DNA of 64,000 nt from IMG/VR virus record IMGVR_UViG_3300022555_000023, positions 8,095 to 72,094 of that record; one strand, given 5' to 3'. This document shows positions 1-64,000 of this stretch, in pieces. Positions within the stretch are counted from its first letter, which is position 1. Every line of letters starts with the position of its first letter. The notes beneath the pieces are model-generated. The model had not been told where the DNA came from, did no database searches, and was given only the letters and a program-made list of their open reading frames with translations. This DNA comes from a virus (lineage: Duplodnaviria > Heunggongvirae > Uroviricota > Caudoviricetes). The position numbers were made by a program, and so were the translations under genes.

Positions 1-1115
1 CCACCAAAGTCACGGGCGATCTTGGCGGGCATTTTGCCTGCGGGTGTGGGGCGATCAGCAGCCTGCCGCACACCAATGCGAGCACGGTTCGCGTCGGCGG
101 CTGCCTTATCGGCGGCCTGCACCCGCCGCGACATCGCCTCGTCGGTCGTGCTCAGTTGCGGTTTGGCAGCCGGTGGCGGAGCAACCGGGGCAGGCGGTGC
201 CACTGGTGCTGGGTTGGCAGCCTGCCACATGGCCTTGTGAGCGTCGTAAGCCTTCGCCGCCATGCGGTGGTGATTCTCGTTTTCCAGGGCCAGGGCGAAC
301 ATGGCCATCTTGTCGGGATCTTTGATCTTGCCGATGCGACGTTCCAGGGCGGCGTCGTCCATCGTCCTGAGACGCTTGTACTCATGGTCCATCGCCTTCT
401 CATAGGCACGCTCGCCCATGCGGTTGCGTAGATCGTCATGATCCGGCATTCGGTACTTGGCTCGTGGGGCGGCACCGCCGGATCCACCGCCGTTATCCGG
501 AGCCAACTTTGCTCCGCCCGCACCGCCCGACCACTGGTTACCGTGGAAAGGATGACCCGCAAGATCACCAAGCTCAAGGTCAAGGCCGCGGGAAAGCTTG
601 CCCGTGGACGACTTGTCGTCGTGATCAACGGCGGCGTCTTCGTGGGCACGGGCTAACGCACTGTAGGCCGCAGAAAGCTTCTCGTGCATGTCCTGGTGGT
701 TCGCGCCGTGCTCGGATGCCTCGCGACTATCGGCACGGTTATACTCCCTGCCGCGTAGCGGGCCGTCCGTGGGGCCGTCCTCGGCTGACTGACTGTATTT
801 GGCCGCCATCTTCTCAGCGTAGTCCTGGGCCGCACCGTGTGCGTTGGAGGCGGTGTCGTGATCGCTGCTGTTGCACTTCGGGCCGCACTTGCTGCTGGCC
901 TTCTGGGCATCATCTGAGGACGCCGTTACCTCGTCATCGTCATGGGTATCGACGCCCCGTTTGTCCGCTACACGCTTCAGGCGTTCGACGGTGTCGCGAG
1001 CCTTACCTACAGCGGCCCAGCGACCGTTCTCGTCGCGGGCCTGGTCGCCGCCCAGAGAAATAGCCTTGCCGCTAACCGGAAGGCTGAGAAACATATCGAC
1101 GATGAAGTTCTGCAT
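1..1115 (-). CDS. Partial CDS. The N-terminal 371 aa lie in the window and the C-terminus runs off the window start. One copy of the GNQY motif (LDLELGDLAGHPFHGNQW) sits near 533-586.
   Basis: Translating the minus strand by hand from ATG 1113-1115 gives MQNFIVDMFLSLPVSGK... with no stop down to position 1. It is missing from the ORF track because it has no in-window stop. Its N-terminus resembles the adjacent 1125..1646 protein (MQNYIVDLFLS). Confidence 0.7.
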   Translation of the reverse strand, partial: MQNFIVDMFLSLPVSGKAISLGGDQARDENGRWAAVGKARDTVERLKRVADKRGVDTHDDDEVTASSDDAQKASSKCGPKCNSSDHDTASNAHGAAQDYAEKMAAKYSQSAEDGPTDGPLRGREYNRADSREASEHGANHQDMHEKLSAAYSALARAHEDAAVDHDDKSSTGKLSRGLDLELGDLAGHPFHGNQWSGGAGGAKLAPDNGGGSGGAAPRAKYRMPDHDDLRNRMGERAYEKAMDHEYKRLRTMDDAALERRIGKIKDPDKMAMFALALENENHHRMAAKAYDAHKAMWQAANPAPVAPPAPVAPPPAAKPQLSTTDEAMSRRVQAADKAAADANRARIGVRQAADRPTPAGKMPAKIARDFG

Positions 1116-1124
1116 GATACCACC

Positions 1125-1646
1125 TTATTCGTAATATACGCCGCCCAGGTCTCCCCGCACCTTCTTCAGGCCGGCATCCAAGTTGGCTTGCTCCCGAGCA
1201 CTAACGCGTCGCGGCTTGGACTTGGCTTCAGGATGATCGGCCTCGATGGATTTGGCGGCAGCCTCGTTGGCTGCCTTGGCCTTCATCTGGGCACTGGCGG
1301 CTTCACCGTCACGAGTTACGTCGCGGTAGTCGACGTGATTGTAAGTATCCTCGTGCTCCAGCCACGCCTTCTTATGATATTTTGCTGCGGAACGGTAAGC
1401 CACAACGGCCTTGCCGAACTTGCCTTTGGCGAGATGACCCTTAGCCTCGTCTGCCTTGGCCTGGGCCATGTCCGCATGATTCTTGGCACCCATAGCACCG
1501 TTCAGTGCTCTGGTCTTAGCGTTGGCCTCGGACGACGCGGTCTCGGCTGATGCAGTATACTGATTGCCGTGAAACGCGTGACCCGCCACGTCGCCCAGAA
1601 CGAGCGACGGCTGGCTCAAGAATAGATCGACGATGTAATTCTGCAC
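1125..1646 (-). CDS. Hypothetical GNQY-motif protein of 173 aa (LVLGDVAGHAFHGNQY near the N-terminus). Rich in Ala and Lys.
   Basis: ORF on the coding strand of the operon. The motif is shared with four neighbouring genes. The N-terminus is paralogous to the 1..1115 ORF. Confidence 0.7.
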   Translation of the reverse strand: MQNYIVDLFLSQPSLVLGDVAGHAFHGNQYTASAETASSEANAKTRALNGAMGAKNHADMAQAKADEAKGHLAKGKFGKAVVAYRSAAKYHKKAWLEHEDTYNHVDYRDVTRDGEAASAQMKAKAANEAAAKSIEADHPEAKSKPRRVSAREQANLDAGLKKVRGDLGGVYYE

Positions 1647-1664
1647 GGCGGTCTCCTTTGATAT

Positions 1665-3203
1665 TTACTTCGCCAGAGCAGCCATACGCTCGGCCATCAC
1701 CACTGTCGCGGGACGTTCCAGAACCCATGCACCCTGGCTGAACACCAGAGGCAGGTTCTCGCCACGGCTCAGGGACACCAAACGTTCACCCGCGGCCTTG
1801 GCGAGGTCGTGTTTTCCCGCCCGCTTAAGGGCACCGACGAAGCGTTCCAGTTTGTCCTTGTTCTTGATCTTGTTGATGCGAGTGGCCAAGTCGCGGTCGT
1901 TCATGGTCAGAATTCGCATCTGCTCATGCTCTTCATTCGATGTGGCGGCCACCACCTTCTTCTCGGCCCGCCCGTAACTCTTGGTCTGACGGGCAGCCGG
2001 CTTGACGTCGCTGCGGAGAACGGGCTTGCCTTCACCTGGGGCACGCTCGACAATCCGCTTGGCCGCCGCACGGGCTCCCACCGCAGCACCAGCCTCGCCA
2101 CCGGCGTACTGGTTGCCGTGGAACGCGTGCCCGGCCTGTTCGAGAACGAGGTCGCCGTGGCTCAGGGAGGTGTCCTGACCACCGCCCTTCGCGTCCCACT
2201 TGTCGCAGTCGGCATCGTGCTTGGCCATCAGGGCGTTCATGGACGCACGGCTCGGGGCACCCTTCTTGCCGAAGGCCAGTTTCAGATCACCGCGACTCAG
2301 GGCTGCCGGTGCGGCTGCGGCTTCATCGTGGGACGCCTGGTTGATTTTCTTCCATCCCTTGTCGCGGCTGGCCCGCAGGGAATAGATATCCTCTAGCGGG
2401 ATGGCCCGCACGGGAATCTTCTTCTCGATGCCGCCCTGCTCCGCTGCCTTGGGCTTGCTGTTGCCGCCTTGCAGGAGATTCTTCTTGAGTTCCTTCACCT
2501 CTTCCGCCGGCAGGACGCGGCCCGTGGCATTGTCACGCCACTGCTCGTGCTCGCGTCGCACGTTGCCCTTGGCGTCGGTGTGCGGACGAAGCTGGAGGTA
2601 TTCACGTCCGGTATCGACGTGCTTGATGATCTGGGGGTTGTCGGCATCGTGCTGGCCGGCACCTTCGGGATGGGCCTTCGAGACCCACATGGGCTGCTTC
2701 TCGAAGTCCTGATCGAGACCCTCACGGCCCTGCTGGGCCTGCACGTTCTTCTCGTAATTGAACCCGACGTGGAAACGACCGACCGCTTCGCGGGTGACGC
2801 CCTGCGGGTACAGCTCCTCGGTCTTCTTGCCCTTGTTCGGATGCTCGCCGCCGTCCGCTGCGATGCCACGGTGCTTCTTGACCAGTTCACCGTTGGCTGC
2901 GGAGAAGACCTTACGGTGGGCGACGCTGATGATGTTGTTGCCCTTCTTGAGGTCGTTGTTCAGGAACTCGCGGGTCTTCGCACCGTGGATGCTGCCCGGC
3001 CCGTACTGGTTCCCGTGGAACTCGTGTCCCGTCACATCGCCCAATCGAAGAACTTCAAACTCGCCGCAGCCAAGGGACAGAAGGAGAACATCCGTCGTCG
3101 GCTTGCTGCTCGTGCCCAGCTTGATTTCCTTCGTACCGAAAAGCTGGTTACTCAGGCTCATGGCCCAGTCACCCACCGGACGGTTATCGAACATCCTCGT
3201 CAT
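1665..3203 (-). CDS. Hypothetical GNQY-motif protein of about 513 aa with two copies: LRLGDVTGHEFHGNQY near the N-terminus and LVLEQAGHAFHGNQY near residue 350.
   Basis: The ORF track gives 1665..3293, but an ATG at 3201-3203 has an AAAGGAGAA ribosome-binding site (MTRMFDNRPV...) and is the likely start. The reading frame is long and open. Confidence 0.7.
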   Translation of the reverse strand: MTRMFDNRPVGDWAMSLSNQLFGTKEIKLGTSSKPTTDVLLLSLGCGEFEVLRLGDVTGHEFHGNQYGPGSIHGAKTREFLNNDLKKGNNIISVAHRKVFSAANGELVKKHRGIAADGGEHPNKGKKTEELYPQGVTREAVGRFHVGFNYEKNVQAQQGREGLDQDFEKQPMWVSKAHPEGAGQHDADNPQIIKHVDTGREYLQLRPHTDAKGNVRREHEQWRDNATGRVLPAEEVKELKKNLLQGGNSKPKAAEQGGIEKKIPVRAIPLEDIYSLRASRDKGWKKINQASHDEAAAAPAALSRGDLKLAFGKKGAPSRASMNALMAKHDADCDKWDAKGGGQDTSLSHGDLVLEQAGHAFHGNQYAGGEAGAAVGARAAAKRIVERAPGEGKPVLRSDVKPAARQTKSYGRAEKKVVAATSNEEHEQMRILTMNDRDLATRINKIKNKDKLERFVGALKRAGKHDLAKAAGERLVSLSRGENLPLVFSQGAWVLERPATVVMAERMAALAK

Positions 3204-3231
3204 GACGATTCTCCTTTGTAAGATCATTTGA

Positions 3232-4299
3232 TTAGACAATACCCTGCAGCACGGCTGCTGTGCGTCCAACCATAGACGCGATGGTGACTCCAATCGGGTT
3301 CAGTAGCTGGCCCGCGTTCTTGGTTCCGCCGTTGGGCAGGATGACCCAATACGGATCGGTGCCCGCTGCTGGTGCGGCTATGCCAAGAATCTTACAGAAG
3401 TTGTAGGGACCGATGAGACCCGTAAGACCCAGACCGTTCGGGATGCCGGCGGCGGTCGGTGCTGTGCCGGTAATCGCCCGGTAGCACATGTAGGTGCTGC
3501 CGTTTGTCGCAAGCATCCCAGGAACGTAGGACGTACCGCCCGCGTAGGCTCCGGGCGAACCGATACTGGTCGTGGCCGTGATGCTGGTCAACCACCGCAT
3601 CGTGGTGTTGGGGTTGCCCCAGTCCTTGATGTTGTAAGCCTCGCTGTACTGAGCCAGACTTCCGCCCGTCGTCAGCAAGGTTCCAGGCTGGCGAGCGTTA
3701 CCGGACACTCCGTAGCCGTCGCTGACACCCTGCGAAACGTTGGGTCCGAAAAGCTGGGAGGTCTGACCTGCGGCGATGTTCTGCACGTCAACCCGCACCT
3801 GATCGAGGACGTCCACCACCGTACCGTAGACCGCCCGCAGTCCGATGACCGCACCCGTGCCGCTGCTGGCCGCACCGGAGGAGTTGACAGCCGTGGTCGT
3901 GGCGAAGCCCGCCTTGTATCCCGTACCGGGAACCAAGGGCAAGACGGCGGTCACACCGCCCGTCGCGCTGATTCTGGCCACCACCACCTTGCCGCCCGAC
4001 GCCCCGGTCTGCACCAGGGTCAGGATGTCGCCGATGCGGTAGTTCTGCCCCGCACCGCCCGGCTGTGTGGCAGCCTTGGCCCAGGGTAGAAGGTCCGAGC
4101 CTGACGTCAGCACCGCCCGTCGAAACGGCTTCTTGTAGAAGGCGTCGATGGCCGCGTACTGCGTGGCCGAGATGTAGCCCGCTGTCGTGCCCGGCCCAGT
4201 GTACATGAGGCGGGCCATTCGCAGCAGGGCGAACTGGAAGTAGCGAATCTTCCGCCGCGGCGGCATTTCGCTGGACTGGTAGGTCTTCAATGTGGCCAT
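3232..4299 (-). CDS. Putative virion structural protein of 355 aa. Gly-, Thr-, Ala- and Ser-rich and fibre-like. No family assigned.
   Basis: Long ORF in the operon. Low-complexity G/T/S-rich composition is typical of fibre or capsid-associated proteins. The call rests on position and composition only. Confidence 0.5.
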   Translation of the reverse strand: MATLKTYQSSEMPPRRKIRYFQFALLRMARLMYTGPGTTAGYISATQYAAIDAFYKKPFRRAVLTSGSDLLPWAKAATQPGGAGQNYRIGDILTLVQTGASGGKVVVARISATGGVTAVLPLVPGTGYKAGFATTTAVNSSGAASSGTGAVIGLRAVYGTVVDVLDQVRVDVQNIAAGQTSQLFGPNVSQGVSDGYGVSGNARQPGTLLTTGGSLAQYSEAYNIKDWGNPNTTMRWLTSITATTSIGSPGAYAGGTSYVPGMLATNGSTYMCYRAITGTAPTAAGIPNGLGLTGLIGPYNFCKILGIAAPAAGTDPYWVILPNGGTKNAGQLLNPIGVTIASMVGRTAAVLQGIV

Positions 4300-4320
4300 T
4301 GTAATGGTGCTCCGTATGGT

Positions 4321-4824
4321 TTACTGAACTTCGGCGTCCGCCGTGCCGGTGACACGCGCTTGCAGGCCCGCTTCCCGCATGGCACGCACCACGCGTGCCC
4401 CGCAGTCGATGATCACGATCATAGCGTCCGTCTCAATGCGGGCCTGTGCGCCATTTCGCGAGACGGTTTGTTGAATTGCGTAGGTGTCCGTTGACCGGCG
4501 ACGCAGAGTGGCCAGGGTGCGTTCCAACGCGTGCAGCCTGTTCACAATGGTCGGATCCGGTTCGGGCACGCTGCCCACCACCGTGGGATCGCCGAAGCGG
4601 CGTCGCAGGAGGATGCCCTGCATTTCCCAGATGGCTCGGGCCAATTCCGCCGTGCGGCTTGCCAGGCCATCACCTGTGGCGATGTCCTCGATATCGGCGA
4701 GGAGGACGTCAAGGACAGCCTCGTCGGGATATGGCGTGCGGGGCGGCGGAGTGTATTGCGGCTGCTCGCGGATGATGCGACGGCGGCTGCTGGTGTTCGT
4801 TGTTGATTCGGCTACTTCTGGCAT
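4321..4824 (-). CDS. Hypothetical protein of 167 aa
   Basis: ORF in the operon. Its N-terminus contains SSRRRII, a weak resemblance to the RRRIQT tag. Confidence 0.5.
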   Translation of the reverse strand: MPEVAESTTNTSSRRRIIREQPQYTPPPRTPYPDEAVLDVLLADIEDIATGDGLASRTAELARAIWEMQGILLRRRFGDPTVVGSVPEPDPTIVNRLHALERTLATLRRRSTDTYAIQQTVSRNGAQARIETDAMIVIIDCGARVVRAMREAGLQARVTGTADAEVQ

Positions 4825-4863
4825 TTCGGAAATCTCCTAATTCGGCTTCGGATGATCGCGGGC

Positions 4864-5613
4864 TTATTTGCCCGCCTTGTGCTGCTCCCATGCAGCTTTG
4901 TTGACGTAGTACTGGCTGTGCTCATGCACGCTTGGCGACTGCCCCTTGGGCGTGACCAGCACCTGATTGTTTTGGGATCGCGTCGCGCTGCCACCGGCGG
5001 GATTGTGCTCGACGTAATCGCCTGCGGGAAGATGACCCGCGTAGGGCACACCGGCCTGATATCCGTGCGACGGGATTTTGCCGGCGGGAACGGTGACGGC
5101 TGACGCGAGCTTTGTTGCTTCGGCGTCGTGATTGGCCGCCTCTTCGAGATGACCCTTGACCTTGTTCTGATACTCCCGCTTGTTCTCCTGCCACTTTTCT
5201 AATGGCTCGTAACCTTCATCCTCGTACCGTGACGCGGGGTATGGAACCTTGGGGGCGGCTGGGAAATCGTCGAGGGCCTCGTTGATGACACTGGCCGCAC
5301 GCCGGTTCAAGTCGGCTGCGGTCTTATGGGCCTCGGGCGTGTTCTTATCGTAAGCATCGTTCGTGGCGTCGATGGCCTTATCGGAAGCCTTATCGGGATC
5401 GCCGCCGTCCGTGTACTGATTGCCGCGAAACTTGTGGCCGGCAACATCACCCAGAACCAGGTCACCGCCACGAAGGTTATCATGACTCAAGGTCATGTCG
5501 GAAGCGTGGCCCGGCTTGATTCCCAAAAAGGTGTCAATGGTCTTGTTCAGGCTCGACATGATGTTACCTATGATACGATATGACGCAGCAGCACTGCAAG
5601 GGCTTAACTGCAT
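4864..5613 (-). CDS. Hypothetical GNQY-motif protein of 249 aa (LVLGDVAGHKFRGNQY near residue 45)
   Basis: The ORF and motif are coded at 5413-5466. A sigma-70-like promoter and a ribosome-binding site lie upstream. Confidence 0.7.
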   Translation of the reverse strand: MQLSPCSAAASYRIIGNIMSSLNKTIDTFLGIKPGHASDMTLSHDNLRGGDLVLGDVAGHKFRGNQYTDGGDPDKASDKAIDATNDAYDKNTPEAHKTAADLNRRAASVINEALDDFPAAPKVPYPASRYEDEGYEPLEKWQENKREYQNKVKGHLEEAANHDAEATKLASAVTVPAGKIPSHGYQAGVPYAGHLPAGDYVEHNPAGGSATRSQNNQVLVTPKGQSPSVHEHSQYYVNKAAWEQHKAGK

Positions 5614-5649
5614 TGACTTCCATAATACACGGTTGGGGCAATCTTAGCG

Positions 5650-5695
5650 ATACCATTACTTTTCTCATTTTACAATGATCTAAGTATGATCAACC
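5650..5695 (-). promoter_or_regulatory. Candidate sigma-70-like promoter on the minus strand (TTGATC, about 15 nt, then TAAAAT) in the 76-bp gap upstream of 4864..5613
   Basis: This is an AT-rich island in otherwise GC-rich DNA. The hexamers were read by eye. The spacing is short. Confidence 0.25.
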
Positions 5696-8600
5696 CTTGG
5701 CATGCTGCTCAGCTTGGCGACGATAGAATCGTGCCCGACCGAAGTGATTACTCGCTCGGTTCGTGCTGCCGGCAGCTCGGTGCTTCACGGCAGAATCGGC
5801 AAACGCCTCAGATGCCCTGACTGCCAACGAGGCTTTCTCGCCCGGTGATGCCGTGGATGCTCGGTACGCCTTGCCCGCCTGCTGGGCCGTCTTCATGGCC
5901 GCGTCAGCACGCTCCTGCATGGCCGCGTAAGCTGGATGATCCTTGAGCTTGCCCTTGCGGTCTTCAAACTCGTGGTCGCTGGCCCCGTGCTCGTGCAGGT
6001 GCATGAAGGCCATCAGGGCTCGGGCCTGCTCGTCATGGTCTTCGGTTCCGGGCTGGTCTCCGACCGCCTCGGCCAGCTTGGCGGCCTTCATGTGCTTCAC
6101 CGCGGCATCGCCCAGGCGGTTGCCGATCCAGTGGTGCATGGAATCCTCGATGTCGGGCGTCAGGGCCTGCGGCGGTCCACCGTGGTGGTGGGCGTTCATG
6201 GCCTCGCCCGCAGCTATGCGGGCGGCGTAGTCGGCCTGCTCGTACTGGATAGCCTTCTTCGCGTCGGGCTCCTTGGGCTGGCCAGCACTGTACTGATTGC
6301 CGCGGAATTCATGCCCCGCAACGTCACCAAGCTCCAGCGGCACATCCAGACTCAACCGAGCGTCGCGGGGGCGGCGGGGAGGATGGGCTTCAGCCTGGGC
6401 CTTGGCCGCGTTATCTCGCAGGGCCTGCATCCTGCCGGCGGATGGCAGTCTGACCACGTGCTCGCCTGCTCCGCGTATGCGTCGCGATTCCTCCTCGTGT
6501 TCGCGAGCCGCAGAGATTGCTGCCTTCTGGGCGGCGTGGTGCATGCTGGCGAACTCCAGGCTGACGTCACTGCCGTCTTCTTCATGATGCTGGGCGGCGA
6601 GAACATGACCTTTAGCAGCCTTCTGGAACTGCTCGGCGGCCTTATCATGATCTGCCGCCGCACCGGAGGCAATGGCTTTCTTCGCCGTCACCAGGGCCAC
6701 GTTGTTATCGCTGGTCGACGCGATGCTCTTGGCTAGTGCGCCCTTCTGCACCGTACCGGCTAGGGGGAACAACTTATAGTTCCGGATGGCGGCGTTAGCC
6801 TTGGCAGATGATTCTGTTGCCGTGAACTGGTTGCCATGAAACGCGTGCCCTGCGACGTCACCAAGCTCGATAGGTAGATCATGACTCAGGCCCTTGATCT
6901 GGAAATCATTCTGACGGCCCTGCACGTTGGCATTGTGAGCATCCCCGTACTTGCGACCATGCTCGTCATCATCTTCCGGGTTCCAGCCGGCGGCAATGGC
7001 CTGCCTACGCATCTCATCTGCCTGGAGACTCATGCGTTTTCCCTGAGCCATCGAAGTATGACGTGTTGCCAGGTCTTCCAGCTTCTCAGGATCATTGGCA
7101 GCACTCTTCGCCACGGGCAAACCACGGTTCTCATACACGCCCCGCACGGTTCTGCCGACAGCCGCAGCCTCCCTCAGATGACCCGCAGCATCGAGATGAT
7201 GCTGTATGGCCTCGGGTGTATCCCCGGCAGCCAGAGCCCGTGATGCTGCTTGTCCAGCCTGCGTTGTATGGTACTTGTGCTCAACGTAGGCTGACATACT
7301 TACATCATTTGCCGCCGCGTGCGTATCATCATGAAGTTGCTGAGCTGCCGTGACTGCATTGCTTTGCGCTACCGCCGGCAATGCAGTCAAATCTGTCTGG
7401 GGACGGTCATGATACGGCTCGATCATATTCTTACCCACGCTTTGCTGCGGGTTTATGGGCAGTCCCGCATCGTGCGTGATCACAACAGCATTGCCGCGGT
7501 CTTCGACGACCCGGAAGTCACGAGCATCATCTCCGGGATCCTGCCACTCCGGTTTGATGGCTACCCGCTGGCCTGCCAGGTACTGGCCGTGCTGCTCGGC
7601 GGCTCCCTCCAGATACTTAGCCGTCTCAATATGCTCTCGTGCCGCCATTCTGTGCTGGCCGCGTTCAAGCTGGGTCAGCCTTGGTGCCTCAGAGGCATTC
7701 GCATGACCTTCGGCGGCGTCGCGACAACGTGATGCTGCGGCAGAATACAGGCCGTCCTTGACGAGACGCTTCGCATCATCTGAAGCGTCCACATGACGTT
7801 TGCCAGCCCGTGCGCCCTTCGTACTGTTGGTGGCGTCACTAGCCTTCTTCACAGCATCAACGGCTCCCTGGTGCGTGTACTGATTCCCGTGGAACTCGTG
7901 ACCTGCAACGTCACCAAGCTCAAGATCAATATTTAGGCCATGACCTAAATTTAGGTCATCGGCTAACGCGGTGTCAGTTTGGCTCATGGCCATATCCTCT
8001 GGTTTGGTACTTCCAGTCCAAGACTGGAGATGATGGTTCGCCAGTTCCTGTAGGGCCTCGCCGGCAGAGCGACAGGCGTCGGCGGCGTCTTCATGATATG
8101 AATCGTGACCATCGGAACTGTTCAGGTCAGCATCGTTGTGCAGGTCGGCTGTGTGATGATACTCGTTCGCAGCCCTCGCACAGGCTTTGAAAGCAGCGTC
8201 GTTCGACCGGCCCGAGGCTGACTCCTTCAGGGCGACCACGGCTGCCGTGTTGGCCGCACCGTGTGCGTCGCGTGCGGCTGCTCCGCGGCGACCGGGCGGT
8301 GAGCCAATGGCTTCCTTGCTGGCCTTGGCGGCGTAGTCTACGGCCTCCTGTGCGGTCGCGGCGAACCTCCCACGGGCGTCCCGTTCCTGGCCCTCGCCGT
8401 GGCTGGCCCGCAGATCTCCCCGCAGGGCGGTAGCTCCGTCGCCAACAGCGTCGTCCTTGGGCTGGCACGTCTGGCCGCAGGTCGGGCACTTACCATCCTG
8501 ACACGCACCCTTGCAGGCCGGGCAGGTGGCATCCTGGCTCAATGCGGCGTCCTTACCGCCACCGATGAGAACCGGGTGTCCGTTGATCGTGACCCAATGA

Positions 8601-9469
8601 GCATCGTCCGGAAGTTTGGATCCGGCGTTGTGCGTGCGGGCCTTCACGCGGTGCTGGGATGCTGCATCGGACAGGCCCGCCTTCTCGGCCTTGCGGGCTG
8701 CGTCATTCCGGTCTAGATAAGCGTTCCTGTGCGCCCGCCGCAGGTTGACCAGATTGCCGTGGGACGGATCCGCACGGTGGGCGTCCTCGGCGGATTTGAC
8801 CTGGGACGCACGACGGTCGGCCCGTGCAGATGCCGTGGCGTGCTTCTTCAGGTTGCCAGCCTTTTCCTTTTCGGCCTTCTTGGCAGCTTCGGCCTTCGCC
8901 TTATCATCTGCAACCTTTTTATCGGCGGCGGCCTTCTCCCTGGCCAGTCGTTGGCTGCGGGCCACGAAGCCCTCCTGTGGAGTCTGGGCGAGATTTCTGC
9001 GGCCCACGTTAAGAACGCGTCCAATAGCACGGTCGCCAAACACGTTCGTGTTCCAGGCCCCGCCCCGTCCGCGGTTGCGGCCCGCGTCGGTTCGGTCCTT
9101 GACGAACTTCTGCCAGTGCTTCTTGTCGGCTGCGGACATCATATCATGGGAGATCTCGTGATGCCCGCCGGGGTTGGCCTCCTGGTCATGCATCATATCG
9201 TATGCATGGTCGGCAGACTTGGCCGGGCCGTACAGGTTACCTTCTGATATTCCGGGCTGCTCGATGTAGTCGCTGTGGAAGTCGCTGCCCATCTCCGACC
9301 GCATGCGGTCGGCTTTATCTTCATCGGGATAAGGTGCGACGGCGCAGTACCATTTGCCCTTCTCGGGTTCAAAGACCACGCAGTCCCGCTGCACGGACAG
9401 AATCAGGGCGGGCATCTCAACGGGGATATCTAGGGCTGACATGATACATCCTTGGTTAGCGGCGGGCAT
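5690..9469 (-). CDS. Giant hypothetical protein of 1259 aa with three copies of the GNQY motif (coded near 7876-7930, 6822-6878 and 6291-6338). Rich in Ala, Lys, Glu, Asp and His, with coiled-coil-like stretches and a Cys cluster CPACKGACQDGKCPTCGQTC.
   Basis: This is the longest ORF in the window. The repeats are spaced roughly 300 aa apart. The composition resembles internal virion proteins, ejection proteins or tape-measure-like proteins. The function is unknown. Confidence 0.75.
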   Translation of the reverse strand: MPAANQGCIMSALDIPVEMPALILSVQRDCVVFEPEKGKWYCAVAPYPDEDKADRMRSEMGSDFHSDYIEQPGISEGNLYGPAKSADHAYDMMHDQEANPGGHHEISHDMMSAADKKHWQKFVKDRTDAGRNRGRGGAWNTNVFGDRAIGRVLNVGRRNLAQTPQEGFVARSQRLAREKAAADKKVADDKAKAEAAKKAEKEKAGNLKKHATASARADRRASQVKSAEDAHRADPSHGNLVNLRRAHRNAYLDRNDAARKAEKAGLSDAASQHRVKARTHNAGSKLPDDAHWVTINGHPVLIGGGKDAALSQDATCPACKGACQDGKCPTCGQTCQPKDDAVGDGATALRGDLRASHGEGQERDARGRFAATAQEAVDYAAKASKEAIGSPPGRRGAAARDAHGAANTAAVVALKESASGRSNDAAFKACARAANEYHHTADLHNDADLNSSDGHDSYHEDAADACRSAGEALQELANHHLQSWTGSTKPEDMAMSQTDTALADDLNLGHGLNIDLELGDVAGHEFHGNQYTHQGAVDAVKKASDATNSTKGARAGKRHVDASDDAKRLVKDGLYSAAASRCRDAAEGHANASEAPRLTQLERGQHRMAAREHIETAKYLEGAAEQHGQYLAGQRVAIKPEWQDPGDDARDFRVVEDRGNAVVITHDAGLPINPQQSVGKNMIEPYHDRPQTDLTALPAVAQSNAVTAAQQLHDDTHAAANDVSMSAYVEHKYHTTQAGQAASRALAAGDTPEAIQHHLDAAGHLREAAAVGRTVRGVYENRGLPVAKSAANDPEKLEDLATRHTSMAQGKRMSLQADEMRRQAIAAGWNPEDDDEHGRKYGDAHNANVQGRQNDFQIKGLSHDLPIELGDVAGHAFHGNQFTATESSAKANAAIRNYKLFPLAGTVQKGALAKSIASTSDNNVALVTAKKAIASGAAADHDKAAEQFQKAAKGHVLAAQHHEEDGSDVSLEFASMHHAAQKAAISAAREHEEESRRIRGAGEHVVRLPSAGRMQALRDNAAKAQAEAHPPRRPRDARLSLDVPLELGDVAGHEFRGNQYSAGQPKEPDAKKAIQYEQADYAARIAAGEAMNAHHHGGPPQALTPDIEDSMHHWIGNRLGDAAVKHMKAAKLAEAVGDQPGTEDHDEQARALMAFMHLHEHGASDHEFEDRKGKLKDHPAYAAMQERADAAMKTAQQAGKAYRASTASPGEKASLAVRASEAFADSAVKHRAAGSTNRASNHFGRARFYRRQAEQHAKG

Positions 9470-9735
9470 GCTTCATGCGGTTCATGGCATGCCAAACATC
9501 GCAGGCATAATGATGCTGCGATGAAATTTGTGGCTTCAGTGATGAACTTCTCACGACGAGACGCTTCGTCCTTCTCATAGCGGCGGAACTTCTCATACAG
9601 GTTCTCAGCCAGGCGGCGAGCAAACTCGTCGTGATTACGCATCGCATCTCGGGCCTCCGTATCACATAGCATAACGGATGAAGGCCGTTCAGGCGACGTT
9701 ATGGCTTGGGGCACGGCCCGCCCGCGGGGCAGCAC
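9430..9735 (-). CDS. Hypothetical protein of 101 aa. Overlaps the start of the giant gene, which probably begins at a downstream Met.
   Basis: ORF only. Confidence 0.3.
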   Translation of the reverse strand: MLPRGRAVPQAITSPERPSSVMLCDTEARDAMRNHDEFARRLAENLYEKFRRYEKDEASRREKFITEATNFIAASLCLRCLACHEPHEACPPLTKDVSCQP

Positions 9736-10139
9736 GCTTTCTCTAGCGGCACCTTGATGGCGTAAGTGCAGACCGACTGATCGAACTTGCCCAACTGCTT
9801 AGCCTTATCATTGGAGTAGCTGGCTTCACATGTTCCCGGATACTCGCCGTTGGGCACGCAGGCACATAGCTCGTGTTTGACCACGCAGCCGCAGGGACTG
9901 ACGCTCTTGATCATGTGCAACGTCTTGGGCTGCTCGGGATTGGGCTTGCCGTCTTTGAACGCCGGCGGCTTGGTCATGTAGTCGTAGACCGTGGCTTTGC
10001 ACGGCCCATTCTTATGCGGGCACTCGGCAGGCACGGGAGCCGAGATGATGACCAGGCCGGGGTGCGTGACGTCGGGACATTCAATCTCGAAGTCGGCCCC
10101 AATGAAAGATGCTGCCAGTAGTAACGCTGCGGTTAACAT
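9699..10139 (-). CDS. Secreted cysteine-rich protein of 146 aa. N-terminal signal peptide and 14 Cys.
   Basis: MLTAALLLAASFIGA is followed by many CxxC, CC and CGC pairs. No family is recognisable. Confidence 0.55.
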   Translation of the reverse strand: MLTAALLLAASFIGADFEIECPDVTHPGLVIISAPVPAECPHKNGPCKATVYDYMTKPPAFKDGKPNPEQPKTLHMIKSVSPCGCVVKHELCACVPNGEYPGTCEASYSNDKAKQLGKFDQSVCTYAIKVPLEKACCPAGGPCPKP

Positions 10140-10161
10140 GATCTGTCTCCTAGAGGTTAGT

Positions 10162-10329
10162 TACTCAGACCAATCTGAGATTTGAGCGTAACGCTTTGCG
10201 ATATCCAGTTCGATCTGGAGCCGCTTGTTTTGTGCCCCGCTGCTGCACGCCTCGCCGCACCAATGATTCGCGGCGGCCAGCAAGATGATATTCAGGCAGA
10301 CAGAAATAATTAGGGCTGTGAGTAATACG
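10162..10329 (-). CDS. Small membrane protein of 55 aa (one N-terminal transmembrane segment)
   Basis: Translated by hand as MIAVLLTALIISVCLNIILLAAANHW... A GGAGGA ribosome-binding site precedes it. It is below the 60-aa cutoff of the ORF track. Confidence 0.3.
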
Positions 10330-10333
10330 GCGA

Positions 10334-10579
10334 TCATATTTCCTCCGTGTTGGTTCGACAGGTCGCTTCCTCCATACGAATGATCATGTCGTAGATACGA
10401 CGTGTTGACTCGTTGCAGGTTGCATCTGGCCCGGCCCGGCTGCCTACTTCATCGGTCTGCAACCACGATTCGTCTACGGCGGAGACCTTCGTATCGACGT
10501 GCGTGCGAGTGTTGGTCTCACGTATCCGCCCCAGGGTATTTTCCATGCGAAGCAAACGCTGCTTCAGGCTGTGTATCAT
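10334..10579 (-). CDS. Hypothetical protein of 81 aa
   Basis: ORF whose stop abuts the ribosome-binding site of the next gene. Confidence 0.3.
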   Translation of the reverse strand: MIHSLKQRLLRMENTLGRIRETNTRTHVDTKVSAVDESWLQTDEVGSRAGPDATCNESTRRIYDMIIRMEEATCRTNTEEI

Positions 10580-10785
10580 ATTGAGCCCCCTGGAAATGCA
10601 GCCCGCCCAGTCATTGGGCTTAAACGTTGCTCGCCTCGGGTGCTTCTAGATTTAAATGTGGGGCGGGGGCCTGAATCTGTTGCCGGGTCGGAAAAGCGAG
10701 TGGCGGCTGTGTTTGGCGCGTCCGACCCGATTTTCAAAGCTGTAGTCCCCGTGACCCCCCGTCCATGAGAAGCATCACGTCTCCT

Positions 10786-10860
10786 GTCTACATAGATACT
10801 GTCTACATAGATACTGTCTACATAGATACTGTCTACATAGATACTGTCTACATCCGCCCC
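10786..10860. repeat. Tandem direct repeat of a 15-bp unit, CTGTCTACATAGATA, with four full copies and one partial copy
   Basis: Seen directly in the sequence as ctgtctacatagata repeated four times then ctgtctacatcc. It lies inside a 1.3-kb low-coding, lower-GC region between two minus-strand gene blocks. Confidence 0.9.
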
Positions 10861-11124
10861 CATGACTTCCGTTTGCTTCGGTATGATATCCTTATCATAT
10901 TGTTGTTGAATCAACGTGTGACGCGACGCACAACCACGCAACATGTCTATACAGATCTTGTTACGTCGCTGTGCGTTCATTACGCTACTCCTGTACACCG
11001 TCTTCGATCACGCGACGCAACCGTGATCTCCTGCGATCACTGGATGTCTTGCGTTGCACACGTCCATTAGATTACAGTTACTGTTCGCGTGTGTATGATC
11101 TTCATTCATCGTTCGTTTCATGAA

Positions 11125-11146
11125 GACGCGTCCTGTCACGCGTCTC
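11125..11146. promoter_or_regulatory. Perfect 8-bp inverted repeat, AGACGCGT then cctgtc then ACGCGTCT, in the same non-coding region
   Basis: Seen directly in the sequence. It could be an operator or a hairpin. Confidence 0.3.
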
Positions 11147-11474
11147 ACGCTCGTCCTTGGGTTTAAATCTTCCCTTAGAGTTGCCCAGCCATCTGTATGA
11201 CGTACACATCGTGCAACGCACGCTGCGTCTACGCTTACCGTTGGTCTTACGTCGTGTGCCCATGTGCGTGTGTGATCTCGTGGCTAACAGATGATCTTGG
11301 GTTGTTGGTCAGGCAGCGGGTCTCCAGTCGTTACCCTATTGGGCACACGTGGGTCCTGGATAGGCGGGCCAACAGGAAACGTCCCTAGCCCAGGCTGCAC
11401 TGTAGGCCCGCATGCACACGACCGCACCCACGGGGCGTTGGCCCTTCCACACTTCGGGCACGTCCATCCTTCGT

Positions 11475-11702
11475 TCATGGCTTGGCTACCTCATGTGCCG
11501 TAATAGTGATACTGCCGCCCGCGTCAACGACCGGCTTATCGTTGGCGACCAATTGGCGTAACAGGCCGATGGCACTTAGGCCGTGAAATTGGGCCTCTGT
11601 GTAACTGGCCTGTGTGATGATCATGTTGTCCTTGTCCTTGGCGACAACGTTGTAGGTCATGGTCATGATTTCGGCTCCTGTGATGTTGAAAAGTAAATAC
11701 AA
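11475..11702 (-). CDS. Hypothetical protein of 75 aa
   Basis: ORF at the distal end of the long minus-strand operon. Confidence 0.4.
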   Translation of the reverse strand: MYLLFNITGAEIMTMTYNVVAKDKDNMIITQASYTEAQFHGLSAIGLLRQLVANDKPVVDAGGSITITAHEVAKP

Positions 11703-12226
11703 TCGCTCTCGTGAAAATGCCTTGTTGTTCCGCCCTTGTAAATCTTGATTTCGGCCTGTGGGAATTCCTCGTGGAACATGGCCTCAGTTAATACGTGCAA
11801 ATGCAACTTGTCTGTGGGCCAGTTAATCGGCTCGAAGACTCGCAGCACTTTTGCACATGACTTCGCCTTCCTTAGTATCATTCTGGGATCGACTACATGC
11901 TGCAGCACGTTGAAGATCCACGCTTCATCGAAAATCGAGGGTGCCTCGTACTGCTCGAACGGCAGGGGGATGATCTCGACGTCGTCTCGTTGCAGCTTGT
12001 CATGATACGCGACCCACAGCGGATCAACGTTCACGGCTCTGCGAAACATCGGCAAGTTGCCGCATACCGGAAAGTTTCCACCGCCGATCTCCAGGATCGT
12101 TCTGTCTGCTACGTCCTCGGCTGTGATGGCGAGATACTGGAAAACCTCATAGTTTCGGCGACTAACATCAGCGTTCTGGCCGTGATGCTTCTCATGGCTC
12201 TGGGCCTCGATCCATTGTTTGTTCAT
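11663..12226 (-). CDS. Class I SAM-dependent methyltransferase of 187 aa
   Basis: Motif I ILEIGGGNF is followed by an acidic residue at the end of beta-2 (AVNVDP). Confidence 0.65.
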   Translation of the reverse strand: MNKQWIEAQSHEKHHGQNADVSRRNYEVFQYLAITAEDVADRTILEIGGGNFPVCGNLPMFRRAVNVDPLWVAYHDKLQRDDVEIIPLPFEQYEAPSIFDEAWIFNVLQHVVDPRMILRKAKSCAKVLRVFEPINWPTDKLHLHVLTEAMFHEEFPQAEIKIYKGGTTRHFHESDCIYFSTSQEPKS

Positions 12227-12471
12227 TTTGGCCCCTTCAAGCTCGTCATACTATCGTACAACAGGAAAGCGGTTCGTTGAAATTCTCGCACTGCCTTTCT
12301 CAACTTGGTCTGGGCCTCGCTGGATGCGGCTTTAATATCCATCATTTTTAAGGCCCTTGTGTCGGCCTCGATATTCGCGGCCAGATGAGCGGCCCTCAAA
12401 TTGGCTTGTGGATCCGGCTCGGGTTTTACGGGATTTTCGGGCAAGCTGGCTATGGTCAGTTTACGATCCAT
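12223..12471 (-). CDS. Hypothetical protein of 82 aa
   Basis: ORF with ATGA overlaps to both neighbours. Confidence 0.45.
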   Translation of the reverse strand: MDRKLTIASLPENPVKPEPDPQANLRAAHLAANIEADTRALKMMDIKAASSEAQTKLRKAVREFQRTAFLLYDSMTSLKGPK

Positions 12472-12475
12472 GATA

Positions 12476-13177
12476 TTACGCCAGCCTGTACTTCGTGAAC
12501 GTCCAGAAGGTCTCGAACAATGGGCAGTAGCGGCAGAACCTGTGAAACTCCGCCGTAGCCTCGTCCTGGAGAAGCCTGATGATTCTGGTTTCAGACTTCG
12601 ACTTGTGCTCGCCGGTTTGTGATATGACCCACTTGCCGCGGAAGGCCCGCGCTAGATTGAGCCTGTAATCCTCGGATGCATGAGTCGGCTCGACAGTCAT
12701 ATCATCAAAAACAACGTCGTACTTGTCGGCGTTCTCGTACAAGTATCGGAACGCGTCACCTACGTTCACGTGCAGCTTGTGGGCCTCGCCGTTAAGGCTT
12801 ATGGGAAAGTGCCGCCGGCAAACGTCGAGAACCTCGCTATCAATCTCACAGCATGTGACTCGTGCCACGTTGGGCAGGTCGCATAGCTCGGCTGCCAGGC
12901 TGCCGTCGCCTCCGCCCATGATCAAGACCCGCATGTGATCCATGTCGGGCAGCAGGTCGAGCATAGCCCGATCATACTCAGTATCACTGTTGGCCGACAT
13001 AACATCGTCGCCCACGATGAGGGTCTTGCCATGAGCCTCATGATCCATGACCCTAATGATCTGAAAAGGCGACTTGCGCTCTTCGAGAATTCCAGAGAAC
13101 TTGTACCTGACCGGCCCGACGCGGTCTTCACTGTAGATAGTCAGGGATAATCCGTCATCGTCCCACTGTGAGTTCAT
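12476..13177 (-). CDS. speE: Spermidine synthase-like polyamine aminopropyltransferase (PABS fold) of 233 aa
   Basis: Matches the PABS family: VLIMGGGDGSLAAEL against VLIIGGGDGGVLREV, KSPFQIIRVMD/HEAHGKTLIVGD against SPFQ..GKVLVLDG, and YDVVFDDMT against FDVIIVDS. Confidence 0.75.
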   Translation of the reverse strand: MNSQWDDDGLSLTIYSEDRVGPVRYKFSGILEERKSPFQIIRVMDHEAHGKTLIVGDDVMSANSDTEYDRAMLDLLPDMDHMRVLIMGGGDGSLAAELCDLPNVARVTCCEIDSEVLDVCRRHFPISLNGEAHKLHVNVGDAFRYLYENADKYDVVFDDMTVEPTHASEDYRLNLARAFRGKWVISQTGEHKSKSETRIIRLLQDEATAEFHRFCRYCPLFETFWTFTKYRLA

Positions 13178-13718
13178 TTGTCTTTCCTGTCAGGTCATCG
13201 TGAGGTGCATCCCGATACAGGAAGTTAACTTTCCTGAACTTGGGCTTGAATCGTTCGTCGATCATCTTCAGGACGACCGACTGGTCATACGGCTTGCACG
13301 AGAAGATATCGAAGTACATGCTGCCGATGCGGTTGTCGCCGTGCATGGAGATGTTACTGGTTGTGATAAGCTGTAACGCACTCCAGCCACCATCGGAATC
13401 CGTGCCGAAGTTATACAGGAACGGCTCGCCCACGGCGGTCATCTTGATGGCCGCGACCAGATCCTTGATGAACTTCTTGATCTGCTTGCCGTCGTCGATG
13501 TTCTTGTTGCAGCCGGAGCAGTCCACCATCATGTGAAAGCCCCAATGCTCCTTGCCGTCTTCGCCCGTGAACAGATCATTTCGGGGATCGCGTTTGAGGT
13601 CGACTACGGGCGACTCGGGAATCGCGGCGGCATCTACGGGAGCGTCGCCCTGGGCCAGTTTGAGGTCGGCCTCGCGACCAGGCCGCAGGGACAGGAAAGA
13701 ATTCAGTTCGTGGTTCAT
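13155..13718 (-). CDS. speD: S-adenosylmethionine decarboxylase proenzyme (pyruvoyl-dependent, SpeH/SpeD-like) of 187 aa
   Basis: HMMVDCSGCN (GxHxxxDxxGC) and LITTSNISMHGDN against the ESHISIHTWPE self-cleavage site region. It is adjacent to the aminopropyltransferase. Confidence 0.7.
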   Translation of the reverse strand: MNHELNSFLSLRPGREADLKLAQGDAPVDAAAIPESPVVDLKRDPRNDLFTGEDGKEHWGFHMMVDCSGCNKNIDDGKQIKKFIKDLVAAIKMTAVGEPFLYNFGTDSDGGWSALQLITTSNISMHGDNRIGSMYFDIFSCKPYDQSVVLKMIDERFKPKFRKVNFLYRDAPHDDLTGKTNELTVGR

Positions 13719-14008
13719 ACTATTGCGCCTCTCGTGATATGAAAATGAGCGTGGCCCGCACTCGATGCGTCGATGCTCGGCTCGATGGTTATCGTGTCAA
13801 AGTCCTCGTCGCCAATCAACGTCCACGTATGATCCTGTCGTGCCGGATGGCACAAGATGTACTGGTCGTCGATGGCTTCGCGTCCCTTATGATGAAACTG
13901 TACCGCCAACCTGATATTCCTGCAACAGGGACAGTCGAACGTCAGGCCCACAAGTACGGTCTCGCCGGCGAAGGTCCACCACCGCGGGTTCAGTTCTCTC
14001 AGCCTCAT
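13715..14008 (-). CDS. Hypothetical protein of 97 aa
   Basis: ORF with ATGA overlaps. Confidence 0.45.
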   Translation of the reverse strand: MRLRELNPRWWTFAGETVLVGLTFDCPCCRNIRLAVQFHHKGREAIDDQYILCHPARQDHTWTLIGDEDFDTITIEPSIDASSAGHAHFHITRGAIV

Positions 14009-14667
14009 GATTTCCCTTCATGAAACTCGATGCCCACAATCCTGGGCACGCTGCCTTCGTACATCGTGGCTTGTTCGTTGGCTCGCCGGATGTCAACTTC
14101 GGTCTGCTTGAAGGGCAGGGTCAGGCATCGGAACCAGGCCGACACGACCTTGCCGTTGTGGGTCTCGATATCGAGGTAGTTACCCTCGCTATGCACGCTG
14201 CCGCCGTAGTATCGCGTGCCCTTGGCCCGGCAGGCGGCCTGTTGGTGCTTATGCCCACCGAAGGCCAGCAGGCCCGCTAGAAAGCCGTGTATGCGAGCCA
14301 GGGCCGTGGGCTTGGGCTGTTGTTCGCTTACAAAAGGCGGCTCGACGAGATGCTCGATGATATTGCGGGCGTCGCGTAGCAGGTCGCACGACATCCAGCG
14401 GCCCGCGTCTTTGTGCTGGCGGGACGCCTCGTCGAGTTGCTCCAGAACCGGCACTTCTTCGAGATTCTCCCGAATGAACACGGCCTTCTTCTCTGGGAAC
14501 CAGGCGGGCCACGAGCATACCATACAGTCGACTCCGCGATAGCCTTCGACTCGCAGCATAGTACCGTCGCCGGCACGATCACGAACGATACTGTTCTCGC
14601 GGATCATAATATGATCTCCGTTAGGGCTTGTTGGCCTTCGGAATTTCCGGAGCCAGCGGGATATCAA
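14005..14667 (-). CDS. Hypothetical protein of 220 aa
   Basis: ORF with ATGA overlap. Confidence 0.5.
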   Translation of the reverse strand: MISRWLRKFRRPTSPNGDHIMIRENSIVRDRAGDGTMLRVEGYRGVDCMVCSWPAWFPEKKAVFIRENLEEVPVLEQLDEASRQHKDAGRWMSCDLLRDARNIIEHLVEPPFVSEQQPKPTALARIHGFLAGLLAFGGHKHQQAACRAKGTRYYGGSVHSEGNYLDIETHNGKVVSAWFRCLTLPFKQTEVDIRRANEQATMYEGSVPRIVGIEFHEGKS

Positions 14668-15130
14668 CCAGAGGAACCGTAGGATGCGGGCTATGCGTTC
14701 CCTGCCGCGACATCACGATCTTGACGGTCGATAGCACCTCGTCGATCTTCTTCTCGTTGTTCGCGGCGATACTGGCCGCAGCGTCGATCTTCTTGTTGCC
14801 GTCCTCGACTTTGGCGAGGGCTTTGTCGACATCGGTCTTGATGGCCGTAACAGTGGACTCGATGCCAGCCACCTTGGCCGATGTTTCGACTTGCCGAGTG
14901 CTCACCGTAGTAAGCCAAGTCTTCATGCTGTCCACCGTGACCTCGTCCTTGGTCTGCTGCACGAGCTTCGCGTCATGATCGGCCTGGCAATGGTTGCGAT
15001 ACTCGATATAGCCGATGACCACACCGATGCATCCGAACAGTCCTAACCACAATTCCCAACGGGTGTTGGTCTTTGGGCCGTGTTTGCTGGTCATCTTGAT
15101 TTCAACGTCGTTGGCGTCGGTCGACATCAT
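14621..15130 (-). CDS. Membrane-anchored coiled-coil protein of 169 aa (N-terminal transmembrane segment then coiled coil). Possibly related to spanins or lysis.
   Basis: Transmembrane segment WELWLGLFGCIGVVIGYI is followed by an Ala/Lys/Glu heptad-rich segment. Confidence 0.5.
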   Translation of the reverse strand: MMSTDANDVEIKMTSKHGPKTNTRWELWLGLFGCIGVVIGYIEYRNHCQADHDAKLVQQTKDEVTVDSMKTWLTTVSTRQVETSAKVAGIESTVTAIKTDVDKALAKVEDGNKKIDAAASIAANNEKKIDEVLSTVKIVMSRQGTHSPHPTVPLVDIPLAPEIPKANKP

Positions 15131-15501
15131 TTGCCTCCAGTGGACTTGCCCTTCAGTTCTTCGATTTCTTTCTGCATATTCGAGATGACCACGCCTCGAT
15201 CAGAAAGTACCTTCTTCATGTCGTTGATATCTTCCTGCATGGTTTTCATATACTCGCCATTCTTGGCGATAGCTGCCGCATTACTCTTCATCTGGCTGGG
15301 CACGTATCCCGAGTCGCTGGCCAGATTGATCAACAGGATCGCGAGGAGCAAACCCATGAAGCCCAGCACCGCATATAGAATCTTGCGTAACGTCCTGATT
15401 TCCGGATCCGTGTATCGGCTCGCCTCCTGATGATTTGTGGGCTTAGTGCGAAGCCTCAGACAGCATCTTACCGTTTTCAGGAAATAACCGCCACATCGCA
15501 A
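15127..15501 (-). CDS. Second membrane-anchored coiled-coil protein of 124 aa
   Basis: Transmembrane segment ILYAVLGFMGLLLAILLINL, then a coiled coil. ATGA overlap with the previous gene. Confidence 0.5.
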   Translation of the reverse strand: MRCGGYFLKTVRCCLRLRTKPTNHQEASRYTDPEIRTLRKILYAVLGFMGLLLAILLINLASDSGYVPSQMKSNAAAIAKNGEYMKTMQEDINDMKKVLSDRGVVISNMQKEIEELKGKSTGGK

Positions 15502-15502
15502 A

Positions 15503-15700
15503 TTACGGGCTGATAACTCGACGAAAAGATTCGCAGTGCATCAACACATAAACCGTAAGGCACGAGGTCATGATAGAAACTATCGCAGCCACGATCATAA
15601 CATAAGCCAACTTCATGATATGCCTCACGCGAACAGTATGAACACCGAAAGCAGGGCTTCCAGTGCCGATAGGATCTGTGGCAAGTGACCCTCGATCCAA
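15503..15700 (-). CDS. Small membrane protein of 65 aa (holin-like size)
   Basis: Hydrophobic core MIVAAIVSIMTSCLTVYVLM. Confidence 0.35.
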   Translation of the reverse strand: MDRGSLATDPIGTGSPAFGVHTVRVRHIMKLAYVMIVAAIVSIMTSCLTVYVLMHCESFRRVISP

Positions 15701-16047
15701 GTGATGATACTGCCCCAGTTGAACGTGGCCATCATCAGTTCGCCGATGCCGTAGCCGAGGTTATCAGCGGCGGCCATCGATGCGACCTTACCATGCATGA
15801 CGTCGATCAGGTTGCACGTCTCGCCTTTGTCGTTCTTCCGCATGGGCCGGGCTAGGGCTTCATGCACCGTGTCGGCCTGCTGCTGCGTGATCTTGCCCGC
15901 CCGCAACTGCGTGTGGGTCGCCCGATACATTGCCAAGCTGAACAGCGGATGGTGGAATAGGGCTTCGCTCATGTTAAAAATCCCTTGGGTTTCAGGTGCG
16001 TTCCAGCCTAAGTAGCCAGTCGCGTGCGTGGTTTCGATACCGCCCAT
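15625..16047 (-). CDS. Hypothetical protein of 140 aa with a hydrophobic C-terminus
   Basis: ORF. It overlaps 15503..15700, so one of the two starts is probably wrong. Confidence 0.4.
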   Translation of the reverse strand: MGGIETTHATGYLGWNAPETQGIFNMSEALFHHPLFSLAMYRATHTQLRAGKITQQQADTVHEALARPMRKNDKGETCNLIDVMHGKVASMAAADNLGYGIGELMMATFNWGSIITWIEGHLPQILSALEALLSVFILFA

Positions 16048-16059
16048 TATAGCCTGCTA

Positions 16060-16554
16060 TCAGAAACCGTCCTGAGCCTCGTTGCGGGCCGCAACCAGGC
16101 GTTCCAGTTCGGCCTCCAGATCGCGGACTCGCTCCTCGGTAGCAAAGTCGGCAACCCTGCCGCACATGCGTTCCATGAGGCTGAGCAGGTACATGCTCTT
16201 GCCACTGCGGGCATGACGGATCCAGTCGGCCACGAAGCCCTCCAGAACTTCATCCGTCATCTGGGCTCGGATAGCCGCCTGGATGCGGTTCTGCTCGCGC
16301 ACATACGGATTGCCGCCACTGCACCGATTACCTCTGAGAAACTTGCCCGACACCGGATCCCTGCCCGATGATGTCGACGTTGCTGCTTCGGTGGGCAACG
16401 CCGGCGGATCCTGCTTCGTATTCGGGTCGGAAGTGATACGCCTTCGATTGATACTCATTATCGTCCTACCAGTTGAATTACCGGCTGCGTTCCGGTCGCC
16501 GTAGATCGCTACCGCGTGCGGCAGCCAGGCAACCCACAGATAAAAACGCAGCAT
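16060..16554 (-). CDS. Hypothetical protein of about 130-164 aa
   Basis: ORF. The start is uncertain and may be at internal MSINRRR. Confidence 0.45.
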   Translation of the reverse strand: MLRFYLWVAWLPHAVAIYGDRNAAGNSTGRTIMSINRRRITSDPNTKQDPPALPTEAATSTSSGRDPVSGKFLRGNRCSGGNPYVREQNRIQAAIRAQMTDEVLEGFVADWIRHARSGKSMYLLSLMERMCGRVADFATEERVRDLEAELERLVAARNEAQDGF

Positions 16555-16607
16555 CCATAACCATCGATCTTACATCGGGACCGGACTGCGTCAATACAAG
16601 TTAGCGG

Positions 16608-16850
16608 TTATTTCAGATCTTTCATCCAAAGATCATACTCTAACGCCACGTCGCGGTACTGCCTATGAAAGTGTTCCACGCTTTCGGCATCCCGCAGTTC
16701 GCTTGCGATCTGCATAGCACAAATGTTCCTGATCATTCGCAGATGGTAACCGATTACGCGTCGCAGTTGTTTGCACGCTTTGATCAACTGCCACGCACAT
16801 GCCAGGTTGATGAACGCGGCGGCGATAAAAACGAACCACATAACGGTCAC
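16608..16850 (-). CDS. Small membrane protein of 80 aa
   Basis: N-terminal transmembrane segment MTVMWFVFIAAAFINLACA. ATGA overlap. Confidence 0.45.
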   Translation of the reverse strand: MTVMWFVFIAAAFINLACAWQLIKACKQLRRVIGYHLRMIRNICAMQIASELRDAESVEHFHRQYRDVALEYDLWMKDLK

Positions 16851-17599
16851 AGTTCACCACCGTTGGGCAGATTCTGGATGCGTCGTCGCTTCGGGCGTAA
16901 CTGCGGAGCAGTCGCACCAGGCGGGTCACGCAGATTGGGAATGCACGGCTCTTGGTCGATTTGCCGAATGCTGGCAAAAACGGCGGGCGGTATCTGCATC
17001 GCACGCATCACTCGCTGTTCTAACTCACGCATCTCCTCGGTGATATCTCGGGCTCGCGGCGTATTGGGGTTGCGCGGCTCACACGTCGGCCCAGTTGGTA
17101 CGACGTAGCGAAGATCGAGGGCGTCTTCAATACTACCGCCGTTGTGGACGCTTGGAATGACCGCGACCACCGAATCATGCATTGGGGCCGCTGTATAGCG
17201 GTGCCGATCCATCGCGTCGCGGAACGGCTCCATCGCTTCAAACGCACCATTCAGTGCCGTATCCAGGCCCGTACCAGCGAACACGTCCATCAGGGTGCGG
17301 CCCTGCGGCGGGTCTCGCAGTTCGGGCGGCTCAGGCCGCGGCGTTGCGCTCTGCACAGCCCACCGTAGACAATGCAAAGAGTTGATCATACAACTGCTCC
17401 ATCCCGATGGTGACGACGGATCAGGACTTGAATGTCTGATCACAGCTTCGCCCGCTTCCTTCAGAGCATCGCGATGCTGGGTGATGCGGGCGACGAAGTT
17501 GACCAGTTCATGATACTCCTCAGACGACGCATGGTTGCGTCGGGCTTGGTTGTAATTCCCCAGCAGTCTGTCCAGCGTTCGTCGTTCGTCTTGCGTCAT
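16847..17599 (-). CDS. Hypothetical protein of 250 aa ending in the C-terminal tag RRRIQNLPNGGEL
   Basis: ORF. The tag is coded at 16850-16888. Confidence 0.55.
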   Translation of the reverse strand: MTQDERRTLDRLLGNYNQARRNHASSEEYHELVNFVARITQHRDALKEAGEAVIRHSSPDPSSPSGWSSCMINSLHCLRWAVQSATPRPEPPELRDPPQGRTLMDVFAGTGLDTALNGAFEAMEPFRDAMDRHRYTAAPMHDSVVAVIPSVHNGGSIEDALDLRYVVPTGPTCEPRNPNTPRARDITEEMRELEQRVMRAMQIPPAVFASIRQIDQEPCIPNLRDPPGATAPQLRPKRRRIQNLPNGGEL

Positions 17600-17603
17600 G
17601 ATT

Positions 17604-18068
17604 TTACTCCATCCATGCCAGACACCCCGGCGTGCTACATCGTCCCCAGCAATGCCCGTTGATAGCCGCTATCGATAGCGTCAGCCGCCCGCCGCAGCCA
17701 GTCGGGCAATCTACGGTCTCCTGAGCGTTCTGGCGTTTGTGGCGGCTCCTGAAGGCATCCACGGTATCGGCGGCCATAGCATGACGTTCGAGAATACGGA
17801 TTAGTTCGATGTTCCTGGCTCGGCCCTCGGCCCGCGTGAACATAGCGAAATGATCACACGGCACGCGGTTTGAGTCCGATGCGTCGCTCAGTTTCCGGCA
17901 CGGTGCACGCAGTGCCCAGCCGATGTCAACCCCGCCTATCAGTCGCCTGATATCGATGTCCATAGCACACGGACGATCCTCTAACATGCCGCGAAAATGT
18001 CGGCATATCTGATCAGGCCCGGCCATCTTCGGGGCGGTTCTCATCCTGCGTCGTTCAGGCATGGTCAT
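17604..18068 (-). CDS. Hypothetical protein of 154 aa starting MTMPERRRMRT (N-terminal tag)
   Basis: ORF. Member of the tag family. Confidence 0.5.
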   Translation of the reverse strand: MTMPERRRMRTAPKMAGPDQICRHFRGMLEDRPCAMDIDIRRLIGGVDIGWALRAPCRKLSDASDSNRVPCDHFAMFTRAEGRARNIELIRILERHAMAADTVDAFRSRHKRQNAQETVDCPTGCGGRLTLSIAAINGHCWGRCSTPGCLAWME

Positions 18069-18111
18069 CTTTCAGTGGCGACGGCTTCATCATACGATGA
18101 CGCAATCACGA

Positions 18112-18963
18112 TCATAGTTCACCACCTTCACCCACGGGATTGTCGATGAAGTCCAGAAACTGTCGGCGTTGGTGGCCAGTCATGCTGCGAACTTGGTCTA
18201 CTGTCCAGCCATAGTATTCAGCCAGGCGTAGCTCGATGCAATCCTCGGGCGGTCGCAGGCCGATCATTACGATGTCCCACACGTTAGTGTTGTTGTTTCC
18301 GTTGCGGCCAACCAGCATGACCGTGCCCAGGGATAAGCTGCGTCGGACCGTGCTGGGCGACTCGCGGCCCGCACGAATGTTCTCCACGATGACTCCAGTA
18401 TCACGCACCTTGATCCGCACGCCAGACGGCTCCATACGGTCGGACATCAGCATCATGGCGTGTGCTTCGCCCAGTGGCCGCAGTTCCTCCAGCAGCACGC
18501 ACGACAGTATCTGGCTATATGAATCCGACCGCCGTCTGGTGAAGCATGACGTCATTTTGCGTCGTTCGACTGTTCTCGTGATTCGGAGTCGCTCCGGACG
18601 CTGCCGAACGTCATTGATCTCGATAACGATGAGGTTTTCTACAGTGCCACGATCACACCGCGGGTTAAATCGTGGGTCAGCAAACGTATTGCGATAACGT
18701 GGGTTTGGGTAGTTCTCATTCACGAGAGCATCACGACCATCGGAGAAACAGATCTCAGTCTCGGTTATGATCACCAAGTTTCGCGGCCCGCCAAAGTTGG
18801 ACCAGGCACATCGTAGCTCGACATCGTAGACTGACGGCACGCGTCCACCGACCAGAAGCGGCCTGATGTACATAACCAGGGCATTGACGTTGTGGCCCAG
18901 GCTGTCGGCGATGACCTTCATCATCACCTTGCCCGCCTTCGTGATCACGAGCATACCCGTCAT
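18112..18963 (-). CDS. Hypothetical protein of 283 aa with internally duplicated halves. The C-terminus ends ...GEGGEL.
   Basis: ORF. Confidence 0.5.
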   Translation of the reverse strand: MTGMLVITKAGKVMMKVIADSLGHNVNALVMYIRPLLVGGRVPSVYDVELRCAWSNFGGPRNLVIITETEICFSDGRDALVNENYPNPRYRNTFADPRFNPRCDRGTVENLIVIEINDVRQRPERLRITRTVERRKMTSCFTRRRSDSYSQILSCVLLEELRPLGEAHAMMLMSDRMEPSGVRIKVRDTGVIVENIRAGRESPSTVRRSLSLGTVMLVGRNGNNNTNVWDIVMIGLRPPEDCIELRLAEYYGWTVDQVRSMTGHQRRQFLDFIDNPVGEGGEL

Positions 18964-19247
18964 AAACTACACCGTAATCTTTCTAGAGTTGGATCGTAGC
19001 GATAGTTGTGCTTGACGCAGATATCCTGACACTGCTCCCAGGTGATGTTGCCCGCCTTGTACTGAGCAATCGCGTCGTTGGCCGCCGCCCGGTCGGCGTT
19101 CAGTTCGGCCCGCAGCTTCACCACCATATCGTGTAGCGGGCCGCGGTGCGGCTGGCACTTGTGCAGGGGCAGGCCCAGTGCCTGGAAGAACCGGCCCAGC
19201 CAGCCGATCTGGTCACCACACTTCTGACAACAGCTACTCGGGTACAT
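18960..19247 (-). CDS. Hypothetical protein of 95 aa
   Basis: ORF with ATGA overlap. Confidence 0.45.
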   Translation of the reverse strand: MYPSSCCQKCGDQIGWLGRFFQALGLPLHKCQPHRGPLHDMVVKLRAELNADRAAANDAIAQYKAGNITWEQCQDICVKHNYRYDPTLERLRCSL

Positions 19248-19518
19248 GATCTTCTCCTGGGCCTATCGCGGCCATCACTCGATGGTAGAGATCTTCAGGG
19301 AACTCGGGAAGCTGTAGTTCGCTTCTCACAATCTTCCCGATATCGGCACGCTCCAGTTCCAAACACGTGCGGATAATATCGTTTTGGGCGACGACGAACT
19401 CATCGTAGGGCTTCGTCGAGTCAAACTCGTTCTGGAACCGAATCAGCGTCTGCTGCGATACGCCCGATAGGTTCTTCCACACCTCACGCATCAACACAAC
19501 TCGATCATTTTCTGTCAT
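19234..19518 (-). CDS. Hypothetical protein of 94 aa
   Basis: ORF. Confidence 0.45.
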   Translation of the reverse strand: MTENDRVVLMREVWKNLSGVSQQTLIRFQNEFDSTKPYDEFVVAQNDIIRTCLELERADIGKIVRSELQLPEFPEDLYHRVMAAIGPGEDHVPE

Positions 19519-19570
19519 GATTTCGCCTTACAAATTAATCGTGGATCTCTTGTTTAGTAACGCCACCCAT

Positions 19571-19798
19571 TTAATTTGCCACCCATCCCAGGTTGTTGTG
19601 CCATACCACGTCGCCGCGCTCCCGCGGCGTCAGTTCACGATAGTAGTCTCGATGCGACCAGTGATAGTTACGATCCTCACCATCGTGGTGAACCCGCGGC
19701 TTCACATGCAGGAGGTTGCCGTCCACGTCACCGACAATGAACTCGCATCCCGCACGCGGGCCTTGTATCTGGATCACTATGTCACCCGCTTCGATCAT
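19571..19798 (-). CDS. Hypothetical protein of 75 aa
   Basis: ORF. Confidence 0.4.
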   Translation of the reverse strand: MIEAGDIVIQIQGPRAGCEFIVGDVDGNLLHVKPRVHHDGEDRNYHWSHRDYYRELTPRERGDVVWHNNLGWVAN

Positions 19799-20756
19799 TA
19801 TTTCGTACCTTCACGCAACGGTCCCACGACTCACCAAACACCCTCTCCCAGTCATTGCTGCTCACATCGAGGTAGCGGGCAACCCAGGATCGCACGTCAA
19901 GCCGGGTTTGCAGGCCCTCGCGGTGCTTGATCAGGGACAGGCCGGCGTCTGGCGTACCGGGCCGCAGGTCGTCGATGCTCAGGCGGGGCACGTCGGGCAG
20001 CAGTGGCCGCACCACGTCGCTGAAGGCCCGATAGTAGTCCGGAATGCCTGTGTCGCTAGGCAGGGCCAAACTGAACGCCAGGGGCGGGTATAGCTGGCCG
20101 TGCATTTCATCCTCCAGCCAGCAATGTACCTCCCGCACCTTGCCGCGAGCAAGCCTTCGCAGGGGCACGACATGCTCCTTCCACGTGAACTCGCCCGTGC
20201 CTTGCCAGATATCGAAGAATCCGCTGTCGTATGATCCCGGCTGGCAGTCCTTCAGGAACTGGAACAGGTCGGCTCGCACCACGCGTCGGTATTCCTTCCG
20301 CAGGGCCATGCGGCACAGATTCGGCCACACCAAGTCGATGATACGCTGGTCGTTCTCCACGACGGTGATGCCCTTGACCCGGCGATTGTAAGTCGCGTAT
20401 GTGGGAGCAACTCCCAAGCCCAGACCGCCGATCAGGGTATTGCCGTGCAGATACTGGACGGCGTCGTCCATCTGCCATAGCTCGCAGGGCACTGTGGACA
20501 TCCACGTGCCGCCCTCGTACTTCAGGGCGTTCGTGATGACGTCACTGGAGAACCGCAGCGAGACTGGTCGCTTTCCCATCAGAATCGCGTTACGCATCGA
20601 CACCAGATCGATGGGTACGCCGGCCTTGATGGTACTGATCACCACCTCGACGTCCTCGATCTTGCCGGGAGGTATCATCGGCATGCGTCGCAGCAGGCGG
20701 CACATGCGAGTGTTCGTATCCTCGGGCGTCTTGTTGCGTACCAGGGTTCGGCTCAT
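19782..20756 (-). CDS. Protein with a putative SAM-dependent methyltransferase or PABS-like fold, 324 aa
   Basis: A glycine-rich loop LIGGLGLGVAP is followed by ITVVENDQRIIDL and by YDSGFFDIW. This loosely resembles the post-I and motif IV regions of PABS and methyltransferase families. Confidence 0.45.
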   Translation of the reverse strand: MSRTLVRNKTPEDTNTRMCRLLRRMPMIPPGKIEDVEVVISTIKAGVPIDLVSMRNAILMGKRPVSLRFSSDVITNALKYEGGTWMSTVPCELWQMDDAVQYLHGNTLIGGLGLGVAPTYATYNRRVKGITVVENDQRIIDLVWPNLCRMALRKEYRRVVRADLFQFLKDCQPGSYDSGFFDIWQGTGEFTWKEHVVPLRRLARGKVREVHCWLEDEMHGQLYPPLAFSLALPSDTGIPDYYRAFSDVVRPLLPDVPRLSIDDLRPGTPDAGLSLIKHREGLQTRLDVRSWVARYLDVSSNDWERVFGESWDRCVKVRNNDRSG

Positions 20757-21016
20757 TGTCCATCACTCCTTTTCGTAAAATCACCGGGAAACACAGCACG
20801 TTCCAAACGATCAATACGTGCAAGTATGTCCGCACTAGCGGTCTCCGTAATAACTGAAATATTCGCTAGTGCGGAATCCAGCAGTTCATCGATGGCTTGT
20901 GATCTGTACATCCGCCTGCCGATCTGACCCTGACGCATAACACGATATGCCTCGATCTTTTGATACCGAGTTTTGCGAATTCGAGCGTCTTTCGATAGTT
21001 TTGGAACGTTCTCCAT
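20753..21016 (-). CDS. Hypothetical protein of 87 aa
   Basis: ORF with ATGA overlap. Confidence 0.45.
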   Translation of the reverse strand: MENVPKLSKDARIRKTRYQKIEAYRVMRQGQIGRRMYRSQAIDELLDSALANISVITETASADILARIDRLERAVFPGDFTKRSDGQ

Positions 21017-21453
21017 TAGTCTCCAAGCTCCTCTTCGATCTGCTGGTCGATACCCGCCAGAAGCGTCGCTACCTGTATCTCGACCGAATGACGCAGGGCA
21101 CGCAGGGCCAGCAGCCGTGTCGAGTACAGAAACTTCGGATCCTGCGTCGTCGTATGATCATCTTGCCCAAAGGCATGGCTGACGCAGCCTGAACAGGCGG
21201 GCTCAACATGCGGCCCGCTGTGGCCACCGATGTAGTTGTTGTAGAGAAAGCCCTTGGTCAGGCCGCTGCCGCTGGGCGGGGCAACGTCGGGCCTCACGTC
21301 CTCGGTAAACCGCATGGCCTTCGCCAGCCTGAGTTCCTGCTGCAGGTCTGCCATTGCCTGCTGTTCCTTCTTCGTCATAGCCATCATACGTCCTTTACTC
21401 GGAAAGTGATCTTCAGTACGCCCGCCATCAACCGCTTTGCCACGGGTTCCCAA
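21016..21453 (-). CDS. Hypothetical protein, probably starting at internal MMAMTKKEQQ
   Basis: ORF. Confidence 0.45.
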   Translation of the reverse strand: MGTRGKAVDGGRTEDHFPSKGRMMAMTKKEQQAMADLQQELRLAKAMRFTEDVRPDVAPPSGSGLTKGFLYNNYIGGHSGPHVEPACSGCVSHAFGQDDHTTTQDPKFLYSTRLLALRALRHSVEIQVATLLAGIDQQIEEELGD

Positions 21454-21747
21454 AGCTGGCCGTCGTAAAAGCGTGTACGGGGCCGCTGGTTACAAGAATA
21501 TTGGTCACGATAGTGATTCTCCTATGCCTTATCCAGACACGGGAGGTTCAATATCATTTGTGAATCAAATAGATCGTCGGCTGCGGCTGAGGTGATTCAG
21601 GCGTGCCACGGTAGTACTTAGCCGTAACCAGAGTGTTCTCGTCCAGGCGACCAAGCTCCAGGATTACCTGAGTCTGATCCAGTTCCTGCCGCGGTATCGC
21701 CTCAAGCCATTGCAGAAGTTGCAGGCCAGTCATGATTTGTCACCTTA

Positions 21748-22098
21748 TCAGATCATCTCCACGATATCGTGGGCCAACTCATCGGGCCAACGGTCACCAC
21801 GACGTTGATCTTCAGCCAATTCAGTACCAAGCCATCGAATCTTCAGATCGGCGGCTGTCGGCCACACACGCTTGTACTTTACGGCGTTATGCATAACGTC
21901 GTCGGTGACACTCGTGTCGTATTCATCGACAACCGCGTTTGGAACGAAAACAACGGCGTCACGACCACGATGGCCGTACCACGGCTGATCTAGTCCGACG
22001 CTAAGGCGTCCTTTGGCGTTAGCTATCGCGTCCGATTTGCTCGTATGAATCGAACACATATAGCCATCTTTCAAGTTCTTAACAGCGTAAAGCAACAT
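21748..22098 (-). CDS. Hypothetical protein of 116 aa
   Basis: ORF. Confidence 0.45.
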   Translation of the reverse strand: MLLYAVKNLKDGYMCSIHTSKSDAIANAKGRLSVGLDQPWYGHRGRDAVVFVPNAVVDEYDTSVTDDVMHNAVKYKRVWPTAADLKIRWLGTELAEDQRRGDRWPDELAHDIVEMI

Positions 22099-22143
22099 GA
22101 TTCATACCTCCTATCACACTGGACACGGCCCGCCAATATGATA

Positions 22144-22455
22144 TTAGTTCATTTCGGGGCCGAAATGCGGAGAATTCGGATCGCCGACCGCCTGGTTCAG
22201 GCTTTCCGCCGGCGGATCCGCGATCACCTCGATGCCGGGCGGCGGTTCGGTCCACTGATCGCCCAGTTGCGATTTCCAGAACTCGATCATGCCGGGCAGG
22301 CAGTGTGCCGCGGCGTCAGCCCAGGTCGGCCAACGGCCACGCAGTTCGCGGAACCGCATTTGATAGTAGATGCTGCTCGCGTTATGAGGGAAATGCGGCT
22401 CATGTTTGTGGCCGCAGACCGGGCACATATCCTTGGACGGAGGGAGTAGAAGCAT
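22144..22455 (-). CDS. Hypothetical protein of 103 aa with Cys and His residues (CPVCGHKHEPH)
   Basis: ORF. Confidence 0.45.
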   Translation of the reverse strand: MLLLPPSKDMCPVCGHKHEPHFPHNASSIYYQMRFRELRGRWPTWADAAAHCLPGMIEFWKSQLGDQWTEPPPGIEVIADPPAESLNQAVGDPNSPHFGPEMN

Positions 22456-23078
22456 TACGGTGCGAACTCCAGAGTTTCCATGTGCCTTCGACTCCTAAGT
22501 ATATCTTCGTGCGACACGCGAGGTGGTCTGAACTCGTTGCGCACCACGCGACCGTTCATGAGTTCGTTGTAATCAAAACGAACTTCAGTGGCCTGTCTAA
22601 ATGAGACGTCCTCACAGGCGAAGTCACACAGAGCGTTCTTAAATATGATAGCTATTCGTGGAATAAGAAGTTCGCCGCGAATGAACCTGCGTCCTCGATC
22701 ACGCAGACGATACCAGCCCTTCTTCAATACGCGTTCCTCGCGCCCGGCCACAATGATCAACTCAAATCGCTGCTCGACTACACCCCAGTGTCGCATATAC
22801 GATGAATCGCCCCATGATCCACTCGTGGTGTTATCGTGACCCTCAACTAGCCTGACAATCTCAATCCACTCCTCGCCGGTATTGTCGGTATATTCCTGCA
22901 TCCACTTCAGTATGCAGCAGTATTCACTAACGAATGGCCGTGGATAGAGACAGCACAGCCCTCCGCACACCTCACAGTGAAACTTCTCGCAGTCCCATAG
23001 ACGTCTCTCGTAATCTTCCTGCGTCTGGCGTATAACCGTCTCACGAGTAATAGTTTGCATCCGGCGTCGTTCGGGCAT
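22455..23078 (-). CDS. Hypothetical Cys-rich protein of 207 aa starting MPERRRMQT (N-terminal tag)
   Basis: ORF. GGAGAAACGCG precedes the ATG as a ribosome-binding site. Confidence 0.55.
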   Translation of the reverse strand: MPERRRMQTITRETVIRQTQEDYERRLWDCEKFHCEVCGGLCCLYPRPFVSEYCCILKWMQEYTDNTGEEWIEIVRLVEGHDNTTSGSWGDSSYMRHWGVVEQRFELIIVAGREERVLKKGWYRLRDRGRRFIRGELLIPRIAIIFKNALCDFACEDVSFRQATEVRFDYNELMNGRVVRNEFRPPRVSHEDILRSRRHMETLEFAP

Positions 23079-23235
23079 CGCGTTTCTCCTTCTCGTAAGC
23101 TAAGGCCAACGTCAGATTTACCGTTAGCACCGAGGATAAATGCTGCTGTTCAGGCGGCGTATTGATGTACCGCTGCACGGCTTCGCGGGCCGCTGGCGAT
23201 AGACTTTCAAGATAGCGGTCGATGTCGAACATCAT
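23041..23235 (-). CDS. Hypothetical protein of 64 aa
   Basis: ORF. Confidence 0.35.
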   Translation of the reverse strand: MMFDIDRYLESLSPAAREAVQRYINTPPEQQHLSSVLTVNLTLALAYEKEKRDARTTPDANYYS

Positions 23236-23420
23236 CCTATCCAGACATGCGGGTAGTCGCTCATGTGGCCCTCGTAAATCAACCAGAACACTTCGTCTCC
23301 GCCGATGGTCTCACCGCTTTCGGATGCATAATCATCGATCATGTTTCTGATCTCGGTTGGGCCGACGTTCTGGCCTGCGGTCAGGCGTTGCTGTAAGTAG
23401 TCTAGTAGGCTCATGATCAA
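23232..23420 (-). CDS. Hypothetical protein of 62 aa
   Basis: ORF with ATGA overlaps. Confidence 0.4.
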   Translation of the reverse strand: MIMSLLDYLQQRLTAGQNVGPTEIRNMIDDYASESGETIGGDEVFWLIYEGHMSDYPHVWIG

Positions 23421-23794
23421 AGCTCCCAGCCAGGCCGCGATGATGGCGGCGGTGCAGGTGGTTCGGGCGGCGGTGTCTGCATGCGGCGGCGTACTATGAC
23501 TGGCCTCGTCAGTTCCCGTACCAGGGCGATCATAGCGTTTGTGGCAGTCTCAACGTCGGGCATGCGGCGACTCATGAAGGCCGCCTGCCTGTCTTCCAGT
23601 ATCTGCTTAATGCGGTTCTTGACGTCTTCGTCGGACATAACCTCGCGGCCACGCACGAAGTCCTCGGAGAACCGCATGATCTGGCCACGATACTCTGACT
23701 TACGATAGGCATCGTTGGCCGCGACGAGGCGGGTTAGTAGATTATGCAGAAAGTCGGTGTCGCCTTGGTTCATGCCTAACCAGACACGGCTCAC
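23417..23794 (-). CDS. Hypothetical protein of 125 aa
   Basis: ORF with ATGA overlaps. Confidence 0.45.
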   Translation of the reverse strand: MSRVWLGMNQGDTDFLHNLLTRLVAANDAYRKSEYRGQIMRFSEDFVRGREVMSDEDVKNRIKQILEDRQAAFMSRRMPDVETATNAMIALVRELTRPVIVRRRMQTPPPEPPAPPPSSRPGWEL

Positions 23795-24003
23795 CGAGAT
23801 GATTCAGGCACTGTCCCGCCCTGGGGTTTGGCTCGCTCTAGATTAGCCTCGCGTGCGCTCAGGTTGATGGGCTTCGACCGGCAGCCATGACACAGCGTGT
23901 GGTACTTTTCCTTCGGCTGGAACGTCTGATAACACCGCATACACGGTCGCTTCGGGGGCAGGTCTTCTGCGTCATCTTCTTCGATTAGAACGTCCGTGCT
24001 CAT
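23791..24003 (-). CDS. Small zinc-ribbon protein of 70 aa (CMRC...CHGC)
   Basis: Two CxxC pairs. Confidence 0.45.
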   Translation of the reverse strand: MSTDVLIEEDDAEDLPPKRPCMRCYQTFQPKEKYHTLCHGCRSKPINLSAREANLERAKPQGGTVPESSR

Positions 24004-24256
24004 GCTGCTTCCTTATTTCTACAAGTCGGCGGGCCGTCACCTCGATGGCCCCGGCTCGCACAGCTACTGCCCGCCGTGCTCGGGTTAGGTCGTAATGATC
24101 GCCGTGCCGCCATCCCCTTCGCAAGCCGATACTGCGGGCGAACGCTTCGAGTTCCGCGTCGCTGTCGGCCATAAGATGACAGGCTTCAGCATAGGGCCAG
24201 TTGCGGATAAACGCCATAGACGTATCACGTAGATCATCCACGTAGACCGACATCAC
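23972..24256 (-). CDS. DUF4031 family protein of 94 aa
   Basis: MSVYVDD...CHLMADSDAELEAFARSIGLRRGW..GDHYDL matches the DUF4031 consensus. Confidence 0.55.
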   Translation of the reverse strand: MMSVYVDDLRDTSMAFIRNWPYAEACHLMADSDAELEAFARSIGLRRGWRHGDHYDLTRARRAVAVRAGAIEVTARRLVEIRKQHEHGRSNRRR

Positions 24257-24560
24257 TACTCTGCTGCCTCTCCATCCTGGCCATCATTTCGTTGTAGCTC
24301 GTCACGTCACGCGGCAGGATGGGTCGAGGCTGCCTCCCAGTGTAGTGCGTAAATAACTTGGCGTGTTCCTCGCAGTAGAACGTCGTCCAGCCCATCACAT
24401 AGTCCATAACCGACTTGCCGCCCAGGCCACTGAAGAACACCGGCGTCTGAATTTCCTCAAAGGCCAGGGTGGGTTTGGTCCTGCACTCCTCGCCTGGCTT
24501 ACCGAGAAACTTACCATAGAAGTTATGGTTGTGCTGACAAACGTGAATATCTGTGCTCAT
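24234..24560 (-). CDS. Hypothetical protein of 108 aa
   Basis: ORF. Confidence 0.45.
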   Translation of the reverse strand: MSTDIHVCQHNHNFYGKFLGKPGEECRTKPTLAFEEIQTPVFFSGLGGKSVMDYVMGWTTFYCEEHAKLFTHYTGRQPRPILPRDVTSYNEMMARMERQQSSDVGLRG

Positions 24561-25087
24561 GACTTCGGCTTTTGCTTCAGTTCGTCGATGTATCGGCCCA
24601 GACGTTCAGACACGTGCAGCAAGTCCTCGTTCTCATATACGGCGTTGCAATCCTCCTCGGTTTCGCACGGCAGCACGGCGCAGCACAACAGTTCGTACCG
24701 CAGCCGGCGGTTGATGATGTGCATCTCCGATAGCTGGCACTCCAAGGAGTGTTGGTCCCGTCCATCGGAATCGATGCGGCTGCCACACACCCATGCGTAT
24801 GGCATGCCGCTGATTCTCCTGGTCGGCTGGGCACCACACTTCTGACAGTGATCCTTTGGAAACTTACTGTCGGGGCAGTAGTTCTGTAGATCGGTGTTCA
24901 TGATCGCGGACTCATTAGAACGAGGCAAACCAGAGCGGCTACAGTCAGCACCACCATCACGATAAACGTCCAGCAGCCCATCGCGTTGCAGCGGCACGGC
25001 CAGTAGCCGCACTCCTGGCACTTCATAGTTCGGTCGTTCATTGTCGCGGGGCTGGCTTGTCGGCGGGGCCATGATGACCCTCGGCAA
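24557..25087 (-). CDS. Hypothetical Cys-rich protein of 176 aa
   Basis: ORF with ATGA overlap. Confidence 0.45.
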   Translation of the reverse strand: MPRVIMAPPTSQPRDNERPNYEVPGVRLLAVPLQRDGLLDVYRDGGADCSRSGLPRSNESAIMNTDLQNYCPDSKFPKDHCQKCGAQPTRRISGMPYAWVCGSRIDSDGRDQHSLECQLSEMHIINRRLRYELLCCAVLPCETEEDCNAVYENEDLLHVSERLGRYIDELKQKPKS

Positions 25088-25328
25088 CGGGGCCTTCGAC
25101 GTAGTCGGGCTGCGTCATGACCGGCTTCTCGCTGATCACGTTCAGGCGGCACACATCCATCCAGTACTGGTCGAGGCGTTTGCCGTCTTTGTCGAAGCCG
25201 AGGTCCAGGGTCGCCTGGATGCAACCGTACAGGTCGAACGAGATCGACGAGCAGACGCCCTCCAGTCCGGTGACCTTGTCTTTGACCTTGTGGCCCAGCA
25301 GGGCCAGATGCTGTTGTACGTTCGTCAC
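25038..25328 (-). CDS. Hypothetical protein of 96 aa
   Basis: Preferred over the overlapping Arg-rich ORF 24898..25419. Confidence 0.4.
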   Translation of the reverse strand: MTNVQQHLALLGHKVKDKVTGLEGVCSSISFDLYGCIQATLDLGFDKDGKRLDQYWMDVCRLNVISEKPVMTQPDYVEGPVAEGHHGPADKPAPRQ

Positions 25329-25844
25329 TTATGATTCTCCTTGGGTTTGTATTTTGCGTCGTTCGATCACCTTCTCCTCGGCGGCGATGCGGCGTGCCAG
25401 GCTGGCAACAAATCTCCACGTCGGGGCCGAGGAATCGAACCAGGGCGCACTTACGGTTACCTTACCAAACACCGTAGCACCAGGGGCTCCCCACCATCTC
25501 TGGCCACGAGTTGTGATCGGCATGATCTCGATGAGCCCAGCCCACTGTGGGATATCATCGTGCGTCAGCAGGCCACCAGGCGTTGCGTAGTAAAACTCGT
25601 TGCACAGCATCCTGGCCCGGCGTTGCTTCATGCGATTCTTAACGTCGCTGCGAAAATCGGGGCGTGATACTTTGATCTCGATGGATACCCGCCGGCAGCG
25701 ACGGTCGGATTCTATTCCCCATAAGTCCATCGTGCGCTCGCCGTCGTCGCCGAAGCCTGACCCGACACGCATCTGCCGCATCCAGATCATTTTTCCCCAG
25801 GCCCGCATGTTCCGCACGGCGTGTTCGACTTCATCGGCAGTCAC
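25329..25844 (-). CDS. MmcB-like PD-(D/E)xK nuclease of 171 aa ending in the C-terminal tag variant RRKIQTQGES
   Basis: DLWGIE...VSIEIKVSRPDF carries the D...ExK signature of the MmcB family. Confidence 0.55.
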   Translation of the reverse strand: MTADEVEHAVRNMRAWGKMIWMRQMRVGSGFGDDGERTMDLWGIESDRRCRRVSIEIKVSRPDFRSDVKNRMKQRRARMLCNEFYYATPGGLLTHDDIPQWAGLIEIMPITTRGQRWWGAPGATVFGKVTVSAPWFDSSAPTWRFVASLARRIAAEEKVIERRKIQTQGES

Positions 25845-26028
25845 GCAGTATCTCCAGCATGGTGTCGGTGATCTCGACGTTGGTGGCCAGCAGCCTGCCG
25901 TTATGCAGTACGCGACCGTCCGCTTTGAACCGCAATTGGTTATCAGGGCCGGCAGCCAAGACGATCTCGTTAGATTCGGTGGCCTTAGCGTGGCGACCGA
26001 TCACTATCGTATCGTGTACGTCGATCAT
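25831..26028 (-). CDS. Hypothetical protein of 65 aa
   Basis: ORF. Confidence 0.35.
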   Translation of the reverse strand: MIDVHDTIVIGRHAKATESNEIVLAAGPDNQLRFKADGRVLHNGRLLATNVEITDTMLEILRDCR

Positions 26029-26234
26029 CTCGACCTCACGGGCTTCAGCACGGGGCGACCGTTCTCGATCACAGACTGCACCATATCATCGGAGAAGTCC
26101 GGGGCGTCGATGGCCTCGGTTAGAATGACTCCCGTGACGGTGGCTCCATCACGAACGGATCCGTCTGGAACCACCATCGTCAGCGGCGGGCCATTATTGA
26201 ACTCAAGCGTCAGCATGCGTACCTTCATTTGCAA
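26025..26234 (-). CDS. Hypothetical protein of 69 aa
   Basis: ORF with ATGA overlap. Confidence 0.4.
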   Translation of the reverse strand: MQMKVRMLTLEFNNGPPLTMVVPDGSVRDGATVTGVILTEAIDAPDFSDDMVQSVIENGRPVLKPVRSR

Positions 26235-26650
26235 TGAATCCTTACCTTACGTGATGCGTCCTCAAACTTCCGCAGGCCGCTCAGGAACTTCGCGGTATCC
26301 CGCTGACTGCGGGCCGCCTTGACTGTAATGGCGTTGATTTCAGCACGCACGACGCCCTCCGCCCGCCTCTCGATCTTCAGCAGAGCCTTGGCCATCATCC
26401 AGCAGTGCCAATGCGCTTCTTCAAGCGTGAACTCGAACCCGCGACCGAAGTCGAAGTACTGATTGCCAACCACAAGCCATGTGCGGCACTCCTTGCGGCC
26501 CGTGACGCGAATCCAGCGATCAGCACAGTCCCGTTCTTGCACGGTAGCCTTTGGCGGAAGTACCGGCTTGTAATGTCGCGTCGTGATCATAGTTGATGCC
26601 TCCAGTGCGTCGGTTGATAGTAAACGTACATGCCACCATCCATGAACCAC
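26225..26650 (-). CDS. Hypothetical protein of 141 aa
   Basis: ORF. Confidence 0.45.
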   Translation of the reverse strand: MVHGWWHVRLLSTDALEASTMITTRHYKPVLPPKATVQERDCADRWIRVTGRKECRTWLVVGNQYFDFGRGFEFTLEEAHWHCWMMAKALLKIERRAEGVVRAEINAITVKAARSQRDTAKFLSGLRKFEDASRKVRIHCK

Positions 26651-26832
26651 AGTCGCCCGTTCGAGCCACCACGCCGCATCCGCTGGATGTTCCGTTCGCC
26701 CTCGTGGTCGCTGATTTTGGTCTCGACGGCTACATCCATCGGCGGCGAAGTGTCCGTGATCGGCTGCCAGGTTTGTATGTAGCGTCGGGTCATCGCTTCA
26801 TCACCTTCGTTAGTGTTCGGATCGCGTAGCAA
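26587..26832 (-). CDS. Hypothetical protein of 81 aa
   Basis: ORF. Confidence 0.35.
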   Translation of the reverse strand: MLRDPNTNEGDEAMTRRYIQTWQPITDTSPPMDVAVETKISDHEGERNIQRMRRGGSNGRLWFMDGGMYVYYQPTHWRHQL

Positions 26833-27221
26833 ACATGGCTGCCGCAGGCACAGTTCTCACCATGCAGCAGCACCGGAGCAGGCAGGTCGCGTCTCAAGGC
26901 GGCAATAGATTCATCGATAGCCGCAGCAAGCTCACCCTGACGGTTGCTGACGGCCAGGGCGGGCCGCAGTAGGGCATCGAGTTTTGGCAAAGGAAAGAAC
27001 TTGTGTGCCTTACCTCCCTTGCCTACGTTCATCATGGCCATCACTGCCTCGCCGGGATTATTCTTGTCCGGCGGCATCCGAGACCACAGGCCCTGCTTGC
27101 CGTCGATCATGAACACCTGTCGCCCGCAATGAATGATGCGTGCCGAGACTGTGTTGGGGTAGTTTTCGATATGGGCCATTTCTCGCACGTCGATTTCTTT
27201 TTGACAGTGAGGACACTTCAT
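26790..27221 (-). CDS. Zinc-finger protein of 143 aa (CPHCQ...CACGSHVC)
   Basis: ORF with Cys pairs. Confidence 0.45.
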   Translation of the reverse strand: MKCPHCQKEIDVREMAHIENYPNTVSARIIHCGRQVFMIDGKQGLWSRMPPDKNNPGEAVMAMMNVGKGGKAHKFFPLPKLDALLRPALAVSNRQGELAAAIDESIAALRRDLPAPVLLHGENCACGSHVCYAIRTLTKVMKR

Positions 27222-27625
27222 TTACACGTTCCCATGTTCTGGCCGCACCGCGGGCATACGCCTTCGATGGTCTTGCCGCACACGCATACGAGGTCGGGCT
27301 GATCCTTCATGACGTTAGTCCCTCGTGCCATATTTGCAACCGCTAGGTCTACGGGCGGCTTCGACATCTCCTCCACCCAGGCAATCCATCTATCCCATCG
27401 AGCCACCGTCGCCATCTGCTTCTCGTACCGGCGGGCACGTTCGCCGTCGCTCAGGCAGCTATGCGGCTTCGCAAACTTGTCGGCCCACTGCTGGCTCTTC
27501 GCCCGCTGGGCCTTCAGGTAGATCAGCAGGCCGATAGCCGGGGCCTTCTCCGCATCAGTCTGCTTGAATCCGCAGGCCGGGCAATAGGGCGTCGTGACTT
27601 CGGTTCCGCAGCGGCAAGTGCTCAT
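27218..27625 (-). CDS. Zinc-ribbon protein of about 135 aa (MSTCRCG...CPACG...CVCG..CPRCG)
   Basis: The start is moved to ATG 27623-27625, which forms an ATGA overlap with the upstream gene. Confidence 0.45.
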   Translation of the reverse strand: MSTCRCGTEVTTPYCPACGFKQTDAEKAPAIGLLIYLKAQRAKSQQWADKFAKPHSCLSDGERARRYEKQMATVARWDRWIAWVEEMSKPPVDLAVANMARGTNVMKDQPDLVCVCGKTIEGVCPRCGQNMGTCK

Positions 27626-27840
27626 GTGGGCTCCTCCATCGCCTTGCGGTTGCTGTGCTGGTACTGAGCGAATGTATCGGCCAGCCAGTATGAGCGACTC
27701 GCCAAGCAGTCCACGCACACCAGGGTGATGCTGGCGTTCCCCGGCATGTTGGCCCGCGGATGCGGGATCTCGCCGTAGGTCGCCAGTCGCCACGTGCGAT
27801 GGCCGCAGAACAGCCTCTTCAAGAAGTGGATGATTCTCAT
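27622..27840 (-). CDS. Hypothetical protein of 72 aa
   Basis: ATGA overlaps on both sides. Confidence 0.4.
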   Translation of the reverse strand: MRIIHFLKRLFCGHRTWRLATYGEIPHPRANMPGNASITLVCVDCLASRSYWLADTFAQYQHSNRKAMEEPT

Positions 27841-28133
27841 GGCTTCTCCGCCTTCATGCTGATCACGCAGAACGACTCGCTGCGGGAAATCTGGCCACCG
27901 TTCTGATAGTTGAACTTGTGGTACAAAATATGATGCCCCTGCCAGTCGAAGGTAGACCAGCCGTTGCCCACCTCGCGGACGTTCGTCGCTCCCGTGGGAA
28001 GGGTGTCACTGGTCGGGGCCACCGTGGTTTCGCCGCAGCCGATACATAAAACCAGCAGGGCTAGAGCTAGAAGTCGTTTCATGTTTGGATCCTCCTTCGC
28101 GTTGGGGTGGCAGGGGCCGCTGTTTGGCCCCAC
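27837..28133 (-). CDS. Lipoprotein of 98 aa (signal peptide with lipobox LVLCIGC)
   Basis: MKRLLALALLVLCIGCGE. Confidence 0.55.
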   Translation of the reverse strand: MGPNSGPCHPNAKEDPNMKRLLALALLVLCIGCGETTVAPTSDTLPTGATNVREVGNGWSTFDWQGHHILYHKFNYQNGGQISRSESFCVISMKAEKP

Positions 28134-28474
28134 AGGCGGTCAAAGTCACTGGCCAGCCGTTCTATCGACCTGCGGGCGACGGGCTCACGTGCGGCCACAG
28201 GCGGCGTCACAGCGGGTCGTGACGGGGCCTGGGCTGGCGTTCGGGTAGTTAAGGCCGATACATCGGCCAGGGGCTTGTCCCAGGCGGGCAAACCGGCGTC
28301 TTCCTCGCCCCACGGCAAATGGCCGGGAGCCTCGCCGGTCTCGGACCTCGTGTACTGGCCGAACTTGTCCCGAACCATGACCACCGGCGGCCCAGACTTA
28401 TTTATGAGCCCGTGGAAGATGATCTCGGCAGTAGCTTGGTCGATGTCGTGCATGGTGCTTTCAATACTGGACAC
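28079..28474 (-). CDS. Hypothetical protein of 131 aa ending ...PTRRRIQT (C-terminal tag)
   Basis: ORF. Confidence 0.45.
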   Translation of the reverse strand: MSSIESTMHDIDQATAEIIFHGLINKSGPPVVMVRDKFGQYTRSETGEAPGHLPWGEEDAGLPAWDKPLADVSALTTRTPAQAPSRPAVTPPVAAREPVARRSIERLASDFDRLWGQTAAPATPTRRRIQT

Positions 28475-28617
28475 CGCTGCGGCGTATGATTATCCCAGGG
28501 CAGCCTCTCGTATTCACGATCTGGATGATGACAGGAGAACCCGCCGTGGCTGTCCAGGTTATGAACGCAGCCCCAGCAATACGGCCCATCGTCGCACTGC
28601 TTCGGTCCAACTTGCAT
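28402..28617 (-). CDS. Small Cys- and His-rich protein of about 71 aa (MQVGPKQCDDGPYCWGC...)
   Basis: An internal ATG at 28615-28617 overlaps the upstream stop in a TGATG arrangement. Confidence 0.3.
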   Translation of the reverse strand: MQVGPKQCDDGPYCWGCVHNLDSHGGFSCHHPDREYERLPWDNHTPQRCPVLKAPCTTSTKLLPRSSSTGS

Positions 28618-28889
28618 CACCCGTCCTCCATCAGTCGCACGTTGTTTTCTTCCCACGGGCTTGGATCGTCGCTCCCGCCATGTTCCATCGGACAGCCTGG
28701 GCCGGCTGAGAATAGCTGGGCCGGTCGGCTGCTGATCGTGTCGCGGAACAGTTCGTCGGCACACTCACGGCAGTACATCATCTCGTGGCAGTGCGGCGTG
28801 ATGCCGGCTCGCGATAGCTTATCCATACGATTTGATGGATCGAATCTACACCGGCACGCTTTGCAGGTAGGCCGCAGGTCACTCATCAT
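28617..28889 (-). CDS. Zinc-finger protein of 90 aa (CKACRC...CHEMMYCREC)
   Basis: ORF with ATGA overlap. Confidence 0.45.
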   Translation of the reverse strand: MMSDLRPTCKACRCRFDPSNRMDKLSRAGITPHCHEMMYCRECADELFRDTISSRPAQLFSAGPGCPMEHGGSDDPSPWEENNVRLMEDG

Positions 28890-29251
28890 AGCCCCTTCTG
28901 ATCACGCTCCAGTTTGATGCGGGGACTGTTCAAGTACCTGTGCATCTCACGCCACAGGCGGCGGGACTCATCGGTCAGCCATATTAGGTAGTCCAGTGGA
29001 ACAGCATCGATACGCTTACCCTCGTACTTCCCAAACCTCATGGTCGCCGTCTGGCCATAGGCTTTGGCCTCGACATCGTTCATGGGTACGGTCGCCGCAG
29101 TTCCCTGTTCCGGACGAACAGGTGCTGGTAGCCAGGGACTTATCAGTTCGCCTAAACGATTAGCAACAATACGACGACCGAGATCATTCATATCACTAAC
29201 TTCGCTAATGACCAAGGCTGCCAACTCGGATGCAACTTCACCTGGACTCAT
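28886..29251 (-). CDS. DUF3820-like protein (putative quorum-sensing-regulated virulence factor family) of 121 aa
   Basis: C-terminal MRFGKYEGKRIDAVPLDYLIWL matches the DUF3820 consensus (FGKYKGK..D.P..YL.WL). Confidence 0.5.
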   Translation of the reverse strand: MSPGEVASELAALVISEVSDMNDLGRRIVANRLGELISPWLPAPVRPEQGTAATVPMNDVEAKAYGQTATMRFGKYEGKRIDAVPLDYLIWLTDESRRLWREMHRYLNSPRIKLERDQKGL

Positions 29252-29793
29252 TTAGGTTGATTCCTTACTAAATTCCGTTCCACAATCGCCTCTGCAACTC
29301 GAAGTAAAGGCCCCTCACCCCAGACACCCATAGCGTTATTCACTAGTAACCAAACAATTCTAATGTTACCCTGAACGTAACCACACGATGGATCAATACG
29401 ATCTAACGACATCTTTCCGTAGTCAGTAGTTTGCTCAAACGGCATAGCCGTTATAGCACAAACACCGCCCTGTAAATCATAAACCTGACGCAGGTATTCT
29501 AGCGATATGTTGCAATCCAGGTTACGTCTGGCACTACGAGCACGTGCGTTTCGCATCATACACTCTAACGCTATGGAAACATCTACGTGACGACGATCTC
29601 GATGCTTGCGTTGACTCTTGCCAATTATCGCCCTTGCCTTGTCTGGATCATTCTTCCAAAGTTCTGCCCATCTTTTTGCACTACGCATATTTATAGATTC
29701 ACGATTCCGTAGGTAACACTGGCGATTTGTGTACCTCTTTCTAGCCTTCCTAATTTCTTCAGGACTTGTTTGAATTCGTCGTCGTTCTAGCAT
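29248..29793 (-). CDS. Hypothetical protein of about 181 aa starting MLERRRIQT (N-terminal tag). C-terminal segment SLDRIDPSCGYVQGNIRIVWLLVNNAMG.
   Basis: The ORF track gives 29248..29898, but ATG 29791-29793 has an AAGGAG ribosome-binding site 7 nt upstream. Confidence 0.5.
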   Translation of the reverse strand: MLERRRIQTSPEEIRKARKRYTNRQCYLRNRESINMRSAKRWAELWKNDPDKARAIIGKSQRKHRDRRHVDVSIALECMMRNARARSARRNLDCNISLEYLRQVYDLQGGVCAITAMPFEQTTDYGKMSLDRIDPSCGYVQGNIRIVWLLVNNAMGVWGEGPLLRVAEAIVERNLVRNQPK

Positions 29794-30045
29794 GGCGATG
29801 CTCCTTATGCAGTCCGCCAGAGGCCCTGGAGCATCGCCAAACGCAGACAGGGCGTGGCGGACATGATTTGGGCATTGGCGATGCTCGACTAGACTCATGG
29901 TACATTAAACCACAGCCGATAGCAACTCACGGCTTCACCTTCGCTTTCGCCGCCTTCTCCCGCATCGCCGCGGTCGCCCGCAGGAACGCCTCGGCGTAGT
30001 CAAGCTGGCCCTGAACGTAGCCGTCGTGCCAGTCCTGCGAAGAGT

Positions 30046-30177
30046 TTACATCAGGAAGGGCTGGATGACCTCGGCGAGCCTATTGGCCACAATACGCCGA
30101 CCAAGGTCGTCCATACCCTTCACCTCATCGTTGAGGATGGCTACAAGCTCGGCTGCGACTTCTGCTGGGCTGTTCAT
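30046..30177 (-). CDS. Short ORF of 43 aa that is a paralogue of the N-terminal 40 aa of the DUF3820 gene (MNSPAEVAAELVAILNDEVKGMDDLGRRIVANRLAEVIQPFLM). Possibly a truncated duplicate.
   Basis: Translated by hand. ATGA overlap with 30174..30410. Compare MSPGEVASELAALVISEVSDMNDLGRRIVANRLGELISPWL in 28886..29251. Confidence 0.35.
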   Translation of the reverse strand: MNSPAEVAAELVAILNDEVKGMDDLGRRIVANRLAEVIQPFLM

Positions 30178-30410
30178 GGCATGTGTCCGAAATAGCGGCT
30201 AACCGCGGTATATGATGCTTCGCCGTAGCACACGTGCATCCAAATGGCAGCAGCGATCCACCGAGGCAATTGTGCCCAAGATTTATCCCATTGATAGAGT
30301 GCCCAACTAATCGTTGACCACCCAAAGTAAAACGCCAAAGCATCGTATCCCACGGACAGAACGACCGCCGTGCAACAGATGCTCGCTAGTATGATCGATA
30401 GCGTGCTCAT
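30174..30410 (-). CDS. Membrane protein of 78 aa (two transmembrane segments)
   Basis: Hydrophobic segments ILASICCTAVVLSVG and WIAAAIWMHV. Confidence 0.45.
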   Translation of the reverse strand: MSTLSIILASICCTAVVLSVGYDALAFYFGWSTISWALYQWDKSWAQLPRWIAAAIWMHVCYGEASYTAVSRYFGHMP

Positions 30411-30463
30411 GTTTGTTAACCTCCTACGTTCAGGTTAACAGTCATCCGCAAGCCGTGCAAGGC

Positions 30464-31177
30464 TTACGGCATCGTTGTCATTCTCCGTTTGCTCATGAGC
30501 TTGGTGTAGACATGCTGGAGGCCACCCTGCACCTCGGCGAAGAACTCATCGTCGGCATCGCAGCGGTCCAGAAGCTCCTCCAGCCAGGCGTTGGCCCACT
30601 TCGTGATCTTCTTGCGGCTACCCTCGGCCACCTCTTCCAGTTCAGCCACCTTCTTCTTCAGGTCGGTGATGGTTTTCTCGTGCAGGCCGATGAGCTTCAC
30701 CAGTTGCAAGGCTTCGGGCTTGTCTGTGTCGCAGCCCCACACCAGGGCATGGATGATATCCCGCAAATCCGGGTAACCTTCGCCCTTAACGCCGGTAGCC
30801 TTGACGACGATGTTGCAGCACGCGATGTTCTTCGCCACCAGCATCTCGGCCAGTTCCTTCACGCCCGTGCCGGGCGGGACGTCCTTCGGGTTGAGGTGAT
30901 GCTCCATGATCGCCTTCGCCCGGTACATGGCCTCGACGCTACAGTGCTTGGCCGCGGCCAACTGCTCGTTCGCCTTGTCGAGTTCCATGCCACGCAGGTT
31001 GGACTCGAAGCTGTGATGATCTTTCAGGCGTTCGGCGTTCTTCAAACGAGACATCACCGCTTTGGCGGCGTCCACGATGTCGACGATGCTGTCGTCAGGC
31101 TCGGGTATCAGAACGTCCCGCACCTCCTTCAGTATCTTGGAAAGGTCGTGGGCCGGTCCTACGCTACTATCGCTCAT
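30464..31177 (-). CDS. Hypothetical protein of 237 aa
   Basis: ORF with a ribosome-binding site. Confidence 0.5.
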   Translation of the reverse strand: MSDSSVGPAHDLSKILKEVRDVLIPEPDDSIVDIVDAAKAVMSRLKNAERLKDHHSFESNLRGMELDKANEQLAAAKHCSVEAMYRAKAIMEHHLNPKDVPPGTGVKELAEMLVAKNIACCNIVVKATGVKGEGYPDLRDIIHALVWGCDTDKPEALQLVKLIGLHEKTITDLKKKVAELEEVAEGSRKKITKWANAWLEELLDRCDADDEFFAEVQGGLQHVYTKLMSKRRMTTMP

Positions 31178-31283
31178 GGTTTGTTCTCCTTATGCTGTAC
31201 CAGACACATGCTAAATGAGGGCAGGGAGTAGAACGTGAGATACTACTCCCCTGACAATGCTGCGAATACAATTCGCGGCTTGT

Positions 31284-32711
31284 TTACTTCACGGCCTCGG
31301 CGGTCTTGACCGCAGCCTTGGCCTTCGCGGGCGGCACGTCCGCTGTGGGCATCGACAATAGCATGGTTGGCCCTGCACCGCTGCTGCCGTTCATTAGGTA
31401 CACCGGCATGCGGCCATCCCAGGTCTCCAGCATGCGGCTCTGGATTTCAAGCTGCTTCAGCATCAGGTACGCCTGCGGGTTCTCCTGAAGTTTCTGTAGC
31501 TCATACGCCTTGGCGTCGGCGACAGCCTGGATGCCCTTGGCTTCGCCCTGCTTGATGGCCAGCACCTTGGCTGCCTCGCCCTCGCCCACGGCCTGCAAAG
31601 CCTTCTTACGCTCCGTGGCGGCTTCCTGTTCGGCCTTGGCGACGTTCTTGTCCTGCTGCTGCTGGAAGACCTTGTCAATGGATGTCTGGATGTTAGGATT
31701 TGCGTAGGTCAAACCACCCTTCATACCAATGCTTGTGATGGTAATTCCTCGCTCGACGAAGTACTTCTGAGCCTCGTCTCGCATCGCCTTCAGGAACTCG
31801 GTCTTCCTATTGCGACCTTCATCCATCGTGTACTTGGCCGCCTCGTCGGAGAAAACCCGCTGGAGAACGGCTCGCACCTCGGTATCCATGACGTCTTCAA
31901 GCCCTACGGTCTTAACGACGTAGTCATCCTTGTATCCGCCGCCCGCCTTGATGACCCTATCCTTGTTCGCCGGATAGTTGAAGAAGAACTTAACCGCGTC
32001 TTCCTCAGTCAGAATACGGGCAACGATGGAGATGCCGCAGGAGAAGTTCACCGAATCACTGGACTCGACGTCAATGGCCTGGTCCCTGAACGACGTTCCT
32101 GTGTGCGGGGCTGCGGTCCACTCTCGCGTACATGGAACGCGATCTACAATGAAAACCTGAGCGTCGGGGATAAACTTGCCGTTGTTCCAACCATGACCCA
32201 TGTCCTGCCAGCGGTACGGAATAAGGATGCGCTTCGACTGCACCCAGGGTTTGCCCTCGGCAGTCTGCTGAATGAACATCTGCGTGGTCTTCGTCGCCGT
32301 TTGCTTGCTGTTGTCCTCCTTCTTCACCATGAATGCCGTCTCGGAATTACCGACATCGACGAAGACCGGAGTATCGTAGGGCGACTGACACCCACCGACA
32401 AGCAATAGCAGCAACAACGCTGGTGACATACTGGTCGCAAAGGTTTTGCCCGCCTTCGTGGCGCGCTTCAGTTCGGGCATGAAGGTCAGCAAGGTCAGCA
32501 GGGAGAACGAAGTCCAGATGATCGTGCCTGGGTACTGCTTGGCGACTTGCCAGAATCGCATGTTCTGCTGCTCATGCCGGGAGCGACTGTGATCAAGCTG
32601 GTTGTAAGCCATTTGGTCGTTCACCTCCGGAACGACAGCGTAGTGCCAGTAGCTGTGAGCCACCAATGCAGCCACGAACATGAATCCTATCAGAAACACT
32701 TTTGCAAACAT
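31284..32711 (-). CDS. Membrane or lipoprotein with an SPFH/band-7 (stomatin, prohibitin, HflK/C-like) domain, 475 aa
   Basis: Central SPFH-like core (VKTVGLEDVMDTEVRAVLQRVF...ITITSIGMKGG) and an Ala/Glu/Lys coiled-coil tail. Two N-terminal transmembrane segments. An internal MSPALLLLLLVGGC segment looks like a lipoprotein signal, so this may be two genes or an alternative start. Confidence 0.55.
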   Translation of the reverse strand: MFAKVFLIGFMFVAALVAHSYWHYAVVPEVNDQMAYNQLDHSRSRHEQQNMRFWQVAKQYPGTIIWTSFSLLTLLTFMPELKRATKAGKTFATSMSPALLLLLLVGGCQSPYDTPVFVDVGNSETAFMVKKEDNSKQTATKTTQMFIQQTAEGKPWVQSKRILIPYRWQDMGHGWNNGKFIPDAQVFIVDRVPCTREWTAAPHTGTSFRDQAIDVESSDSVNFSCGISIVARILTEEDAVKFFFNYPANKDRVIKAGGGYKDDYVVKTVGLEDVMDTEVRAVLQRVFSDEAAKYTMDEGRNRKTEFLKAMRDEAQKYFVERGITITSIGMKGGLTYANPNIQTSIDKVFQQQQDKNVAKAEQEAATERKKALQAVGEGEAAKVLAIKQGEAKGIQAVADAKAYELQKLQENPQAYLMLKQLEIQSRMLETWDGRMPVYLMNGSSGAGPTMLLSMPTADVPPAKAKAAVKTAEAVK

Positions 32712-32968
32712 AAATCACCTCCGGGTCTAGAAATAGGGTAAAACGTCATTGAGCATCCAGACACGTCGGGTTCGTATGACGCCTGGATGATTTAGCGAGC
32801 CACCTCAACTGCGACGGTGGTCGCTACGATATCGGGGTGGCCGTCCTGATGAGTGTCGGTGATCGCGTACCGCGTCACCACCTTCGATCCTGCACAACCC
32901 GCACATACTAACAGAACCAGAATAGCTACGATCCGCATGATATCATCCTTGACTCTAGGGTTTGTAAT

Positions 32969-33385
32969 CTACTCGCACACTGGTTTGATTCGGCTGCCCG
33001 GCACGTTGTTCTTGAGGCACGCGGGACACAGCACCGGGTCTTCGGTCTGCCAGCCCTTGGCCTCGTGGTCGTCCTTGCGTTGCAGGCGGGTGCAGTAATG
33101 GCACTGGAGGCGTTGCGGCTTCCCACGTCGCACACGCAGGCCCGACAGTGGCATACCTGCGGCGGCCATAGCCAGTAGCGGCGAGAAGGACATCGGGCGT
33201 CGTTTTACGGGCATGCCGGTCTTGGGCGGGCCTGCTATCTGTACCATAACGGCGTCTTTGCCAGTCTCGTCCTTCACCACCTGCATGGCATCTTCCAGGT
33301 TGGCGGGCGGTATGCTGCTGTCGGAAGTATTCACAATAATCGTTCCTCCATTATTGATGATGTCGCGTAAGCGTTCTTTGTCCAT
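32969..33385 (-). CDS. Hypothetical protein of 138 aa
   Basis: ORF. Confidence 0.45.
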   Translation of the reverse strand: MDKERLRDIINNGGTIIVNTSDSSIPPANLEDAMQVVKDETGKDAVMVQIAGPPKTGMPVKRRPMSFSPLLAMAAAGMPLSGLRVRRGKPQRLQCHYCTRLQRKDDHEAKGWQTEDPVLCPACLKNNVPGSRIKPVCE

Positions 33386-33428
33386 TGGTCACCGTACTAA
33401 GTTGAAGCAGTGGTCGTTCAGCCGTACC

Positions 33429-33626
33429 TTATCTCCTGGTTTCACGTTTGTCCCGCACTAGACGCCGGCGGTCGGTCGAAACTGGATCGGCCTTGCGTCG
33501 TTCTTTGGCCCTGGTGGCTCGACGGGCGTCCCGCCACCATACCATACGATGATACGTTACGTCTATAAACACCACCAGCAGTAGACCCAGGCCACCACCT
33601 ATCATCACGCACATGATCTCACGCAT
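33429..33626 (-). CDS. Small membrane protein of 65 aa
   Basis: MREIMCVMIGGGLGLLLVVFI. Confidence 0.4.
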   Translation of the reverse strand: MREIMCVMIGGGLGLLLVVFIDVTYHRMVWWRDARRATRAKERRKADPVSTDRRRLVRDKRETRR

Positions 33627-34609
33627 TACAGTTCTCCCGTGGACTGAATCCTTCGTCGCACGACGGTTCGCTTGCCGCGTGTAATCTTTCTTCGTTTGAC
33701 TGGTTCCGGACCAAGACGGTTCAACGTCCAGCCGACCGGCAGGACGATGCCATGCTCGGTTTCTCTGTCCATCAGGCCGGCAAGTATCGTGATAGCCAGT
33801 TGGCTGTTGCTGACAACTCGGCTGCCCTGGCGAGACTCACCGGGCGGGTATGTCAGCACCCATATCACGCGGTCGGTATTTGCCTCGACGTGGGCAATAA
33901 TACGTTGTTCAGCATTAACGAACGTTCGCGGCAGCGTGTAGCCCACGGGAAGCCGCTGGACGTTCGGCTCGGCGGGCGTCACCTGGCTGTGGGATCGCAG
34001 TCGTCGCAGATCGGCTTCTGTAATATAGGGCTGATGTTGCTGCTCAACTGCTGCTTCCAGTCGGCGTATAAACTCCGCTCGCGGTACGTCACCACGACCG
34101 AAAAGGTTGCTGAATGACATCGCGTCAGCGTGTGCGCTCGAATAGTTACTGTCCTGCGTCAGCAAGCTGCCCGGTATTCCCAGCGACTCATTAGCCCGCC
34201 GTGCGGCGTCGGTGGTAACAGCGGCTATGGCCTCGGGCGTCGGTGGTGGCGGTGTTGGCCCCAAGCGATGCTGTCGCCGCTCGGGTGGCCGGGCTCCATA
34301 CATAGGCGGAATATCCAGTCGGGATCCACGTCGACGGGCTTCGATGATGTTGGCCGCATGACCGTAGTCCTCACGGTTCCGCTGCGGGTAGAGATGAATA
34401 ATACTGTCAGTATCACTAATCTGCTGACCAAACGGCAGCCCTTCCTGAATAACGATGTATTCTCCGGTTCGCAGGCCGTAGAGGGACACAAGGTGCATGG
34501 CGTCGATGAAATGGCGGTCGCCGTCAGACATGCTGGTGACGTAGCCGGGATGCACTGCGTACCGCGGCCCGTTCATCGGTTCAGGATTGTTTGGGTTCTG
34601 CTGTGGCAT
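33626..34609 (-). CDS. Hypothetical protein of 327 aa ending in the C-terminal tag RRRIQSTGEL. Paralogue of 37026..37583.
   Basis: N-terminal (GEYIV) and C-terminal (WVLTYPPGESRQGSRVV..LAITILAGL) blocks are shared with 37026..37583. Confidence 0.55.
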   Translation of the reverse strand: MPQQNPNNPEPMNGPRYAVHPGYVTSMSDGDRHFIDAMHLVSLYGLRTGEYIVIQEGLPFGQQISDTDSIIHLYPQRNREDYGHAANIIEARRRGSRLDIPPMYGARPPERRQHRLGPTPPPPTPEAIAAVTTDAARRANESLGIPGSLLTQDSNYSSAHADAMSFSNLFGRGDVPRAEFIRRLEAAVEQQHQPYITEADLRRLRSHSQVTPAEPNVQRLPVGYTLPRTFVNAEQRIIAHVEANTDRVIWVLTYPPGESRQGSRVVSNSQLAITILAGLMDRETEHGIVLPVGWTLNRLGPEPVKRRKITRGKRTVVRRRIQSTGEL

Positions 34610-34764
34610 GACGCTAAGCTCCTACCTTCGACGCGAAAGATCACTGCCCCGCACCCAGGTTAGTCCGCCACCTCGATGATTTCCGTTGTGTCCTTGCCAG
34701 TACGAGCATCGACAGCCGCGACACTCTTCTGGACACGGGCCGAACAGCCATCGTAAGAGTCTCT

Positions 34765-35211
34765 TCACGGCTTCACCGCAATCTGTCGTTCCAATTCGTG
34801 GATACGGGCCTGGGCCTGCCGGTACAGCTCAACCGGCACGGTCGTGGGGTCGACCTTCACCGCCCGGTTCTGGAGACGCTGAATGGCTCGCAGATCTTCC
34901 AGGCTTTTGTCGCGGCGACGATTGAGAATGGCACGAAGCTGAAAGTTCTCATCCTTGATCTCCTCCAGAGCCTCGACCAAGGGTATGCCGCCGTACTGCA
35001 AGGTCACGCCCGCCAGGAGCCCTTCCAGTTCCTCGATGCGGTTACGGGCGGCCTGAGCCATCTCGGAGCAGTGTGCCCCGTACAACGGCCCCTTGCGGGC
35101 GATCTCGGCCAGGGCTTGCAAGAGAAGTTCGTTAGCTTCATCTACCGGATCGGCATTGTCGATGGGCGGTTCCACGGCGTTTCTCCTTTTGGGCCAGCAC
35201 ACGGCGGCCAC
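34765..35211 (-). CDS. Coiled-coil protein of 148 aa
   Basis: ORF rich in Leu, Glu and Ala. Confidence 0.45.
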   Translation of the reverse strand: MAAVCWPKRRNAVEPPIDNADPVDEANELLLQALAEIARKGPLYGAHCSEMAQAARNRIEELEGLLAGVTLQYGGIPLVEALEEIKDENFQLRAILNRRRDKSLEDLRAIQRLQNRAVKVDPTTVPVELYRQAQARIHELERQIAVKP

Positions 35212-35255
35212 GTTCGGTAATCGTGATGCTGCAGTATCGTCGCCGCACCCACCGT

Positions 35256-35693
35256 TTAACCAGACACTGCACTTCTATCACGGTAATGTACTTTGCGATG
35301 ACAGTTTGAACAAAGCACTATGCACTTCCGAACCTCGGCTATGATTAGATCAATGGGAACACTAGTATTTATCATGTGCCTAACGCTATCAACTTTCTCG
35401 CCAGTAACATGATGAAAATCTAAACACGCAATATGCGTTTCCCCACACGAGCATCTATCAACACCGAGCACAGCAAGTAGACGTAACTTCATGTTCTCGC
35501 TACGCTTCCGATAACGTATACGACATGATTCCCGTGCATAGCTCGTTCTTACATAAATCCTCGCAGCCTCTCTTCGGCATGATAGACACGTGGATACGGG
35601 CCGACCGCGTGACATACAGAAGTTGCCCGTAATCGGTTTAGTGTACCCACATTTAGCACATCGCTTCGTTGCTATTTTCTGTCGTTCAACCAC
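35256..35693 (-). CDS. HNH endonuclease of 145 aa
   Basis: N-terminal CAKCG...CLSC zinc finger and LDFHHVTGEK...NTSVP...LCSNCHRKVH, an HNH ββα-Me motif. Confidence 0.6.
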   Translation of the reverse strand: MVERQKIATKRCAKCGYTKPITGNFCMSRGRPVSTCLSCRREAARIYVRTSYARESCRIRYRKRSENMKLRLLAVLGVDRCSCGETHIACLDFHHVTGEKVDSVRHMINTSVPIDLIIAEVRKCIVLCSNCHRKVHYRDRSAVSG

Positions 35694-35822
35694 GACTGTT
35701 CTCCAAACGCCGCCCGCCCCACCAGCAGAAGTAGCCGCGAAGTTAGATCGCTGGTGGGGCGTTTGGCGTGTACGGGAGTTCGCGGCTACCGTCGAGTTAA
35801 CAACTCAGTATAGCTTATCATA

Positions 35823-36005
35823 TCAAACAGTACAACACATATCCACGGTTCGGCGTTGCAGCAACTCATCCAGACACCGCGACTCAAATCGAGACACCCG
35901 TATCATCTGCCTGAATCGCAGTCCGTAGACACTGTCCCAGATATAGGCCATGTCCCAGCCGTACTTGGCCGTATCCCGCAGGATTTGTAGCTGCCGGCGG
36001 GTCAT
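35823..36005 (-). CDS. Hypothetical protein of 60 aa
   Basis: ORF. Confidence 0.3.
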   Translation of the reverse strand: MTRRQLQILRDTAKYGWDMAYIWDSVYGLRFRQMIRVSRFESRCLDELLQRRTVDMCCTV

Positions 36006-37114
36006 ATCGTGTCATGCACCGTGCGTTTGCCGGCCTTGCGGTCGTGATACTGAGCTTCTATCCAAGCAAATGTTCGTGCCAGGCCGACGCGGAACGATGT
36101 CCGTGGCTGCCAGCCCAGGTAGTGCTGAATCATCGTGTTGTCGCTGTTGCGACCAGCCACACCCTTGGGGGCACTGAGATCGTACAGTCGCTTCAGCTTC
36201 ACGCCTCCGATTTCCTCGGCGATATCCACCAAGTCATTGACAGAGATCGACTCATTGGATCCGAGGTTGATGGGCGTCGCGATAAGATCACTGCATTGCG
36301 TAATACGGTCGATGCCGTCCAGACAGTCCTCGATCCACATGTAGCTGCGATTCTGCGTGCCGTCGCCCCATATCGTGATCTCGTGCTTGCCGGTTTCCCT
36401 GGCCTCGATCACCTTGCGGCAGATAGCTGCTGGTGCCTTCTCACGGCCACCGTCCCACGTGCCGTGCGGGCCGTAGACGTTGTGGAAGCGGGCGATGAAG
36501 GTCTTCATGCCGCGTTCGGCCCAATACTCCTGACAGAACATCTCCGAGAGGAGCTTCTCCCAGCCGTAACCACGCTCCGCCATCGCGGGGTAGGCATCAG
36601 TCTCCTTCAGTGCCAGGCACTCGGCAGTCTTCTGCAAGTTGATGTTGTAGGCACAGGCTGACGATGAGTAGAAATACTTCTGGCAACCAGCACGCCAGGC
36701 GGCTTCGATCATGTGAGTATTAATCAACACGCTTCGCAGGCACTGGATACGGAACCTCTCGATGAAGCCCATGCCACCCATATCGGCTGCCAGGTTGTAG
36801 ACTGCGGTCGCGCCCTCACATACGCGATGGCAGTTCTCCTCGATGCTCACATCAAGACTCAGGTTCTCGACGCCGTCGCTGACCTGATACCAGTCGGGCA
36901 GTGGCTTCTTATCCACAGCCCTGATGTGAACATGACCTTTCTCGTTAAGTCGTCGCACTAATGATCCGCCGATGAACCCACCGGACCCTGTAACCACAAT
37001 CACGTCGCTCACGCTTAATTTCTCCTTAGATTTCACCACTATCGGGTAATGTTTGAATACGTCGCCGCACCGGCCTGGGTGCGTCTTCCATCGCTGGCGT
37101 CCATAACTGGCCAC
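36002..37114 (-). CDS. GDP-mannose 3,5-epimerase homologue (NAD-dependent SDR epimerase/dehydratase family) of 370 aa
   Basis: Rossmann motif VTGSGGFIGGS. There are long stretches of identity to plant GME recalled from memory: NLAADMGGMGFI, FYSSSACAY, LKETDAYPA, YGWEK (YxxxK), RFHNVYGPHGTWDGGREKAPAAICRK, IWGDGTQNRSY and GVAGRNSDNTMIQHYLGWQP. Confidence 0.75.
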   Translation of the reverse strand: MASYGRQRWKTHPGRCGDVFKHYPIVVKSKEKLSVSDVIVVTGSGGFIGGSLVRRLNEKGHVHIRAVDKKPLPDWYQVSDGVENLSLDVSIEENCHRVCEGATAVYNLAADMGGMGFIERFRIQCLRSVLINTHMIEAAWRAGCQKYFYSSSACAYNINLQKTAECLALKETDAYPAMAERGYGWEKLLSEMFCQEYWAERGMKTFIARFHNVYGPHGTWDGGREKAPAAICRKVIEARETGKHEITIWGDGTQNRSYMWIEDCLDGIDRITQCSDLIATPINLGSNESISVNDLVDIAEEIGGVKLKRLYDLSAPKGVAGRNSDNTMIQHYLGWQPRTSFRVGLARTFAWIEAQYHDRKAGKRTVHDTI

Positions 37115-37583
37115 CGTTGGTTTCGATCCACTGCGGAATCACAGGCGGACCTACGCTCTCCAGCCGCCATCCTATTTCACCAGGCTCGGAGGCAGGAAGG
37201 GCTACACCCACCGGCCAGCGGTCGCAGCTTTCCAGGGCCTGTAGTATTTGAACCGATAATTCACAGTTTTCGACTTCCCTGCCACCCTGATAAGATCTGC
37301 CGGGCGGATAGTACAGCACCCAGGCACGCTGGTTCGACGGGCAGGCTGCGGCGATTGCCGACTCTGGCCTGTTCGTGTGCCGCCGGCGGTCGATCCACTC
37401 CCGCATCTTCTGGTAGGCTTCACTCGATGGCAACACGCTCAGATACACGCAGTCACCTACATAATTGGCTGTTGGCATGAATACGTCGTATTCACCAACC
37501 ACCAAACCGTAGTTCTGCACTAGCATACGGGCTTCGGTTATGTCACCGTTCCGTTGCGGGCATATTATATAGTGACTCGGCAT
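37026..37583 (-). CDS. Hypothetical protein of 185 aa ending in the C-terminal tag RRRIQTLPDSGEI. Paralogue of 33626..34609.
   Basis: ORF whose 3' end overlaps the GME start by 89 nt in another frame. Confidence 0.5.
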   Translation of the reverse strand: MPSHYIICPQRNGDITEARMLVQNYGLVVGEYDVFMPTANYVGDCVYLSVLPSSEAYQKMREWIDRRRHTNRPESAIAAACPSNQRAWVLYYPPGRSYQGGREVENCELSVQILQALESCDRWPVGVALPASEPGEIGWRLESVGPPVIPQWIETNGGQLWTPAMEDAPRPVRRRIQTLPDSGEI

Positions 37584-38306
37584 TTACTTCACGCCAGAAA
37601 ATACCCACGCCGACAGCCTCTGGTACGTTCCGCCGAACATATTAACGACGTGTCGAATGCCCTTCATCACCACCTCGCTGGCAAACGTCCACACGAAGCT
37701 CCAGGGCCACAGGGTCACCCAGGCCACGAGCCTCTTGCGGTTCGGAGCGAACGACGGCGGCTGAATGTGCGGTGGCTTGTCCTCCGACCACTTCATGCCG
37801 TAGTTATTAATGAACCGATAGGATCCGTTCTTGACCCAACCGTCCTCGGTGTTGGGGTTATCAACGTAGTGATCGTTGACGTAGTTACGTGACACGCCGT
37901 TCAGATACGCAGCGTGTGCAGCGTTATATTCCTTCAGCACCCGCTTCAGGAATATGATCCATCGGGGAAAGCTCCAGAGCATTCCAAGAACCACCCAGGC
38001 AATCGGATAAAGCACAAAGTGCCAGGGATGCTCCAGCATCAGCGGCCACAGATTGCCGAATAACAGCCAGGCCAACAGGAATGCGACCACACCGAATACG
38101 GTCCAGCCGGGAGCATCATCGTTCTCGGCACAGAAAAAGAACATGGCGGTTGCCACCACCAGCAGCAAGTAGAATGCTAGGCTGCCGAGGACAAAGATCG
38201 AGGTAAACATGACGTGTCTCCTTGTGTTAAGATTCTTCCTCGCCTTCGGTTTTGTCCGATAGGCTTTCCATCCAGCGTGCGATACCGTCTCGCTCACCAG
38301 CATCAT
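37584..38306 (-). CDS. Polytopic membrane protein of about 200-240 aa
   Basis: Multiple hydrophobic helices (SIFVLGSLAFYLLLVVATAMFFF, VVAFLLAWLLFGNLW, IAWVVLGMLW...). Confidence 0.5.
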   Translation of the reverse strand: MMLVSETVSHAGWKAYRTKPKARKNLNTRRHVMFTSIFVLGSLAFYLLLVVATAMFFFCAENDDAPGWTVFGVVAFLLAWLLFGNLWPLMLEHPWHFVLYPIAWVVLGMLWSFPRWIIFLKRVLKEYNAAHAAYLNGVSRNYVNDHYVDNPNTEDGWVKNGSYRFINNYGMKWSEDKPPHIQPPSFAPNRKRLVAWVTLWPWSFVWTFASEVVMKGIRHVVNMFGGTYQRLSAWVFSGVK

Positions 38307-38412
38307 CAGTGTAACGCATCGCCAGCCGCAGGGTCACCAGGGCGTCGGCGTAATGCCCACCCTCCTGCTGCTGCGATGCTTGTCTCAGAAGGTCATCGTA
38401 TCGCGGGCTCAT
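38227..38412 (-). CDS. Hypothetical protein of 61 aa
   Basis: Overlaps the previous ORF, so it is a weak call. Confidence 0.25.
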   Translation of the reverse strand: MSPRYDDLLRQASQQQEGGHYADALVTLRLAMRYTDDAGERDGIARWMESLSDKTEGEEES

Positions 38413-38771
38413 GCTTCGTACTTCGCCTCGGCGACGCGGGCCTTGGCCTCCATCTCCCTCGCGGCAGAGGTGTACTTCGTCATCTCTACGCTGTCACCGT
38501 CTGCATCCAGGTGCGACGGGGGCCATCCGTGCTTGCGAACGGAAAGCATCATGCGGTTCCAGCACTTGAGTAACGTATTACAAACGGCGGTGATAACACC
38601 AGCAAACAGGGCCAATATCATGAACGTCCCGCAAAACGACCAGAAGCCAGCGGTGCCATGTTCCAAGATGTTCTCGATCATATTTATTGTCCTGCCAAGT
38701 ACAGCCCCAGGCGTATCGACGTCAGAATTACGGCGGATAGCACGCAGAGCACTACTGCACCTAACACGCAC
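38409..38771 (-). CDS. Membrane protein of 120 aa
   Basis: Transmembrane segment FWSFCGTFMILALFAGVITAV. Confidence 0.45.
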   Translation of the reverse strand: MRVRCSSALRAIRRNSDVDTPGAVLGRTINMIENILEHGTAGFWSFCGTFMILALFAGVITAVCNTLLKCWNRMMLSVRKHGWPPSHLDADGDSVEMTKYTSAAREMEAKARVAEAKYEA

Positions 38772-38935
38772 GCATGACGACAGTCACAATCAGGATGACG
38801 TTTGATCTGCACCAGGGCATAGATACTCAGTATCAAGGCTAAGGTCACAGACGAGAGAACGGCGACGCATACGATTATCATATTATACCTCACCAGCTTC
38901 TCTGGCGACATTCGGTCACCAGCCTCTGCCAACAT
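38684..38935 (-). CDS. Membrane protein of 83 aa
   Basis: Two hydrophobic helices. Confidence 0.35.
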   Translation of the reverse strand: MLAEAGDRMSPEKLVRYNMIIVCVAVLSSVTLALILSIYALVQIKRHPDCDCRHACVLGAVVLCVLSAVILTSIRLGLYLAGQ

Positions 38936-39108
38936 GCATCACAGTGTACACCAGCAACCAGTCCGTTGTCGATACGCCACTGACCGGGCCTACCACAAGA
39001 ACATAACCGTTCCTTCTTCAATTTGGCCTTTCGCTTCTTCATCATACGACGGTAGTCTCTCCACGTCCGCCGGCGTTCGCTGCCGTTCATGTATCGTCGA
39101 GGGTTCAT
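38890..39108 (-). CDS. Basic zinc-finger protein of 72 aa
   Basis: A KKRKAKLKK stretch and CSCG...CDAC. Confidence 0.4.
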   Translation of the reverse strand: MNPRRYMNGSERRRTWRDYRRMMKKRKAKLKKERLCSCGRPGQWRIDNGLVAGVHCDACWQRLVTECRQRSW

Positions 39109-39137
39109 GGGGGATATGAGGCAGTTGTGTTGTCGCC

Positions 39138-40289
39138 TTACGTGGCATCTGGACCCCGCCGTGCATAAGCATCCCAGCCAAGGGCCGTAACGTCCTCATG
39201 CGAGGCTTCCGATATCATCACCAGAGCGTCGATCAGCTTCAAGTCTCGCAAAGCGGCCAGATGCTGCTTGATGCCGTCCAGTAGGGTAACGCAGCCCTCG
39301 CTTTGCAGATGCTCTAGAAACAGACTGCGAATCTCCTGCCGTTCACGATGATACACTTCATTCATGCGTTCCACCTCGGTGATACTGAGGTGAACCTCCT
39401 GCATGAGATCGTCCACCATAATCTCGATGTTCGGATCCTTGTCCTGGAGCTTGCGGCAGTTCCGCCACCAGAACACGGCGTTCTCCCGCAGCTTCTTCGC
39501 CTCGCCATCCAGCTTCTGACGTTCCTGCATAAACACCATGAGGTTGTGGAACTCGATAGACCAACCGTGCTGACCTTCCTGGAGATCGATCTCGTCACCT
39601 CGCAGGCCGTGGGCGATAGCCTGGAATTTAGCCCGCACTGCTTCGTATTCTACTCGTGTAGCGTTGTAATCTGTCTCCAGTGCCGCCATCTTCCGCGTAA
39701 TCTCGTGGCACTTCTTTTCCCAAGTGTCACGACTGAGTTTCAGGCCGTGAACCATCGTCAGCACGCGACCCAGCGTCGGGTTGCCTGGTTTGCTGGCAAC
39801 GTACTGGTCGCAAATCTTGTCGATGCTGTTCAGCACACCCAGGGCTGCATGCAGCTTCTTGAACAGGACGTCGGAGCAGGAATGCCCACCGTGCGTGCCT
39901 GTGGGCCACGCGTAGCCGCACGTGCAGCATACGCTAGTCTTCGGGTCGCGTACCGGCTGCATGAACGCAGGCTGCTGCTTCTCCTCCAGGCCGATAGCTC
40001 GACGAATGATACGGTTCAAAGCCTCCAGAGGTTTCACGCGGGCTTCCGGTTCCAGGTTGAGCAGGGAGGCACAGATCACCTTCTCGTCCATGCACTCGTG
40101 GCACTCGCAGGGCCTGCCCGTAGGCTCGCCACGCACCGTAGCCTGCATGCCGTGGCAGCGATGCTCCCAGCCGTCCCGCACGTTACAGCCGTCGCAGATG
40201 TTCGGCGGCAGGTCGATGTGGGCTACCGTGCAGCCCTCGGCCTGTAACTCAGCGGTCGTCTTCTCTGGTTCATCGATCAGGTCGGCCAC
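39138..40289 (-). CDS. Hypothetical Cys-rich protein of 383 aa with a coiled-coil C-terminal half
   Basis: Long ORF. Confidence 0.55.
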   Translation of the reverse strand: MADLIDEPEKTTAELQAEGCTVAHIDLPPNICDGCNVRDGWEHRCHGMQATVRGEPTGRPCECHECMDEKVICASLLNLEPEARVKPLEALNRIIRRAIGLEEKQQPAFMQPVRDPKTSVCCTCGYAWPTGTHGGHSCSDVLFKKLHAALGVLNSIDKICDQYVASKPGNPTLGRVLTMVHGLKLSRDTWEKKCHEITRKMAALETDYNATRVEYEAVRAKFQAIAHGLRGDEIDLQEGQHGWSIEFHNLMVFMQERQKLDGEAKKLRENAVFWWRNCRKLQDKDPNIEIMVDDLMQEVHLSITEVERMNEVYHRERQEIRSLFLEHLQSEGCVTLLDGIKQHLAALRDLKLIDALVMISEASHEDVTALGWDAYARRGPDAT

Positions 40290-40710
40290 GGTCCTGCCGC
40301 AGTGCGAGCATCCGCCGGTGCAGACAGCCGTGCGGGGTCATCGGCCCGTGACAGGTTGGGCATGTATTCATAGCAGTCTCCTTTACAAGATTCGGGTAGG
40401 GCATACGGGCCAGCAGCTTGTCGGCCTCCTCGGGCGTGACGCTGACCGGAAGATCGTAATCTTCGGTGTTGGCCAGGATGCCGTCCGCACAGAAGTCAAG
40501 GGTGATGTCGCTGTGCCGCACCGCCTCTTCGACCACGCGGATGGCGTCGGCCCGCGTGAAGCACAGGGCGAACTCCTGCGAGTCATAAGCCTTGATGATC
40601 GTATCGACGGCGAGGCAGTGATCCGAAGCGCACTGGAGAACGCCAGTGCGGTTGCGTGCCCGCAGGAACTCGATGGCCTGCTGCAACGATGACTTGACGG
40701 TATCGCTCAT
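40270..40710 (-). CDS. Hypothetical protein of 146 aa
   Basis: ORF. Confidence 0.5.
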   Translation of the reverse strand: MSDTVKSSLQQAIEFLRARNRTGVLQCASDHCLAVDTIIKAYDSQEFALCFTRADAIRVVEEAVRHSDITLDFCADGILANTEDYDLPVSVTPEEADKLLARMPYPNLVKETAMNTCPTCHGPMTPHGCLHRRMLALRQDRGRPDR

Positions 40711-41354
40711 GATTTATCCTTGGGAAGTAGTTTGAACTCTTCGGGCTTGTAACCACCGCGGGTGCCATCGTCGAAACGGATGGTGTACAACAAACCGATC
40801 ATCTCGTTGAACCCCACGATCTCGCCAGGTACGCCCCACTTACGTTCGCCGAGAAGATCGGCAAACAACTGATTCTCGGTCTCGGTGCGAACGGTACGCG
40901 ACCTCGTCGTCACGACTCGCGTGCCCAGCGGTATCGGGGGCCACATCACCTCAACATCGCTGGCGTCCTCCAGCGTCTCCAGTTCGGCCCGTTCGTATTC
41001 ATAGCTGGAACGATCTCGCAGGATGTGCCAGGCCAGCCAGCCGTTGTTGGTGTCGATGGCCCGCTTGATGCGGTTGTAATCATCGGTCTCCTGCTGCCAG
41101 GCGTTCAGCGACCGCCGGTACTGCTTGAACGTCTCCTTCGCCGCAGCCTGCATGGACGCTGGCATCTTCTCGATGTCGGCCTCCGCGAAGTCGGGCTTCG
41201 TGGGAGCGACGCCAGGGGCGTAGTACCAGCCGCCCTCATCGAAACGGGCCTTCAGGACTGACAGTGCAGCCTGGGCCAGCAGTTTGTCGGTCGATGCGTC
41301 GAAGTGGCGGGTGCCGTGCTTTTCTTCCAGAACGAGAATGCGTTTCATGATCAT
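40707..41354 (-). CDS. Hypothetical protein of 215 aa
   Basis: ORF with ATGA overlap. Confidence 0.5.
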   Translation of the reverse strand: MIMKRILVLEEKHGTRHFDASTDKLLAQAALSVLKARFDEGGWYYAPGVAPTKPDFAEADIEKMPASMQAAAKETFKQYRRSLNAWQQETDDYNRIKRAIDTNNGWLAWHILRDRSSYEYERAELETLEDASDVEVMWPPIPLGTRVVTTRSRTVRTETENQLFADLLGERKWGVPGEIVGFNEMIGLLYTIRFDDGTRGGYKPEEFKLLPKDKS

Positions 41355-42220
41355 CCACGGGGTTCGTCGCCGGGAACGACAGCTTCGCCCAGCGGCATGG
41401 GTCGGTTCTCAGGGTATTCGGGATACGTCTTGGGATGGGCGGCGTGCCATGCAACAGCAGCCTCCTGATTCTTGCGATCCTCGTCGTCGCGGGCCTGTGT
41501 AATACGCTTGTGGGCCTCGATCAGTTCCAGGCGGGCCTCCTCCTTCTTCGCCTCTTCATCCAGGTCGGGGGCGATCTCCACAACCGCCTCGGTATCCGGG
41601 TCGGTTGCCGGCAGTTCGGTCTGATCGTCGCCGCTGCTGTGGCTATGCTCCATCTCGGCGGGCATATCACCGAACGTCTCGCCCAGGTAGCGGAAGACGT
41701 AGTCGAGGATGCTCTTGGCATACCGCACGCACGTCTCGCCCTTGGTGTAACCCATAGGCTCAAACTTCGTGTGGCTGAACTTCTCCACGAGCTTGTACAG
41801 CGGCCACCCGCTTTGCAGGCAGAAGCTGGTCAGGGTGGCGATGCCGTCGAGCAGGCCGTCGATGGTGCTGCCCTCCTTCCGCGTCGTCAGGAAGATCTCG
41901 CACAGCCTGCCGTCAGGAAAGGTGTTCGAGATGATGAAGAATTCGACCGGATCGGGCGACGTGCCGTCATCGGACATGGCGAGGATGGTGGCCTTGTGCG
42001 TCAGGCCAAATCGGGTCTCGGTTGGTTTTTCACGGTTCATATCGGTCTCCTTGATAAGGGCGGAACGGGCGAGCGACGCCTCCGAATCACAGAGAGTCAC
42101 TAGGCCCGAAGGCCACGCCATTCTAAGGGATGCCGTGCGTAGCGATCCCAACCATCCCTGCGTCGTAACGCCGCCCGCACCATGCATCACCAGACACGAA
42201 CTACATACCGGAAAACACAA
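41351..42220 (-). CDS. Possible TSCPD-domain protein (like the C-terminal domain of class II ribonucleotide reductase NrdJ), 289 aa
   Basis: The segment STIDGLLDGIATLTSFCLQSGWPLYKLVEKFSHTKFEPMGYT resembles the TSCPD consensus. This comes from memory and is weak. Confidence 0.4.
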   Translation of the reverse strand: MCFPVCSSCLVMHGAGGVTTQGWLGSLRTASLRMAWPSGLVTLCDSEASLARSALIKETDMNREKPTETRFGLTHKATILAMSDDGTSPDPVEFFIISNTFPDGRLCEIFLTTRKEGSTIDGLLDGIATLTSFCLQSGWPLYKLVEKFSHTKFEPMGYTKGETCVRYAKSILDYVFRYLGETFGDMPAEMEHSHSSGDDQTELPATDPDTEAVVEIAPDLDEEAKKEEARLELIEAHKRITQARDDEDRKNQEAAVAWHAAHPKTYPEYPENRPMPLGEAVVPGDEPRG

Positions 42221-42686
42221 TAATCCAGTCGTGCAATGAACTGCCTGACGATACGTTAGCTACATAAACTTGCTGGCTTTTTAGCCCGAGGGCATTCACA
42301 TACAGCTCCTTGACCACCCAGTGTTCATCCTGCCACGCCAACTGAACTGTAATTGGTGATTTAAGGCTTGCCGCACGAGCATCGTCTTTCCATTCGGATG
42401 ACGGTATAGAGTACTCGTCGCGGAACGTAACCGTCGCCGTGTACGGCGTTATCATCGAATCCGTCTTCTTGACATCATAATGCAAGTCATGAGCAGTCGC
42501 ACCACGCGGCGTGCCGCGTGCCACGCGAGCCAGAATATCCTTCATGGCCGAGACTGGATCGGGTTTGACCGGAACGGAAACCAGGACAGGATCAGCAGAC
42601 TGTTTGGCGTTGGGTGTCGACGTTACGGATGTCTCGAACGAGCATCCGGCAACGATCAACAAAAGTACGAGACTCGCAAACTTCAT
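42201..42686 (-). CDS. Lipoprotein of about 161 aa
   Basis: Internal start MKFASLVLLLIVAGCS, which is a signal peptide plus lipobox. Confidence 0.5.
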   Translation of the reverse strand: MKFASLVLLLIVAGCSFETSVTSTPNAKQSADPVLVSVPVKPDPVSAMKDILARVARGTPRGATAHDLHYDVKKTDSMITPYTATVTFRDEYSIPSSEWKDDARAASLKSPITVQLAWQDEHWVVKELYVNALGLKSQQVYVANVSSGSSLHDWIIVFSGM

Positions 42687-42739
42687 GATACTACCTTTCG
42701 AGTTAGTGGAGATGTAAACCTGCATCACGTCACCAGACA

Positions 42740-43669
42740 CTACTCAAGCGGTGCATTTCCGATATCATATCTCCCGTCACCGGCTCGCGTCAGGGTGCGG
42801 TACTGAAACGGCATTACGCCAGCGTTGGGCGGGGATTGGCTATCGGGTACGATATCGAACGATGGATGATATACAATGAACGCAAACGCCGCACGATGCG
42901 GCTCGTGGTGAACGCTGCGTATGACAGCCCCGTGCGGCAATTCGGGGTCGATGCCGACCACGATGTAGTCGGGATCCTCGCGGTAGAAGGCGATCAGCAG
43001 TTCTCGCTCGCGGATGTAGTATATCATCTCGCGGCGTTCCCGGTTGGGGGCATGGGACATGTCCATGACTCGCCCGCGGGCCACGCCACGCAAATCTTCA
43101 CCGATGGCGGGGCATCGCGGTTGGGCCTCGCAGATGACTCCCGATTGACCGTTTCCCATGTGGAACGCTAGGTTCTCGGGGCCACCCAGCGGTAACGGGG
43201 CTGCCCGCCCGCCTGAACGCGGCACGTTGCTCACGTTGGGCCTTGCGGAAGATACGCGGCCCGTTTCCGTACTATGCCACTGAAGCCGCCTGTCGAGGTT
43301 TACGGCCTCGTCAAAGGCTACGCCGCTGATCTCCTGTCCGCGAAGCGGTACGTTATCCGGTGGAACCCACAGCCCGGCGATACCGGCACGCTGCCCTGGC
43401 GGGTAGGCCACCTCCATGTTCAGCACCACCTGACCGTTACACACATAAGCTGTACAGTTCCTAACCGTCGCCGGCTCACCGTTGATGTTGATGAATCGGT
43501 TCATCAAGTCGACGTTGATGTTGCCCGGGTCAGGGCTCGCGATCCTCATACCGAATTGACCGGCACGCATCGGTTCGGGGCGTAGGGACGGCGGAACGGG
43601 TGGCGGACCACCTGTGTTCATACGTCGTCGAACTACAGGCGGTGTCTGGATGCGTCTACGTTCGGGCAT
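42740..43669 (-). CDS. Hypothetical protein of 309 aa starting MPERRRIQTPPVVRRRMNT (N-terminal tag followed by a half-repeat)
   Basis: ORF with the ribosome-binding site TAGGAGCAAGTC. Confidence 0.55.
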   Translation of the reverse strand: MPERRRIQTPPVVRRRMNTGGPPPVPPSLRPEPMRAGQFGMRIASPDPGNINVDLMNRFININGEPATVRNCTAYVCNGQVVLNMEVAYPPGQRAGIAGLWVPPDNVPLRGQEISGVAFDEAVNLDRRLQWHSTETGRVSSARPNVSNVPRSGGRAAPLPLGGPENLAFHMGNGQSGVICEAQPRCPAIGEDLRGVARGRVMDMSHAPNRERREMIYYIRERELLIAFYREDPDYIVVGIDPELPHGAVIRSVHHEPHRAAFAFIVYHPSFDIVPDSQSPPNAGVMPFQYRTLTRAGDGRYDIGNAPLE

Positions 43670-44519
43670 GACTTGCTCCTATACGACGTCTAGACACGAA
43701 GATTCGCTTTACTTCGTCCACATCGGTGCGGAGCGTAACCAGTTGCCGCATGATTGCCAGTCCATCATCGCGGAACTTCAGCAGGGCGGCCCTGCGGGAC
43801 GCGCTGACCTTAACTGAATCGATGTTATCGTAAATAGCGTCGATGCTGCCCCACTGCCGAATAGCCTCGCTGGCCGTCTTCTCGCCCCATCCCGGACAAC
43901 CAGGCACACCGTCTCCAGAATCACCAGCGAGGGTCTGATAATCAATCCACTGACGCGGCGTCAGGCCCTTCTGATCGAGAAGAAGCTGCGGCGTCATCCA
44001 CTCAATGTTTGTGATACCCGATCCCAACAGGTGGAACTTCTTGATGATCGTTACGCGGTCGGCAACCAAGCACTGGTTGAGGTCTTTGTCGGGCGACGCG
44101 AGCACGGCATCACTGCCCACGGCGACCGCCCTGGCGGCTAAGGCAGCTAGGCAATCATCCGCTTCAAAACCGTTTACCTGAACCACCACGGCCCAGTCCT
44201 TCAGCACGCCCAGAGCATTCTCCAGTACGAAGTGCAGGTTCTCGTCGTGCGGGCGTTCGCCCCGTTTGGCCTTATAGGGCGGATAGAGATCATGCCGGAA
44301 GCTCCTGCGGTCGAGGCACACCACCACCAGCTTCGGCTGTAGGTTCCGCGTCAGGGCGTCGATGCGGCGCACCACAGTCTCCAGCACATCGTGCCCGTTG
44401 TTGGCATGGTAGATAGTGTGCAGCCAGTTCGTACCGTCGATGCCGAGATAGACTTGACGGCTGGCCCGTGTGGTAGCGACATCGAACAATGATCGATCCG
44501 GGCGGCGGATTGCCATCAT
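43656..44519 (-). CDS. 5'-3' exonuclease / flap endonuclease (FEN, RNase H-like) of 287 aa
   Basis: YLGIDGTNWLH, YKAKR, GFEADDCLAALA and GDSGDGVPGCPGWGEKTA are hallmark motifs of the PIN and H3TH domains. Confidence 0.75.
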   Translation of the reverse strand: MMAIRRPDRSLFDVATTRASRQVYLGIDGTNWLHTIYHANNGHDVLETVVRRIDALTRNLQPKLVVVCLDRRSFRHDLYPPYKAKRGERPHDENLHFVLENALGVLKDWAVVVQVNGFEADDCLAALAARAVAVGSDAVLASPDKDLNQCLVADRVTIIKKFHLLGSGITNIEWMTPQLLLDQKGLTPRQWIDYQTLAGDSGDGVPGCPGWGEKTASEAIRQWGSIDAIYDNIDSVKVSASRRAALLKFRDDGLAIMRQLVTLRTDVDEVKRIFVSRRRIGASHART

Positions 44520-44995
44520 ATCCTCACGGATACGTGAACTCCGGTCAGCAGCGACTTGGTCACTCCCGCCGGCATCTCGGAGCTTGAATATTCCTTGCGG
44601 CCCAGCGATATGCTCAGCACGGTCAGGCCGGTCCGTAGCTCGAACTCTCGCACCAGCGTGCCCACCGATTCAGCTAACGCTATTTTGGCTCGCTTGGCCT
44701 CGTCGATGTTCATGCTTTGGATTTCCGGTACTTTGACCTCGTTCATCAGGGCGCACATCTTACGGATGGCCTTCTCCTCGATCTGGCGGATGCGGGCGAC
44801 GGTGGTCTTGAAGATGTGGGCCACCTCCTGAAATGTGTAGCAGTAGCCATCGCCAAAACCGAACCGCAGCTTGAGTATCTCACGCTCGCGATAGGTGATC
44901 TTGCTGAGATGAATCACTACAGCGTCTTTGCCCAGCACGGAGATCGCCGTGCCGAACTTTTGCAGTACTTCAGATCTTGTTGGTTTTTTGGTCAT
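44516..44995 (-). CDS. Protein of about 159 aa containing a sigma-70 region 4 domain. Putative phage sigma-like or transcription factor.
   Basis: REREILKLRFGFGDGYCYTFQEVAHIFKTTVARIRQIEEKAIRKM matches the sigma-70 region 4 consensus. Start taken at ATG 44993-44995. No region 2 is recognisable. Confidence 0.55.
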   Translation of the reverse strand: MTKKPTRSEVLQKFGTAISVLGKDAVVIHLSKITYREREILKLRFGFGDGYCYTFQEVAHIFKTTVARIRQIEEKAIRKMCALMNEVKVPEIQSMNIDEAKRAKIALAESVGTLVREFELRTGLTVLSISLGRKEYSSSEMPAGVTKSLLTGVHVSVRI

Positions 44996-44996
44996 A

Positions 44997-46211
44997 TTAC
45001 TTCTTTCCGAATCTAAGCCAAATATCACTGCCACTACCACAGGCCGGGCTGAACCAAACACGCTCGCGGCCCGCGTTCCCGCGAAGAAACTGCCCGCCCT
45101 TCTCTACCTTCTTGTTAGCCCCATCCTGACCCTGGTTTCCGTAGCCTCCTGCGGCTGTCCACGCGTGAACTGCCCATCCGTTCTGCTCAAGGATATCACC
45201 TTCCGGTGTATAGCCGCAGTACGCGATGCGGTAGATATTCGTGTCTTTGTTCGCTCGGCACCACGCGGGGTCGGTATGCTGGATGCACCACTCCTTGATC
45301 TTGGTGCTGATGTCGGCATCCTGATTTGTGTATAGGGTGCCGTTGAAGTTGGCATCAGCACCGTAGGGCGGGTCGAACATGATGCCTATTTTGCCCGTTC
45401 CCGTGAACGCGGGCGTCACGGCCCGCGACCAGTCACCGCTGAGGACTAATGTCTGTCGCATGCGGTACGACAGGGCTCGCATCCACGACTTGAGGTAGTC
45501 AAGCTCCTGCCGCAGCACGCCCCGGTTCCCCACGCAGGGCACGCTACAGGTGATGCCGTTGCCGTCCCGTCGCGGGTCGTCCTTCTCCAGGCACACAAGC
45601 TCGTCGTTGATGACGTACCACGGGCCGTCGCCGCTACAGAACCCACCGCCCAGCTTCATGCAGATGCCCCACAGCCACCACGCGCCGAGCTTCACGTCAC
45701 AGAAGTCGGTACTGCCGCCCACGAGCTTCCGCATGCGATCCCTGGATCGCGTGAGGTGCGAGTGGATGGCGTGCAGTTCCATCTCGGCCAGCATGATACC
45801 GTTGCAGATCTCAGCCACCTCGTCGGGATGACGGCTGATGGCCCTCCACGCGTTCACCAGGAGGGCATCGTAGTCGTTGAGGACTTCACGGCCCACCCAC
45901 GGCTGTGGTCGCACGAGGTACGTTGCTGCGGATCCCATGCACGGCTCGATATAGCAGTCGAGGGTCTTGGGATCCAGGCGACTCCATATCTCATTAGCGA
46001 CACCGCTTTTTCCGCCGAAGTACGGATAGGGGGCAACAAGTAGCTTCTCGTCCACGTTCCCGCTATCACCAATATGCCTGCGAGCAGGGGTCGCAATCGA
46101 GCGACGGACGAGGGTACGCTGGTCGGATGTCGGTTCTTCCGCGACGGGAACCTCCACGGACGAGATGATGCGGCGTCGTGTAGGTACGGTTTCGATATTT
46201 CGGCGTTCCAT
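44997..46211 (-). CDS. DNA N6-adenine methyltransferase (Dam/D12 class) of 404 aa with an N-terminal extension of about 50 aa carrying the MERRNIETVPTRRRII tag
   Basis: YPYFGGK (SAM-binding motif of Dam) and the DPPY catalytic motif (IMFDPPYG). Confidence 0.7.
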   Translation of the reverse strand: MERRNIETVPTRRRIISSVEVPVAEEPTSDQRTLVRRSIATPARRHIGDSGNVDEKLLVAPYPYFGGKSGVANEIWSRLDPKTLDCYIEPCMGSAATYLVRPQPWVGREVLNDYDALLVNAWRAISRHPDEVAEICNGIMLAEMELHAIHSHLTRSRDRMRKLVGGSTDFCDVKLGAWWLWGICMKLGGGFCSGDGPWYVINDELVCLEKDDPRRDGNGITCSVPCVGNRGVLRQELDYLKSWMRALSYRMRQTLVLSGDWSRAVTPAFTGTGKIGIMFDPPYGADANFNGTLYTNQDADISTKIKEWCIQHTDPAWCRANKDTNIYRIAYCGYTPEGDILEQNGWAVHAWTAAGGYGNQGQDGANKKVEKGGQFLRGNAGRERVWFSPACGSGSDIWLRFGKK

Positions 46212-46442
46212 TTACTTCGGCTTTCCTTTACTCCCTAGTTTAGACGCGGCCCATTCCAGTCGATCCTGGGCGACGCGAGCGATGCGTCGTAGCTCAGCCG
46301 AATCAAACCGGCTGGCCTGCATAACTTCAACAAACTCAACATCGGTTTTGGCCATCCGAGCCATATCAAGGGGATCGGTGGGCCACAGAGATTCACTGTG
46401 AATTCTGTTCGTGGGTTTGTGCGGCTGCGGCCTGGGCTTCAT
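46212..46442 (-). CDS. Hypothetical protein of 76 aa
   Basis: ORF. Confidence 0.4.
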   Translation of the reverse strand: MKPRPQPHKPTNRIHSESLWPTDPLDMARMAKTDVEFVEVMQASRFDSAELRRIARVAQDRLEWAASKLGSKGKPK

Positions 46443-46660
46443 GGTGATCTCCTATTCCATCGCCTGACTGCTTCGGTCAGGCCCGCGGCTGCGATCTTGG
46501 GATACCAGTAGCTCAGACAGTTCTTCTGAATGTTGTCGATGATACTACTCATCGGAATCCTCTTCGTTACAGATTTCTTTGTGACCACAGTCGACGTTCC
46601 TCGCCTTTCTTCTTGTACGGGGCTCGATATAGTGATTTGCATACAGGGCAAGGTTGGCAA
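46439..46660 (-). CDS. Hypothetical protein of 73 aa
   Basis: ORF with ATGA overlap. Confidence 0.4.
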   Translation of the reverse strand: MPTLPCMQITISSPVQEERRGTSTVVTKKSVTKRIPMSSIIDNIQKNCLSYWYPKIAAAGLTEAVRRWNRRSP

Positions 46661-46699
46661 CCGTACATATTGCTGTTTGCATGGTCGTGCTTGATGATG

Positions 46700-46945
46700 T
46701 TACTCGCCAGCTTCGGCATGTCTCGTCACCCATGTCGCCCGGCGTACCCGTCGCTGGCGACGCTCGATGTCGTGGTGTCGCTGGCAGTACCGCCCGGCCA
46801 CGGCCTTCTCTGGGCACTTGATGCACAGACCGGCCCGCTGGTGCAGTATCTGGTACTTCCGCTGCCGCGATACATGTTCCATGACTAACCTATACCCGGC
46901 ACCTGAATAGAGCAGACCGTGTCGTTCGGCGTCGTACTGCTCCAC
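46700..46945 (-). CDS. Hypothetical Cys-containing protein of 81 aa
   Basis: ORF. Confidence 0.4.
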   Translation of the reverse strand: MEQYDAERHGLLYSGAGYRLVMEHVSRQRKYQILHQRAGLCIKCPEKAVAGRYCQRHHDIERRQRRVRRATWVTRHAEAGE

Positions 46946-47106
46946 GTGTCGCCGCGTTCATGGCCGACCACGTATGCTTGCAGGAGGCTCAGGCCCTTCT
47001 GAATCACCAGGGATGGTGTAAGGTCGTAAGCATCGCACATGTGGTCGATGAAGGCTTCGGCTTCCGGTGTGAACTCTATTTCCATGATATTACATCCATT
47101 GTCCAA
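46885..47106 (-). CDS. Hypothetical protein of 73 aa
   Basis: ORF. Confidence 0.4.
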   Translation of the reverse strand: MDNGCNIMEIEFTPEAEAFIDHMCDAYDLTPSLVIQKGLSLLQAYVVGHERGDTWSSTTPNDTVCSIQVPGIG

Positions 47107-48949
47107 GGTGGGATCCGCTTTCGTCGCGGGTCACGGTAAGTACACCATCAAACAACCCGCTGTCCAGGCTGCGGTGATCGACGATAAAGATTCGTTTGTT
47201 TTCCACGCGGGCTCGCGTGCGTAGAAAGTCCAGCAAGTCGGCAACACCCTGCACGTTCAGGTGTGCTGTCGGCTCGTCCCATATCTCGCAGTCGCACATC
47301 ACGCCTGCGTAGTCGCTGACCAGCTTCATCATGCCAACCGTAGTCGCTATCCGCAGACGCTGCACCTCGCCGCCGCAGTATGATTCCCACTTCGACGCAA
47401 TCTCCGAACCCGGAGGTGCGATCATGGTCTGCATGCCGTGGGATAAAGTGCCGGCCTTGGTTTTGCGTTCGACGACGAACTCCACATTCCATCCGTCCAG
47501 GCCGAGGGTCGCCACGTCGCTGTTCACGTGCGTTTCAAGCTGACGGAGAGCGTCCTCCATGATGCTCAGCCGCAGGTTCTTGAAGCCGCGGGTGGCCCAG
47601 AACTCCATGAACCGCTCATTCCGCTTCGCCACCCGCAGGTCGAACAGGCAGTCCCGCATGCTTTCGCCGAGGGCTCGCATGTTCTCCAGAGTTTCCTCAT
47701 ATTCCAGGGTGCGTTCACCGCTGGCACTAGCAGTCGCCTCCAGCCTCGCGATATCGGCCCGCACATGACGCAGATCGGCCTCGGATTGCTCGCGGGCGGA
47801 ATCGGTGCGGCGTACCTGGGTCTCCATCTCCTGCCGGGACCGCTGGAGGGTACTGACCGTGCGGTCATGCCCCGCCACCGTCTGGCGGATTTCGGTGAGG
47901 GATCGGCGGGCCTCAGTTTCAACGGTCTCCAGTTCCTGCCGTTTGGTCTTGGCCGCGGCCACCTTGTTCGCCCGCGTTGCAAGCTCGGTGTCGAAATGAT
48001 CTCGCGACACCACCTGCCCGCACTCCACGCAGCGGGGGAATGCCCGCTTCAGGCGTTCTACCTCGCCGCTCAGGCGTATGATCTCGGTTTTCTGGGCGGT
48101 TACCTTGGCCGACGCCCCGGCCTGTGCCGCCACAAGGTCTTCCACCTGTATCTGGGCCTCACGTCTCGCCGCTGTGGCCTCGTCTACGGCCCGCTGGGCT
48201 ATGTGTACCTTTCGCCGCATCCAGGCCACGTCCCGCCGCATAGAGGCTATGTCGGCCTCGTATTGGGTCGCTTCGGCCTCCAGGCGTGTACGGTCTTCCT
48301 CAAGCTGACGGCGGCTGCGGGTGATAATGGCGTCGAGGCTCGCCAATCGGTCGGCCACCTCCTCGTAACGGCCCTTCACCTGGGCTTGGTTGGTGCTGGC
48401 CTCCGCCGCCTTGATGGCTGCGGCGTTAGCGGCGTCCCTGGCTCGGGCAGCACACTCCTGCCAATAGTCCAGGCCAAGAACGAAACTGAACAGGGCCAGT
48501 TTCTCGGCGGGTAGCAGGTCAACGAAGTGGCGGGCGAACTGCCCAACCAATGCTGCGAAGCTGAAGCAATCGAAGTTCAGACCGATGGCTTGGTTCGCTG
48601 CGTCCTGATCGATTTCCTGGCCGTCGAGGGTGATGCTTCCGGGCTGCGTAGACCGCCGCATGATATGCTGCTGGTTGCCCTTCAGGTACTTCACCTCGAC
48701 CGCAGATGATCGCGGCCCGTTCCACGATGCCACTTCCCCGCCACGCAGGCCGCGTGACGTCTTGCCATAGAAACACCACGGGATGGACTCGACGAGGGTA
48801 GACTTGCCCGCACCGTTGGAATGTAGCTGGGGGGCGACGGTGTTGTCACCCCCAATCATGTATAATCCGGGACGTTCAGGAAGAACCCAGCGTGTTTCCT
48901 CGGCGAACGACTTGAATCCCTTCAGGGTGACTTCCTGTATATGCATCAT
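47090..48949 (-). CDS. Rad50/SbcC-like recombination ATPase (T4 gp46-like) of 619 aa
   Basis: Walker A SNGAGKST, a long coiled coil with a CxxC zinc-hook candidate (CVECG), and a C-terminal Walker B/D-loop IFIVDH. Confidence 0.75.
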   Translation of the reverse strand: MMHIQEVTLKGFKSFAEETRWVLPERPGLYMIGGDNTVAPQLHSNGAGKSTLVESIPWCFYGKTSRGLRGGEVASWNGPRSSAVEVKYLKGNQQHIMRRSTQPGSITLDGQEIDQDAANQAIGLNFDCFSFAALVGQFARHFVDLLPAEKLALFSFVLGLDYWQECAARARDAANAAAIKAAEASTNQAQVKGRYEEVADRLASLDAIITRSRRQLEEDRTRLEAEATQYEADIASMRRDVAWMRRKVHIAQRAVDEATAARREAQIQVEDLVAAQAGASAKVTAQKTEIIRLSGEVERLKRAFPRCVECGQVVSRDHFDTELATRANKVAAAKTKRQELETVETEARRSLTEIRQTVAGHDRTVSTLQRSRQEMETQVRRTDSAREQSEADLRHVRADIARLEATASASGERTLEYEETLENMRALGESMRDCLFDLRVAKRNERFMEFWATRGFKNLRLSIMEDALRQLETHVNSDVATLGLDGWNVEFVVERKTKAGTLSHGMQTMIAPPGSEIASKWESYCGGEVQRLRIATTVGMMKLVSDYAGVMCDCEIWDEPTAHLNVQGVADLLDFLRTRARVENKRIFIVDHRSLDSGLFDGVLTVTRDESGSHLGQWM

Positions 48950-48964
48950 TTCTCCTTGAACCGA

Positions 48965-49312
48965 CTACCACGTGCGGTAGATGATCGGGTCGTCCACCCA
49001 CACCACGCGGCGGGTATATCCGTGACGTTGCTCGATGTAAGACGGCGGCTGAACTTGCTTCTTGCAGTTTCGCTGCTCGATACGGGACGGCGGCTGTACC
49101 TGATGCCAGACACCGCACTCGCCGCACTTCCGCCACTCGGGAGCAGGAACCACGGTGATCTCATACGTTGATTCCACCCACACCGGGGCCGGATAGACGG
49201 TGACGTTGTATGTCGTCTCGTCCCACACCTCTTGCCACGCCGCATTCGCCGTTCCGCAAAGCAGCATCATGGCACAAATCAAACCAGCAAACCACTTCAT
49301 GATGACCTCCAC
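48965..49312 (-). CDS. Secreted protein of 115 aa (signal peptide)
   Basis: MKWFAGLICAMMLLCGTANAAW with internal repeats (VTVYPAPVWVEST / EITVVPAPEW). Confidence 0.5.
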   Translation of the reverse strand: MEVIMKWFAGLICAMMLLCGTANAAWQEVWDETTYNVTVYPAPVWVESTYEITVVPAPEWRKCGECGVWHQVQPPSRIEQRNCKKQVQPPSYIEQRHGYTRRVVWVDDPIIYRTW

Positions 49313-49346
49313 AAGTTAGTATAGACCGACTGCCGCCGGCGTTCAA

Positions 49347-49646
49347 TCAACCACTACCGTCGCGGTAGTTTATTTCGTTATCGTCGTCATCTCCACCCGC
49401 AGACGCGTGCAGTAGCACGGCCTCACGTATGCCGCATGCAGCCGCCTGCTGAAAGAACCTAATTGCCTGGTCGGGGAACTCCGTGAACCGCCGGCGTACT
49501 GATTCCACGTCCTCGGTAGCCAGCCAGTTAAATAGGAAGTCCTGCACAGCATCATCTGTTTTCTCCCAGACGCTGCGTAGCTCCTCCAGAGCCATGTCCT
49601 GGTTCGACCGGCCACGCAGGAAAGCAATGCGTTCGTCTTCATTCAT
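49347..49646 (-). CDS. Hypothetical protein of 99 aa
   Basis: ORF. Confidence 0.45.
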   Translation of the reverse strand: MNEDERIAFLRGRSNQDMALEELRSVWEKTDDAVQDFLFNWLATEDVESVRRRFTEFPDQAIRFFQQAAACGIREAVLLHASAGGDDDDNEINYRDGSG

Positions 49647-49882
49647 GATTTCACCTCAGCCGCGTATGCGGCGTCCTCCTCGGCCTGGTTTCGTAAACCA
49701 AGCTCGACGTCCCATGTATTACCTCGTTGTAGGCTACACCACATGAACGATACATTCTTCCCACTATCGGTTTTTACTACATAAGTTTTACCGCTAGGTC
49801 CGCACTCATCGATAACGCCATGTAGCCCACGATGTTCCGCGGGATCGCATAGGACTTCTTCGCCTACACTGAACGTAGTCAT
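49643..49882 (-). CDS. Hypothetical protein of 79 aa
   Basis: ORF with ATGA overlap. Confidence 0.45.
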   Translation of the reverse strand: MTTFSVGEEVLCDPAEHRGLHGVIDECGPSGKTYVVKTDSGKNVSFMWCSLQRGNTWDVELGLRNQAEEDAAYAAEVKS

Positions 49883-50175
49883 GATTTCTTTTTCCCACCT
49901 CGGCGTTCCTCAATCCAGCCTGTAGCCCACTTCCGAGTCACATTCTCCAGAGCCTCACTAGCCAGCTTGGATTCCTTCGCTATGCGGGTCACGTCCTTCG
50001 TCATCTTCTTGGCGATCACGTCGCCGTGCTTGGCCATGATTCGCATGTAGCTGGCATGGCTCGCGAGCTTACCCACTCCCTCAGCCAGAGCGTAACGGAT
50101 GGTGTTCAACTGCGACAGAGTCATGGTCAAGGTGACCACGCTGGTTCGTTTGCTAGAATCAACGCTGATCTTCAT
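49879..50175 (-). CDS. Hypothetical protein of 98 aa
   Basis: ORF with ATGA overlap. Confidence 0.45.
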   Translation of the reverse strand: MKISVDSSKRTSVVTLTMTLSQLNTIRYALAEGVGKLASHASYMRIMAKHGDVIAKKMTKDVTRIAKESKLASEALENVTRKWATGWIEERRGGKKKS

Positions 50176-50468
50176 GATCTGCCCCGCTTTTTCTGTTCCG
50201 GATTACCAGTTCGCACTGCCCGATGCCGTTCACCCATACGTTCCAGCACCATATCAGCCAGCGTGCCCTTAACCCAGGACCGCTTGGCGAAGAACTCGAT
50301 TCTCAGTCGGGTTGCCGGAGGCGAGCAGCCGTTGTGATCGAAGAACGGTGTCTCGTTGCAAAAGTCGCCAACCTGATATTCCTTACCCCGATAGTAGATC
50401 GGGTCTTGGCCGCACCCAAGTGCGTCCAGAATATAGGCGGCCACCTCGGCTGTAACGTAGTTCGTCAT
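50172..50468 (-). CDS. Hypothetical protein of 98 aa
   Basis: ORF with ATGA overlap. Confidence 0.45.
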   Translation of the reverse strand: MTNYVTAEVAAYILDALGCGQDPIYYRGKEYQVGDFCNETPFFDHNGCSPPATRLRIEFFAKRSWVKGTLADMVLERMGERHRAVRTGNPEQKKRGRS

Positions 50469-50830
50469 GATTGGTCTTTCTTCTCTCGCCGGGCTGCTAT
50501 CAGCTTATGCAAAGCATGCCGGGCAGGCGACTGTGGGTCTTTGACCTTCTCGACAGCATCCTTCGACTCCTGGCGGCGGGTCTTGCGTGCTTTGCTGATC
50601 TTCGCCTGGTCGCCGGCATCCAGAAGTTCTACGATGCGGACAGCCAATTCGGTGTAGCGGGCCGCAATAAGATCAGCATGAGCAATCCTACCCGCAGCCA
50701 CCTCCTCGCTGGTCTTGCCAGCGGCGAGATCCTTCCGGACGTATCGCTTCGAGTGTCGCCGATAAGCTCGGGCTTGTTGCAGGGCCGCAAGCGTCGTCAG
50801 CAAATCGTAGCGGGACAGGTGCAGGAACAT
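50465..50830 (-). CDS. Hypothetical protein of 121 aa
   Basis: ORF with ATGA overlap. Confidence 0.45.
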   Translation of the reverse strand: MFLHLSRYDLLTTLAALQQARAYRRHSKRYVRKDLAAGKTSEEVAAGRIAHADLIAARYTELAVRIVELLDAGDQAKISKARKTRRQESKDAVEKVKDPQSPARHALHKLIAARREKKDQS

Positions 50831-51183
50831 CAGCGGCTACTCCGGGTCGATTCGGCCATAATGATTTCGCGGCAAAAACTACATGTGTGGGAGTAAAACA
50901 CGGCGTTCACGCACCCACATCGAACACAGGTCTCGTCTACAGAAACTCCACGCCTTATCAGACACTCGTAGCCGTCAGCGTTGGACGTTAGATCATCCAC
51001 GGCGATCCAGTATTCGGACGTTCCGCGGCTCGCACACCACACGTCCCAGTTCAGGTACAGATCGCCGGGCTTCACCGCACCACGCCATACACGATAGTGT
51101 CCTATCGGCAGTTCAATGACCGCTGGTTTGCCCTCCCGTAGTGGATCGTTGCCGAACTCCTGCGTGATGACCAAGGTATTCAT
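50830..51183 (-). CDS. Hypothetical Cys-containing protein of 117 aa
   Basis: ORF. Confidence 0.45.
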   Translation of the reverse strand: MNTLVITQEFGNDPLREGKPAVIELPIGHYRVWRGAVKPGDLYLNWDVWCASRGTSEYWIAVDDLTSNADGYECLIRRGVSVDETCVRCGCVNAVFYSHTCSFCREIIMAESTRSSR

Positions 51184-51404
51184 CGTTTGCCTCCGATGTT
51201 CACGCCAAACATGGTTTCACCGTGCAGGCAGCGGCAGCACGGGCACATGCACGCAGGCTGGCACGGCATGTTGCCAGGATGACCGATATAGCCCTTGTGG
51301 CCACAGCCTAGATACATGCACTGCACGCCGGTGCTGCCGTCATCCAGCTTGCAGGCCCGGTACGATGGGAAACCCGAAGGTGCTGTGCCGTCGCCGATGA
51401 TCAT
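51180..51404 (-). CDS. Small Cys-rich protein of 74 aa
   Basis: CMYLGCGHKG...CQPACMCPCCRC. Confidence 0.4.
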   Translation of the reverse strand: MIIGDGTAPSGFPSYRACKLDDGSTGVQCMYLGCGHKGYIGHPGNMPCQPACMCPCCRCLHGETMFGVNIGGKR

Positions 51405-51847
51405 ACTTGCCTCTCGACGTAAGTTGTGGAATCTCCCCAGGCCACGCCGGTCATATCCATGCTGATTAATCCTGCCTTGCGAACGTAATGCGTCACCAGC
51501 AAGTCGTTCTCAGGTTCGGGCAGGTAACCTATCGGCAGGCCCAGTTCCGCAGCGAAGAGTCGCTCCTCTCGCAGACCGACCGATTCCTGCCATCCCTCGA
51601 TCTCCGTGATCAGCATCGCCTGGCTACGTTCCAGCATCATGTGGTCGAACCGCTTCCAGTATTCCCAGTCCAGAGGCAGCCCGTGGGCCACAGCAATTGG
51701 GTGAGCATGCACGATAGGTGCGAACACGAAGCACCCGGCCCGCTTCAGAATCGATGCGCAGTGCGTCACGATCTCAAACCGCCGTCGCCTCACATCAGCG
51801 TCCTTGTGCGTGTACGGCGACGATAGGTAGATCAGCTTCCCTGTCAT
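51401..51847 (-). CDS. DUF1937 protein (nucleoside 2-deoxyribosyltransferase-like fold) of 148 aa
   Basis: IYLSSPYTHKDADVRRRRFEIV...GCFVFAPIVHAH matches the DUF1937 consensus. Confidence 0.55.
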   Translation of the reverse strand: MTGKLIYLSSPYTHKDADVRRRRFEIVTHCASILKRAGCFVFAPIVHAHPIAVAHGLPLDWEYWKRFDHMMLERSQAMLITEIEGWQESVGLREERLFAAELGLPIGYLPEPENDLLVTHYVRKAGLISMDMTGVAWGDSTTYVERQV

Positions 51848-52149
51848 TCTTCGTTACTCCCTAATCCCATGCCCGGCCTTACGCATGGCGGTACGGGCAA
51901 ATGATCGACGGTGCAGACCGTGTGGAACTCGCTGTGCTGCCCACGCGTCGTAACCTTGGATCCCAGGTAACTGGCGAGGTTCTCGGTAACCTCCTCCTGC
52001 GTTGCCTTCTTGCTCGTGTATAACTTCAACACCTTGCGAATCTCCTCAACCATGATTTCTCTGGTGAGGGTGATGTCCACCTCGTAGCAGTCAACGTCAT
52101 CGTTGATGGGACTGATGCATCTCAGGTCGGTGGTGTGTGTTACAATCAC
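51844..52149 (-). CDS. Hypothetical protein of 101 aa
   Basis: ORF with ATGA overlap. Confidence 0.45.
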   Translation of the reverse strand: MIVTHTTDLRCISPINDDVDCYEVDITLTREIMVEEIRKVLKLYTSKKATQEEVTENLASYLGSKVTTRGQHSEFHTVCTVDHLPVPPCVRPGMGLGSNEE

Positions 52150-52490
52150 AGCCCGCGCCTCCCTAGTATGCGACGGATGTCGGAAACTCCACTAATCGTG
52201 TTACCAACATTCCGAAACGGGGTCATGTTCCCTGGACGCAAACCGGATGAATTCGTCATCGGCGGTATTGGTTCCAGTTCCCGTTCCTCGGTGATCGGAG
52301 GCCCGCCCACGATGTTACCGTTTCGATTCTTCGCCGGGCGGGCAAGCAAATGCGTCACGGTGTCGTAACGAAGCACGTCGACCTGCTGACGGGTAGTTTT
52401 GTCCCGCACGCCGCGTCGCCATTCAGCAGGAATAGGGACGACATTGTCGTTGTCGTCGAATGCATGTCCCACCTCCCAGTCGATCAGCAT
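52146..52490 (-). CDS. Hypothetical protein of 114 aa
   Basis: ORF with ATGA overlap. Confidence 0.45.
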   Translation of the reverse strand: MLIDWEVGHAFDDNDNVVPIPAEWRRGVRDKTTRQQVDVLRYDTVTHLLARPAKNRNGNIVGGPPITEERELEPIPPMTNSSGLRPGNMTPFRNVGNTISGVSDIRRILGRRGL

Positions 52491-52741
52491 GACTTCAGTC
52501 TCTTTGCTATCGCGTCCAGTTCATCGAGCTTAGCCTTTAACCCACGCCACGCCTGAAGTTCGGTATCGGCCATGAACCCTTGATCCTTCAAGCCGTCGCT
52601 CCACGCGACATAAACCCAATACCGACCGTTGGCGTACCGCGTAATATCGTAATTAGAGAATCCGGGCAGCTTCATGCACTGCCGCTTGATGCTGTTGATC
52701 TCGTTGGCTGGTGCCCGTCTACTTGTTCCCATTGCCGACAC
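52484..52741 (-). CDS. Hypothetical protein of 85 aa
   Basis: ORF. Confidence 0.4.
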   Translation of the reverse strand: MSAMGTSRRAPANEINSIKRQCMKLPGFSNYDITRYANGRYWVYVAWSDGLKDQGFMADTELQAWRGLKAKLDELDAIAKRLKSC

Positions 52742-52786
52742 CTTACAGGTTATTTCTTATGCTATCCAGACACTTGGCTGTCCGCG

Positions 52787-53149
52787 TCAGCCGCCACGCC
52801 GATAGTCGCGGGCGGCTTCATTGTAGCCAGCCGCGTTGCCCTCGGCAATCACGTCCTGTAGAAACCACCAGTACTTCTTCTTGATTTCCTGCCAGGCCGT
52901 CTCACCAGCAATCAGCTTGGCGTACACTTCATCATTCGTCCCATCACACTCCAGGCAAACGAACGGGTTGCCGCCCGGAACGCCAAGCTGGCAACACTGC
53001 GGCGTATTGGTCATGATGAACCGCAGTACATCGCCCTCCACGAAGTCATGCCCGCACAGGGCACAGGCAAACTGGCGATGCCTCGACCACGCCACCACTG
53101 TTGCGGCGTCAACTACATGCTGCTCTCCGTCGCACATTCCCCTGGGCAT
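52787..53149 (-). CDS. Zinc-binding protein of 120 aa (CALCGH...CLECDG)
   Basis: ORF. Confidence 0.45.
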   Translation of the reverse strand: MPRGMCDGEQHVVDAATVVAWSRHRQFACALCGHDFVEGDVLRFIMTNTPQCCQLGVPGGNPFVCLECDGTNDEVYAKLIAGETAWQEIKKKYWWFLQDVIAEGNAAGYNEAARDYRRGG

Positions 53150-53151
53150 GA

Positions 53152-53511
53152 TTAATCCAACCGTTCTACCTTGTCCACAGTGTACTGCGATCCCTGCTGG
53201 GCCGGTGCAATCATGTACTGGTGATAATGAATCTTGACCTTGTGTCCGTCCAGGGCTTCCAGTTGCTGGCCGATGCCGTCGTCGCGGCTGGAGAACTCGA
53301 ACACATTCGTGCCCTTGTCCTCGCCGGACTTCCGCAAGTTGAAGTCGGACAGCTTCAGTTCGCCCTCCCAGGACTTCCAGATCACGCCCTTATTACTGAT
53401 CTTGTAAAGCTCGCCTGTACGCGAACCATCCGAATACTCGGGCATGAAACCGCCGCCTAGCTTGATGGCGGCACAGGACGGGATGAGAATTAGGGCTGCG
53501 ATAATAACCAC
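53152..53511 (-). CDS. Membrane-anchored protein of 119 aa
   Basis: N-terminal hydrophobic segment MVIIAALILIPSCAA. Confidence 0.45.
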   Translation of the reverse strand: MVIIAALILIPSCAAIKLGGGFMPEYSDGSRTGELYKISNKGVIWKSWEGELKLSDFNLRKSGEDKGTNVFEFSSRDDGIGQQLEALDGHKVKIHYHQYMIAPAQQGSQYTVDKVERLD

Positions 53512-53615
53512 GATGCCCAGCTTGGCATTGCCGTCGAGGCGTCTGGGGGACTGATAGGAACGCGTAATGATCTCCTTGGGTCTGGTGTGCCTCGCGTTAC
53601 GTTACGCCCGGCTGA

Positions 53616-54686
53616 TCATTCAGACACAGATGATTCTAGACGTCGCCGCGTCAATTGCCGGCCTACGGTTTCCTCCGGGTTGGCCCGTGGAAACTGCGGG
53701 CCGGCCAAGCACGCCTTGCCCGCTGCCTTCAGGTCGTCGCTGATCTGGTCGGCGTTGCTGGCGCAGTAGTGATTGAACAGGTCACCGGGCGGCAGACGCC
53801 GGGCGGCCAAGTCCATCGGGCTCATGTGGTGAACATCGCGTTCCACGAGCCTGCACCCGCACAGCACGGCCCTTTGGCGTTCGGCAAACTCCTGCACCCG
53901 CCGGCGGCACTCGTTCCAGGTGTCAAACTCGGCCCGCTTCAGCCGCACCTCGATCTTGATCATGTCGCCGGGGTTCACCCGCATATCGGTAAGCCGGTCG
54001 GTGCCATCGATGACCAGCTTCCGCTTGGCCGGGAACGGCGGGTTGATATCCTCGTAGTCCCGACCACTGTCGAAGATCACCCGCGGTATGTATTCATCGC
54101 CGAAGTCAACGTGGTACGGTGCCCCGACATACTCGATGTTCGCCAGCCGCTGCGGAACATGAACGTCCCCGCAGTATACCCTCGCCCGCGTACCCGAGAA
54201 CGTCGAAGTCGGCAGGCCATCTAAACGCTTCCCGCCGCCGATACTGGCCCCGTGGAATGTCTGGTGGGCGAATATGTAGTCGAAGTCGGACATCCTGTAG
54301 CCTTCGGCGTACTGCCGCACAGCCCGCGTGTGAGGCAGGAACAGGCACTTGGACTCGCCGAGGGTGCGCTTGGTAGGCTCCAGAAAGAACTCCACGCCCG
54401 TATGCCGCAGCCAACGGAAGTAGGGCACGTCGGGGTTCACGTAATCGTGGTTGCCCATCAGAACGATAGTCGGAGCGGCGTCGTCGAGGAGTTTCAGCCC
54501 ATCGGCAATAGCGTTCGCCAGGGCCGAAGAGTGTCGATCCTTGGATTCCGTCAAATCCCCAAGGATTATGATATAGTTCACGTGCCGCCGCGTCGCCTCA
54601 CCCGCCAGCCACTCAAAGATTCTCAATCGATAGGCGTCTCGCAGGTTATCGGTCTCGTGCAGGTCGCTGGCTATCAGTAAGTTCAT
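53616..54686 (-). CDS. Mre11/SbcD-like metallophosphoesterase nuclease (T4 gp47-like) of 356 aa
   Basis: Phosphoesterase motifs ASDLH, ILGDLTE and MGNHD. Confidence 0.7.
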   Translation of the reverse strand: MNLLIASDLHETDNLRDAYRLRIFEWLAGEATRRHVNYIIILGDLTESKDRHSSALANAIADGLKLLDDAAPTIVLMGNHDYVNPDVPYFRWLRHTGVEFFLEPTKRTLGESKCLFLPHTRAVRQYAEGYRMSDFDYIFAHQTFHGASIGGGKRLDGLPTSTFSGTRARVYCGDVHVPQRLANIEYVGAPYHVDFGDEYIPRVIFDSGRDYEDINPPFPAKRKLVIDGTDRLTDMRVNPGDMIKIEVRLKRAEFDTWNECRRRVQEFAERQRAVLCGCRLVERDVHHMSPMDLAARRLPPGDLFNHYCASNADQISDDLKAAGKACLAGPQFPRANPEETVGRQLTRRRLESSVSE

Positions 54687-54833
54687 GATGGTTCCTTAAC
54701 TCCGTAGCGGAACGGGCTTGTGATGTAGCCGTCAGTTCCTTCGCATAGTTCGGGCGTGTTCAGGTGGCGGATACATTCACGATACTTGTTGTATCGGGTG
54801 CTGTCCACCCGTACTAACAGACACCCGCACCGT

Positions 54834-55451
54834 TCACATCGCGGCTGAATTGATTCCGCCATTCGTCACCACGCCATAGTATGTGATCAGCAGGGCGTCG
54901 CATACCGCCATTTGCTCCTTCTTCGTCTTCTGCCACACGTCCAGATCGGGCATCAGTTCCTGAGCCCGCTTGCGGATATCCTCTTTGTGTTCAGCCTGGA
55001 GCAGTGCTTTGACCGCCTTGGTCGTCCGTGTGCTGCCGTCCTGCTTGCGGAAGTCCACGGGCACTGGCTTGCGGGTCGTCGGGATGTTCATGGCCCGCTG
55101 CCAAGTGGCGGGCTGCACCTTAACCGGGATGATATCCAGAGCTGTCATGAACGCCAGAAGTCGCCCGTAACCTACGCCAAACTTGAATGCCCCAGCCACG
55201 CCCATCGCATAGGCATGCACGGCCTCGATGTAGACGCTGACGTTGCTTGGATCCGCGATATGCTGCCGCAGCCAAGCCCACAGTTCGTCGTTCCCTTCGG
55301 GCATCCGCTTGACCAACATGATCGCGTTGGGTCCGGTCTCGGTGACAGCCAAGCCACCGTTCATGCCGGGATCGATACCCATGATCAGTCTGCGTTCGGG
55401 AGTGATCACCTCACGCCAGTCGGTAGTTTTAATGCGGCGGCGTTCGGTCAC
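54834..55451 (-). CDS. RuvC-like Holliday-junction resolvase of 205 aa with an N-terminal extension of about 20 aa carrying the MTERRRIKT tag
   Basis: LIMGIDPGMNGGLAV matches the N-terminal catalytic motif of RuvC. Confidence 0.65.
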   Translation of the reverse strand: MTERRRIKTTDWREVITPERRLIMGIDPGMNGGLAVTETGPNAIMLVKRMPEGNDELWAWLRQHIADPSNVSVYIEAVHAYAMGVAGAFKFGVGYGRLLAFMTALDIIPVKVQPATWQRAMNIPTTRKPVPVDFRKQDGSTRTTKAVKALLQAEHKEDIRKRAQELMPDLDVWQKTKKEQMAVCDALLITYYGVVTNGGINSAAM

Positions 55452-55699
55452 GCGGTCTCCAGTTTATGCACCAGCCGTAGAAGCTCGATACCGACGTCCT
55501 TCAGGTCTGGGTAGTGCTGGCTTGCGGCAGCATAGGCCACAGCAGCCTCGCGGCACGAGGCGATGTGGCCTATGCTGCCACCACTGTCCAGACGCAGTAC
55601 GAAGTACACGGCGTTCGGGTCGCACGTCGTACCATCGGCCTTGGTGACCTTATACCGCTGGTGAAGTCCGTTAGGATTCTCTTCGGCTGTTGGTATCAT
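55448..55699 (-). CDS. Hypothetical protein of 83 aa
   Basis: ORF with ATGA overlap. Confidence 0.45.
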   Translation of the reverse strand: MIPTAEENPNGLHQRYKVTKADGTTCDPNAVYFVLRLDSGGSIGHIASCREAAVAYAAASQHYPDLKDVGIELLRLVHKLETA

Positions 55700-56013
55700 C
55701 CTATCTCATCCCTTGGGGTTCGGTTGCTCGGAACTTCACGATCACGCATGGCGTTGATCGCCTCCTGTGCCTTGCCTACGTTGGCGAAGGTACGAATGCC
55801 ATCAGTCTTGGCCACGTGATGCCGGCACCAGCCCGCACCATCGATAGGGAGATGCAGGGCTGGGTTCAGTTCGCAGTGCTCGGCCTCGGCGTTGTGGTTG
55901 CCGCTACAGTCGCTCTCCCTGTAATGAACACAGGTCGAACAGCAGCGTACCGGGTCATGGTAACCCATCTCATCCAGCAGGGCCTTCACCACGCTATCGT
56001 TCTTACTTCTCAC
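55696..56013 (-). CDS. Hypothetical Cys-rich protein of 105 aa
   Basis: ORF with ATGA overlap. Confidence 0.45.
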   Translation of the reverse strand: MRSKNDSVVKALLDEMGYHDPVRCCSTCVHYRESDCSGNHNAEAEHCELNPALHLPIDGAGWCRHHVAKTDGIRTFANVGKAQEAINAMRDREVPSNRTPRDEIG

Positions 56014-56024
56014 CTTCGACCTCC

Positions 56025-56564
56025 TTACGAATCTGCTCGCACTAAACCACCGTTTCGTATCTTCACCAGCATCGGGTCACCGTGCCGCTTGAACCGCTGG
56101 TAGTGCTTCCGACACATTCCTAATTCAAAGGACTGATCACCACAAAAACATACTACACTAGTTTTCCGCTTTCCTCGTTTCCCGTGCTGCCAGTGCCACT
56201 TAGTATGACATCGCGGGCATAGCGTCATTCGGTTAGACGGATCGTTGTTCTCTTTGTCGCCATCGATGTGATGTGTTCCTAACCGCTTCCGCTGTCGTTT
56301 GCACATCTCGCACCGCCGTTTCTTCGGCAGTTTGCTGTTCCTGGTTGCTACGGTCTCCAGAGACAGCTTCGGCACCTCGATCAGCTTGTAGCCGATGCGC
56401 TCGTTACGGCACAAGGCGACCTGCCGGTCGGCGGGCACGTGCGGCGTCTCGTTGCCGGCACCGACATAGGTCTGCTGCGATACGCCCCACACGTAGAAGG
56501 GCATGATGTATTCACCGTCCACGATCACGTGAACCGTATCGCCGGGTTTCGGTAAGGTAATCAT
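56025..56564 (-). CDS. HNH endonuclease of 179 aa
   Basis: THHIDGDKENNDPSNRMTLCPRCH, preceded by a basic zinc finger. Confidence 0.65.
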   Translation of the reverse strand: MITLPKPGDTVHVIVDGEYIMPFYVWGVSQQTYVGAGNETPHVPADRQVALCRNERIGYKLIEVPKLSLETVATRNSKLPKKRRCEMCKRQRKRLGTHHIDGDKENNDPSNRMTLCPRCHTKWHWQHGKRGKRKTSVVCFCGDQSFELGMCRKHYQRFKRHGDPMLVKIRNGGLVRADS

Positions 56565-56872
56565 CCTAAGTCTTCTCCACAGTTATTACAGCGCATGTCA
56601 GGCTCCAGGGCGTTCACGTTATACCACACCACGCCGCCTGGATGATTTCGCACGCGGCACCAGAAATTCGTCCAACCCGTGCAGCCGTCGAACAGGTATA
56701 GCCACCAACTTAAACTAAACCATTTCATCATCGCATCCACAGGGTTGTTGCTAAATCACCCGGCACTTCGCGGGCCAGACGCACCTTGAAGTCGGGGAAC
56801 GGTACGTCATACACAACCAGTCCAGACACGGTGGCGTTGTACGCGTTGCAGATACGTGGTATAGTGTCTGCT

Positions 56873-57265
56873 ATGGATATCACGTGTAACCTCTGCGGCG
56901 TTCCTCAACCGACCACCGAATTTTCGGGACTACGCAACCGTTCGTATAGATGTAAAACGTGCTGCACAAAAAGGAAAAACGAGTGGCGACGTCAGGTACG
57001 GGTTGCTGTACTACAAATGCTCGGCGGATGTTGCTGCAAATGTGGGTACAACAAACATCCTGAAATATTACAAGCAGATCATATTGTTGCTATCGGCGGC
57101 GGACGTCATAGAACTGGTGATAACACGGTCAGGGCCTATAAAAACCCCGAACTCTACCAACTCATGTGCCCAAACTGCCATGCTCTGAAAACTATCAAGG
57201 ATAAGATCATTCTTCGGAACAAACAGACTAAACATTCAACGCCAAAGGCTACACCCGCCGCTTAG
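56873..57265 (+). CDS. HNH endonuclease of about 130 aa on the plus strand
   Basis: CNLCG..CKTCC zinc finger and LQADHIVAIGGG...MCPNCHALKT. The track ORF 56786..57265 uses a TTG start. The ATG at 56873 is preferred. Confidence 0.55.
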   Translation: MDITCNLCGVPQPTTEFSGLRNRSYRCKTCCTKRKNEWRRQVRVAVLQMLGGCCCKCGYNKHPEILQADHIVAIGGGRHRTGDNTVRAYKNPELYQLMCPNCHALKTIKDKIILRNKQTKHSTPKATPAA

Positions 57266-57994
57266 AATGACCGACATCACCACGTCGCTCGGCACGTCTG
57301 GAAGCAGTTGTATCCTAAGATTCGTAAACTCAACATCATAGACCTTCAGCTTTGGTACGATCACTCGCGTACCACCCATCGCACGCCATTGTTGGAGTGG
57401 GATATTCCACCCATAACCATATCCAAAACTGCCCCATCCGATGGTCTTGCCGTTGCGGGACAGTGCGTTGTTCAGCAGCTTCGGCCCGCGATGTCCGTAA
57501 GCCTTCCAGATCATTCGCAGCGGAACCACAATCACGTCTTGCATTAGCCTGGCAATTTCATGATATAGCTCGGTCTTACTCTCAGCCTTCGAGACCTGGC
57601 AGTGGTGATGCCAGAACCAGTAGCATAACTGGTAGCCGCGGAGGCAGAAGTCGGCGTCCTTGCGCAGGCGGCTCTGATAGATGATCGCCTGGTCAGTGTT
57701 GCCGACCGACTTGCTCTCGAAGAACAGCCGGCGGGAATACTGGATGTCTGGACAAATCTCGCAGCGGCAGTCCGTCCGGAGTCGCACGCTGCTGGTGAGG
57801 CATGCGGTTGCTTCCTCCATGAAATCGCCCACCATCACGCGACACATACCGTGCGTCATCTCTTGCGTATCAAACATCATACGTTGACGTTCAACTGATC
57901 TCGGCTTCGGGAGTTGGTGTCGATTCAGCCTCATGATATCGTCTTTCCGTAACAACTCTTGCGTATTAGCAATAGCTTTGCTACAATAAAGCAA
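57236..57994 (-). CDS. Hypothetical protein of 252 aa. Its C-terminus contains LRIQLLPDVPSD, a weak relative of the tag.
   Basis: ORF. The 3' end overlaps the plus-strand HNH gene. Confidence 0.45.
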   Translation of the reverse strand: MLYCSKAIANTQELLRKDDIMRLNRHQLPKPRSVERQRMMFDTQEMTHGMCRVMVGDFMEEATACLTSSVRLRTDCRCEICPDIQYSRRLFFESKSVGNTDQAIIYQSRLRKDADFCLRGYQLCYWFWHHHCQVSKAESKTELYHEIARLMQDVIVVPLRMIWKAYGHRGPKLLNNALSRNGKTIGWGSFGYGYGWNIPLQQWRAMGGTRVIVPKLKVYDVEFTNLRIQLLPDVPSDVVMSVILSGGCSLWR

Positions 57995-58005
57995 AGGAGA
58001 TAACT

Positions 58006-58479
58006 ATGTCCCGCCACGCCATACCACTTGATGTTAGATTCCACACTGTGCCCAAACGCCGAAGAATCGGAGGATGTTTGATCTGGATGGGCGGAACCAG
58101 AAGTGGCTATGGAATGATAGGATCCGGTGGCACGAACTCGAAGCCACTGTACGCCCACCGCGTCGCTTATGAACTCGCTTACGGCCCAATACCGGATGGT
58201 ATGTATGTCTGTCACCACTGTGATAACCCACCGTGCGTCGAGCCTACACACCTGTTCCTCGGAACACAGCAAGATAACGAAGACGACTGTGTTTCCAAAA
58301 GACGGCACATGCACGGAGCCACCCACTATAACGCTAAGATGACTACACCCCAGGTTATTGAAGCTCGTCTCCTTTACGCGACTGGTGAATTTGGGTACTA
58401 CCGACTCGGAATACGATTTAACGTCAACCCCACAACGATTCGTAACATCATCAAGGGCTATACACGACAGCTTGAATAG
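58006..58479 (+). CDS. HNH endonuclease of 157 aa on the plus strand
   Basis: An AAAGGAGATAACT ribosome-binding site precedes it. HNH core AHRVAYELAYGPIPDGMYVCHHCDNPPCVEPTHLFLGTQQDN. Confidence 0.7.
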   Translation: MSRHAIPLDVRFHTVPKRRRIGGCLIWMGGTRSGYGMIGSGGTNSKPLYAHRVAYELAYGPIPDGMYVCHHCDNPPCVEPTHLFLGTQQDNEDDCVSKRRHMHGATHYNAKMTTPQVIEARLLYATGEFGYYRLGIRFNVNPTTIRNIIKGYTRQLE

Positions 58480-58483
58480 ACGT

Positions 58484-59044
58484 TCAAAATGGGACATCGT
58501 CCACCCTACCACGGTTCGCGGCTATGGTTCGCAGCCTAAGATTCCTATAAGAACAGTTCGCCCTATTCTTATCTCGATGATCTACATCGTAACCATCCGG
58601 TATTAGTTTTCGGCGAACGGCCATGTAAACTAATCTGTGAACCATAGCACCCTTGCGGTGACCGTTCCAGTAGATGCGGACGCTGGGGTAACCATTACGG
58701 TCTAAATCCTGCTTGAGGATGACCCACTGCTTCGTCCACTCGTGACAAACCTTGCGGTGCTTACGAACCACGCCGGTTATCGGATTGACCTTGAGATGAC
58801 CTTCCTCGATCAGTTGTAGTATTTGATCATCGGTCATCCTGCGGTATTTGCGCTCGCGGTAGTTTCGCAGCTTCTCGACGTAGACTGCGTCGGTTCGCCA
58901 TTTGCCGCCGCAGGCAAGGCACTTCACCTCGGAATACTTACTGGCCACCTCGTCGCCGGTCGTCGATGTAGCCACGAACCGCCGCGTGCAAACGTAGTTA
59001 CTCCGGGTTCTACATCCCGGCAGACAGCGGCAGCCTTGAGCCAT
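58484..59044 (-). CDS. HNH endonuclease (HNH_3-like) of 186 aa
   Basis: GYPSVRIYWNGHRKGAMVHRLVYM...DGYDVDHRDKNRANCSYRNLRL. Confidence 0.65.
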   Translation of the reverse strand: MAQGCRCLPGCRTRSNYVCTRRFVATSTTGDEVASKYSEVKCLACGGKWRTDAVYVEKLRNYRERKYRRMTDDQILQLIEEGHLKVNPITGVVRKHRKVCHEWTKQWVILKQDLDRNGYPSVRIYWNGHRKGAMVHRLVYMAVRRKLIPDGYDVDHRDKNRANCSYRNLRLRTIAANRGRVDDVPF

Positions 59045-59203
59045 AGTCTCATCCCTTGGTATTCCTGATGAATGGGCGTAGGAACCACCAGGGACGGCGT
59101 TCGGGCTGACCTGGGATATGGTGAACGAGACCCCACAGCCTGTCGTATTGTTGCTCGCTGAGCTTCAGGCCGTTAACGGCCCGGATAAATGCCCACATGG
59201 TTC

Positions 59204-59416
59204 TCAGCGAGTCCACGGTTCACCTCTGTGGTTTAATCTCATGCGACGGTCGATGATACGTCGGGCCACACGCGATGCGCAGTCCAGATCTTCGGGCGAC
59301 AGAATACCTTGCTGTACAAGCTGAATCATGTGCATCGCCGCCTCATGAATCTTCGGATCATTCTGGTAACGCCGTTCGTCGTCCTCGGCCTGGCAGTTCA
59401 ACGGGTCGTCGTCCAT
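59204..59416 (-). CDS. Hypothetical protein of 70 aa
   Basis: ORF. Confidence 0.4.
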   Translation of the reverse strand: MDDDPLNCQAEDDERRYQNDPKIHEAAMHMIQLVQQGILSPEDLDCASRVARRIIDRRMRLNHRGEPWTR

Positions 59417-59417
59417 A

Positions 59418-59672
59418 TCATTCGTACCTCGGCTTTATTAACCACAGGTCGGGTCGGCCCTGAACTGATGTGATGCTAATAGAATGGGCGAAGGGAAACA
59501 TGGCCTTCGCCTGCTCCATCGCCTCGCCCGTGGTTTTGCCCAACACGATATGAGAATCGGGACGCGTGCTATCGTAAATCTCCGGTGATGACTCCAGCAC
59601 GCCGCGGACGACGAAGCCCACCACGTATCCTACAGCCACCGCAATTCCGGTTACGATCCACATGGCCGTCAC
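59418..59672 (-). CDS. Membrane protein of 84 aa
   Basis: Transmembrane segment MWIVTGIAVAVGYVVGFVV. Confidence 0.45.
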   Translation of the reverse strand: MTAMWIVTGIAVAVGYVVGFVVRGVLESSPEIYDSTRPDSHIVLGKTTGEAMEQAKAMFPFAHSISITSVQGRPDLWLIKPRYE

Positions 59673-59675
59673 CTC

Positions 59676-60248
59676 CTAGCGACGTCCGCGTCGTGCCGCC
59701 CAGCGAGCAAATAGGCCCTGGCGTTCGCGCCCGCCCCGTGACGATCCGTACTGATCACCCTGCGGTGTCGTTTCAGGGGCGACGGCTGGGGGCGTCTGGC
59801 CGACTTCGCGTCGGGCCTCGGCTGTTTGCAGGGGATGCGTGATAGCCCGCACAGCGTTTGCCACAGGGCCGTTGGGTCGATTGCCCACGAATAACTGGCA
59901 GAACTTGACCCCGTTGTTGTATGACGCTGCGGCCCCGGCGTAGGTAAAGTTGCCGGTTGTATTGCACGCCAGCCAGCCACTGCTGATAGCTCCGCCGTCG
60001 CAGCCGCCGAAGTCGGCCCATGATCCCCTGGGCAGGAACGCGAAGTCGTTCCCGGTGTGGTGATGCATGCCGTAACTGGCACGATAGTCGGCGCAGGCCA
60101 TCGCACCCTGCGTCATCGCTGCGTCCCGCTGGAATGCAGGCATACCGTGCTGGGCACGAATTGCGTTCACTTCATCGAGAGCATCGGTCGCGGCATTGGC
60201 AATGCCCGCAATGCATACGACCACAAAGAACAAAACTGACTTCATCAT
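59676..60248 (-). CDS. Secreted CAP/SCP/PR-1-like domain protein of about 190 aa
   Basis: The start is moved to ATG 60246-60248, which has a GGAGGA ribosome-binding site. Signal peptide MMKSVLFFVVVCIAGIANA, then ALDEVNAIRAQHG, which resembles the N-terminal signature of the CAP family. Confidence 0.55.
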   Translation of the reverse strand: MMKSVLFFVVVCIAGIANAATDALDEVNAIRAQHGMPAFQRDAAMTQGAMACADYRASYGMHHHTGNDFAFLPRGSWADFGGCDGGAISSGWLACNTTGNFTYAGAAASYNNGVKFCQLFVGNRPNGPVANAVRAITHPLQTAEARREVGQTPPAVAPETTPQGDQYGSSRGGRERQGLFARWAARRGRR

Positions 60249-60276
60249 CTTCTTCCTCCTAATGGTGAAATTCGCC

Positions 60277-61470
60277 TTAGCTACCGTACTTCGAGAAGTT
60301 CGGCGAGAATGACTCCTCGATCTTGTCCCACTCGGCCCGCACCACTGCGGACATACGCTTGGATTCGCTAATGTACATTTCACGCGGCTGTTTGTCCAGC
60401 CACTTCAGGTACGTTCCAGGTTTTCGTTCATCGAACAGTTCCCACTTCTTCACCTCAACTAACCAGTCTGCCATCGATTCGATGTCATCGATGCCGTAGT
60501 CAAAGATCACGGGGAACTCGCACTCGCGGAACGGCGGGCCACACTTGTTCTTCTTGCACTTGGCCTTGATGCGAACACCGACCACGCGTTCGATGCCGTT
60601 GACCGAGCGTTTGATCTGGCCAATATGCGACAGCCACACCACCCACGAAGCGTAGAAGTCCAGGGCTTTGCCGCCGGCACGCGTCGCCTTCTCGCCGAAC
60701 GATACATTCAGCTTGTCGCGTAGCTGCGAGATGACTATCAGGGTCACCTTGGCGGAGTTCAAAGGGCCGGCCAGGGTGCGGAAGAACTGTGACATGCGTT
60801 TGGCCTTCGCCATACCGTAACTGGCCTTGTCCATACCGCCATCCAGTTCGGCCTGATCGCTCAGGGCATCAAGGCTATCGATGATATACAAGCCTGGCAC
60901 GCGACGGCGTTCACACTCGGCAATGAAGTCCTTCACGTCCTGAAAGAACACCTCGACGATACGGCACTCCTCGACGAAGCTGATTCTGTCCATCGGCAGT
61001 CCCATGCGGCGGGCATAATTCACATCGAACGCGGCCTCGGCGTCGTTATATCGCGTGATGCCGGTCGGATAGGCGATGGAAAAGTTGGCACACGCCTCGA
61101 TGCATACGCCTGTCTTGTTCGTTGACTGCCAGCCAGCGAAGTTCACCACGCGGCCTTCAGGGAACGCTCCGCCACCACCACCACCAATCTCGCAGTCCAG
61201 AAGGGTACAGCCCGAACCGAATCGTTTAACACGGATATCCTCCATGTCGCCCGTGAGCCCGTAGGCCCCACCGTCGCGTACCAACGGCTCGTCATCGGTA
61301 TCGCGGGCGGTCTTGCGGCGAGTAGCCTTAGCCGTGCGACGTGGGGCTGCACGTGACCCGCGGGCCGGTGTTTCATCTTCGGTTGACTCGACGTCTTCGT
61401 CCTCTTCCTCACGCTGCGGAGGTGGGGGCGTTGCCGTTACGAGACGTCGTCGAACTATTTTCTTCGCCAT
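60277..61470 (-). CDS. uvsX: UvsX/RecA-family recombinase of 397 aa
   Basis: P-loop FAGWQSTNKTG (GxxxxxKT as in T4 UvsX, which has GPSKHFKS), LYIIDSLDAL (RecA strand-exchange region) and an acidic N-terminal extension. Confidence 0.7.
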   Translation of the reverse strand: MAKKIVRRRLVTATPPPPQREEEDEDVESTEDETPARGSRAAPRRTAKATRRKTARDTDDEPLVRDGGAYGLTGDMEDIRVKRFGSGCTLLDCEIGGGGGGAFPEGRVVNFAGWQSTNKTGVCIEACANFSIAYPTGITRYNDAEAAFDVNYARRMGLPMDRISFVEECRIVEVFFQDVKDFIAECERRRVPGLYIIDSLDALSDQAELDGGMDKASYGMAKAKRMSQFFRTLAGPLNSAKVTLIVISQLRDKLNVSFGEKATRAGGKALDFYASWVVWLSHIGQIKRSVNGIERVVGVRIKAKCKKNKCGPPFRECEFPVIFDYGIDDIESMADWLVEVKKWELFDERKPGTYLKWLDKQPREMYISESKRMSAVVRAEWDKIEESFSPNFSKYGS

Positions 61471-61638
61471 GATCTAACCTTCCTGATGCCCCGTATGCAC
61501 AGTCCTATGAAGAAGACATACAACATTCCGGGTGCGGTCAAAATGATGAACGGGAAAGTCCAAATCTTGTGAACTTTCTCCGCCTCGTCGCATACGTCTA
61601 AAAACCAGTTCATAGTTACCTCGGCTGACTAGACACGA

Positions 61639-61887
61639 TCACGGTTGCTTTCCCGTTTCCGTAGTCTGATACCGCATCCGCATCTCGACGCCTGACATAC
61701 CACAGCGAGGACAGCGTTGCCTGATGGAATCGTACTTGAACCAGTACGGCATGAAGAAGCACGGATGCGGTAGGCCACGGAGGCGTTCGCCTGGATCCAT
61801 CCGGTCAGCACTCGCCTGTCGAAGAAGTAGATCGATCTCGGCATCGTCATTATCGACAGGCGAGGTGACCGGACTCGCTGGAACCAT
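61639..61887 (-). CDS. Hypothetical zinc-finger protein of 82 aa (CPRCG)
   Basis: ORF. Confidence 0.35.
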   Translation of the reverse strand: MVPASPVTSPVDNDDAEIDLLLRQASADRMDPGERLRGLPHPCFFMPYWFKYDSIRQRCPRCGMSGVEMRMRYQTTETGKQP

Positions 61888-61982
61888 AGCTCATGATCTC
61901 CATATAAAGCGAGCCCGGCTATTTCGGAATCGCCGCCGGGCGGGGCACGTGCAGGCCCCTCAGAGACCGTCGTCATCTGCAT

Positions 61983-62457
61983 GCCTGCACTTGTTCATTC
62001 TGCCGTAGAACGATCATATCGTTCGCGCCTGCATGTCGTTGACGCATTGCTGGCTTAACCGTTTTCGATACCATCGGTCGCTACGAGCTACCTACTGCAT
62101 CGTTCGTATCTAACCACCTCCGCTATCACCGTAGTATGCTAGGTAGGAGTGCAAACCCAGCGCGTCTACGAGCACATCGTCGTCTGATCCAAGAACAAAC
62201 CCGTCGCTTCGCAATCGGGTGGTGAAGGCTGGTCTCGCAGGCAACCCTGCCGCCTTGCGTTGACAGGCCATGCTGCGGTCGAGTGGAACGCCCATCAGGT
62301 GTGCTCAAGCGCGTCCATCCCAATCCGTCCTGATTCCGGCCAGCCCTCACCACCCGCCTCTCCCCCACTGGGACTGAGAGGCGAAGCCTTGCGGCTACCC
62401 ACCAGTCTACCCGTCGCCGGGTTTTCCTTCTAGTGCAGGTAGTCGCAATCATTCGGT
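61983..62457 (-). other. Structured non-coding region of 475 bp between the SSB and UvsX genes. It may be a regulatory RNA, a 5' leader or an origin.
   Basis: No ORF of 60 aa or longer on the coding strand. There are nested inverted repeats, for example cctctc(13-nt loop)gagagg at 62364-62388, gcagg(caac)cctgc near 62231-62244, and a long-range pair gggtggtgaagg at 62213-62224 with cctcaccaccc at 62344-62354. Confidence 0.3.
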
Positions 62458-63780
62458 TCAGCTTTCGCTGCGGCGGCGTCCCTCGGCCACGCGATCCCGC
62501 AAGCTCGTGCGTGCGGGCGGGGCGTCGTCGGCATCGGCGTCGCGGCTTCGGCTGCGGGTCTCGCGGGCCGGTGGGTCAGTAGCCTCCTCGGCAGCACGGC
62601 TGCTGCGGCGGCGGGCTGGCGGGGCGTCGTCGTGGCCCGTGTCGCGGGCTGGCGGCGGGTCACGGTCGTCATCGACGTCCGCGTCGGCTTCTCGGCTGCG
62701 GCCCCCGTTGCGGCCAGCACGGGCCGGTGGCGGGTCATCGTCGTGGTCGTCGCGGTCGCGTCCTCGCCCACGTGCGGGCGGCGGATCATCATCAACGTCA
62801 GCGTCGCGTCCCCGGATCGCCGGTCGGCGGGCTCGGTTGTCGTCATCGTCGTCGGCGATATCGCGTGCTCGGCTACGGCTGCCGCGATCACCATCGTCGT
62901 CGTCGCGGGCGTGCCTGCGGTCGTCACCGCGATTTCCACCGCCTCGGCGATCATCTCCACCTTCGTCGCGGTTGCGGCGTTGCCCGGCCAGAGCAGCCTT
63001 GATGTGCTCATAGTCGTGGAAGGTGAGAAGCTCGGGAATCGGATTCTCGGCGATGGTACGCAACCAGTCGTCCTGACGGTCAGGGTTGTCGCTCAGCGGC
63101 GTGCTGCGGCGAGCAATGGCGATGCCACCGTACTTCGTCTTGATGCCGGTGCCGGTCACAGAAAACTCGATGTCGAATCCCTCCTCGGGATGATCGATGC
63201 ACACGGCTTCGCGGGTTTCCTTGTCCATGCTCAGCTTGTTCAAGTCGCGGTCCATCGACCACGCCATGTTCCAAAGCTGCGGGCCACTGTTGCGTTCGTC
63301 GCGGTCGATCACGTATGCGATCACCCGCTTTGTCGGCTGAAGGTTGCGGATGTAATCGTCGAAGTCCTTATCCGCCATCGACATCCCAGCAGCACCCAGT
63401 GCGGCGACGCGTTCACGCTCTTCGCACACCGGGCAGGCTTCGCCCTTCATCTTCTTCAGGCAGAAGTACTTCTGATTGTCCGCGCCCACGCTGAAGTGAA
63501 CATAGACCTCCAGGCCAAAGTCATCGGCACCTTCCGGATCCCAGTCGTCGGAACGTGTGGGATGGACGATCCCCAGTTCTTCCAGCAGATGATCGTTCCA
63601 CGACGGCGGGCAGATACGCAGCCGCCAGTCGCCCTCCTTGATGGAGACGACGTCAACATCGCTGCGGAACAGCGAGTCGAAAGCACCACCGCTCTGGTTG
63701 GCACGCCGCTGTACGGTGGCCGATGAGCGTTCGCGGTATTGAAAACCGCCGCGATTTCGGTCGTTGCCTCTTGTAGGCAT
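62458..63780 (-). CDS. gp32-like ssDNA-binding protein of 440 aa with a low-complexity C-terminal tail of about 170 aa, rich in Arg and Asp, carrying (D)nPPPAR repeats
   Basis: Zn-site-like CLKKMKGEACPVCEE. The size and acidic tail are typical of gp32. The tail has six PPAR repeats. Confidence 0.6.
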   Translation of the reverse strand: MPTRGNDRNRGGFQYRERSSATVQRRANQSGGAFDSLFRSDVDVVSIKEGDWRLRICPPSWNDHLLEELGIVHPTRSDDWDPEGADDFGLEVYVHFSVGADNQKYFCLKKMKGEACPVCEERERVAALGAAGMSMADKDFDDYIRNLQPTKRVIAYVIDRDERNSGPQLWNMAWSMDRDLNKLSMDKETREAVCIDHPEEGFDIEFSVTGTGIKTKYGGIAIARRSTPLSDNPDRQDDWLRTIAENPIPELLTFHDYEHIKAALAGQRRNRDEGGDDRRGGGNRGDDRRHARDDDDGDRGSRSRARDIADDDDDNRARRPAIRGRDADVDDDPPPARGRGRDRDDHDDDPPPARAGRNGGRSREADADVDDDRDPPPARDTGHDDAPPARRRSSRAAEEATDPPARETRSRSRDADADDAPPARTSLRDRVAEGRRRSES

Positions 63781-64000
63781 GGGTTCACCTCATTGGTTAC
63801 AGGTTCTTGGTTCCAGCGTTACGGGTCGCCTTATCGTCCCGCTTGCTACTCCTACACTAAACACATCTGCCGTTGGCTTCCGCGATCATTCTCGCGAGGT
63901 GCTGTTCATGCGACGTCGCTGGTCCGCCACGGCTTGGCGGGCCTCGTCACCTGCACGTTCTTCGGCGGCACGTCGGTCACCGGCGAGGCTTGCGTTGGCC

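Follow-up and report, generated by a model that had tools for sequence, protein, structure and literature searches.

Does the minus-strand open reading frame at 36002..37114 of the window (the whole 64,000-nt stretch of the IMG/VR virus record IMGVR_UViG_3300022555_000023 analysed here) encode a GDP-mannose 3,5-epimerase (GM35E, or GME), does it belong to a phage, and what would a phage gain from such an enzyme? The initial annotation had described a 370-aa GME homologue. The longest ORF at this position does have that length, and all of the peptides quoted for it are found in its translation; the length itself, as the following evidence indicates, is a longest-ORF artefact. Relatives in the PDB aligned by phmmer only from residue 39 of the 370-aa ORF onward; an in-frame GTG start at 37012 is preceded, 9 nt upstream, by the Shine-Dalgarno sequence AAGGAG (37022..37027, minus strand), as seen directly in the sequence; and the exact 336-aa product (P0001) is present in public gene calls, independently on 11 contigs. 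On these grounds the true gene is 36002..37012 on the minus strand, with a GTG start and a product of 336 aa, and the remaining 37013..37114 of the ORF (minus strand) is a non-coding stretch that adds 34 spurious N-terminal codons. The claim that the 5' end of the gene is overlapped in another frame by the gene at 37026-37583 has the same origin, since the overlap appears only when the ORF is extended to its first possible start codon. The two genes are 13 nt apart, the upstream one ending in a TAA (37028-37026) that overlaps the AAGGAG of the epimerase.

The family of the protein was examined at several levels. In Pfam it matched PF01370 (Epimerase, NAD-dependent epimerase/dehydratase; E 8e-35) and PF16363 (E 9e-18). 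The five top matches in the PDB were all plant GME chains (four Arabidopsis entries and one from another plant; E 8e-78 to 5e-77), covering residues 39-361 of the long ORF, and the first of them, AtGME (2c59), scored 266 bits in phmmer with an E-value of 7.9e-78. The next PDB family, GDP-L-fucose synthase, followed at E 5.8e-23 and 85 bits, and GalE-type entries at E 1e-17 or weaker, with no more than 68 bits; characterised GMEs, and not GalE or dTDP-sugar enzymes, are therefore the best matches. The NCBIfam collection does not include a GM35E model; its best match was GDP-fucose synthase, with 106 bits against a cut-off of 500, and all of its matches were far below threshold. Over 309 aligned residues the protein is 43% identical to AtGME. 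The long stretches shared with GME to which the initial annotation had drawn attention were confirmed, with the following identities to AtGME: NLAADMGGMGFI (12/12), FYSSSACAY (7/9), LKETDAYPA (7/9), YGWEK (4/5), RFHNVYGPHGTWDGGREKAPAAICRK (22/26), IWGDGTQNRSY (7/11) and GVAGRNSDNTMIQHYLGWQP (13/20).

The active site points in the same direction. The glycine-rich NAD+ motif (GxxGxxG/A) is present as GSGGFIGG at residues 9-16 (336-aa numbering throughout), as in other members of the extended SDR family with its Rossmann fold. According to the review by Beerens, Gevaert and Desmet, GM35E is defined by eight residues that set it apart from GalE and from GMER. In AtGME numbering these are the S143/Y174/K178 triad, which serves C4 oxidation and reduction; C145 and K217, the acid/base pair of the double epimerisation; R306, which acidifies the cysteine; R243, which binds the diphosphate; and the conserved N203. 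The catalytic lysine separates GM35E from GMER, which has a histidine there; the cysteine is acidified by an arginine (R306) in GM35E and by a lysine in GMER; and the Cys/Lys pair is missing in GalE. All of the eight residues, taken as named in the text of that review, are conserved in the phage protein when it is aligned to AtGME (8/8): the [ST]...Yx3K triad as S118, Y149 and K153, the acid/base pair as C120 and K192, and the other three as R288, R222 and N178, corresponding to R306, R243 and N203, respectively. The catalytic cysteine and lysine, whose presence had been left to be checked, are thus both found, together with six further diagnostic residues.

Taken together, the scores (8e-78 for GME in the PDB against 6e-23 for GDP-fucose synthase) and the full set of diagnostic residues bear out the initial assignment as a GME homologue. 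[quoted passage not shown] With AtGME (PDB 2C54/2C59) the protein shares the extended-SDR fold, a nearly full-length alignment and identity at the eight diagnostic positions. It differs from the plant enzymes in its shorter N-terminus and in being phage-encoded, and GM35E activity is predicted for it. GDP-L-fucose synthase (GMER/Fcl/WcaG), the second-best match, is a sister NS-SDR which also acts on a GDP-hexose, with 3,5-epimerisation and a catalytic cysteine; it uses a histidine as the base and a lysine to acidify the cysteine, whereas the phage protein has K192 and R288 of the GM35E type. The enzyme of Methylacidiphilum fumariolicum (MfGM35E) is another characterised member of the family, although the comparisons given here are with AtGME. 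Bacterial homologues in the clade of the phage protein are annotated as GDP-D-mannose 3',5'-epimerase.

That the gene resides in a phage, as originally stated, was corroborated by the assembly to which it belongs. At 100% identity, the window matches parts of the ENA contig ERZ27245846:k141_83342 (192,532 bp). The ends of this contig map to positions 36517 and 36657 of the window, inside the epimerase gene, and overlap by 141 nt, the k-mer of the assembler; since the contig ends share exactly these 141 nt, the sequence indicates a circular assembly of ~192.4 kb. An intein-containing large terminase (TerL) is encoded on the same contig, 5 kb beyond the window start, and the window itself encodes a UvsX/RecA-like recombinase, a gp32-like SSB, SbcC/SbcD-like (gp46/47-like) nuclease subunits, a 5'-3' exonuclease, DNA methyltransferases, a sigma-70 region-4 protein and several HNH endonucleases. 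Nearly all genes lie on a single strand and most are without a family assignment. Phage genes lie to either side of the epimerase, in a gene order that is kept on 11-14 contigs. Because the contig encodes the large terminase together with UvsX, gp32- and gp46/47-like proteins, we assign the source to a phage; its lineage is, by these sequences, a poorly known one, and a megablast search with 15 kb around the gene found no close phage relative in GenBank. Scans of the window for tRNAs and Rfam families gave no matches. To judge by record names such as 'BUCK21' and 'WOOD18', freshwater or wetland metagenomes are its probable source.

Around the epimerase the genes are closely spaced and share one direction; from upstream to downstream they encode a 208-aa membrane protein, a 185-aa ORFan, the epimerase and a 60-aa ORF. 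The last of these (35823..36005, minus strand; no assigned function) starts with an ATG that overlaps the epimerase TGA (ATGA, 36005-36002) and is probably translationally coupled to the epimerase; no homologue of it was found near GME genes in 80 viral and 81 bacterial GME loci. Directly 3' of this ORF is a GC-rich hairpin (35707..35769, minus strand; MFE -50.5 kcal/mol, z = -3.35), the stability of which was equalled by 0/200 shuffled sequences and which likely represents the 3' end, or a stabiliser, of the epimerase transcript. Downstream of the hairpin follows a gene for a free-standing HNH homing endonuclease (35256..35693, minus strand; phrog_2255, E 1.7e-22, and HNH families), which is absent from public gene calls. 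The 185-aa ORFan (37026..37583, minus strand) ends in a C-terminal 'RRRIQ...GEI' tail and is a paralogue of 33626-34609. An exhaustive HMMER search recovered only 4 representatives of it among 1.8 billion clusters, and its AlphaFold model, built from a single sequence (pLDDT 38.3), was of too low a quality for structural comparison; nothing in the GME loci compared ties this protein to the epimerase in function.

The polytopic membrane protein had been put forward as a candidate partner of the epimerase, with coordinates of 37584-38306. Its gene is in fact 37584..38210 (minus strand, 208 aa), and the protein is confined to this phage lineage: apart from its own exact match it has six homologues, every one on a contig of a related phage. 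No family match was found for it, and its AlphaFold model (7-sequence alignment, pLDDT 56.5) was likewise too poor for a fold search. The protein was never found near GME homologues elsewhere, and in the relatives L170 and L171 it has other neighbours and no epimerase within 2 kb, so that the proposed partnership was rejected. When all window ORFs were compared by tblastn with the 80 viral and 81 bacterial GME loci, no conserved partner emerged, the epimerase itself being the sole window ORF to match.

A syntenic relative, L169, with 50-84% protein identity to the window, has a different arrangement at this position. Its membrane protein is followed by a 239-aa chimera, the first part of which matches residues 1-130 of the 185-aa protein and which then continues in frame with the motif that ends window ORF 34765-35211. 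At the corresponding position this contig, which stops 116 nt further on, has neither the epimerase nor the 60-aa ORF nor the HNH gene. A search for direct repeats around the epimerase cassette gave none of significance, and no insertion scars were identified. Because the gene is absent at the L169 position and no neighbour co-occurs with it, we regard the epimerase as an accessory gene that is specific to this lineage and has no conserved partner.

The statement that no glycosyltransferase adjoins the gene was upheld and can be extended. Families of glycosyltransferases, ManB/ManC, GMD and flippases were found neither in the 87 window proteins at E <= 0.01 nor in precomputed Pfam matches over ~70 kb of the ~192-kb genome. 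The components by which a glycan cluster is recognised (a co-located glycosyltransferase, a flippase and further nucleotide-sugar enzymes) occur at other viral GME loci but not at this one, and by these searches the epimerase appears to be an orphan auxiliary metabolic gene. Phage seroconversion modules of the gtrABC type, which modify the O-antigen, combine a flippase with a bactoprenol glycosyltransferase and a serotype-specific transferase. Such modules likewise direct a change in the host surface glycan, as is proposed here for the epimerase, but none of their components is detectable in the window, and the neighbouring membrane protein, as noted above, matches no family.

Although the initial annotation implied that a phage GME is a novelty, such genes are already published and widespread. 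A tblastn search found GM35E-type homologues in 142 GenBank phage records, mostly of T4-like cyanophages, and further homologues are present on >120 IMG/VR contigs. The full eight-residue signature is carried by the proteins of S-SCSM1 and P-TIM68 and by 67/80 of the IMG/VR homologues; the other 13/80 show S-to-T or N-to-T changes only. The flanks of viral GME genes are enriched in GT2, GT25 and GT11 transferases, FkbM methyltransferases, GMD-like SDRs, GHMP kinases and nucleotidyltransferases. In cyanophage S-SCSM1, ORF123 is a published GDP-mannose-3,5-epimerase gene that belongs to a cell-wall modification cluster of 13 genes, and was read as an auxiliary metabolic gene that modifies the cell surface or LPS (PMC9602691); besides plant ascorbate papers, this was the sole paper on a phage GME that our literature search found.

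The T4-like cyanophages (S-SCSM1, P-TIM68, S-SSM7 and others) thus encode enzymes with the same eight-residue signature as the window protein. The two differ in that the cyanophage enzymes are only 38% identical to it, which marks a separate acquisition; in that the S-SCSM1 epimerase is accompanied by GMD, GDP-fucose synthase, fucosyltransferases and several glycosyltransferases whereas the window gene is an orphan; and in the likely host, a Planctomycetota-like bacterium for the window phage versus cyanobacteria for the cyanophages. Phage genes of the GM35E type are, judging from these homologues, already common, and what differs here is an independent acquisition, from another donor and in another host lineage, of a gene that stands alone. 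The phage that carries the epimerase is more unusual than the gene.

The source of the gene can be approached through its relatives. Homologues of the phage epimerase number >8000. The nearest of them (P0002-P0004) are 80-82% identical, and P0003 and P0004 are encoded on large bacterial contigs; on one of these, 3.08 Mb in length, an 82%-identical copy is found by itself, with an S41 peptidase gene on one side and hisH/hisA on the other. The EF-G of this contig is closest to that of named Thermoguttaceae (72-74%), on which basis we attribute the contig to a planctomycete-like bacterium. More distant homologues, at 70-74%, are found in Verrucomicrobiota, Pirellulales, Acidobacteriota and Chloroflexota. 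Neighbour joining placed the phage protein inside the bacterial sequences, as sister to P0002-P0004/L002 and on a somewhat longer branch. The GC3 of the epimerase gene is 0.72, as compared to a phage mean of 0.70 ± 0.08 and to 0.88 in the donor-like gene, with which it shares 78% nucleotide identity, and the identical protein occurs on 11 contigs from several samples. The nesting among bacterial sequences, the phage-like GC3 and the 78% nucleotide identity indicate that the transfer went from a bacterium to a phage and is old enough for amelioration. This amelioration, together with the intact active site, argues for retention of the gene under selection.

What the enzyme would do in an infected cell can be outlined from the known reaction. 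Tightly bound NAD+ oxidises C4 of GDP-D-mannose by way of the Ser/Tyr/Lys triad, a proton is then taken from and returned to C5 and C3 by the Cys/Lys pair, and the 4-keto intermediate is reduced again (PMC8787198, PMC6678494). The equilibrium of GM35E favours GDP-mannose (80:15:5), and a net output of L-sugar would for this reason need a downstream sink. We consider it likely that the gene encodes a functional GM35E, captured by a large phage from a Planctomycetota-related bacterium and kept as an auxiliary metabolic gene. The epimerase would be expressed during infection and draw on the GDP-mannose pool of the host, and the L-hexose nucleotide sugars thus formed would be consumed by glycosyltransferases of the host, or by phage ones that have escaped recognition. 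The outcome would be altered envelope or extracellular glycans, and the likely benefits would be that superinfection is blocked or that progeny are kept from re-adsorbing. As no partner gene lies nearby, the phage would supply a single step only, and the role in glycans is suggested by analogy with the glycan clusters that surround other viral GMEs.

In the cell the enzyme may run in either direction, given that the closest bacterial homologues often lie in an operon that resembles one for salvage or catabolism, rather than for O-antigen synthesis. In the bacterial loci of this clade, an RfaE-II-like gene resembling sugar-1-phosphate nucleotidyltransferases follows the epimerase in 37/75 cases and a 265-aa gene without known function does so in 26/75, and LacI/AraC regulators, alpha-L-fucosidases and FGGY kinases are found nearby. 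This salvage-like context, as well as the equilibrium that strongly favours GDP-mannose, would be in keeping with an enzyme that runs mainly in reverse, converting GDP-L-galactose or GDP-L-gulose from host salvage to GDP-mannose, or that perturbs the GDP-mannose pool and so redirects carbon or stops host glycan synthesis. We nevertheless view such a role as unlikely: the phage carries none of the bacterial operon partners, the single closest homologue (L002) stands alone between housekeeping genes, and the salvage pathway is itself hypothetical, as a literature search for bacterial GDP-L-galactose salvage found no support for it.

Another scenario is that the epimerase serves glycosylation of the phage's own virion proteins or DNA, through a phage glycosyltransferase that uses GDP-L-galactose or GDP-L-gulose and has not been recognised as such. 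The gene does sit among DNA-metabolism genes, and the many phage proteins that lack a family assignment leave room for a novel transferase. There is also a precedent in the chloroviruses, which encode GDP-sugar enzymes that serve capsid glycosylation. On the other hand, none of the 87 window proteins matches a glycosyltransferase family at E <= 0.01, none of the neighbouring genes accompanies GME in other viruses, and we know of no GDP-hexose-dependent DNA glycosylation system. Moreover, L169 has no such gene at this position, so that the epimerase does not belong to a conserved module for the modification of virions or DNA. Self-glycosylation is thus quite improbable. Its more specific form, in which the orphan epimerase would feed a transferase encoded by a lineage-specific ORFan, or elsewhere in the genome, that places an L-hexose on the phage's own DNA or virion, seems to us very improbable; if true, this use of a GDP-L-sugar would amount to a novel type of phage self-modification.

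Least probable of all, the gene may be a neutral passenger of recent horizontal acquisition, perhaps tied to the HNH homing endonuclease immediately downstream, as its accessory nature, the different arrangement at the exact position in L169 and the lack of partner genes might suggest; the intact reading frame with all catalytic residues, the strong Shine-Dalgarno sequence upstream, the phage-like codon composition with only 78% nucleotide identity to the nearest bacterial copy, and the identical protein across 11 contigs from several samples argue instead for long residence under purifying selection.

A retained GM35E acting on host glycans, the preferred reading, opens no new mechanism and settles no long-standing question. 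It does extend the list of phage auxiliary metabolic genes by a GM35E of secure identity, in a lineage with almost no annotated relatives, and the protein is a further candidate biocatalyst for L-sugar synthesis. To our knowledge, the Planctomycetota-like freshwater bacteria that are the likely host group have essentially no characterised phages. For phages at large, the finding means that this L-hexose nucleotide-sugar step is gained repeatedly and independently, sometimes without a partner gene, which hints that the supply of GDP-L-galactose or GDP-L-gulose may limit a host glycan of relevance to the phage.

Several independent assemblies terminate within the epimerase gene (window 36468-36657; contigs L164 and L165, and one ENA contig). 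The breaks are the junction of the 192-kb circular contig, the end of a 9.4-kb Logan contig at 36468, and that of an ENA contig of 4 kb, which stops after epimerase codon 35. Similar bacterial genes that create conflicts in the assembly graph may explain these breaks, as may microdiversity at the locus.

Near the epimerase, a 650-nt stretch left empty by public gene calls was found to hold an HNH homing endonuclease (35256-35693, minus strand; phrog_2255, E 2e-22). Two signals lie ahead of it. One, at 35845-35817, resembles a promoter (TGGATA-17-TATGAT with a TG extension); the other is a highly stable GC-rich hairpin at 35707-35769 (z = -3.35). An SPFH/Band-7 domain protein of 475 aa is encoded 3.3 kb downstream of the epimerase (31284-32711, minus strand; PF01145; phrog_200 'lipoprotein', 7e-26).

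Five window proteins, otherwise unrelated or weakly related, have in common a C-terminal tail consisting of 'RRRIQ', zero to five residues and 'GE[LI]'; all are encoded on the minus strand (16847-17599, 18112-18963, 28079-28474, 33626-34609 and 37026-37583, the last directly upstream of the epimerase). One of the five has GGEL only and another stops at RRRIQT. The tail might serve as a tag for targeting, packaging or recognition. The products of 33626-34609 and 37026-37583 are paralogues (28% identity over ~170 residues, E 7e-10), and their family has only four representatives among the 1.8 billion protein clusters searched.

The large terminase subunit was located ~5 kb past window position 1 on the same contig (L168:17668-20433; phrog_2, 2e-16). 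An intein carrying a LAGLIDADG homing endonuclease domain splits it (Pfam Intein_splicing and LAGLIDADG_3), and the neighbouring protein, of 1676 aa, gives a weak PI3/PI4-kinase match. At window positions 1-9469, a 1259-aa protein and four neighbours (3-1115, 1125-1646, 1665-3293, 4864-5613 and 5690-9469, all minus strand) share short repeated segments of 35-88% identity, found in the 1259-aa protein at about residues 460-590, 860-900 and 1040-1130. None of the five has a match in PHROG or Pfam; they may represent a fibre or receptor-binding-type structural family with a shared module.

The syntenic relative L169 carries a 602-aa TnpB/Cas12f-like protein (L169:2593-4401; PF07282), flanked by the 5'-3' exonuclease on one side and the following conserved gene on the other; it has no counterpart in the window. 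The window itself encodes an adjacent spermidine/spermine synthase and S-adenosylmethionine decarboxylase (12476-13177 and 13155-13718, minus strand; PF01564, 3e-19, and PF02675, 1e-17), a phage-borne two-step module for polyamine biosynthesis.

In the bacterial clade closest to the phage epimerase, an unannotated ~265-aa protein is typically encoded after GME (26 of 75 bacterial loci) and is followed by a ~272-aa protein whose C-terminal half is RfaE-domain-II/cytidylyltransferase-like (37 of 75); examples are L025:11036-12723, L039:11011-12601 and ~35 more among L002-L082. Genes for regulators of the LacI or AraC type, for GH29 alpha-L-fucosidases and for FGGY kinases are close by. The whole, of which no description turned up in the literature searched, resembles a regulated module for salvage or catabolism and might be a Leloir-like pathway for L-galactose via GDP-L-galactose.

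Follow-up and report, generated by a model that had tools for sequence, protein, structure and literature searches.

A lineage-restricted candidate structured RNA downstream of the SSB gene in a clade of uncultivated soil phages

The operator of T4 gene 32 is a pseudoknot of the 5′ leader that is bound by gp32, has an unstructured A/U-rich tract and runs into the ribosome-binding site (PMC10690425). Beside GP32 genes from viral metagenomes, 12 candidate structured RNA motifs have been described within 25 nt upstream (PMC10690425). The locus considered here belongs to the phage IMGVR_UViG_3300022555_000023 (hereafter W), of which a stretch of 64,000 nt, referred to as the window, was analysed. 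Like the T4 operator, its structured element lies beside a gp32-type SSB gene and includes a probable pseudoknot, and by analogy the SSB protein is a conceivable RNA-binding partner; unlike the operator, the element lies 3′ of the gene, spans ~240 nt, is G+C-rich and multi-helical, and is missing from most relatives that possess the same SSB. With the metagenomic motifs it shares its origin in comparative genomics, its tie to a phage SSB gene and its lack of an Rfam model, but it is found downstream of the gene and its conserved blocks have no copy in IMG/VR, the kind of collection used in that survey.

Three other types of element bear some resemblance to the one described here. RNase III sites of T7 are single intercistronic hairpins of ~60 nt, without invariant junction sequence or pseudoknot. 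Like such hairpins, the present element is long, irregular, very stable and located between genes of one transcription unit, and its stem P3 (15-19 bp), if stacked on its hairpin H2 (12 bp), would make a plausible substrate for a double-strand-specific RNase. Its layout recalls the three-way-junction aptamers of riboswitches (closing stem, pseudoknot, conserved unpaired bases in junction and loop, variable peripheral hairpin, co-varying helices), from which it differs by the absence of an Rfam match and of a fixed expression platform, by a variable distance to the next gene and by a context that hints at no ligand. As in MITEs and remnants of IS ends, including orphan TnpB/IscB guide-RNA scaffolds, a short non-coding unit, with inverted repeats that could serve as its ends, has a patchy distribution among close strains and a sharp boundary; unlike these, it is single-copy, shows no target duplication at the repeat ends, has no adjacent nuclease gene and conserves structure outside the repeats.

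The original prediction described a GC-rich gap of 475 bp lying between the SSB and UvsX genes. The gap in fact measures 570 nt (61888-62457), because the 117-aa ORF that had set its limit at 61982 does not represent the gene; both relatives and public gene calls favour an 82-aa ORF starting at 61887 (orf82). Since phage genomes are packed, a non-coding stretch of 570 nt is a costly exception. Its G+C content (58.1%) is close to that of the window (57.7%), and only the core made up of H2 and P3 reaches 66.7%. Two genes, orf82 (61639-61887) and orf52 (61455-61613), intervene before RecA/UvsX. That most gaps of this genome are 0-50 bp is roughly right, a crude gene call giving a median of 14.5 nt. 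In 72 more distant relatives the gap after the SSB gene has a median of 5 nt and never exceeds 133 nt. The gp32-like SSB gene itself (440 aa, 62458..63780, minus strand) was assigned from a weak Pfam gp32 match and a PHROG SSB match; its C-terminus (SLRDRVAEGRRR) is complete and conserved in relatives with and without the structured element, which begins ~10 nt past the SSB stop codon, and its leader is a separate region of ~105 nt. The true downstream neighbour of the gap is orf82, which codes on the minus strand for a small protein with CxxC motifs, starts at a conserved N-terminus and is conserved in W and in lineages A, B and C. The neighbours of the element (SSB, orf82, orf52, RecA, a CAP-domain protein and an HNH endonuclease) are all encoded on the minus strand, on which the element is also read. 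The SSB-RecA junction is a hotspot, occupied by orf65, orf131, orf52 or nothing, depending on the lineage.

Structure is confined to the SSB-proximal ~240 nt (62216-62448, minus strand); the 3′ 307 nt of the gap (61888-62194) fold without significance (z = -1.0). The structured part consists of two hairpins, H1 and H2, and of the stem P3 (15-17 bp, up to 15-19 bp across lineages), which in the model closes a junction of two helices, A and B, with a probable loop-junction pseudoknot. H1 (62389..62448) is an extended hairpin of 60 nt in the MFE structure (UUGCG.CUACC..CACUAG / CUGGUG.GGUAG.CGCAA; z = -2.7), with a lower stem of 16 bp and, in W, an apex closed by a GNRA loop (ACCCG-GCGA-CGGGU). 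The hairpin of lineage A at this site differs in its lower stem, which is unrelated (CGGUGCCGU/ACGGCACCG), and has the apex CCCG-GAAA-CGGG (z = -3.8); lineage B2 keeps of H1 only the apex (ACCCG-GUGGU-CGGGU). H2 (62355..62383; CGCCUCUC-AG-UCCC-AGU-GGGG-GAGAGGCG; z = -3.3 in W) is a 29-nt hairpin of 8+4 bp, the outer stem of which is the cctctc/gagagg pairing noticed from the start and present at 62357-62362/62376-62381. Its counterpart in lineage A is also 29 nt long and has the same bulge and loop layout with 10 of 29 bases identical (z = -3.1), half of the 12 pairs being changed on both sides.

The long-range complement that had been pointed out is also present, as a 17-nt, 94% complementary inverted repeat (62216-62232/62340-62356), and forms P3 through the 5′ arm (C)GGGUGGUGAGGGCUGG (62340..62356) and the 3′ arm CCAGCCUUCACCACCC(G) (62216..62232), both read on the minus strand. 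The single DNA mismatch of P3 in W is a G.U pair on this, the gene strand, on which the lone mismatch of lineage A reads A.C. Across carriers, arms of 17-20 bp surround an interior of 107-110 nt. The middle of P3 has 3 bp in W (GAG/UUC) vs. 5 bp in lineage A (CGAAG/CCUCG), i.e., an insertion of 2 bp compensated in both arms. On the right, the conserved element ends with the 3′ arm, and this boundary is sharp, the flanks of W, A and B1 being unrelated past ACCACCCG.

On the same strand, a first invariant block (GGGCUGGCCGGAAUCAGGACGG, 62325..62346), the 22 nt of which are identical in W and lineage A, contains the putative 5′ strand of the pseudoknot (AUCAGG, 62329-62334). Helix A (62284..62317; UGGACGC / GCG-U-UCCA), found in the MFE structure and in the covariation alignment, comprises 7 bp, a bulged U and a loop of 19 nt; in lineage A, both partners differ in two of its pairs, and the bulged U is kept. 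This loop holds the second invariant block (CACACCUGAUGGGCGU, 62288-62303; consensus CACACCUGAURGGCGU), identical at 15 of 16 positions in W, A and B1, and within it the putative 3′ strand of the pseudoknot (CCUGAU, 62294-62299). A 6-bp pseudoknot AUCAGG/CCUGAU is probable given the 6-nt complementarity of these two invariant segments; the pseudoknot and the core of helix A are invariant, hence they yield no covariation signal. Helix B (62236..62277; CGCAG / CUGCG) has counterparts in A and B1, where a helix occupies the same anchored position, and a variable distal part, in which the gcagg-caac-cctgc stem of the original prediction, present at 62238-62251, is a competing local fold. In both A and B1 the helix reads GUUGCG/CGCAGC, with a GCAA cap in B1 and a GGCG-GAAA-CGCC branch extension in A.

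Such structure exceeds what shuffled sequence produces. The longest inverted repeat with at most one mismatch (17 nt) was reached in none of 300 dinucleotide shuffles, which averaged 10.4 nt and never went beyond 14 nt. For the 5′ 263 nt of the gap, the folding z-score is -3.8 on the minus and -4.3 on the plus strand; for the element of lineage A it is -4.8. Tested singly in each lineage, H1, H2, helix B and the P3 domain give z-scores from -2.4 to -5.1, with the exception of helix B in W. Among 258 tiled segments of 170 nt, the one covering H2 and P3 ranks third by z and first by free energy. The antisense strand folds almost equally well (z = -4.3 in W, -4.4 in A), and the count of G.U pairs in the MFE structure is by itself indecisive as to strand (7 against 5). 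Four GNRA tetraloops (GCGA, GAAA, GAAA and GCAA) and four G.U pairs are found on the gene strand only, on which the free energy is also lower.

The prediction of a structured RNA in the non-coding gap is supported by a diverged sister lineage that keeps the shape through compensatory changes. In lineage A, the SSB of which is 82% identical, an element with this architecture occupies the same position, abutting the SSB stop codon as in W; it is found by a covariance model built from the W sequence alone (71.9 bits, E = 3e-13). In the alignment of W and A, 96.7% of cells pair, vs. only 40-54% in slid controls. The search for covariation in related phages that had been proposed yields, in addition to the compensated insertion in P3, 12 pairs changed on both sides and spread over five helices (5.3 +/- 1.7 in shuffles, 0/500 reaching this count), in an alignment that was fitted to the W-derived structure and with very few independent events behind it, as only two full-length lineages and a partial one are at hand. 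The near-invariant blocks of 22 and 16 nt stand against 61% identity at 4-fold codon sites of SSB between W and A, and A and B1 agree at 49 of 50 positions in their core halves, vs. 64% at 4-fold sites.

The element is carried by three lineages of one uncultivated soil-phage clade, namely W, A and, in part, B1 (locus L061), and is missing from lineages B2, B3 and C, in which orf82 and RecA are present; judging from these sequences, it is dispensable there. The contrast is sharpest between L061, which carries the element, and L181 and nine other contigs, which are identical to it from TACGGCAGG onward yet lack the element. Between the end of P3 and orf82 lie ~20 nt in A, ~117 nt in B1 and ~325 nt in W, the linkers being unrelated. 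The assemblies of relatives break inside the element; this is the effect of co-occurring strains that have near-identical core segments and differ in the presence of the element. A second copy was found neither in the 64-kb window nor in ~1.5 Mb of related loci, the search with two covariance models covering ~1 Mb of related loci, and exact-block scans (ACACCTGATRGGCGT, a 22-mer and GGCCGGAATCAGGACGG) of IMG/VR and 185,579 genomes returned only chance matches with dissimilar flanks. A DNA search of INPHARED found no match, and by protein the relatives among isolated phages are only remote (SSB 36% identical in Edwardsiella phage vB_EpM_ZHS). Single-protein scans of IMG/VR, JGI metagenomes and GTDB genomes gave distant relatives only, all devoid of the gap.

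No known class of RNA accounts for the element. At gathering thresholds, Rfam has no match in the whole window; at E<=10, its release 15 (4227 families) gives in the region 61400-62700 two unrelated sub-threshold matches on the plus strand, at 61911-62088 and outside the core, and in lineage A only junk miRNA matches. No riboswitch model matches the locus or lineage A even at E<=10, HEARO and IS605-orfB give no match, and ribozymes, GOLLD, ROOL, 6S, RNase P and tmRNA are likewise among the families that gave no match near their gathering thresholds. The tRNA search proposed at the outset was negative, ARAGORN finding no tRNA or tmRNA gene in the window, and the suggested degenerate intron fares no better: Intron_gpI, Intron_gpII and group-II-D1D4 have no match at E<=10 in the locus or in lineage A, the C-terminus of SSB is complete and identical in relatives without the element, and the N-terminus of orf82 is conserved. 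A T4 gp32-type operator for SSB is not supported, the element being positioned 3′ of that gene instead of in its leader, nor is an operator or leader for RecA/UvsX, with two genes and up to 325 nt in between. No promoter and no recurring promoter-like word were found in the locus, and no intrinsic terminator on the minus strand of 61400-62700, where one terminator-like site lies on the wrong strand; the sequences directly after H1, H2 and P3 read AGA, GGG and GAUUGCG. Antisense targets of both invariant blocks, searched in all minus-strand sequence of the window, amounted to the extremes expected from 12,800 windows, none of them at a start codon. No RT domain of a retron or DGR was present among the 29 ORFs of the window that were scanned. 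By eye, a hammerhead core (wrong core sequence), an HDV-like nested double pseudoknot (wrong strand order of helices) and a sigma-54 promoter (GG-N11-GC spacing, which W also lacks) were considered and discarded, as was a likeness to a tmRNA acceptor end (GGGCUGG.../...CCAGCC..CACCA), for which ARAGORN and the Rfam tmRNA models gave nothing.

These observations point to a real element, most likely a new and dispensable non-coding RNA that falls in no known RNA family: as read from the sequences, the gene strand carries an accessory structured RNA that is under selection and restricted to a few lineages. That 62216-62448 encodes, on the minus strand, a structured RNA under purifying selection, taken jointly with the full account that follows, is somewhat favored on balance. 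As it starts ~10 nt after the SSB stop codon, the RNA would be made most simply as a 3′ extension of the SSB message. It would fold into H1, H2 and the long P3, the latter closing a three-way junction with helix A, helix B and a 6-bp pseudoknot that would join the loop of helix A to the 5′ strand of the junction. The helices would act as a scaffold in which sequence changes and shape is kept, and the two near-invariant, mostly unpaired blocks would form the working surface. We guess that a trans-acting partner, either a protein or a small ligand, would bind this surface and thereby may affect the fate of the SSB-orf82-RecA transcript by processing, stability or read-through. Alternatively, the domain might be set free as a stable small RNA, a stand-alone small RNA being possible. 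Because near-identical sister strains are without it, the element is viewed as an accessory module and not as part of the replication core, and because the distance to the next gene spans 20-325 nt, no single cis-regulatory logic fits all carriers. Should a ligand or host protein be bound by the junction, a new device for regulation or against the host would be at work; should it only shape mRNA ends, it would be an ordinary though unusually elaborate intercistronic element. There is also a small chance that it founds a new class of phage accessory RNA, a dispensable cassette beside recombination genes with the pseudoknotted junction as specific binding pocket or catalytic core, for instance as a riboswitch or ribozyme of a new type, or as a decoy by which a host protein of defence or RNA processing is titrated. 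A testable candidate is added to the small set of phage-encoded structured RNAs; its secondary structure, limits and invariant residues are defined, and natural strains exist that carry or lack it. Its narrow distribution (three lineages of one clade) limits its general importance for now.

Among the rival explanations, a small non-autonomous mobile DNA element (a MITE-like unit or IS-end remnant), of which the P3 arms would be the terminal inverted repeats and the RNA features incidental, is improbable. The variation in presence or absence among very close strains (L061 vs. L181 and the nine contigs), the sharp right boundary at the end of the P3 3′ arm with unrelated outer flanks, and the arms and interior of rather constant length all speak for it; so does a 9-nt direct repeat in W (GCGACGGGT) that brackets 62208-62408, the in silico deletion of which restores a textbook terminator (ACCCG-GCGA-CGGGTTTGTTCTT), and one relative (L175) has a TnpB-like gene of IS605 type near RecA. 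Yet chance alone predicts ~0.6 such repeats in 570 nt, and lineage A has nothing corresponding to it; its reading as a target-site duplication is at odds with the lower stem of H1, the 16 bp of which span the supposed insertion boundary. At the P3 boundaries themselves (flanks GAGAGG| and |ATTGCG), there is no target-site duplication, the element is single-copy in every genome region examined, and covariance model R1 sees no similarity to the TnpB locus of L175. Moreover, H1 and H2 lie outside the arms and keep their shape by compensatory change, and the inner helices co-vary and carry GNRA loops, neither of which is expected of a MITE. The same inner architecture, typical of aptamers in its closing stem, invariant unpaired junction, pseudoknot and variable peripheral hairpin, would suit a riboswitch-like or attenuator leader that senses a ligand or protein and sets the expression of orf82 and RecA, the 3′ strand of P3 either swapping between P3 and a terminator or occluding the ribosome-binding site. 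In lineage A, 13-20 nt separate the end of this arm from the orf82 AUG, and the arm overlaps a possible Shine-Dalgarno sequence (GGAUGAG), and in W the end of P3 (ACCCG) could pair instead with CGGGU, followed by UUUGUUCUU. We nonetheless hold this reading to be unlikely: the W alternative has only 5 bp and a 12-nt loop and was missed by the terminator scan, a closing stem of 15-19 bp is unusually long for a switch, Rfam has no riboswitch match even at E<=10, and the fixed short distance to the gene expected of riboswitches is contradicted by ~20, 117 and 325 nt of unrelated linker in A, B1 and W. In addition, lineages B2, B3 and C, it is argued here, express orf82 and RecA without the element.

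The hotspot character of the SSB-RecA junction, the unstructured or lineage-specific regions next to the element (X and Y, see below) and its dispensability would all agree with a neutral or decaying spacer, left by lost small genes in a hyper-plastic insertion site and containing functionless hairpins. This is quite unlikely, as block identity is far above neutral, five helices show compensatory changes, two diverged lineages both have significant fold z-scores, and no protein remnant was detected by tblastx against all related loci or by Pfam and PHROGs for every in-gap ORF. Still less credible is a function at the DNA level (an origin, as had also been suggested, a recombinase or invertase site on the 17-bp inverted repeats, or a hairpin of ssDNA). 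Both strands fold about equally well, the locus lies within a replication and recombination module and relatives' assemblies break inside it; but these breaks are explained by co-occurring strains, no recombinase is nearby, the G.U pairs and GNRA loops are strand-specific, and neither iterons nor an AT-rich unwinding region is present. The element is not expected to be a replication or recombination origin, because sister strains that are nearly identical are without the sequence. Finally, a missed gene can be practically set aside, and the earlier statement that the gap has no plausible ORF stands. Minus-strand ORFs of 108 and 61 aa and the 117-aa ORF overlapping orf82 do exist, and the 61-aa ORF was called on two contigs by one public gene caller. 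Their codon-position GC is flat (0.60/0.66/0.57 vs. ~0.7/0.48/0.7 in real genes) and their coding score negative, the in-gap ORFs belong to no protein family and have no match in Pfam or PHROG, and the ORFs are not preserved in lineage A. A HMMER search of the 61-aa ORF against 1.84 billion representatives recovered only itself and three giant proteins, each matched over 2-14 separate stretches, which are taken to be compositional matches.

The remainder of the gap differs in character. Region X (~200 nt, 62008..62215, minus strand) is found in W only, is not significantly structured and has no homologue: its counterpart is missing from lineages A, B1 and B2, and it gives no signal in tblastx against all related loci, in Pfam or in PHROG. 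For this segment, a neutral or decaying spacer is probably the fitting description. Region Y (61888..62007, minus strand), the leader of orf82, is common to lineages B1 and B2, being homologous in L061 and L181 from TACGGCAG onward, and is missing from lineage A; it contains a hairpin GCCCGGC...GCCGGGC at 61913-61941. The 5′ coding part of orf82 carries a separate conserved hairpin of ~20 bp (61801-61872, z = -3.6), in which RNAalifold, run on a plain MAFFT alignment, identifies 24 pairs, five of them changed on both sides.

Almost all credible genes of the window lie on the minus strand, where the gap under study falls within a replication/recombination module that also encodes Mre11/Rad50-like proteins, a 5′-3′ exonuclease and methyltransferases. 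The gap is bounded by a gp32-like SSB gene (62458-63780, minus strand), recognized by a weak Pfam gp32 match and PHROG SSB matches, and by orf82 (61639-61887, minus strand), a small gene with CxxC motifs. The latter is followed by orf52 (61455-61613, minus strand), coding for a 52-aa protein, and by the gene of a RecA/UvsX-like recombinase (60277-61470, minus strand; Pfam RecA, 7.7e-40). Hence the gap does not directly separate SSB from UvsX, as the original prediction had it, nor does it measure 475 bp: the 117-aa ORF that bounded it is displaced by the overlapping orf82, which public gene calls on identical contigs choose and whose product is alignable from its first residues in four lineages, so that the gap spans 61888-62457 (570 nt). 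Its supposed GC richness is confined to the core formed by hairpin H2 and the long stem P3 (66.7%), the gap as a whole having 58.1% against 57.7% for the window. The product of orf52 has one hydrophobic, membrane-span-like segment (FPFIILTAPGMLYVFFIGLCI); this gene, which overlaps the RecA start by 16 nt, is known only from the window phage, relatives having a 131-aa gene or nothing at that place. The window is matched by a 192.5-kb metagenomic contig, the gap sequence recurs without a single difference in six contigs of different samples, and the phage is distant from every isolate in DNA and protein comparisons.

The gap is non-coding, as predicted: codon-position GC is flat across it, coding scores are negative, none of its ORFs matches Pfam or PHROG, and tblastx finds no protein remnant. 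The sole in-gap ORF ever predicted by a public caller retrieves, among 1.84 billion cluster representatives, only itself and three giant proteins, matched in 2-14 separate stretches and read as compositional hits. All three stems listed in the original prediction are present at their places, and the long-range inverted repeat (17 nt, one mismatch) was reached in none of 300 dinucleotide shuffles, whose maximum was 14 nt. Unusual folding energy is limited to the SSB-proximal 263 nt (z = -3.8 and -4.3 for the minus and plus strands), as against z = -1.0 for the distal 307 nt. Among 258 tiled 170-nt windows, the one holding H2 and P3 ranks first (lowest) by free energy and third by z (-4.55, 200 shuffles). 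Elsewhere in the window, several further stretches of 480-960 nt (10580-11101, 28134-28616, 29084-30045, and 35212-35822) received no confident gene in a crude call by coding potential; small genes or non-coding features of another kind may lie in them, and none is similar to the element described here.

This element (62216-62448, minus strand) folds over ~240 nt into several helices, contains two blocks that are near-invariant and mostly unpaired, and abuts the SSB stop codon. Comparison of the window phage (lineage W) with a full-length copy from lineage A reveals the same parts in the same order. Hairpin H1 starts 8-10 nt past the SSB stop in both; its lower stem is unrelated in sequence (UUGCG.CUACC..CACUAG in W, CGGUGCCGU in A), and both lineages keep the apex CCCG-GNRA-CGGG. 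H2 measures 29 nt in each and is built alike, from an outer stem of 7-8 bp, a 5′ bulge of 2-3 nt, an inner stem of 4 bp and a loop of 3-4 nt, yet only 10 of the 29 bases are identical. P3 comprises 15-17 bp in W as against 19-20 bp in A, the middle (GAG/UUC vs CGAAG/CCUCG) differing by a 2-bp insertion that is matched on both arms. It encloses, in this order, a first junction with the invariant sequence CCGGAAUCAGGACGG, helix A, a second, short junction that ends in CACUC, and helix B. Helix A consists of 7 bp with a conserved bulged U, GGA/UCC in W being replaced by GCC/GGC in A, and its 19-nt loop contains the invariant CACACCUGAU. Helix B (CGCAG/CUGCG in W, GUUGCG/CGCAGC in A and in lineage B1) keeps its anchored distance from CACUC, and likewise that from CCAGCC, in all three lineages, its distal part being a GCAA tetraloop in B1 and carrying an extra GGCG-GAAA-CGCC branch in A. 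Folded singly, the sub-helices are significantly stable in each lineage, with z-scores of -2.4 to -5.1, except helix B of W (z = -1.1). The AUCAGG of the junction is complementary to the CCUGAU of the helix A loop, both strands being invariant; judged by complementarity rather than covariation, the two would form an H-type pseudoknot.

With W as its only sequence, covariance model R1 retrieved lineage A with 71.9 bits (E = 3e-13) and the B1 fragment with 21.8 bits, and nothing further in 318 kb. Covariation in relatives had been proposed as a check of the original prediction: in the model-derived alignment, 96.7% of 90 cells pair and 12 of 39 pairs are changed on both sides (5.3 ± 1.7 in shuffles; 0/500), for three sequences aligned to a structure taken from one of them. 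When partners are slid by 1-3 columns, pairing falls to 40-54% with 1-3 double changes. At 4-fold degenerate sites of SSB, identity is 61% for W vs A and 64% for A vs B, whereas the element blocks common to W and A comprise an uninterrupted 22 nt and 15/16 nt; at 61% identity per site, a given 22-nt identical run has a probability of ~2e-5 by our own calculation. Across helix A, A and B1 are identical at 49 of 50 nt. The helices have diverged to near-random identity yet still pair, and invariant blocks together with such helices are the signature of a functional RNA rather than a neutral spacer. In at least two lineages that have diverged from each other, selection has maintained the fold. Both strands have about equal z-scores, and the G.U count of the minimum free energy fold alone is indecisive. 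The gene strand is nevertheless favoured because on it all four tetraloops at the ends of conserved helices belong to the GNRA type (GCGA, GAAA, GAAA, GCAA), four of its G.U pairs in these helices would turn into A.C mismatches on the opposite strand (one case is the reverse), the free energy is lower, and all transcription at the locus runs in its direction.

In distant relatives (SSB 28-47%, RecA 39-51% identical), SSB stands directly before RecA. Since at 72 such loci the next ORF of 50 aa or more follows the SSB stop after a median of 5 nt and never more than 133 nt, the gap is a derived feature of one small clade, recovered through protein look-ups. Besides W, this clade comprises lineages A (L186, L187, L051, and L176; SSB 82% identical), B1 (L061), B2 (L181 and many other contigs; SSB about 80% identical), B3 (L191) and C (L062). 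Only W, A, and B1 carry the element, which is dispensable in the others: B2 has just a 155-nt spacer keeping an H1-like apex hairpin and the distal region Y, B3 is without it, and in C a 65-aa gene replaces it. At L175 (RecA 57% identical), the spacer is 82 nt. B1 and B2 are identical from TACGGCAGG onward, yet differ in the presence of the element. Three assemblies break inside it; because the same samples yielded contigs of lineage A and of B type, A and B1 have a near-identical 50-nt core segment in common and B1 and B2 differ as described, these breaks likely reflect co-occurring strains and are no evidence of inversion. Within the element or immediately before it, four public assemblies of relatives are broken or bridged by Ns (L051:5663-5672, L061:1, L176:1, and the end of L052); the L051 sequence left of the Ns differs from the intact L186 allele and may be mis-joined. 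In B3, a different hairpin-rich non-coding stretch follows a 130-aa gene (L191:2215-2365), and on the 58.7-kb parent contig 597 nt ahead of RecA are free of gene calls. The SSB-RecA junction is an insertion hotspot, at which both small genes (orf65, orf131/130, orf52) and non-coding inserts turn up.

The element represents a structured RNA motif that is new and narrow in distribution. It has no Rfam match, even at E ≤ 10, no tRNA or tmRNA was found, and its conserved blocks are absent from IMG/VR and from one genome each of 185,579 species in block scans. The original observation was largely right and its general interpretation as a structured RNA is supported by folding, compensated changes and selection; its specific analogies are not supported. 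Neither SSB nor orf82 is incomplete or altered in relatives without the element, which excludes a degenerate intron, and the T4 gene-32 operator lies in the 5′ leader of its gene (PMC10690425), whereas the element begins after the SSB stop codon. In its present form it does not qualify as a terminator in a terminator scan. That the structure is real and selected we consider quite probable; with gene strand and accessory status included, the statement is still the better bet, held with less assurance.

Insertion of a mobile element would account for the presence/absence polymorphism and the sharp right boundary. In W, moreover, the 9-mer GCGACGGGT (minus strand) occurs at 62409-62417, where it forms the 3′ half of the H1 apex, and at 62199-62207, where it precedes TTTGTTCTT, so that the two copies bracket most of the element; in-silico removal of 62208-62408 (201 nt) yields ACCCG-GCGA-CGGGTTTGTTCTT, a canonical sequence of intrinsic-terminator type after SSB. 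This looks like an insertion scar, an appearance weakened because chance alone predicts ~0.6 such repeats per 570 nt, no counterpart exists in lineage A, and the insert would need to carry one strand of the 16-bp H1 lower stem. The element is also single-copy in the window and the related loci searched, lacks a target duplication, and is conserved in structure outside the repeats, making a mobile origin unlikely. No reverse transcriptase, TnpB, IscB, or recombinase gene adjoins it. A TnpB-like gene (OrfB_IS605/Cas12f-like TNB) does lie ~650 nt downstream of RecA in L175 (6704-7768), and IS605-type elements therefore visit the SSB-RecA module; R1 detects no similarity of the element to that locus. 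A riboswitch-like leader acting on orf82/RecA would fit the architecture, but the spacing varies from 20 to 325 nt and we regard this role as improbable too.

Most likely, the element is transcribed together with SSB, as an extension at the 3′ end of its message, and the invariant junction and loop, probably joined by the pseudoknot, would offer a recognition surface to a trans-acting partner. The outcome could be release of a stable small RNA or control of transcript fate, whether by processing at the long P3/H2 duplex, by protecting the SSB message against decay from its 3′ end, or by read-through into orf82-RecA; each of these mechanisms, taken singly, is less likely than not.

Region X (62008-62215), unique to W, has no detected structure or homologue. 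A ~20-bp hairpin (CCGGUCACCUCGCCUGUCGA ... UCGACAGGCGAGUGCUGACCGG; 61801-61872, minus strand) overlaps the 5′ coding part of orf82 and is conserved in W, A, B, and C, thus also where the upstream element is missing; 5 of its 24 pairs are changed on both sides (RNAalifold on a plain MAFFT alignment; z = -3.6), where the residues encoded by the 5′ arm vary (SPVD, SPAA, EPAV), the 3′ arm carries compensating changes, and several G.U pairs form on the gene strand only. A T4-like operator would, by analogy, be expected in the SSB 5′ leader rather than in the element. Comparison of this leader (63781-63888 in the window; L051:4185-4295; L181:2905-3000) revealed a hairpin block, AGUAGCAAGCGGGACGAYRAGGCGACCCG, common to W and lineage A, with no covariation among the three sequences, and deleted in B2, which is also without the 3′ element. 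The strongest z in the 170-nt tiling (-4.2, 200 shuffles) belongs to a near-perfect ~26-bp hairpin (GGUGGCAGCAUAGGCCACA... / ...UGUGGCCUAUGCUGCCGC; ~55523-55582, minus strand) near the junction of two small ORFs.
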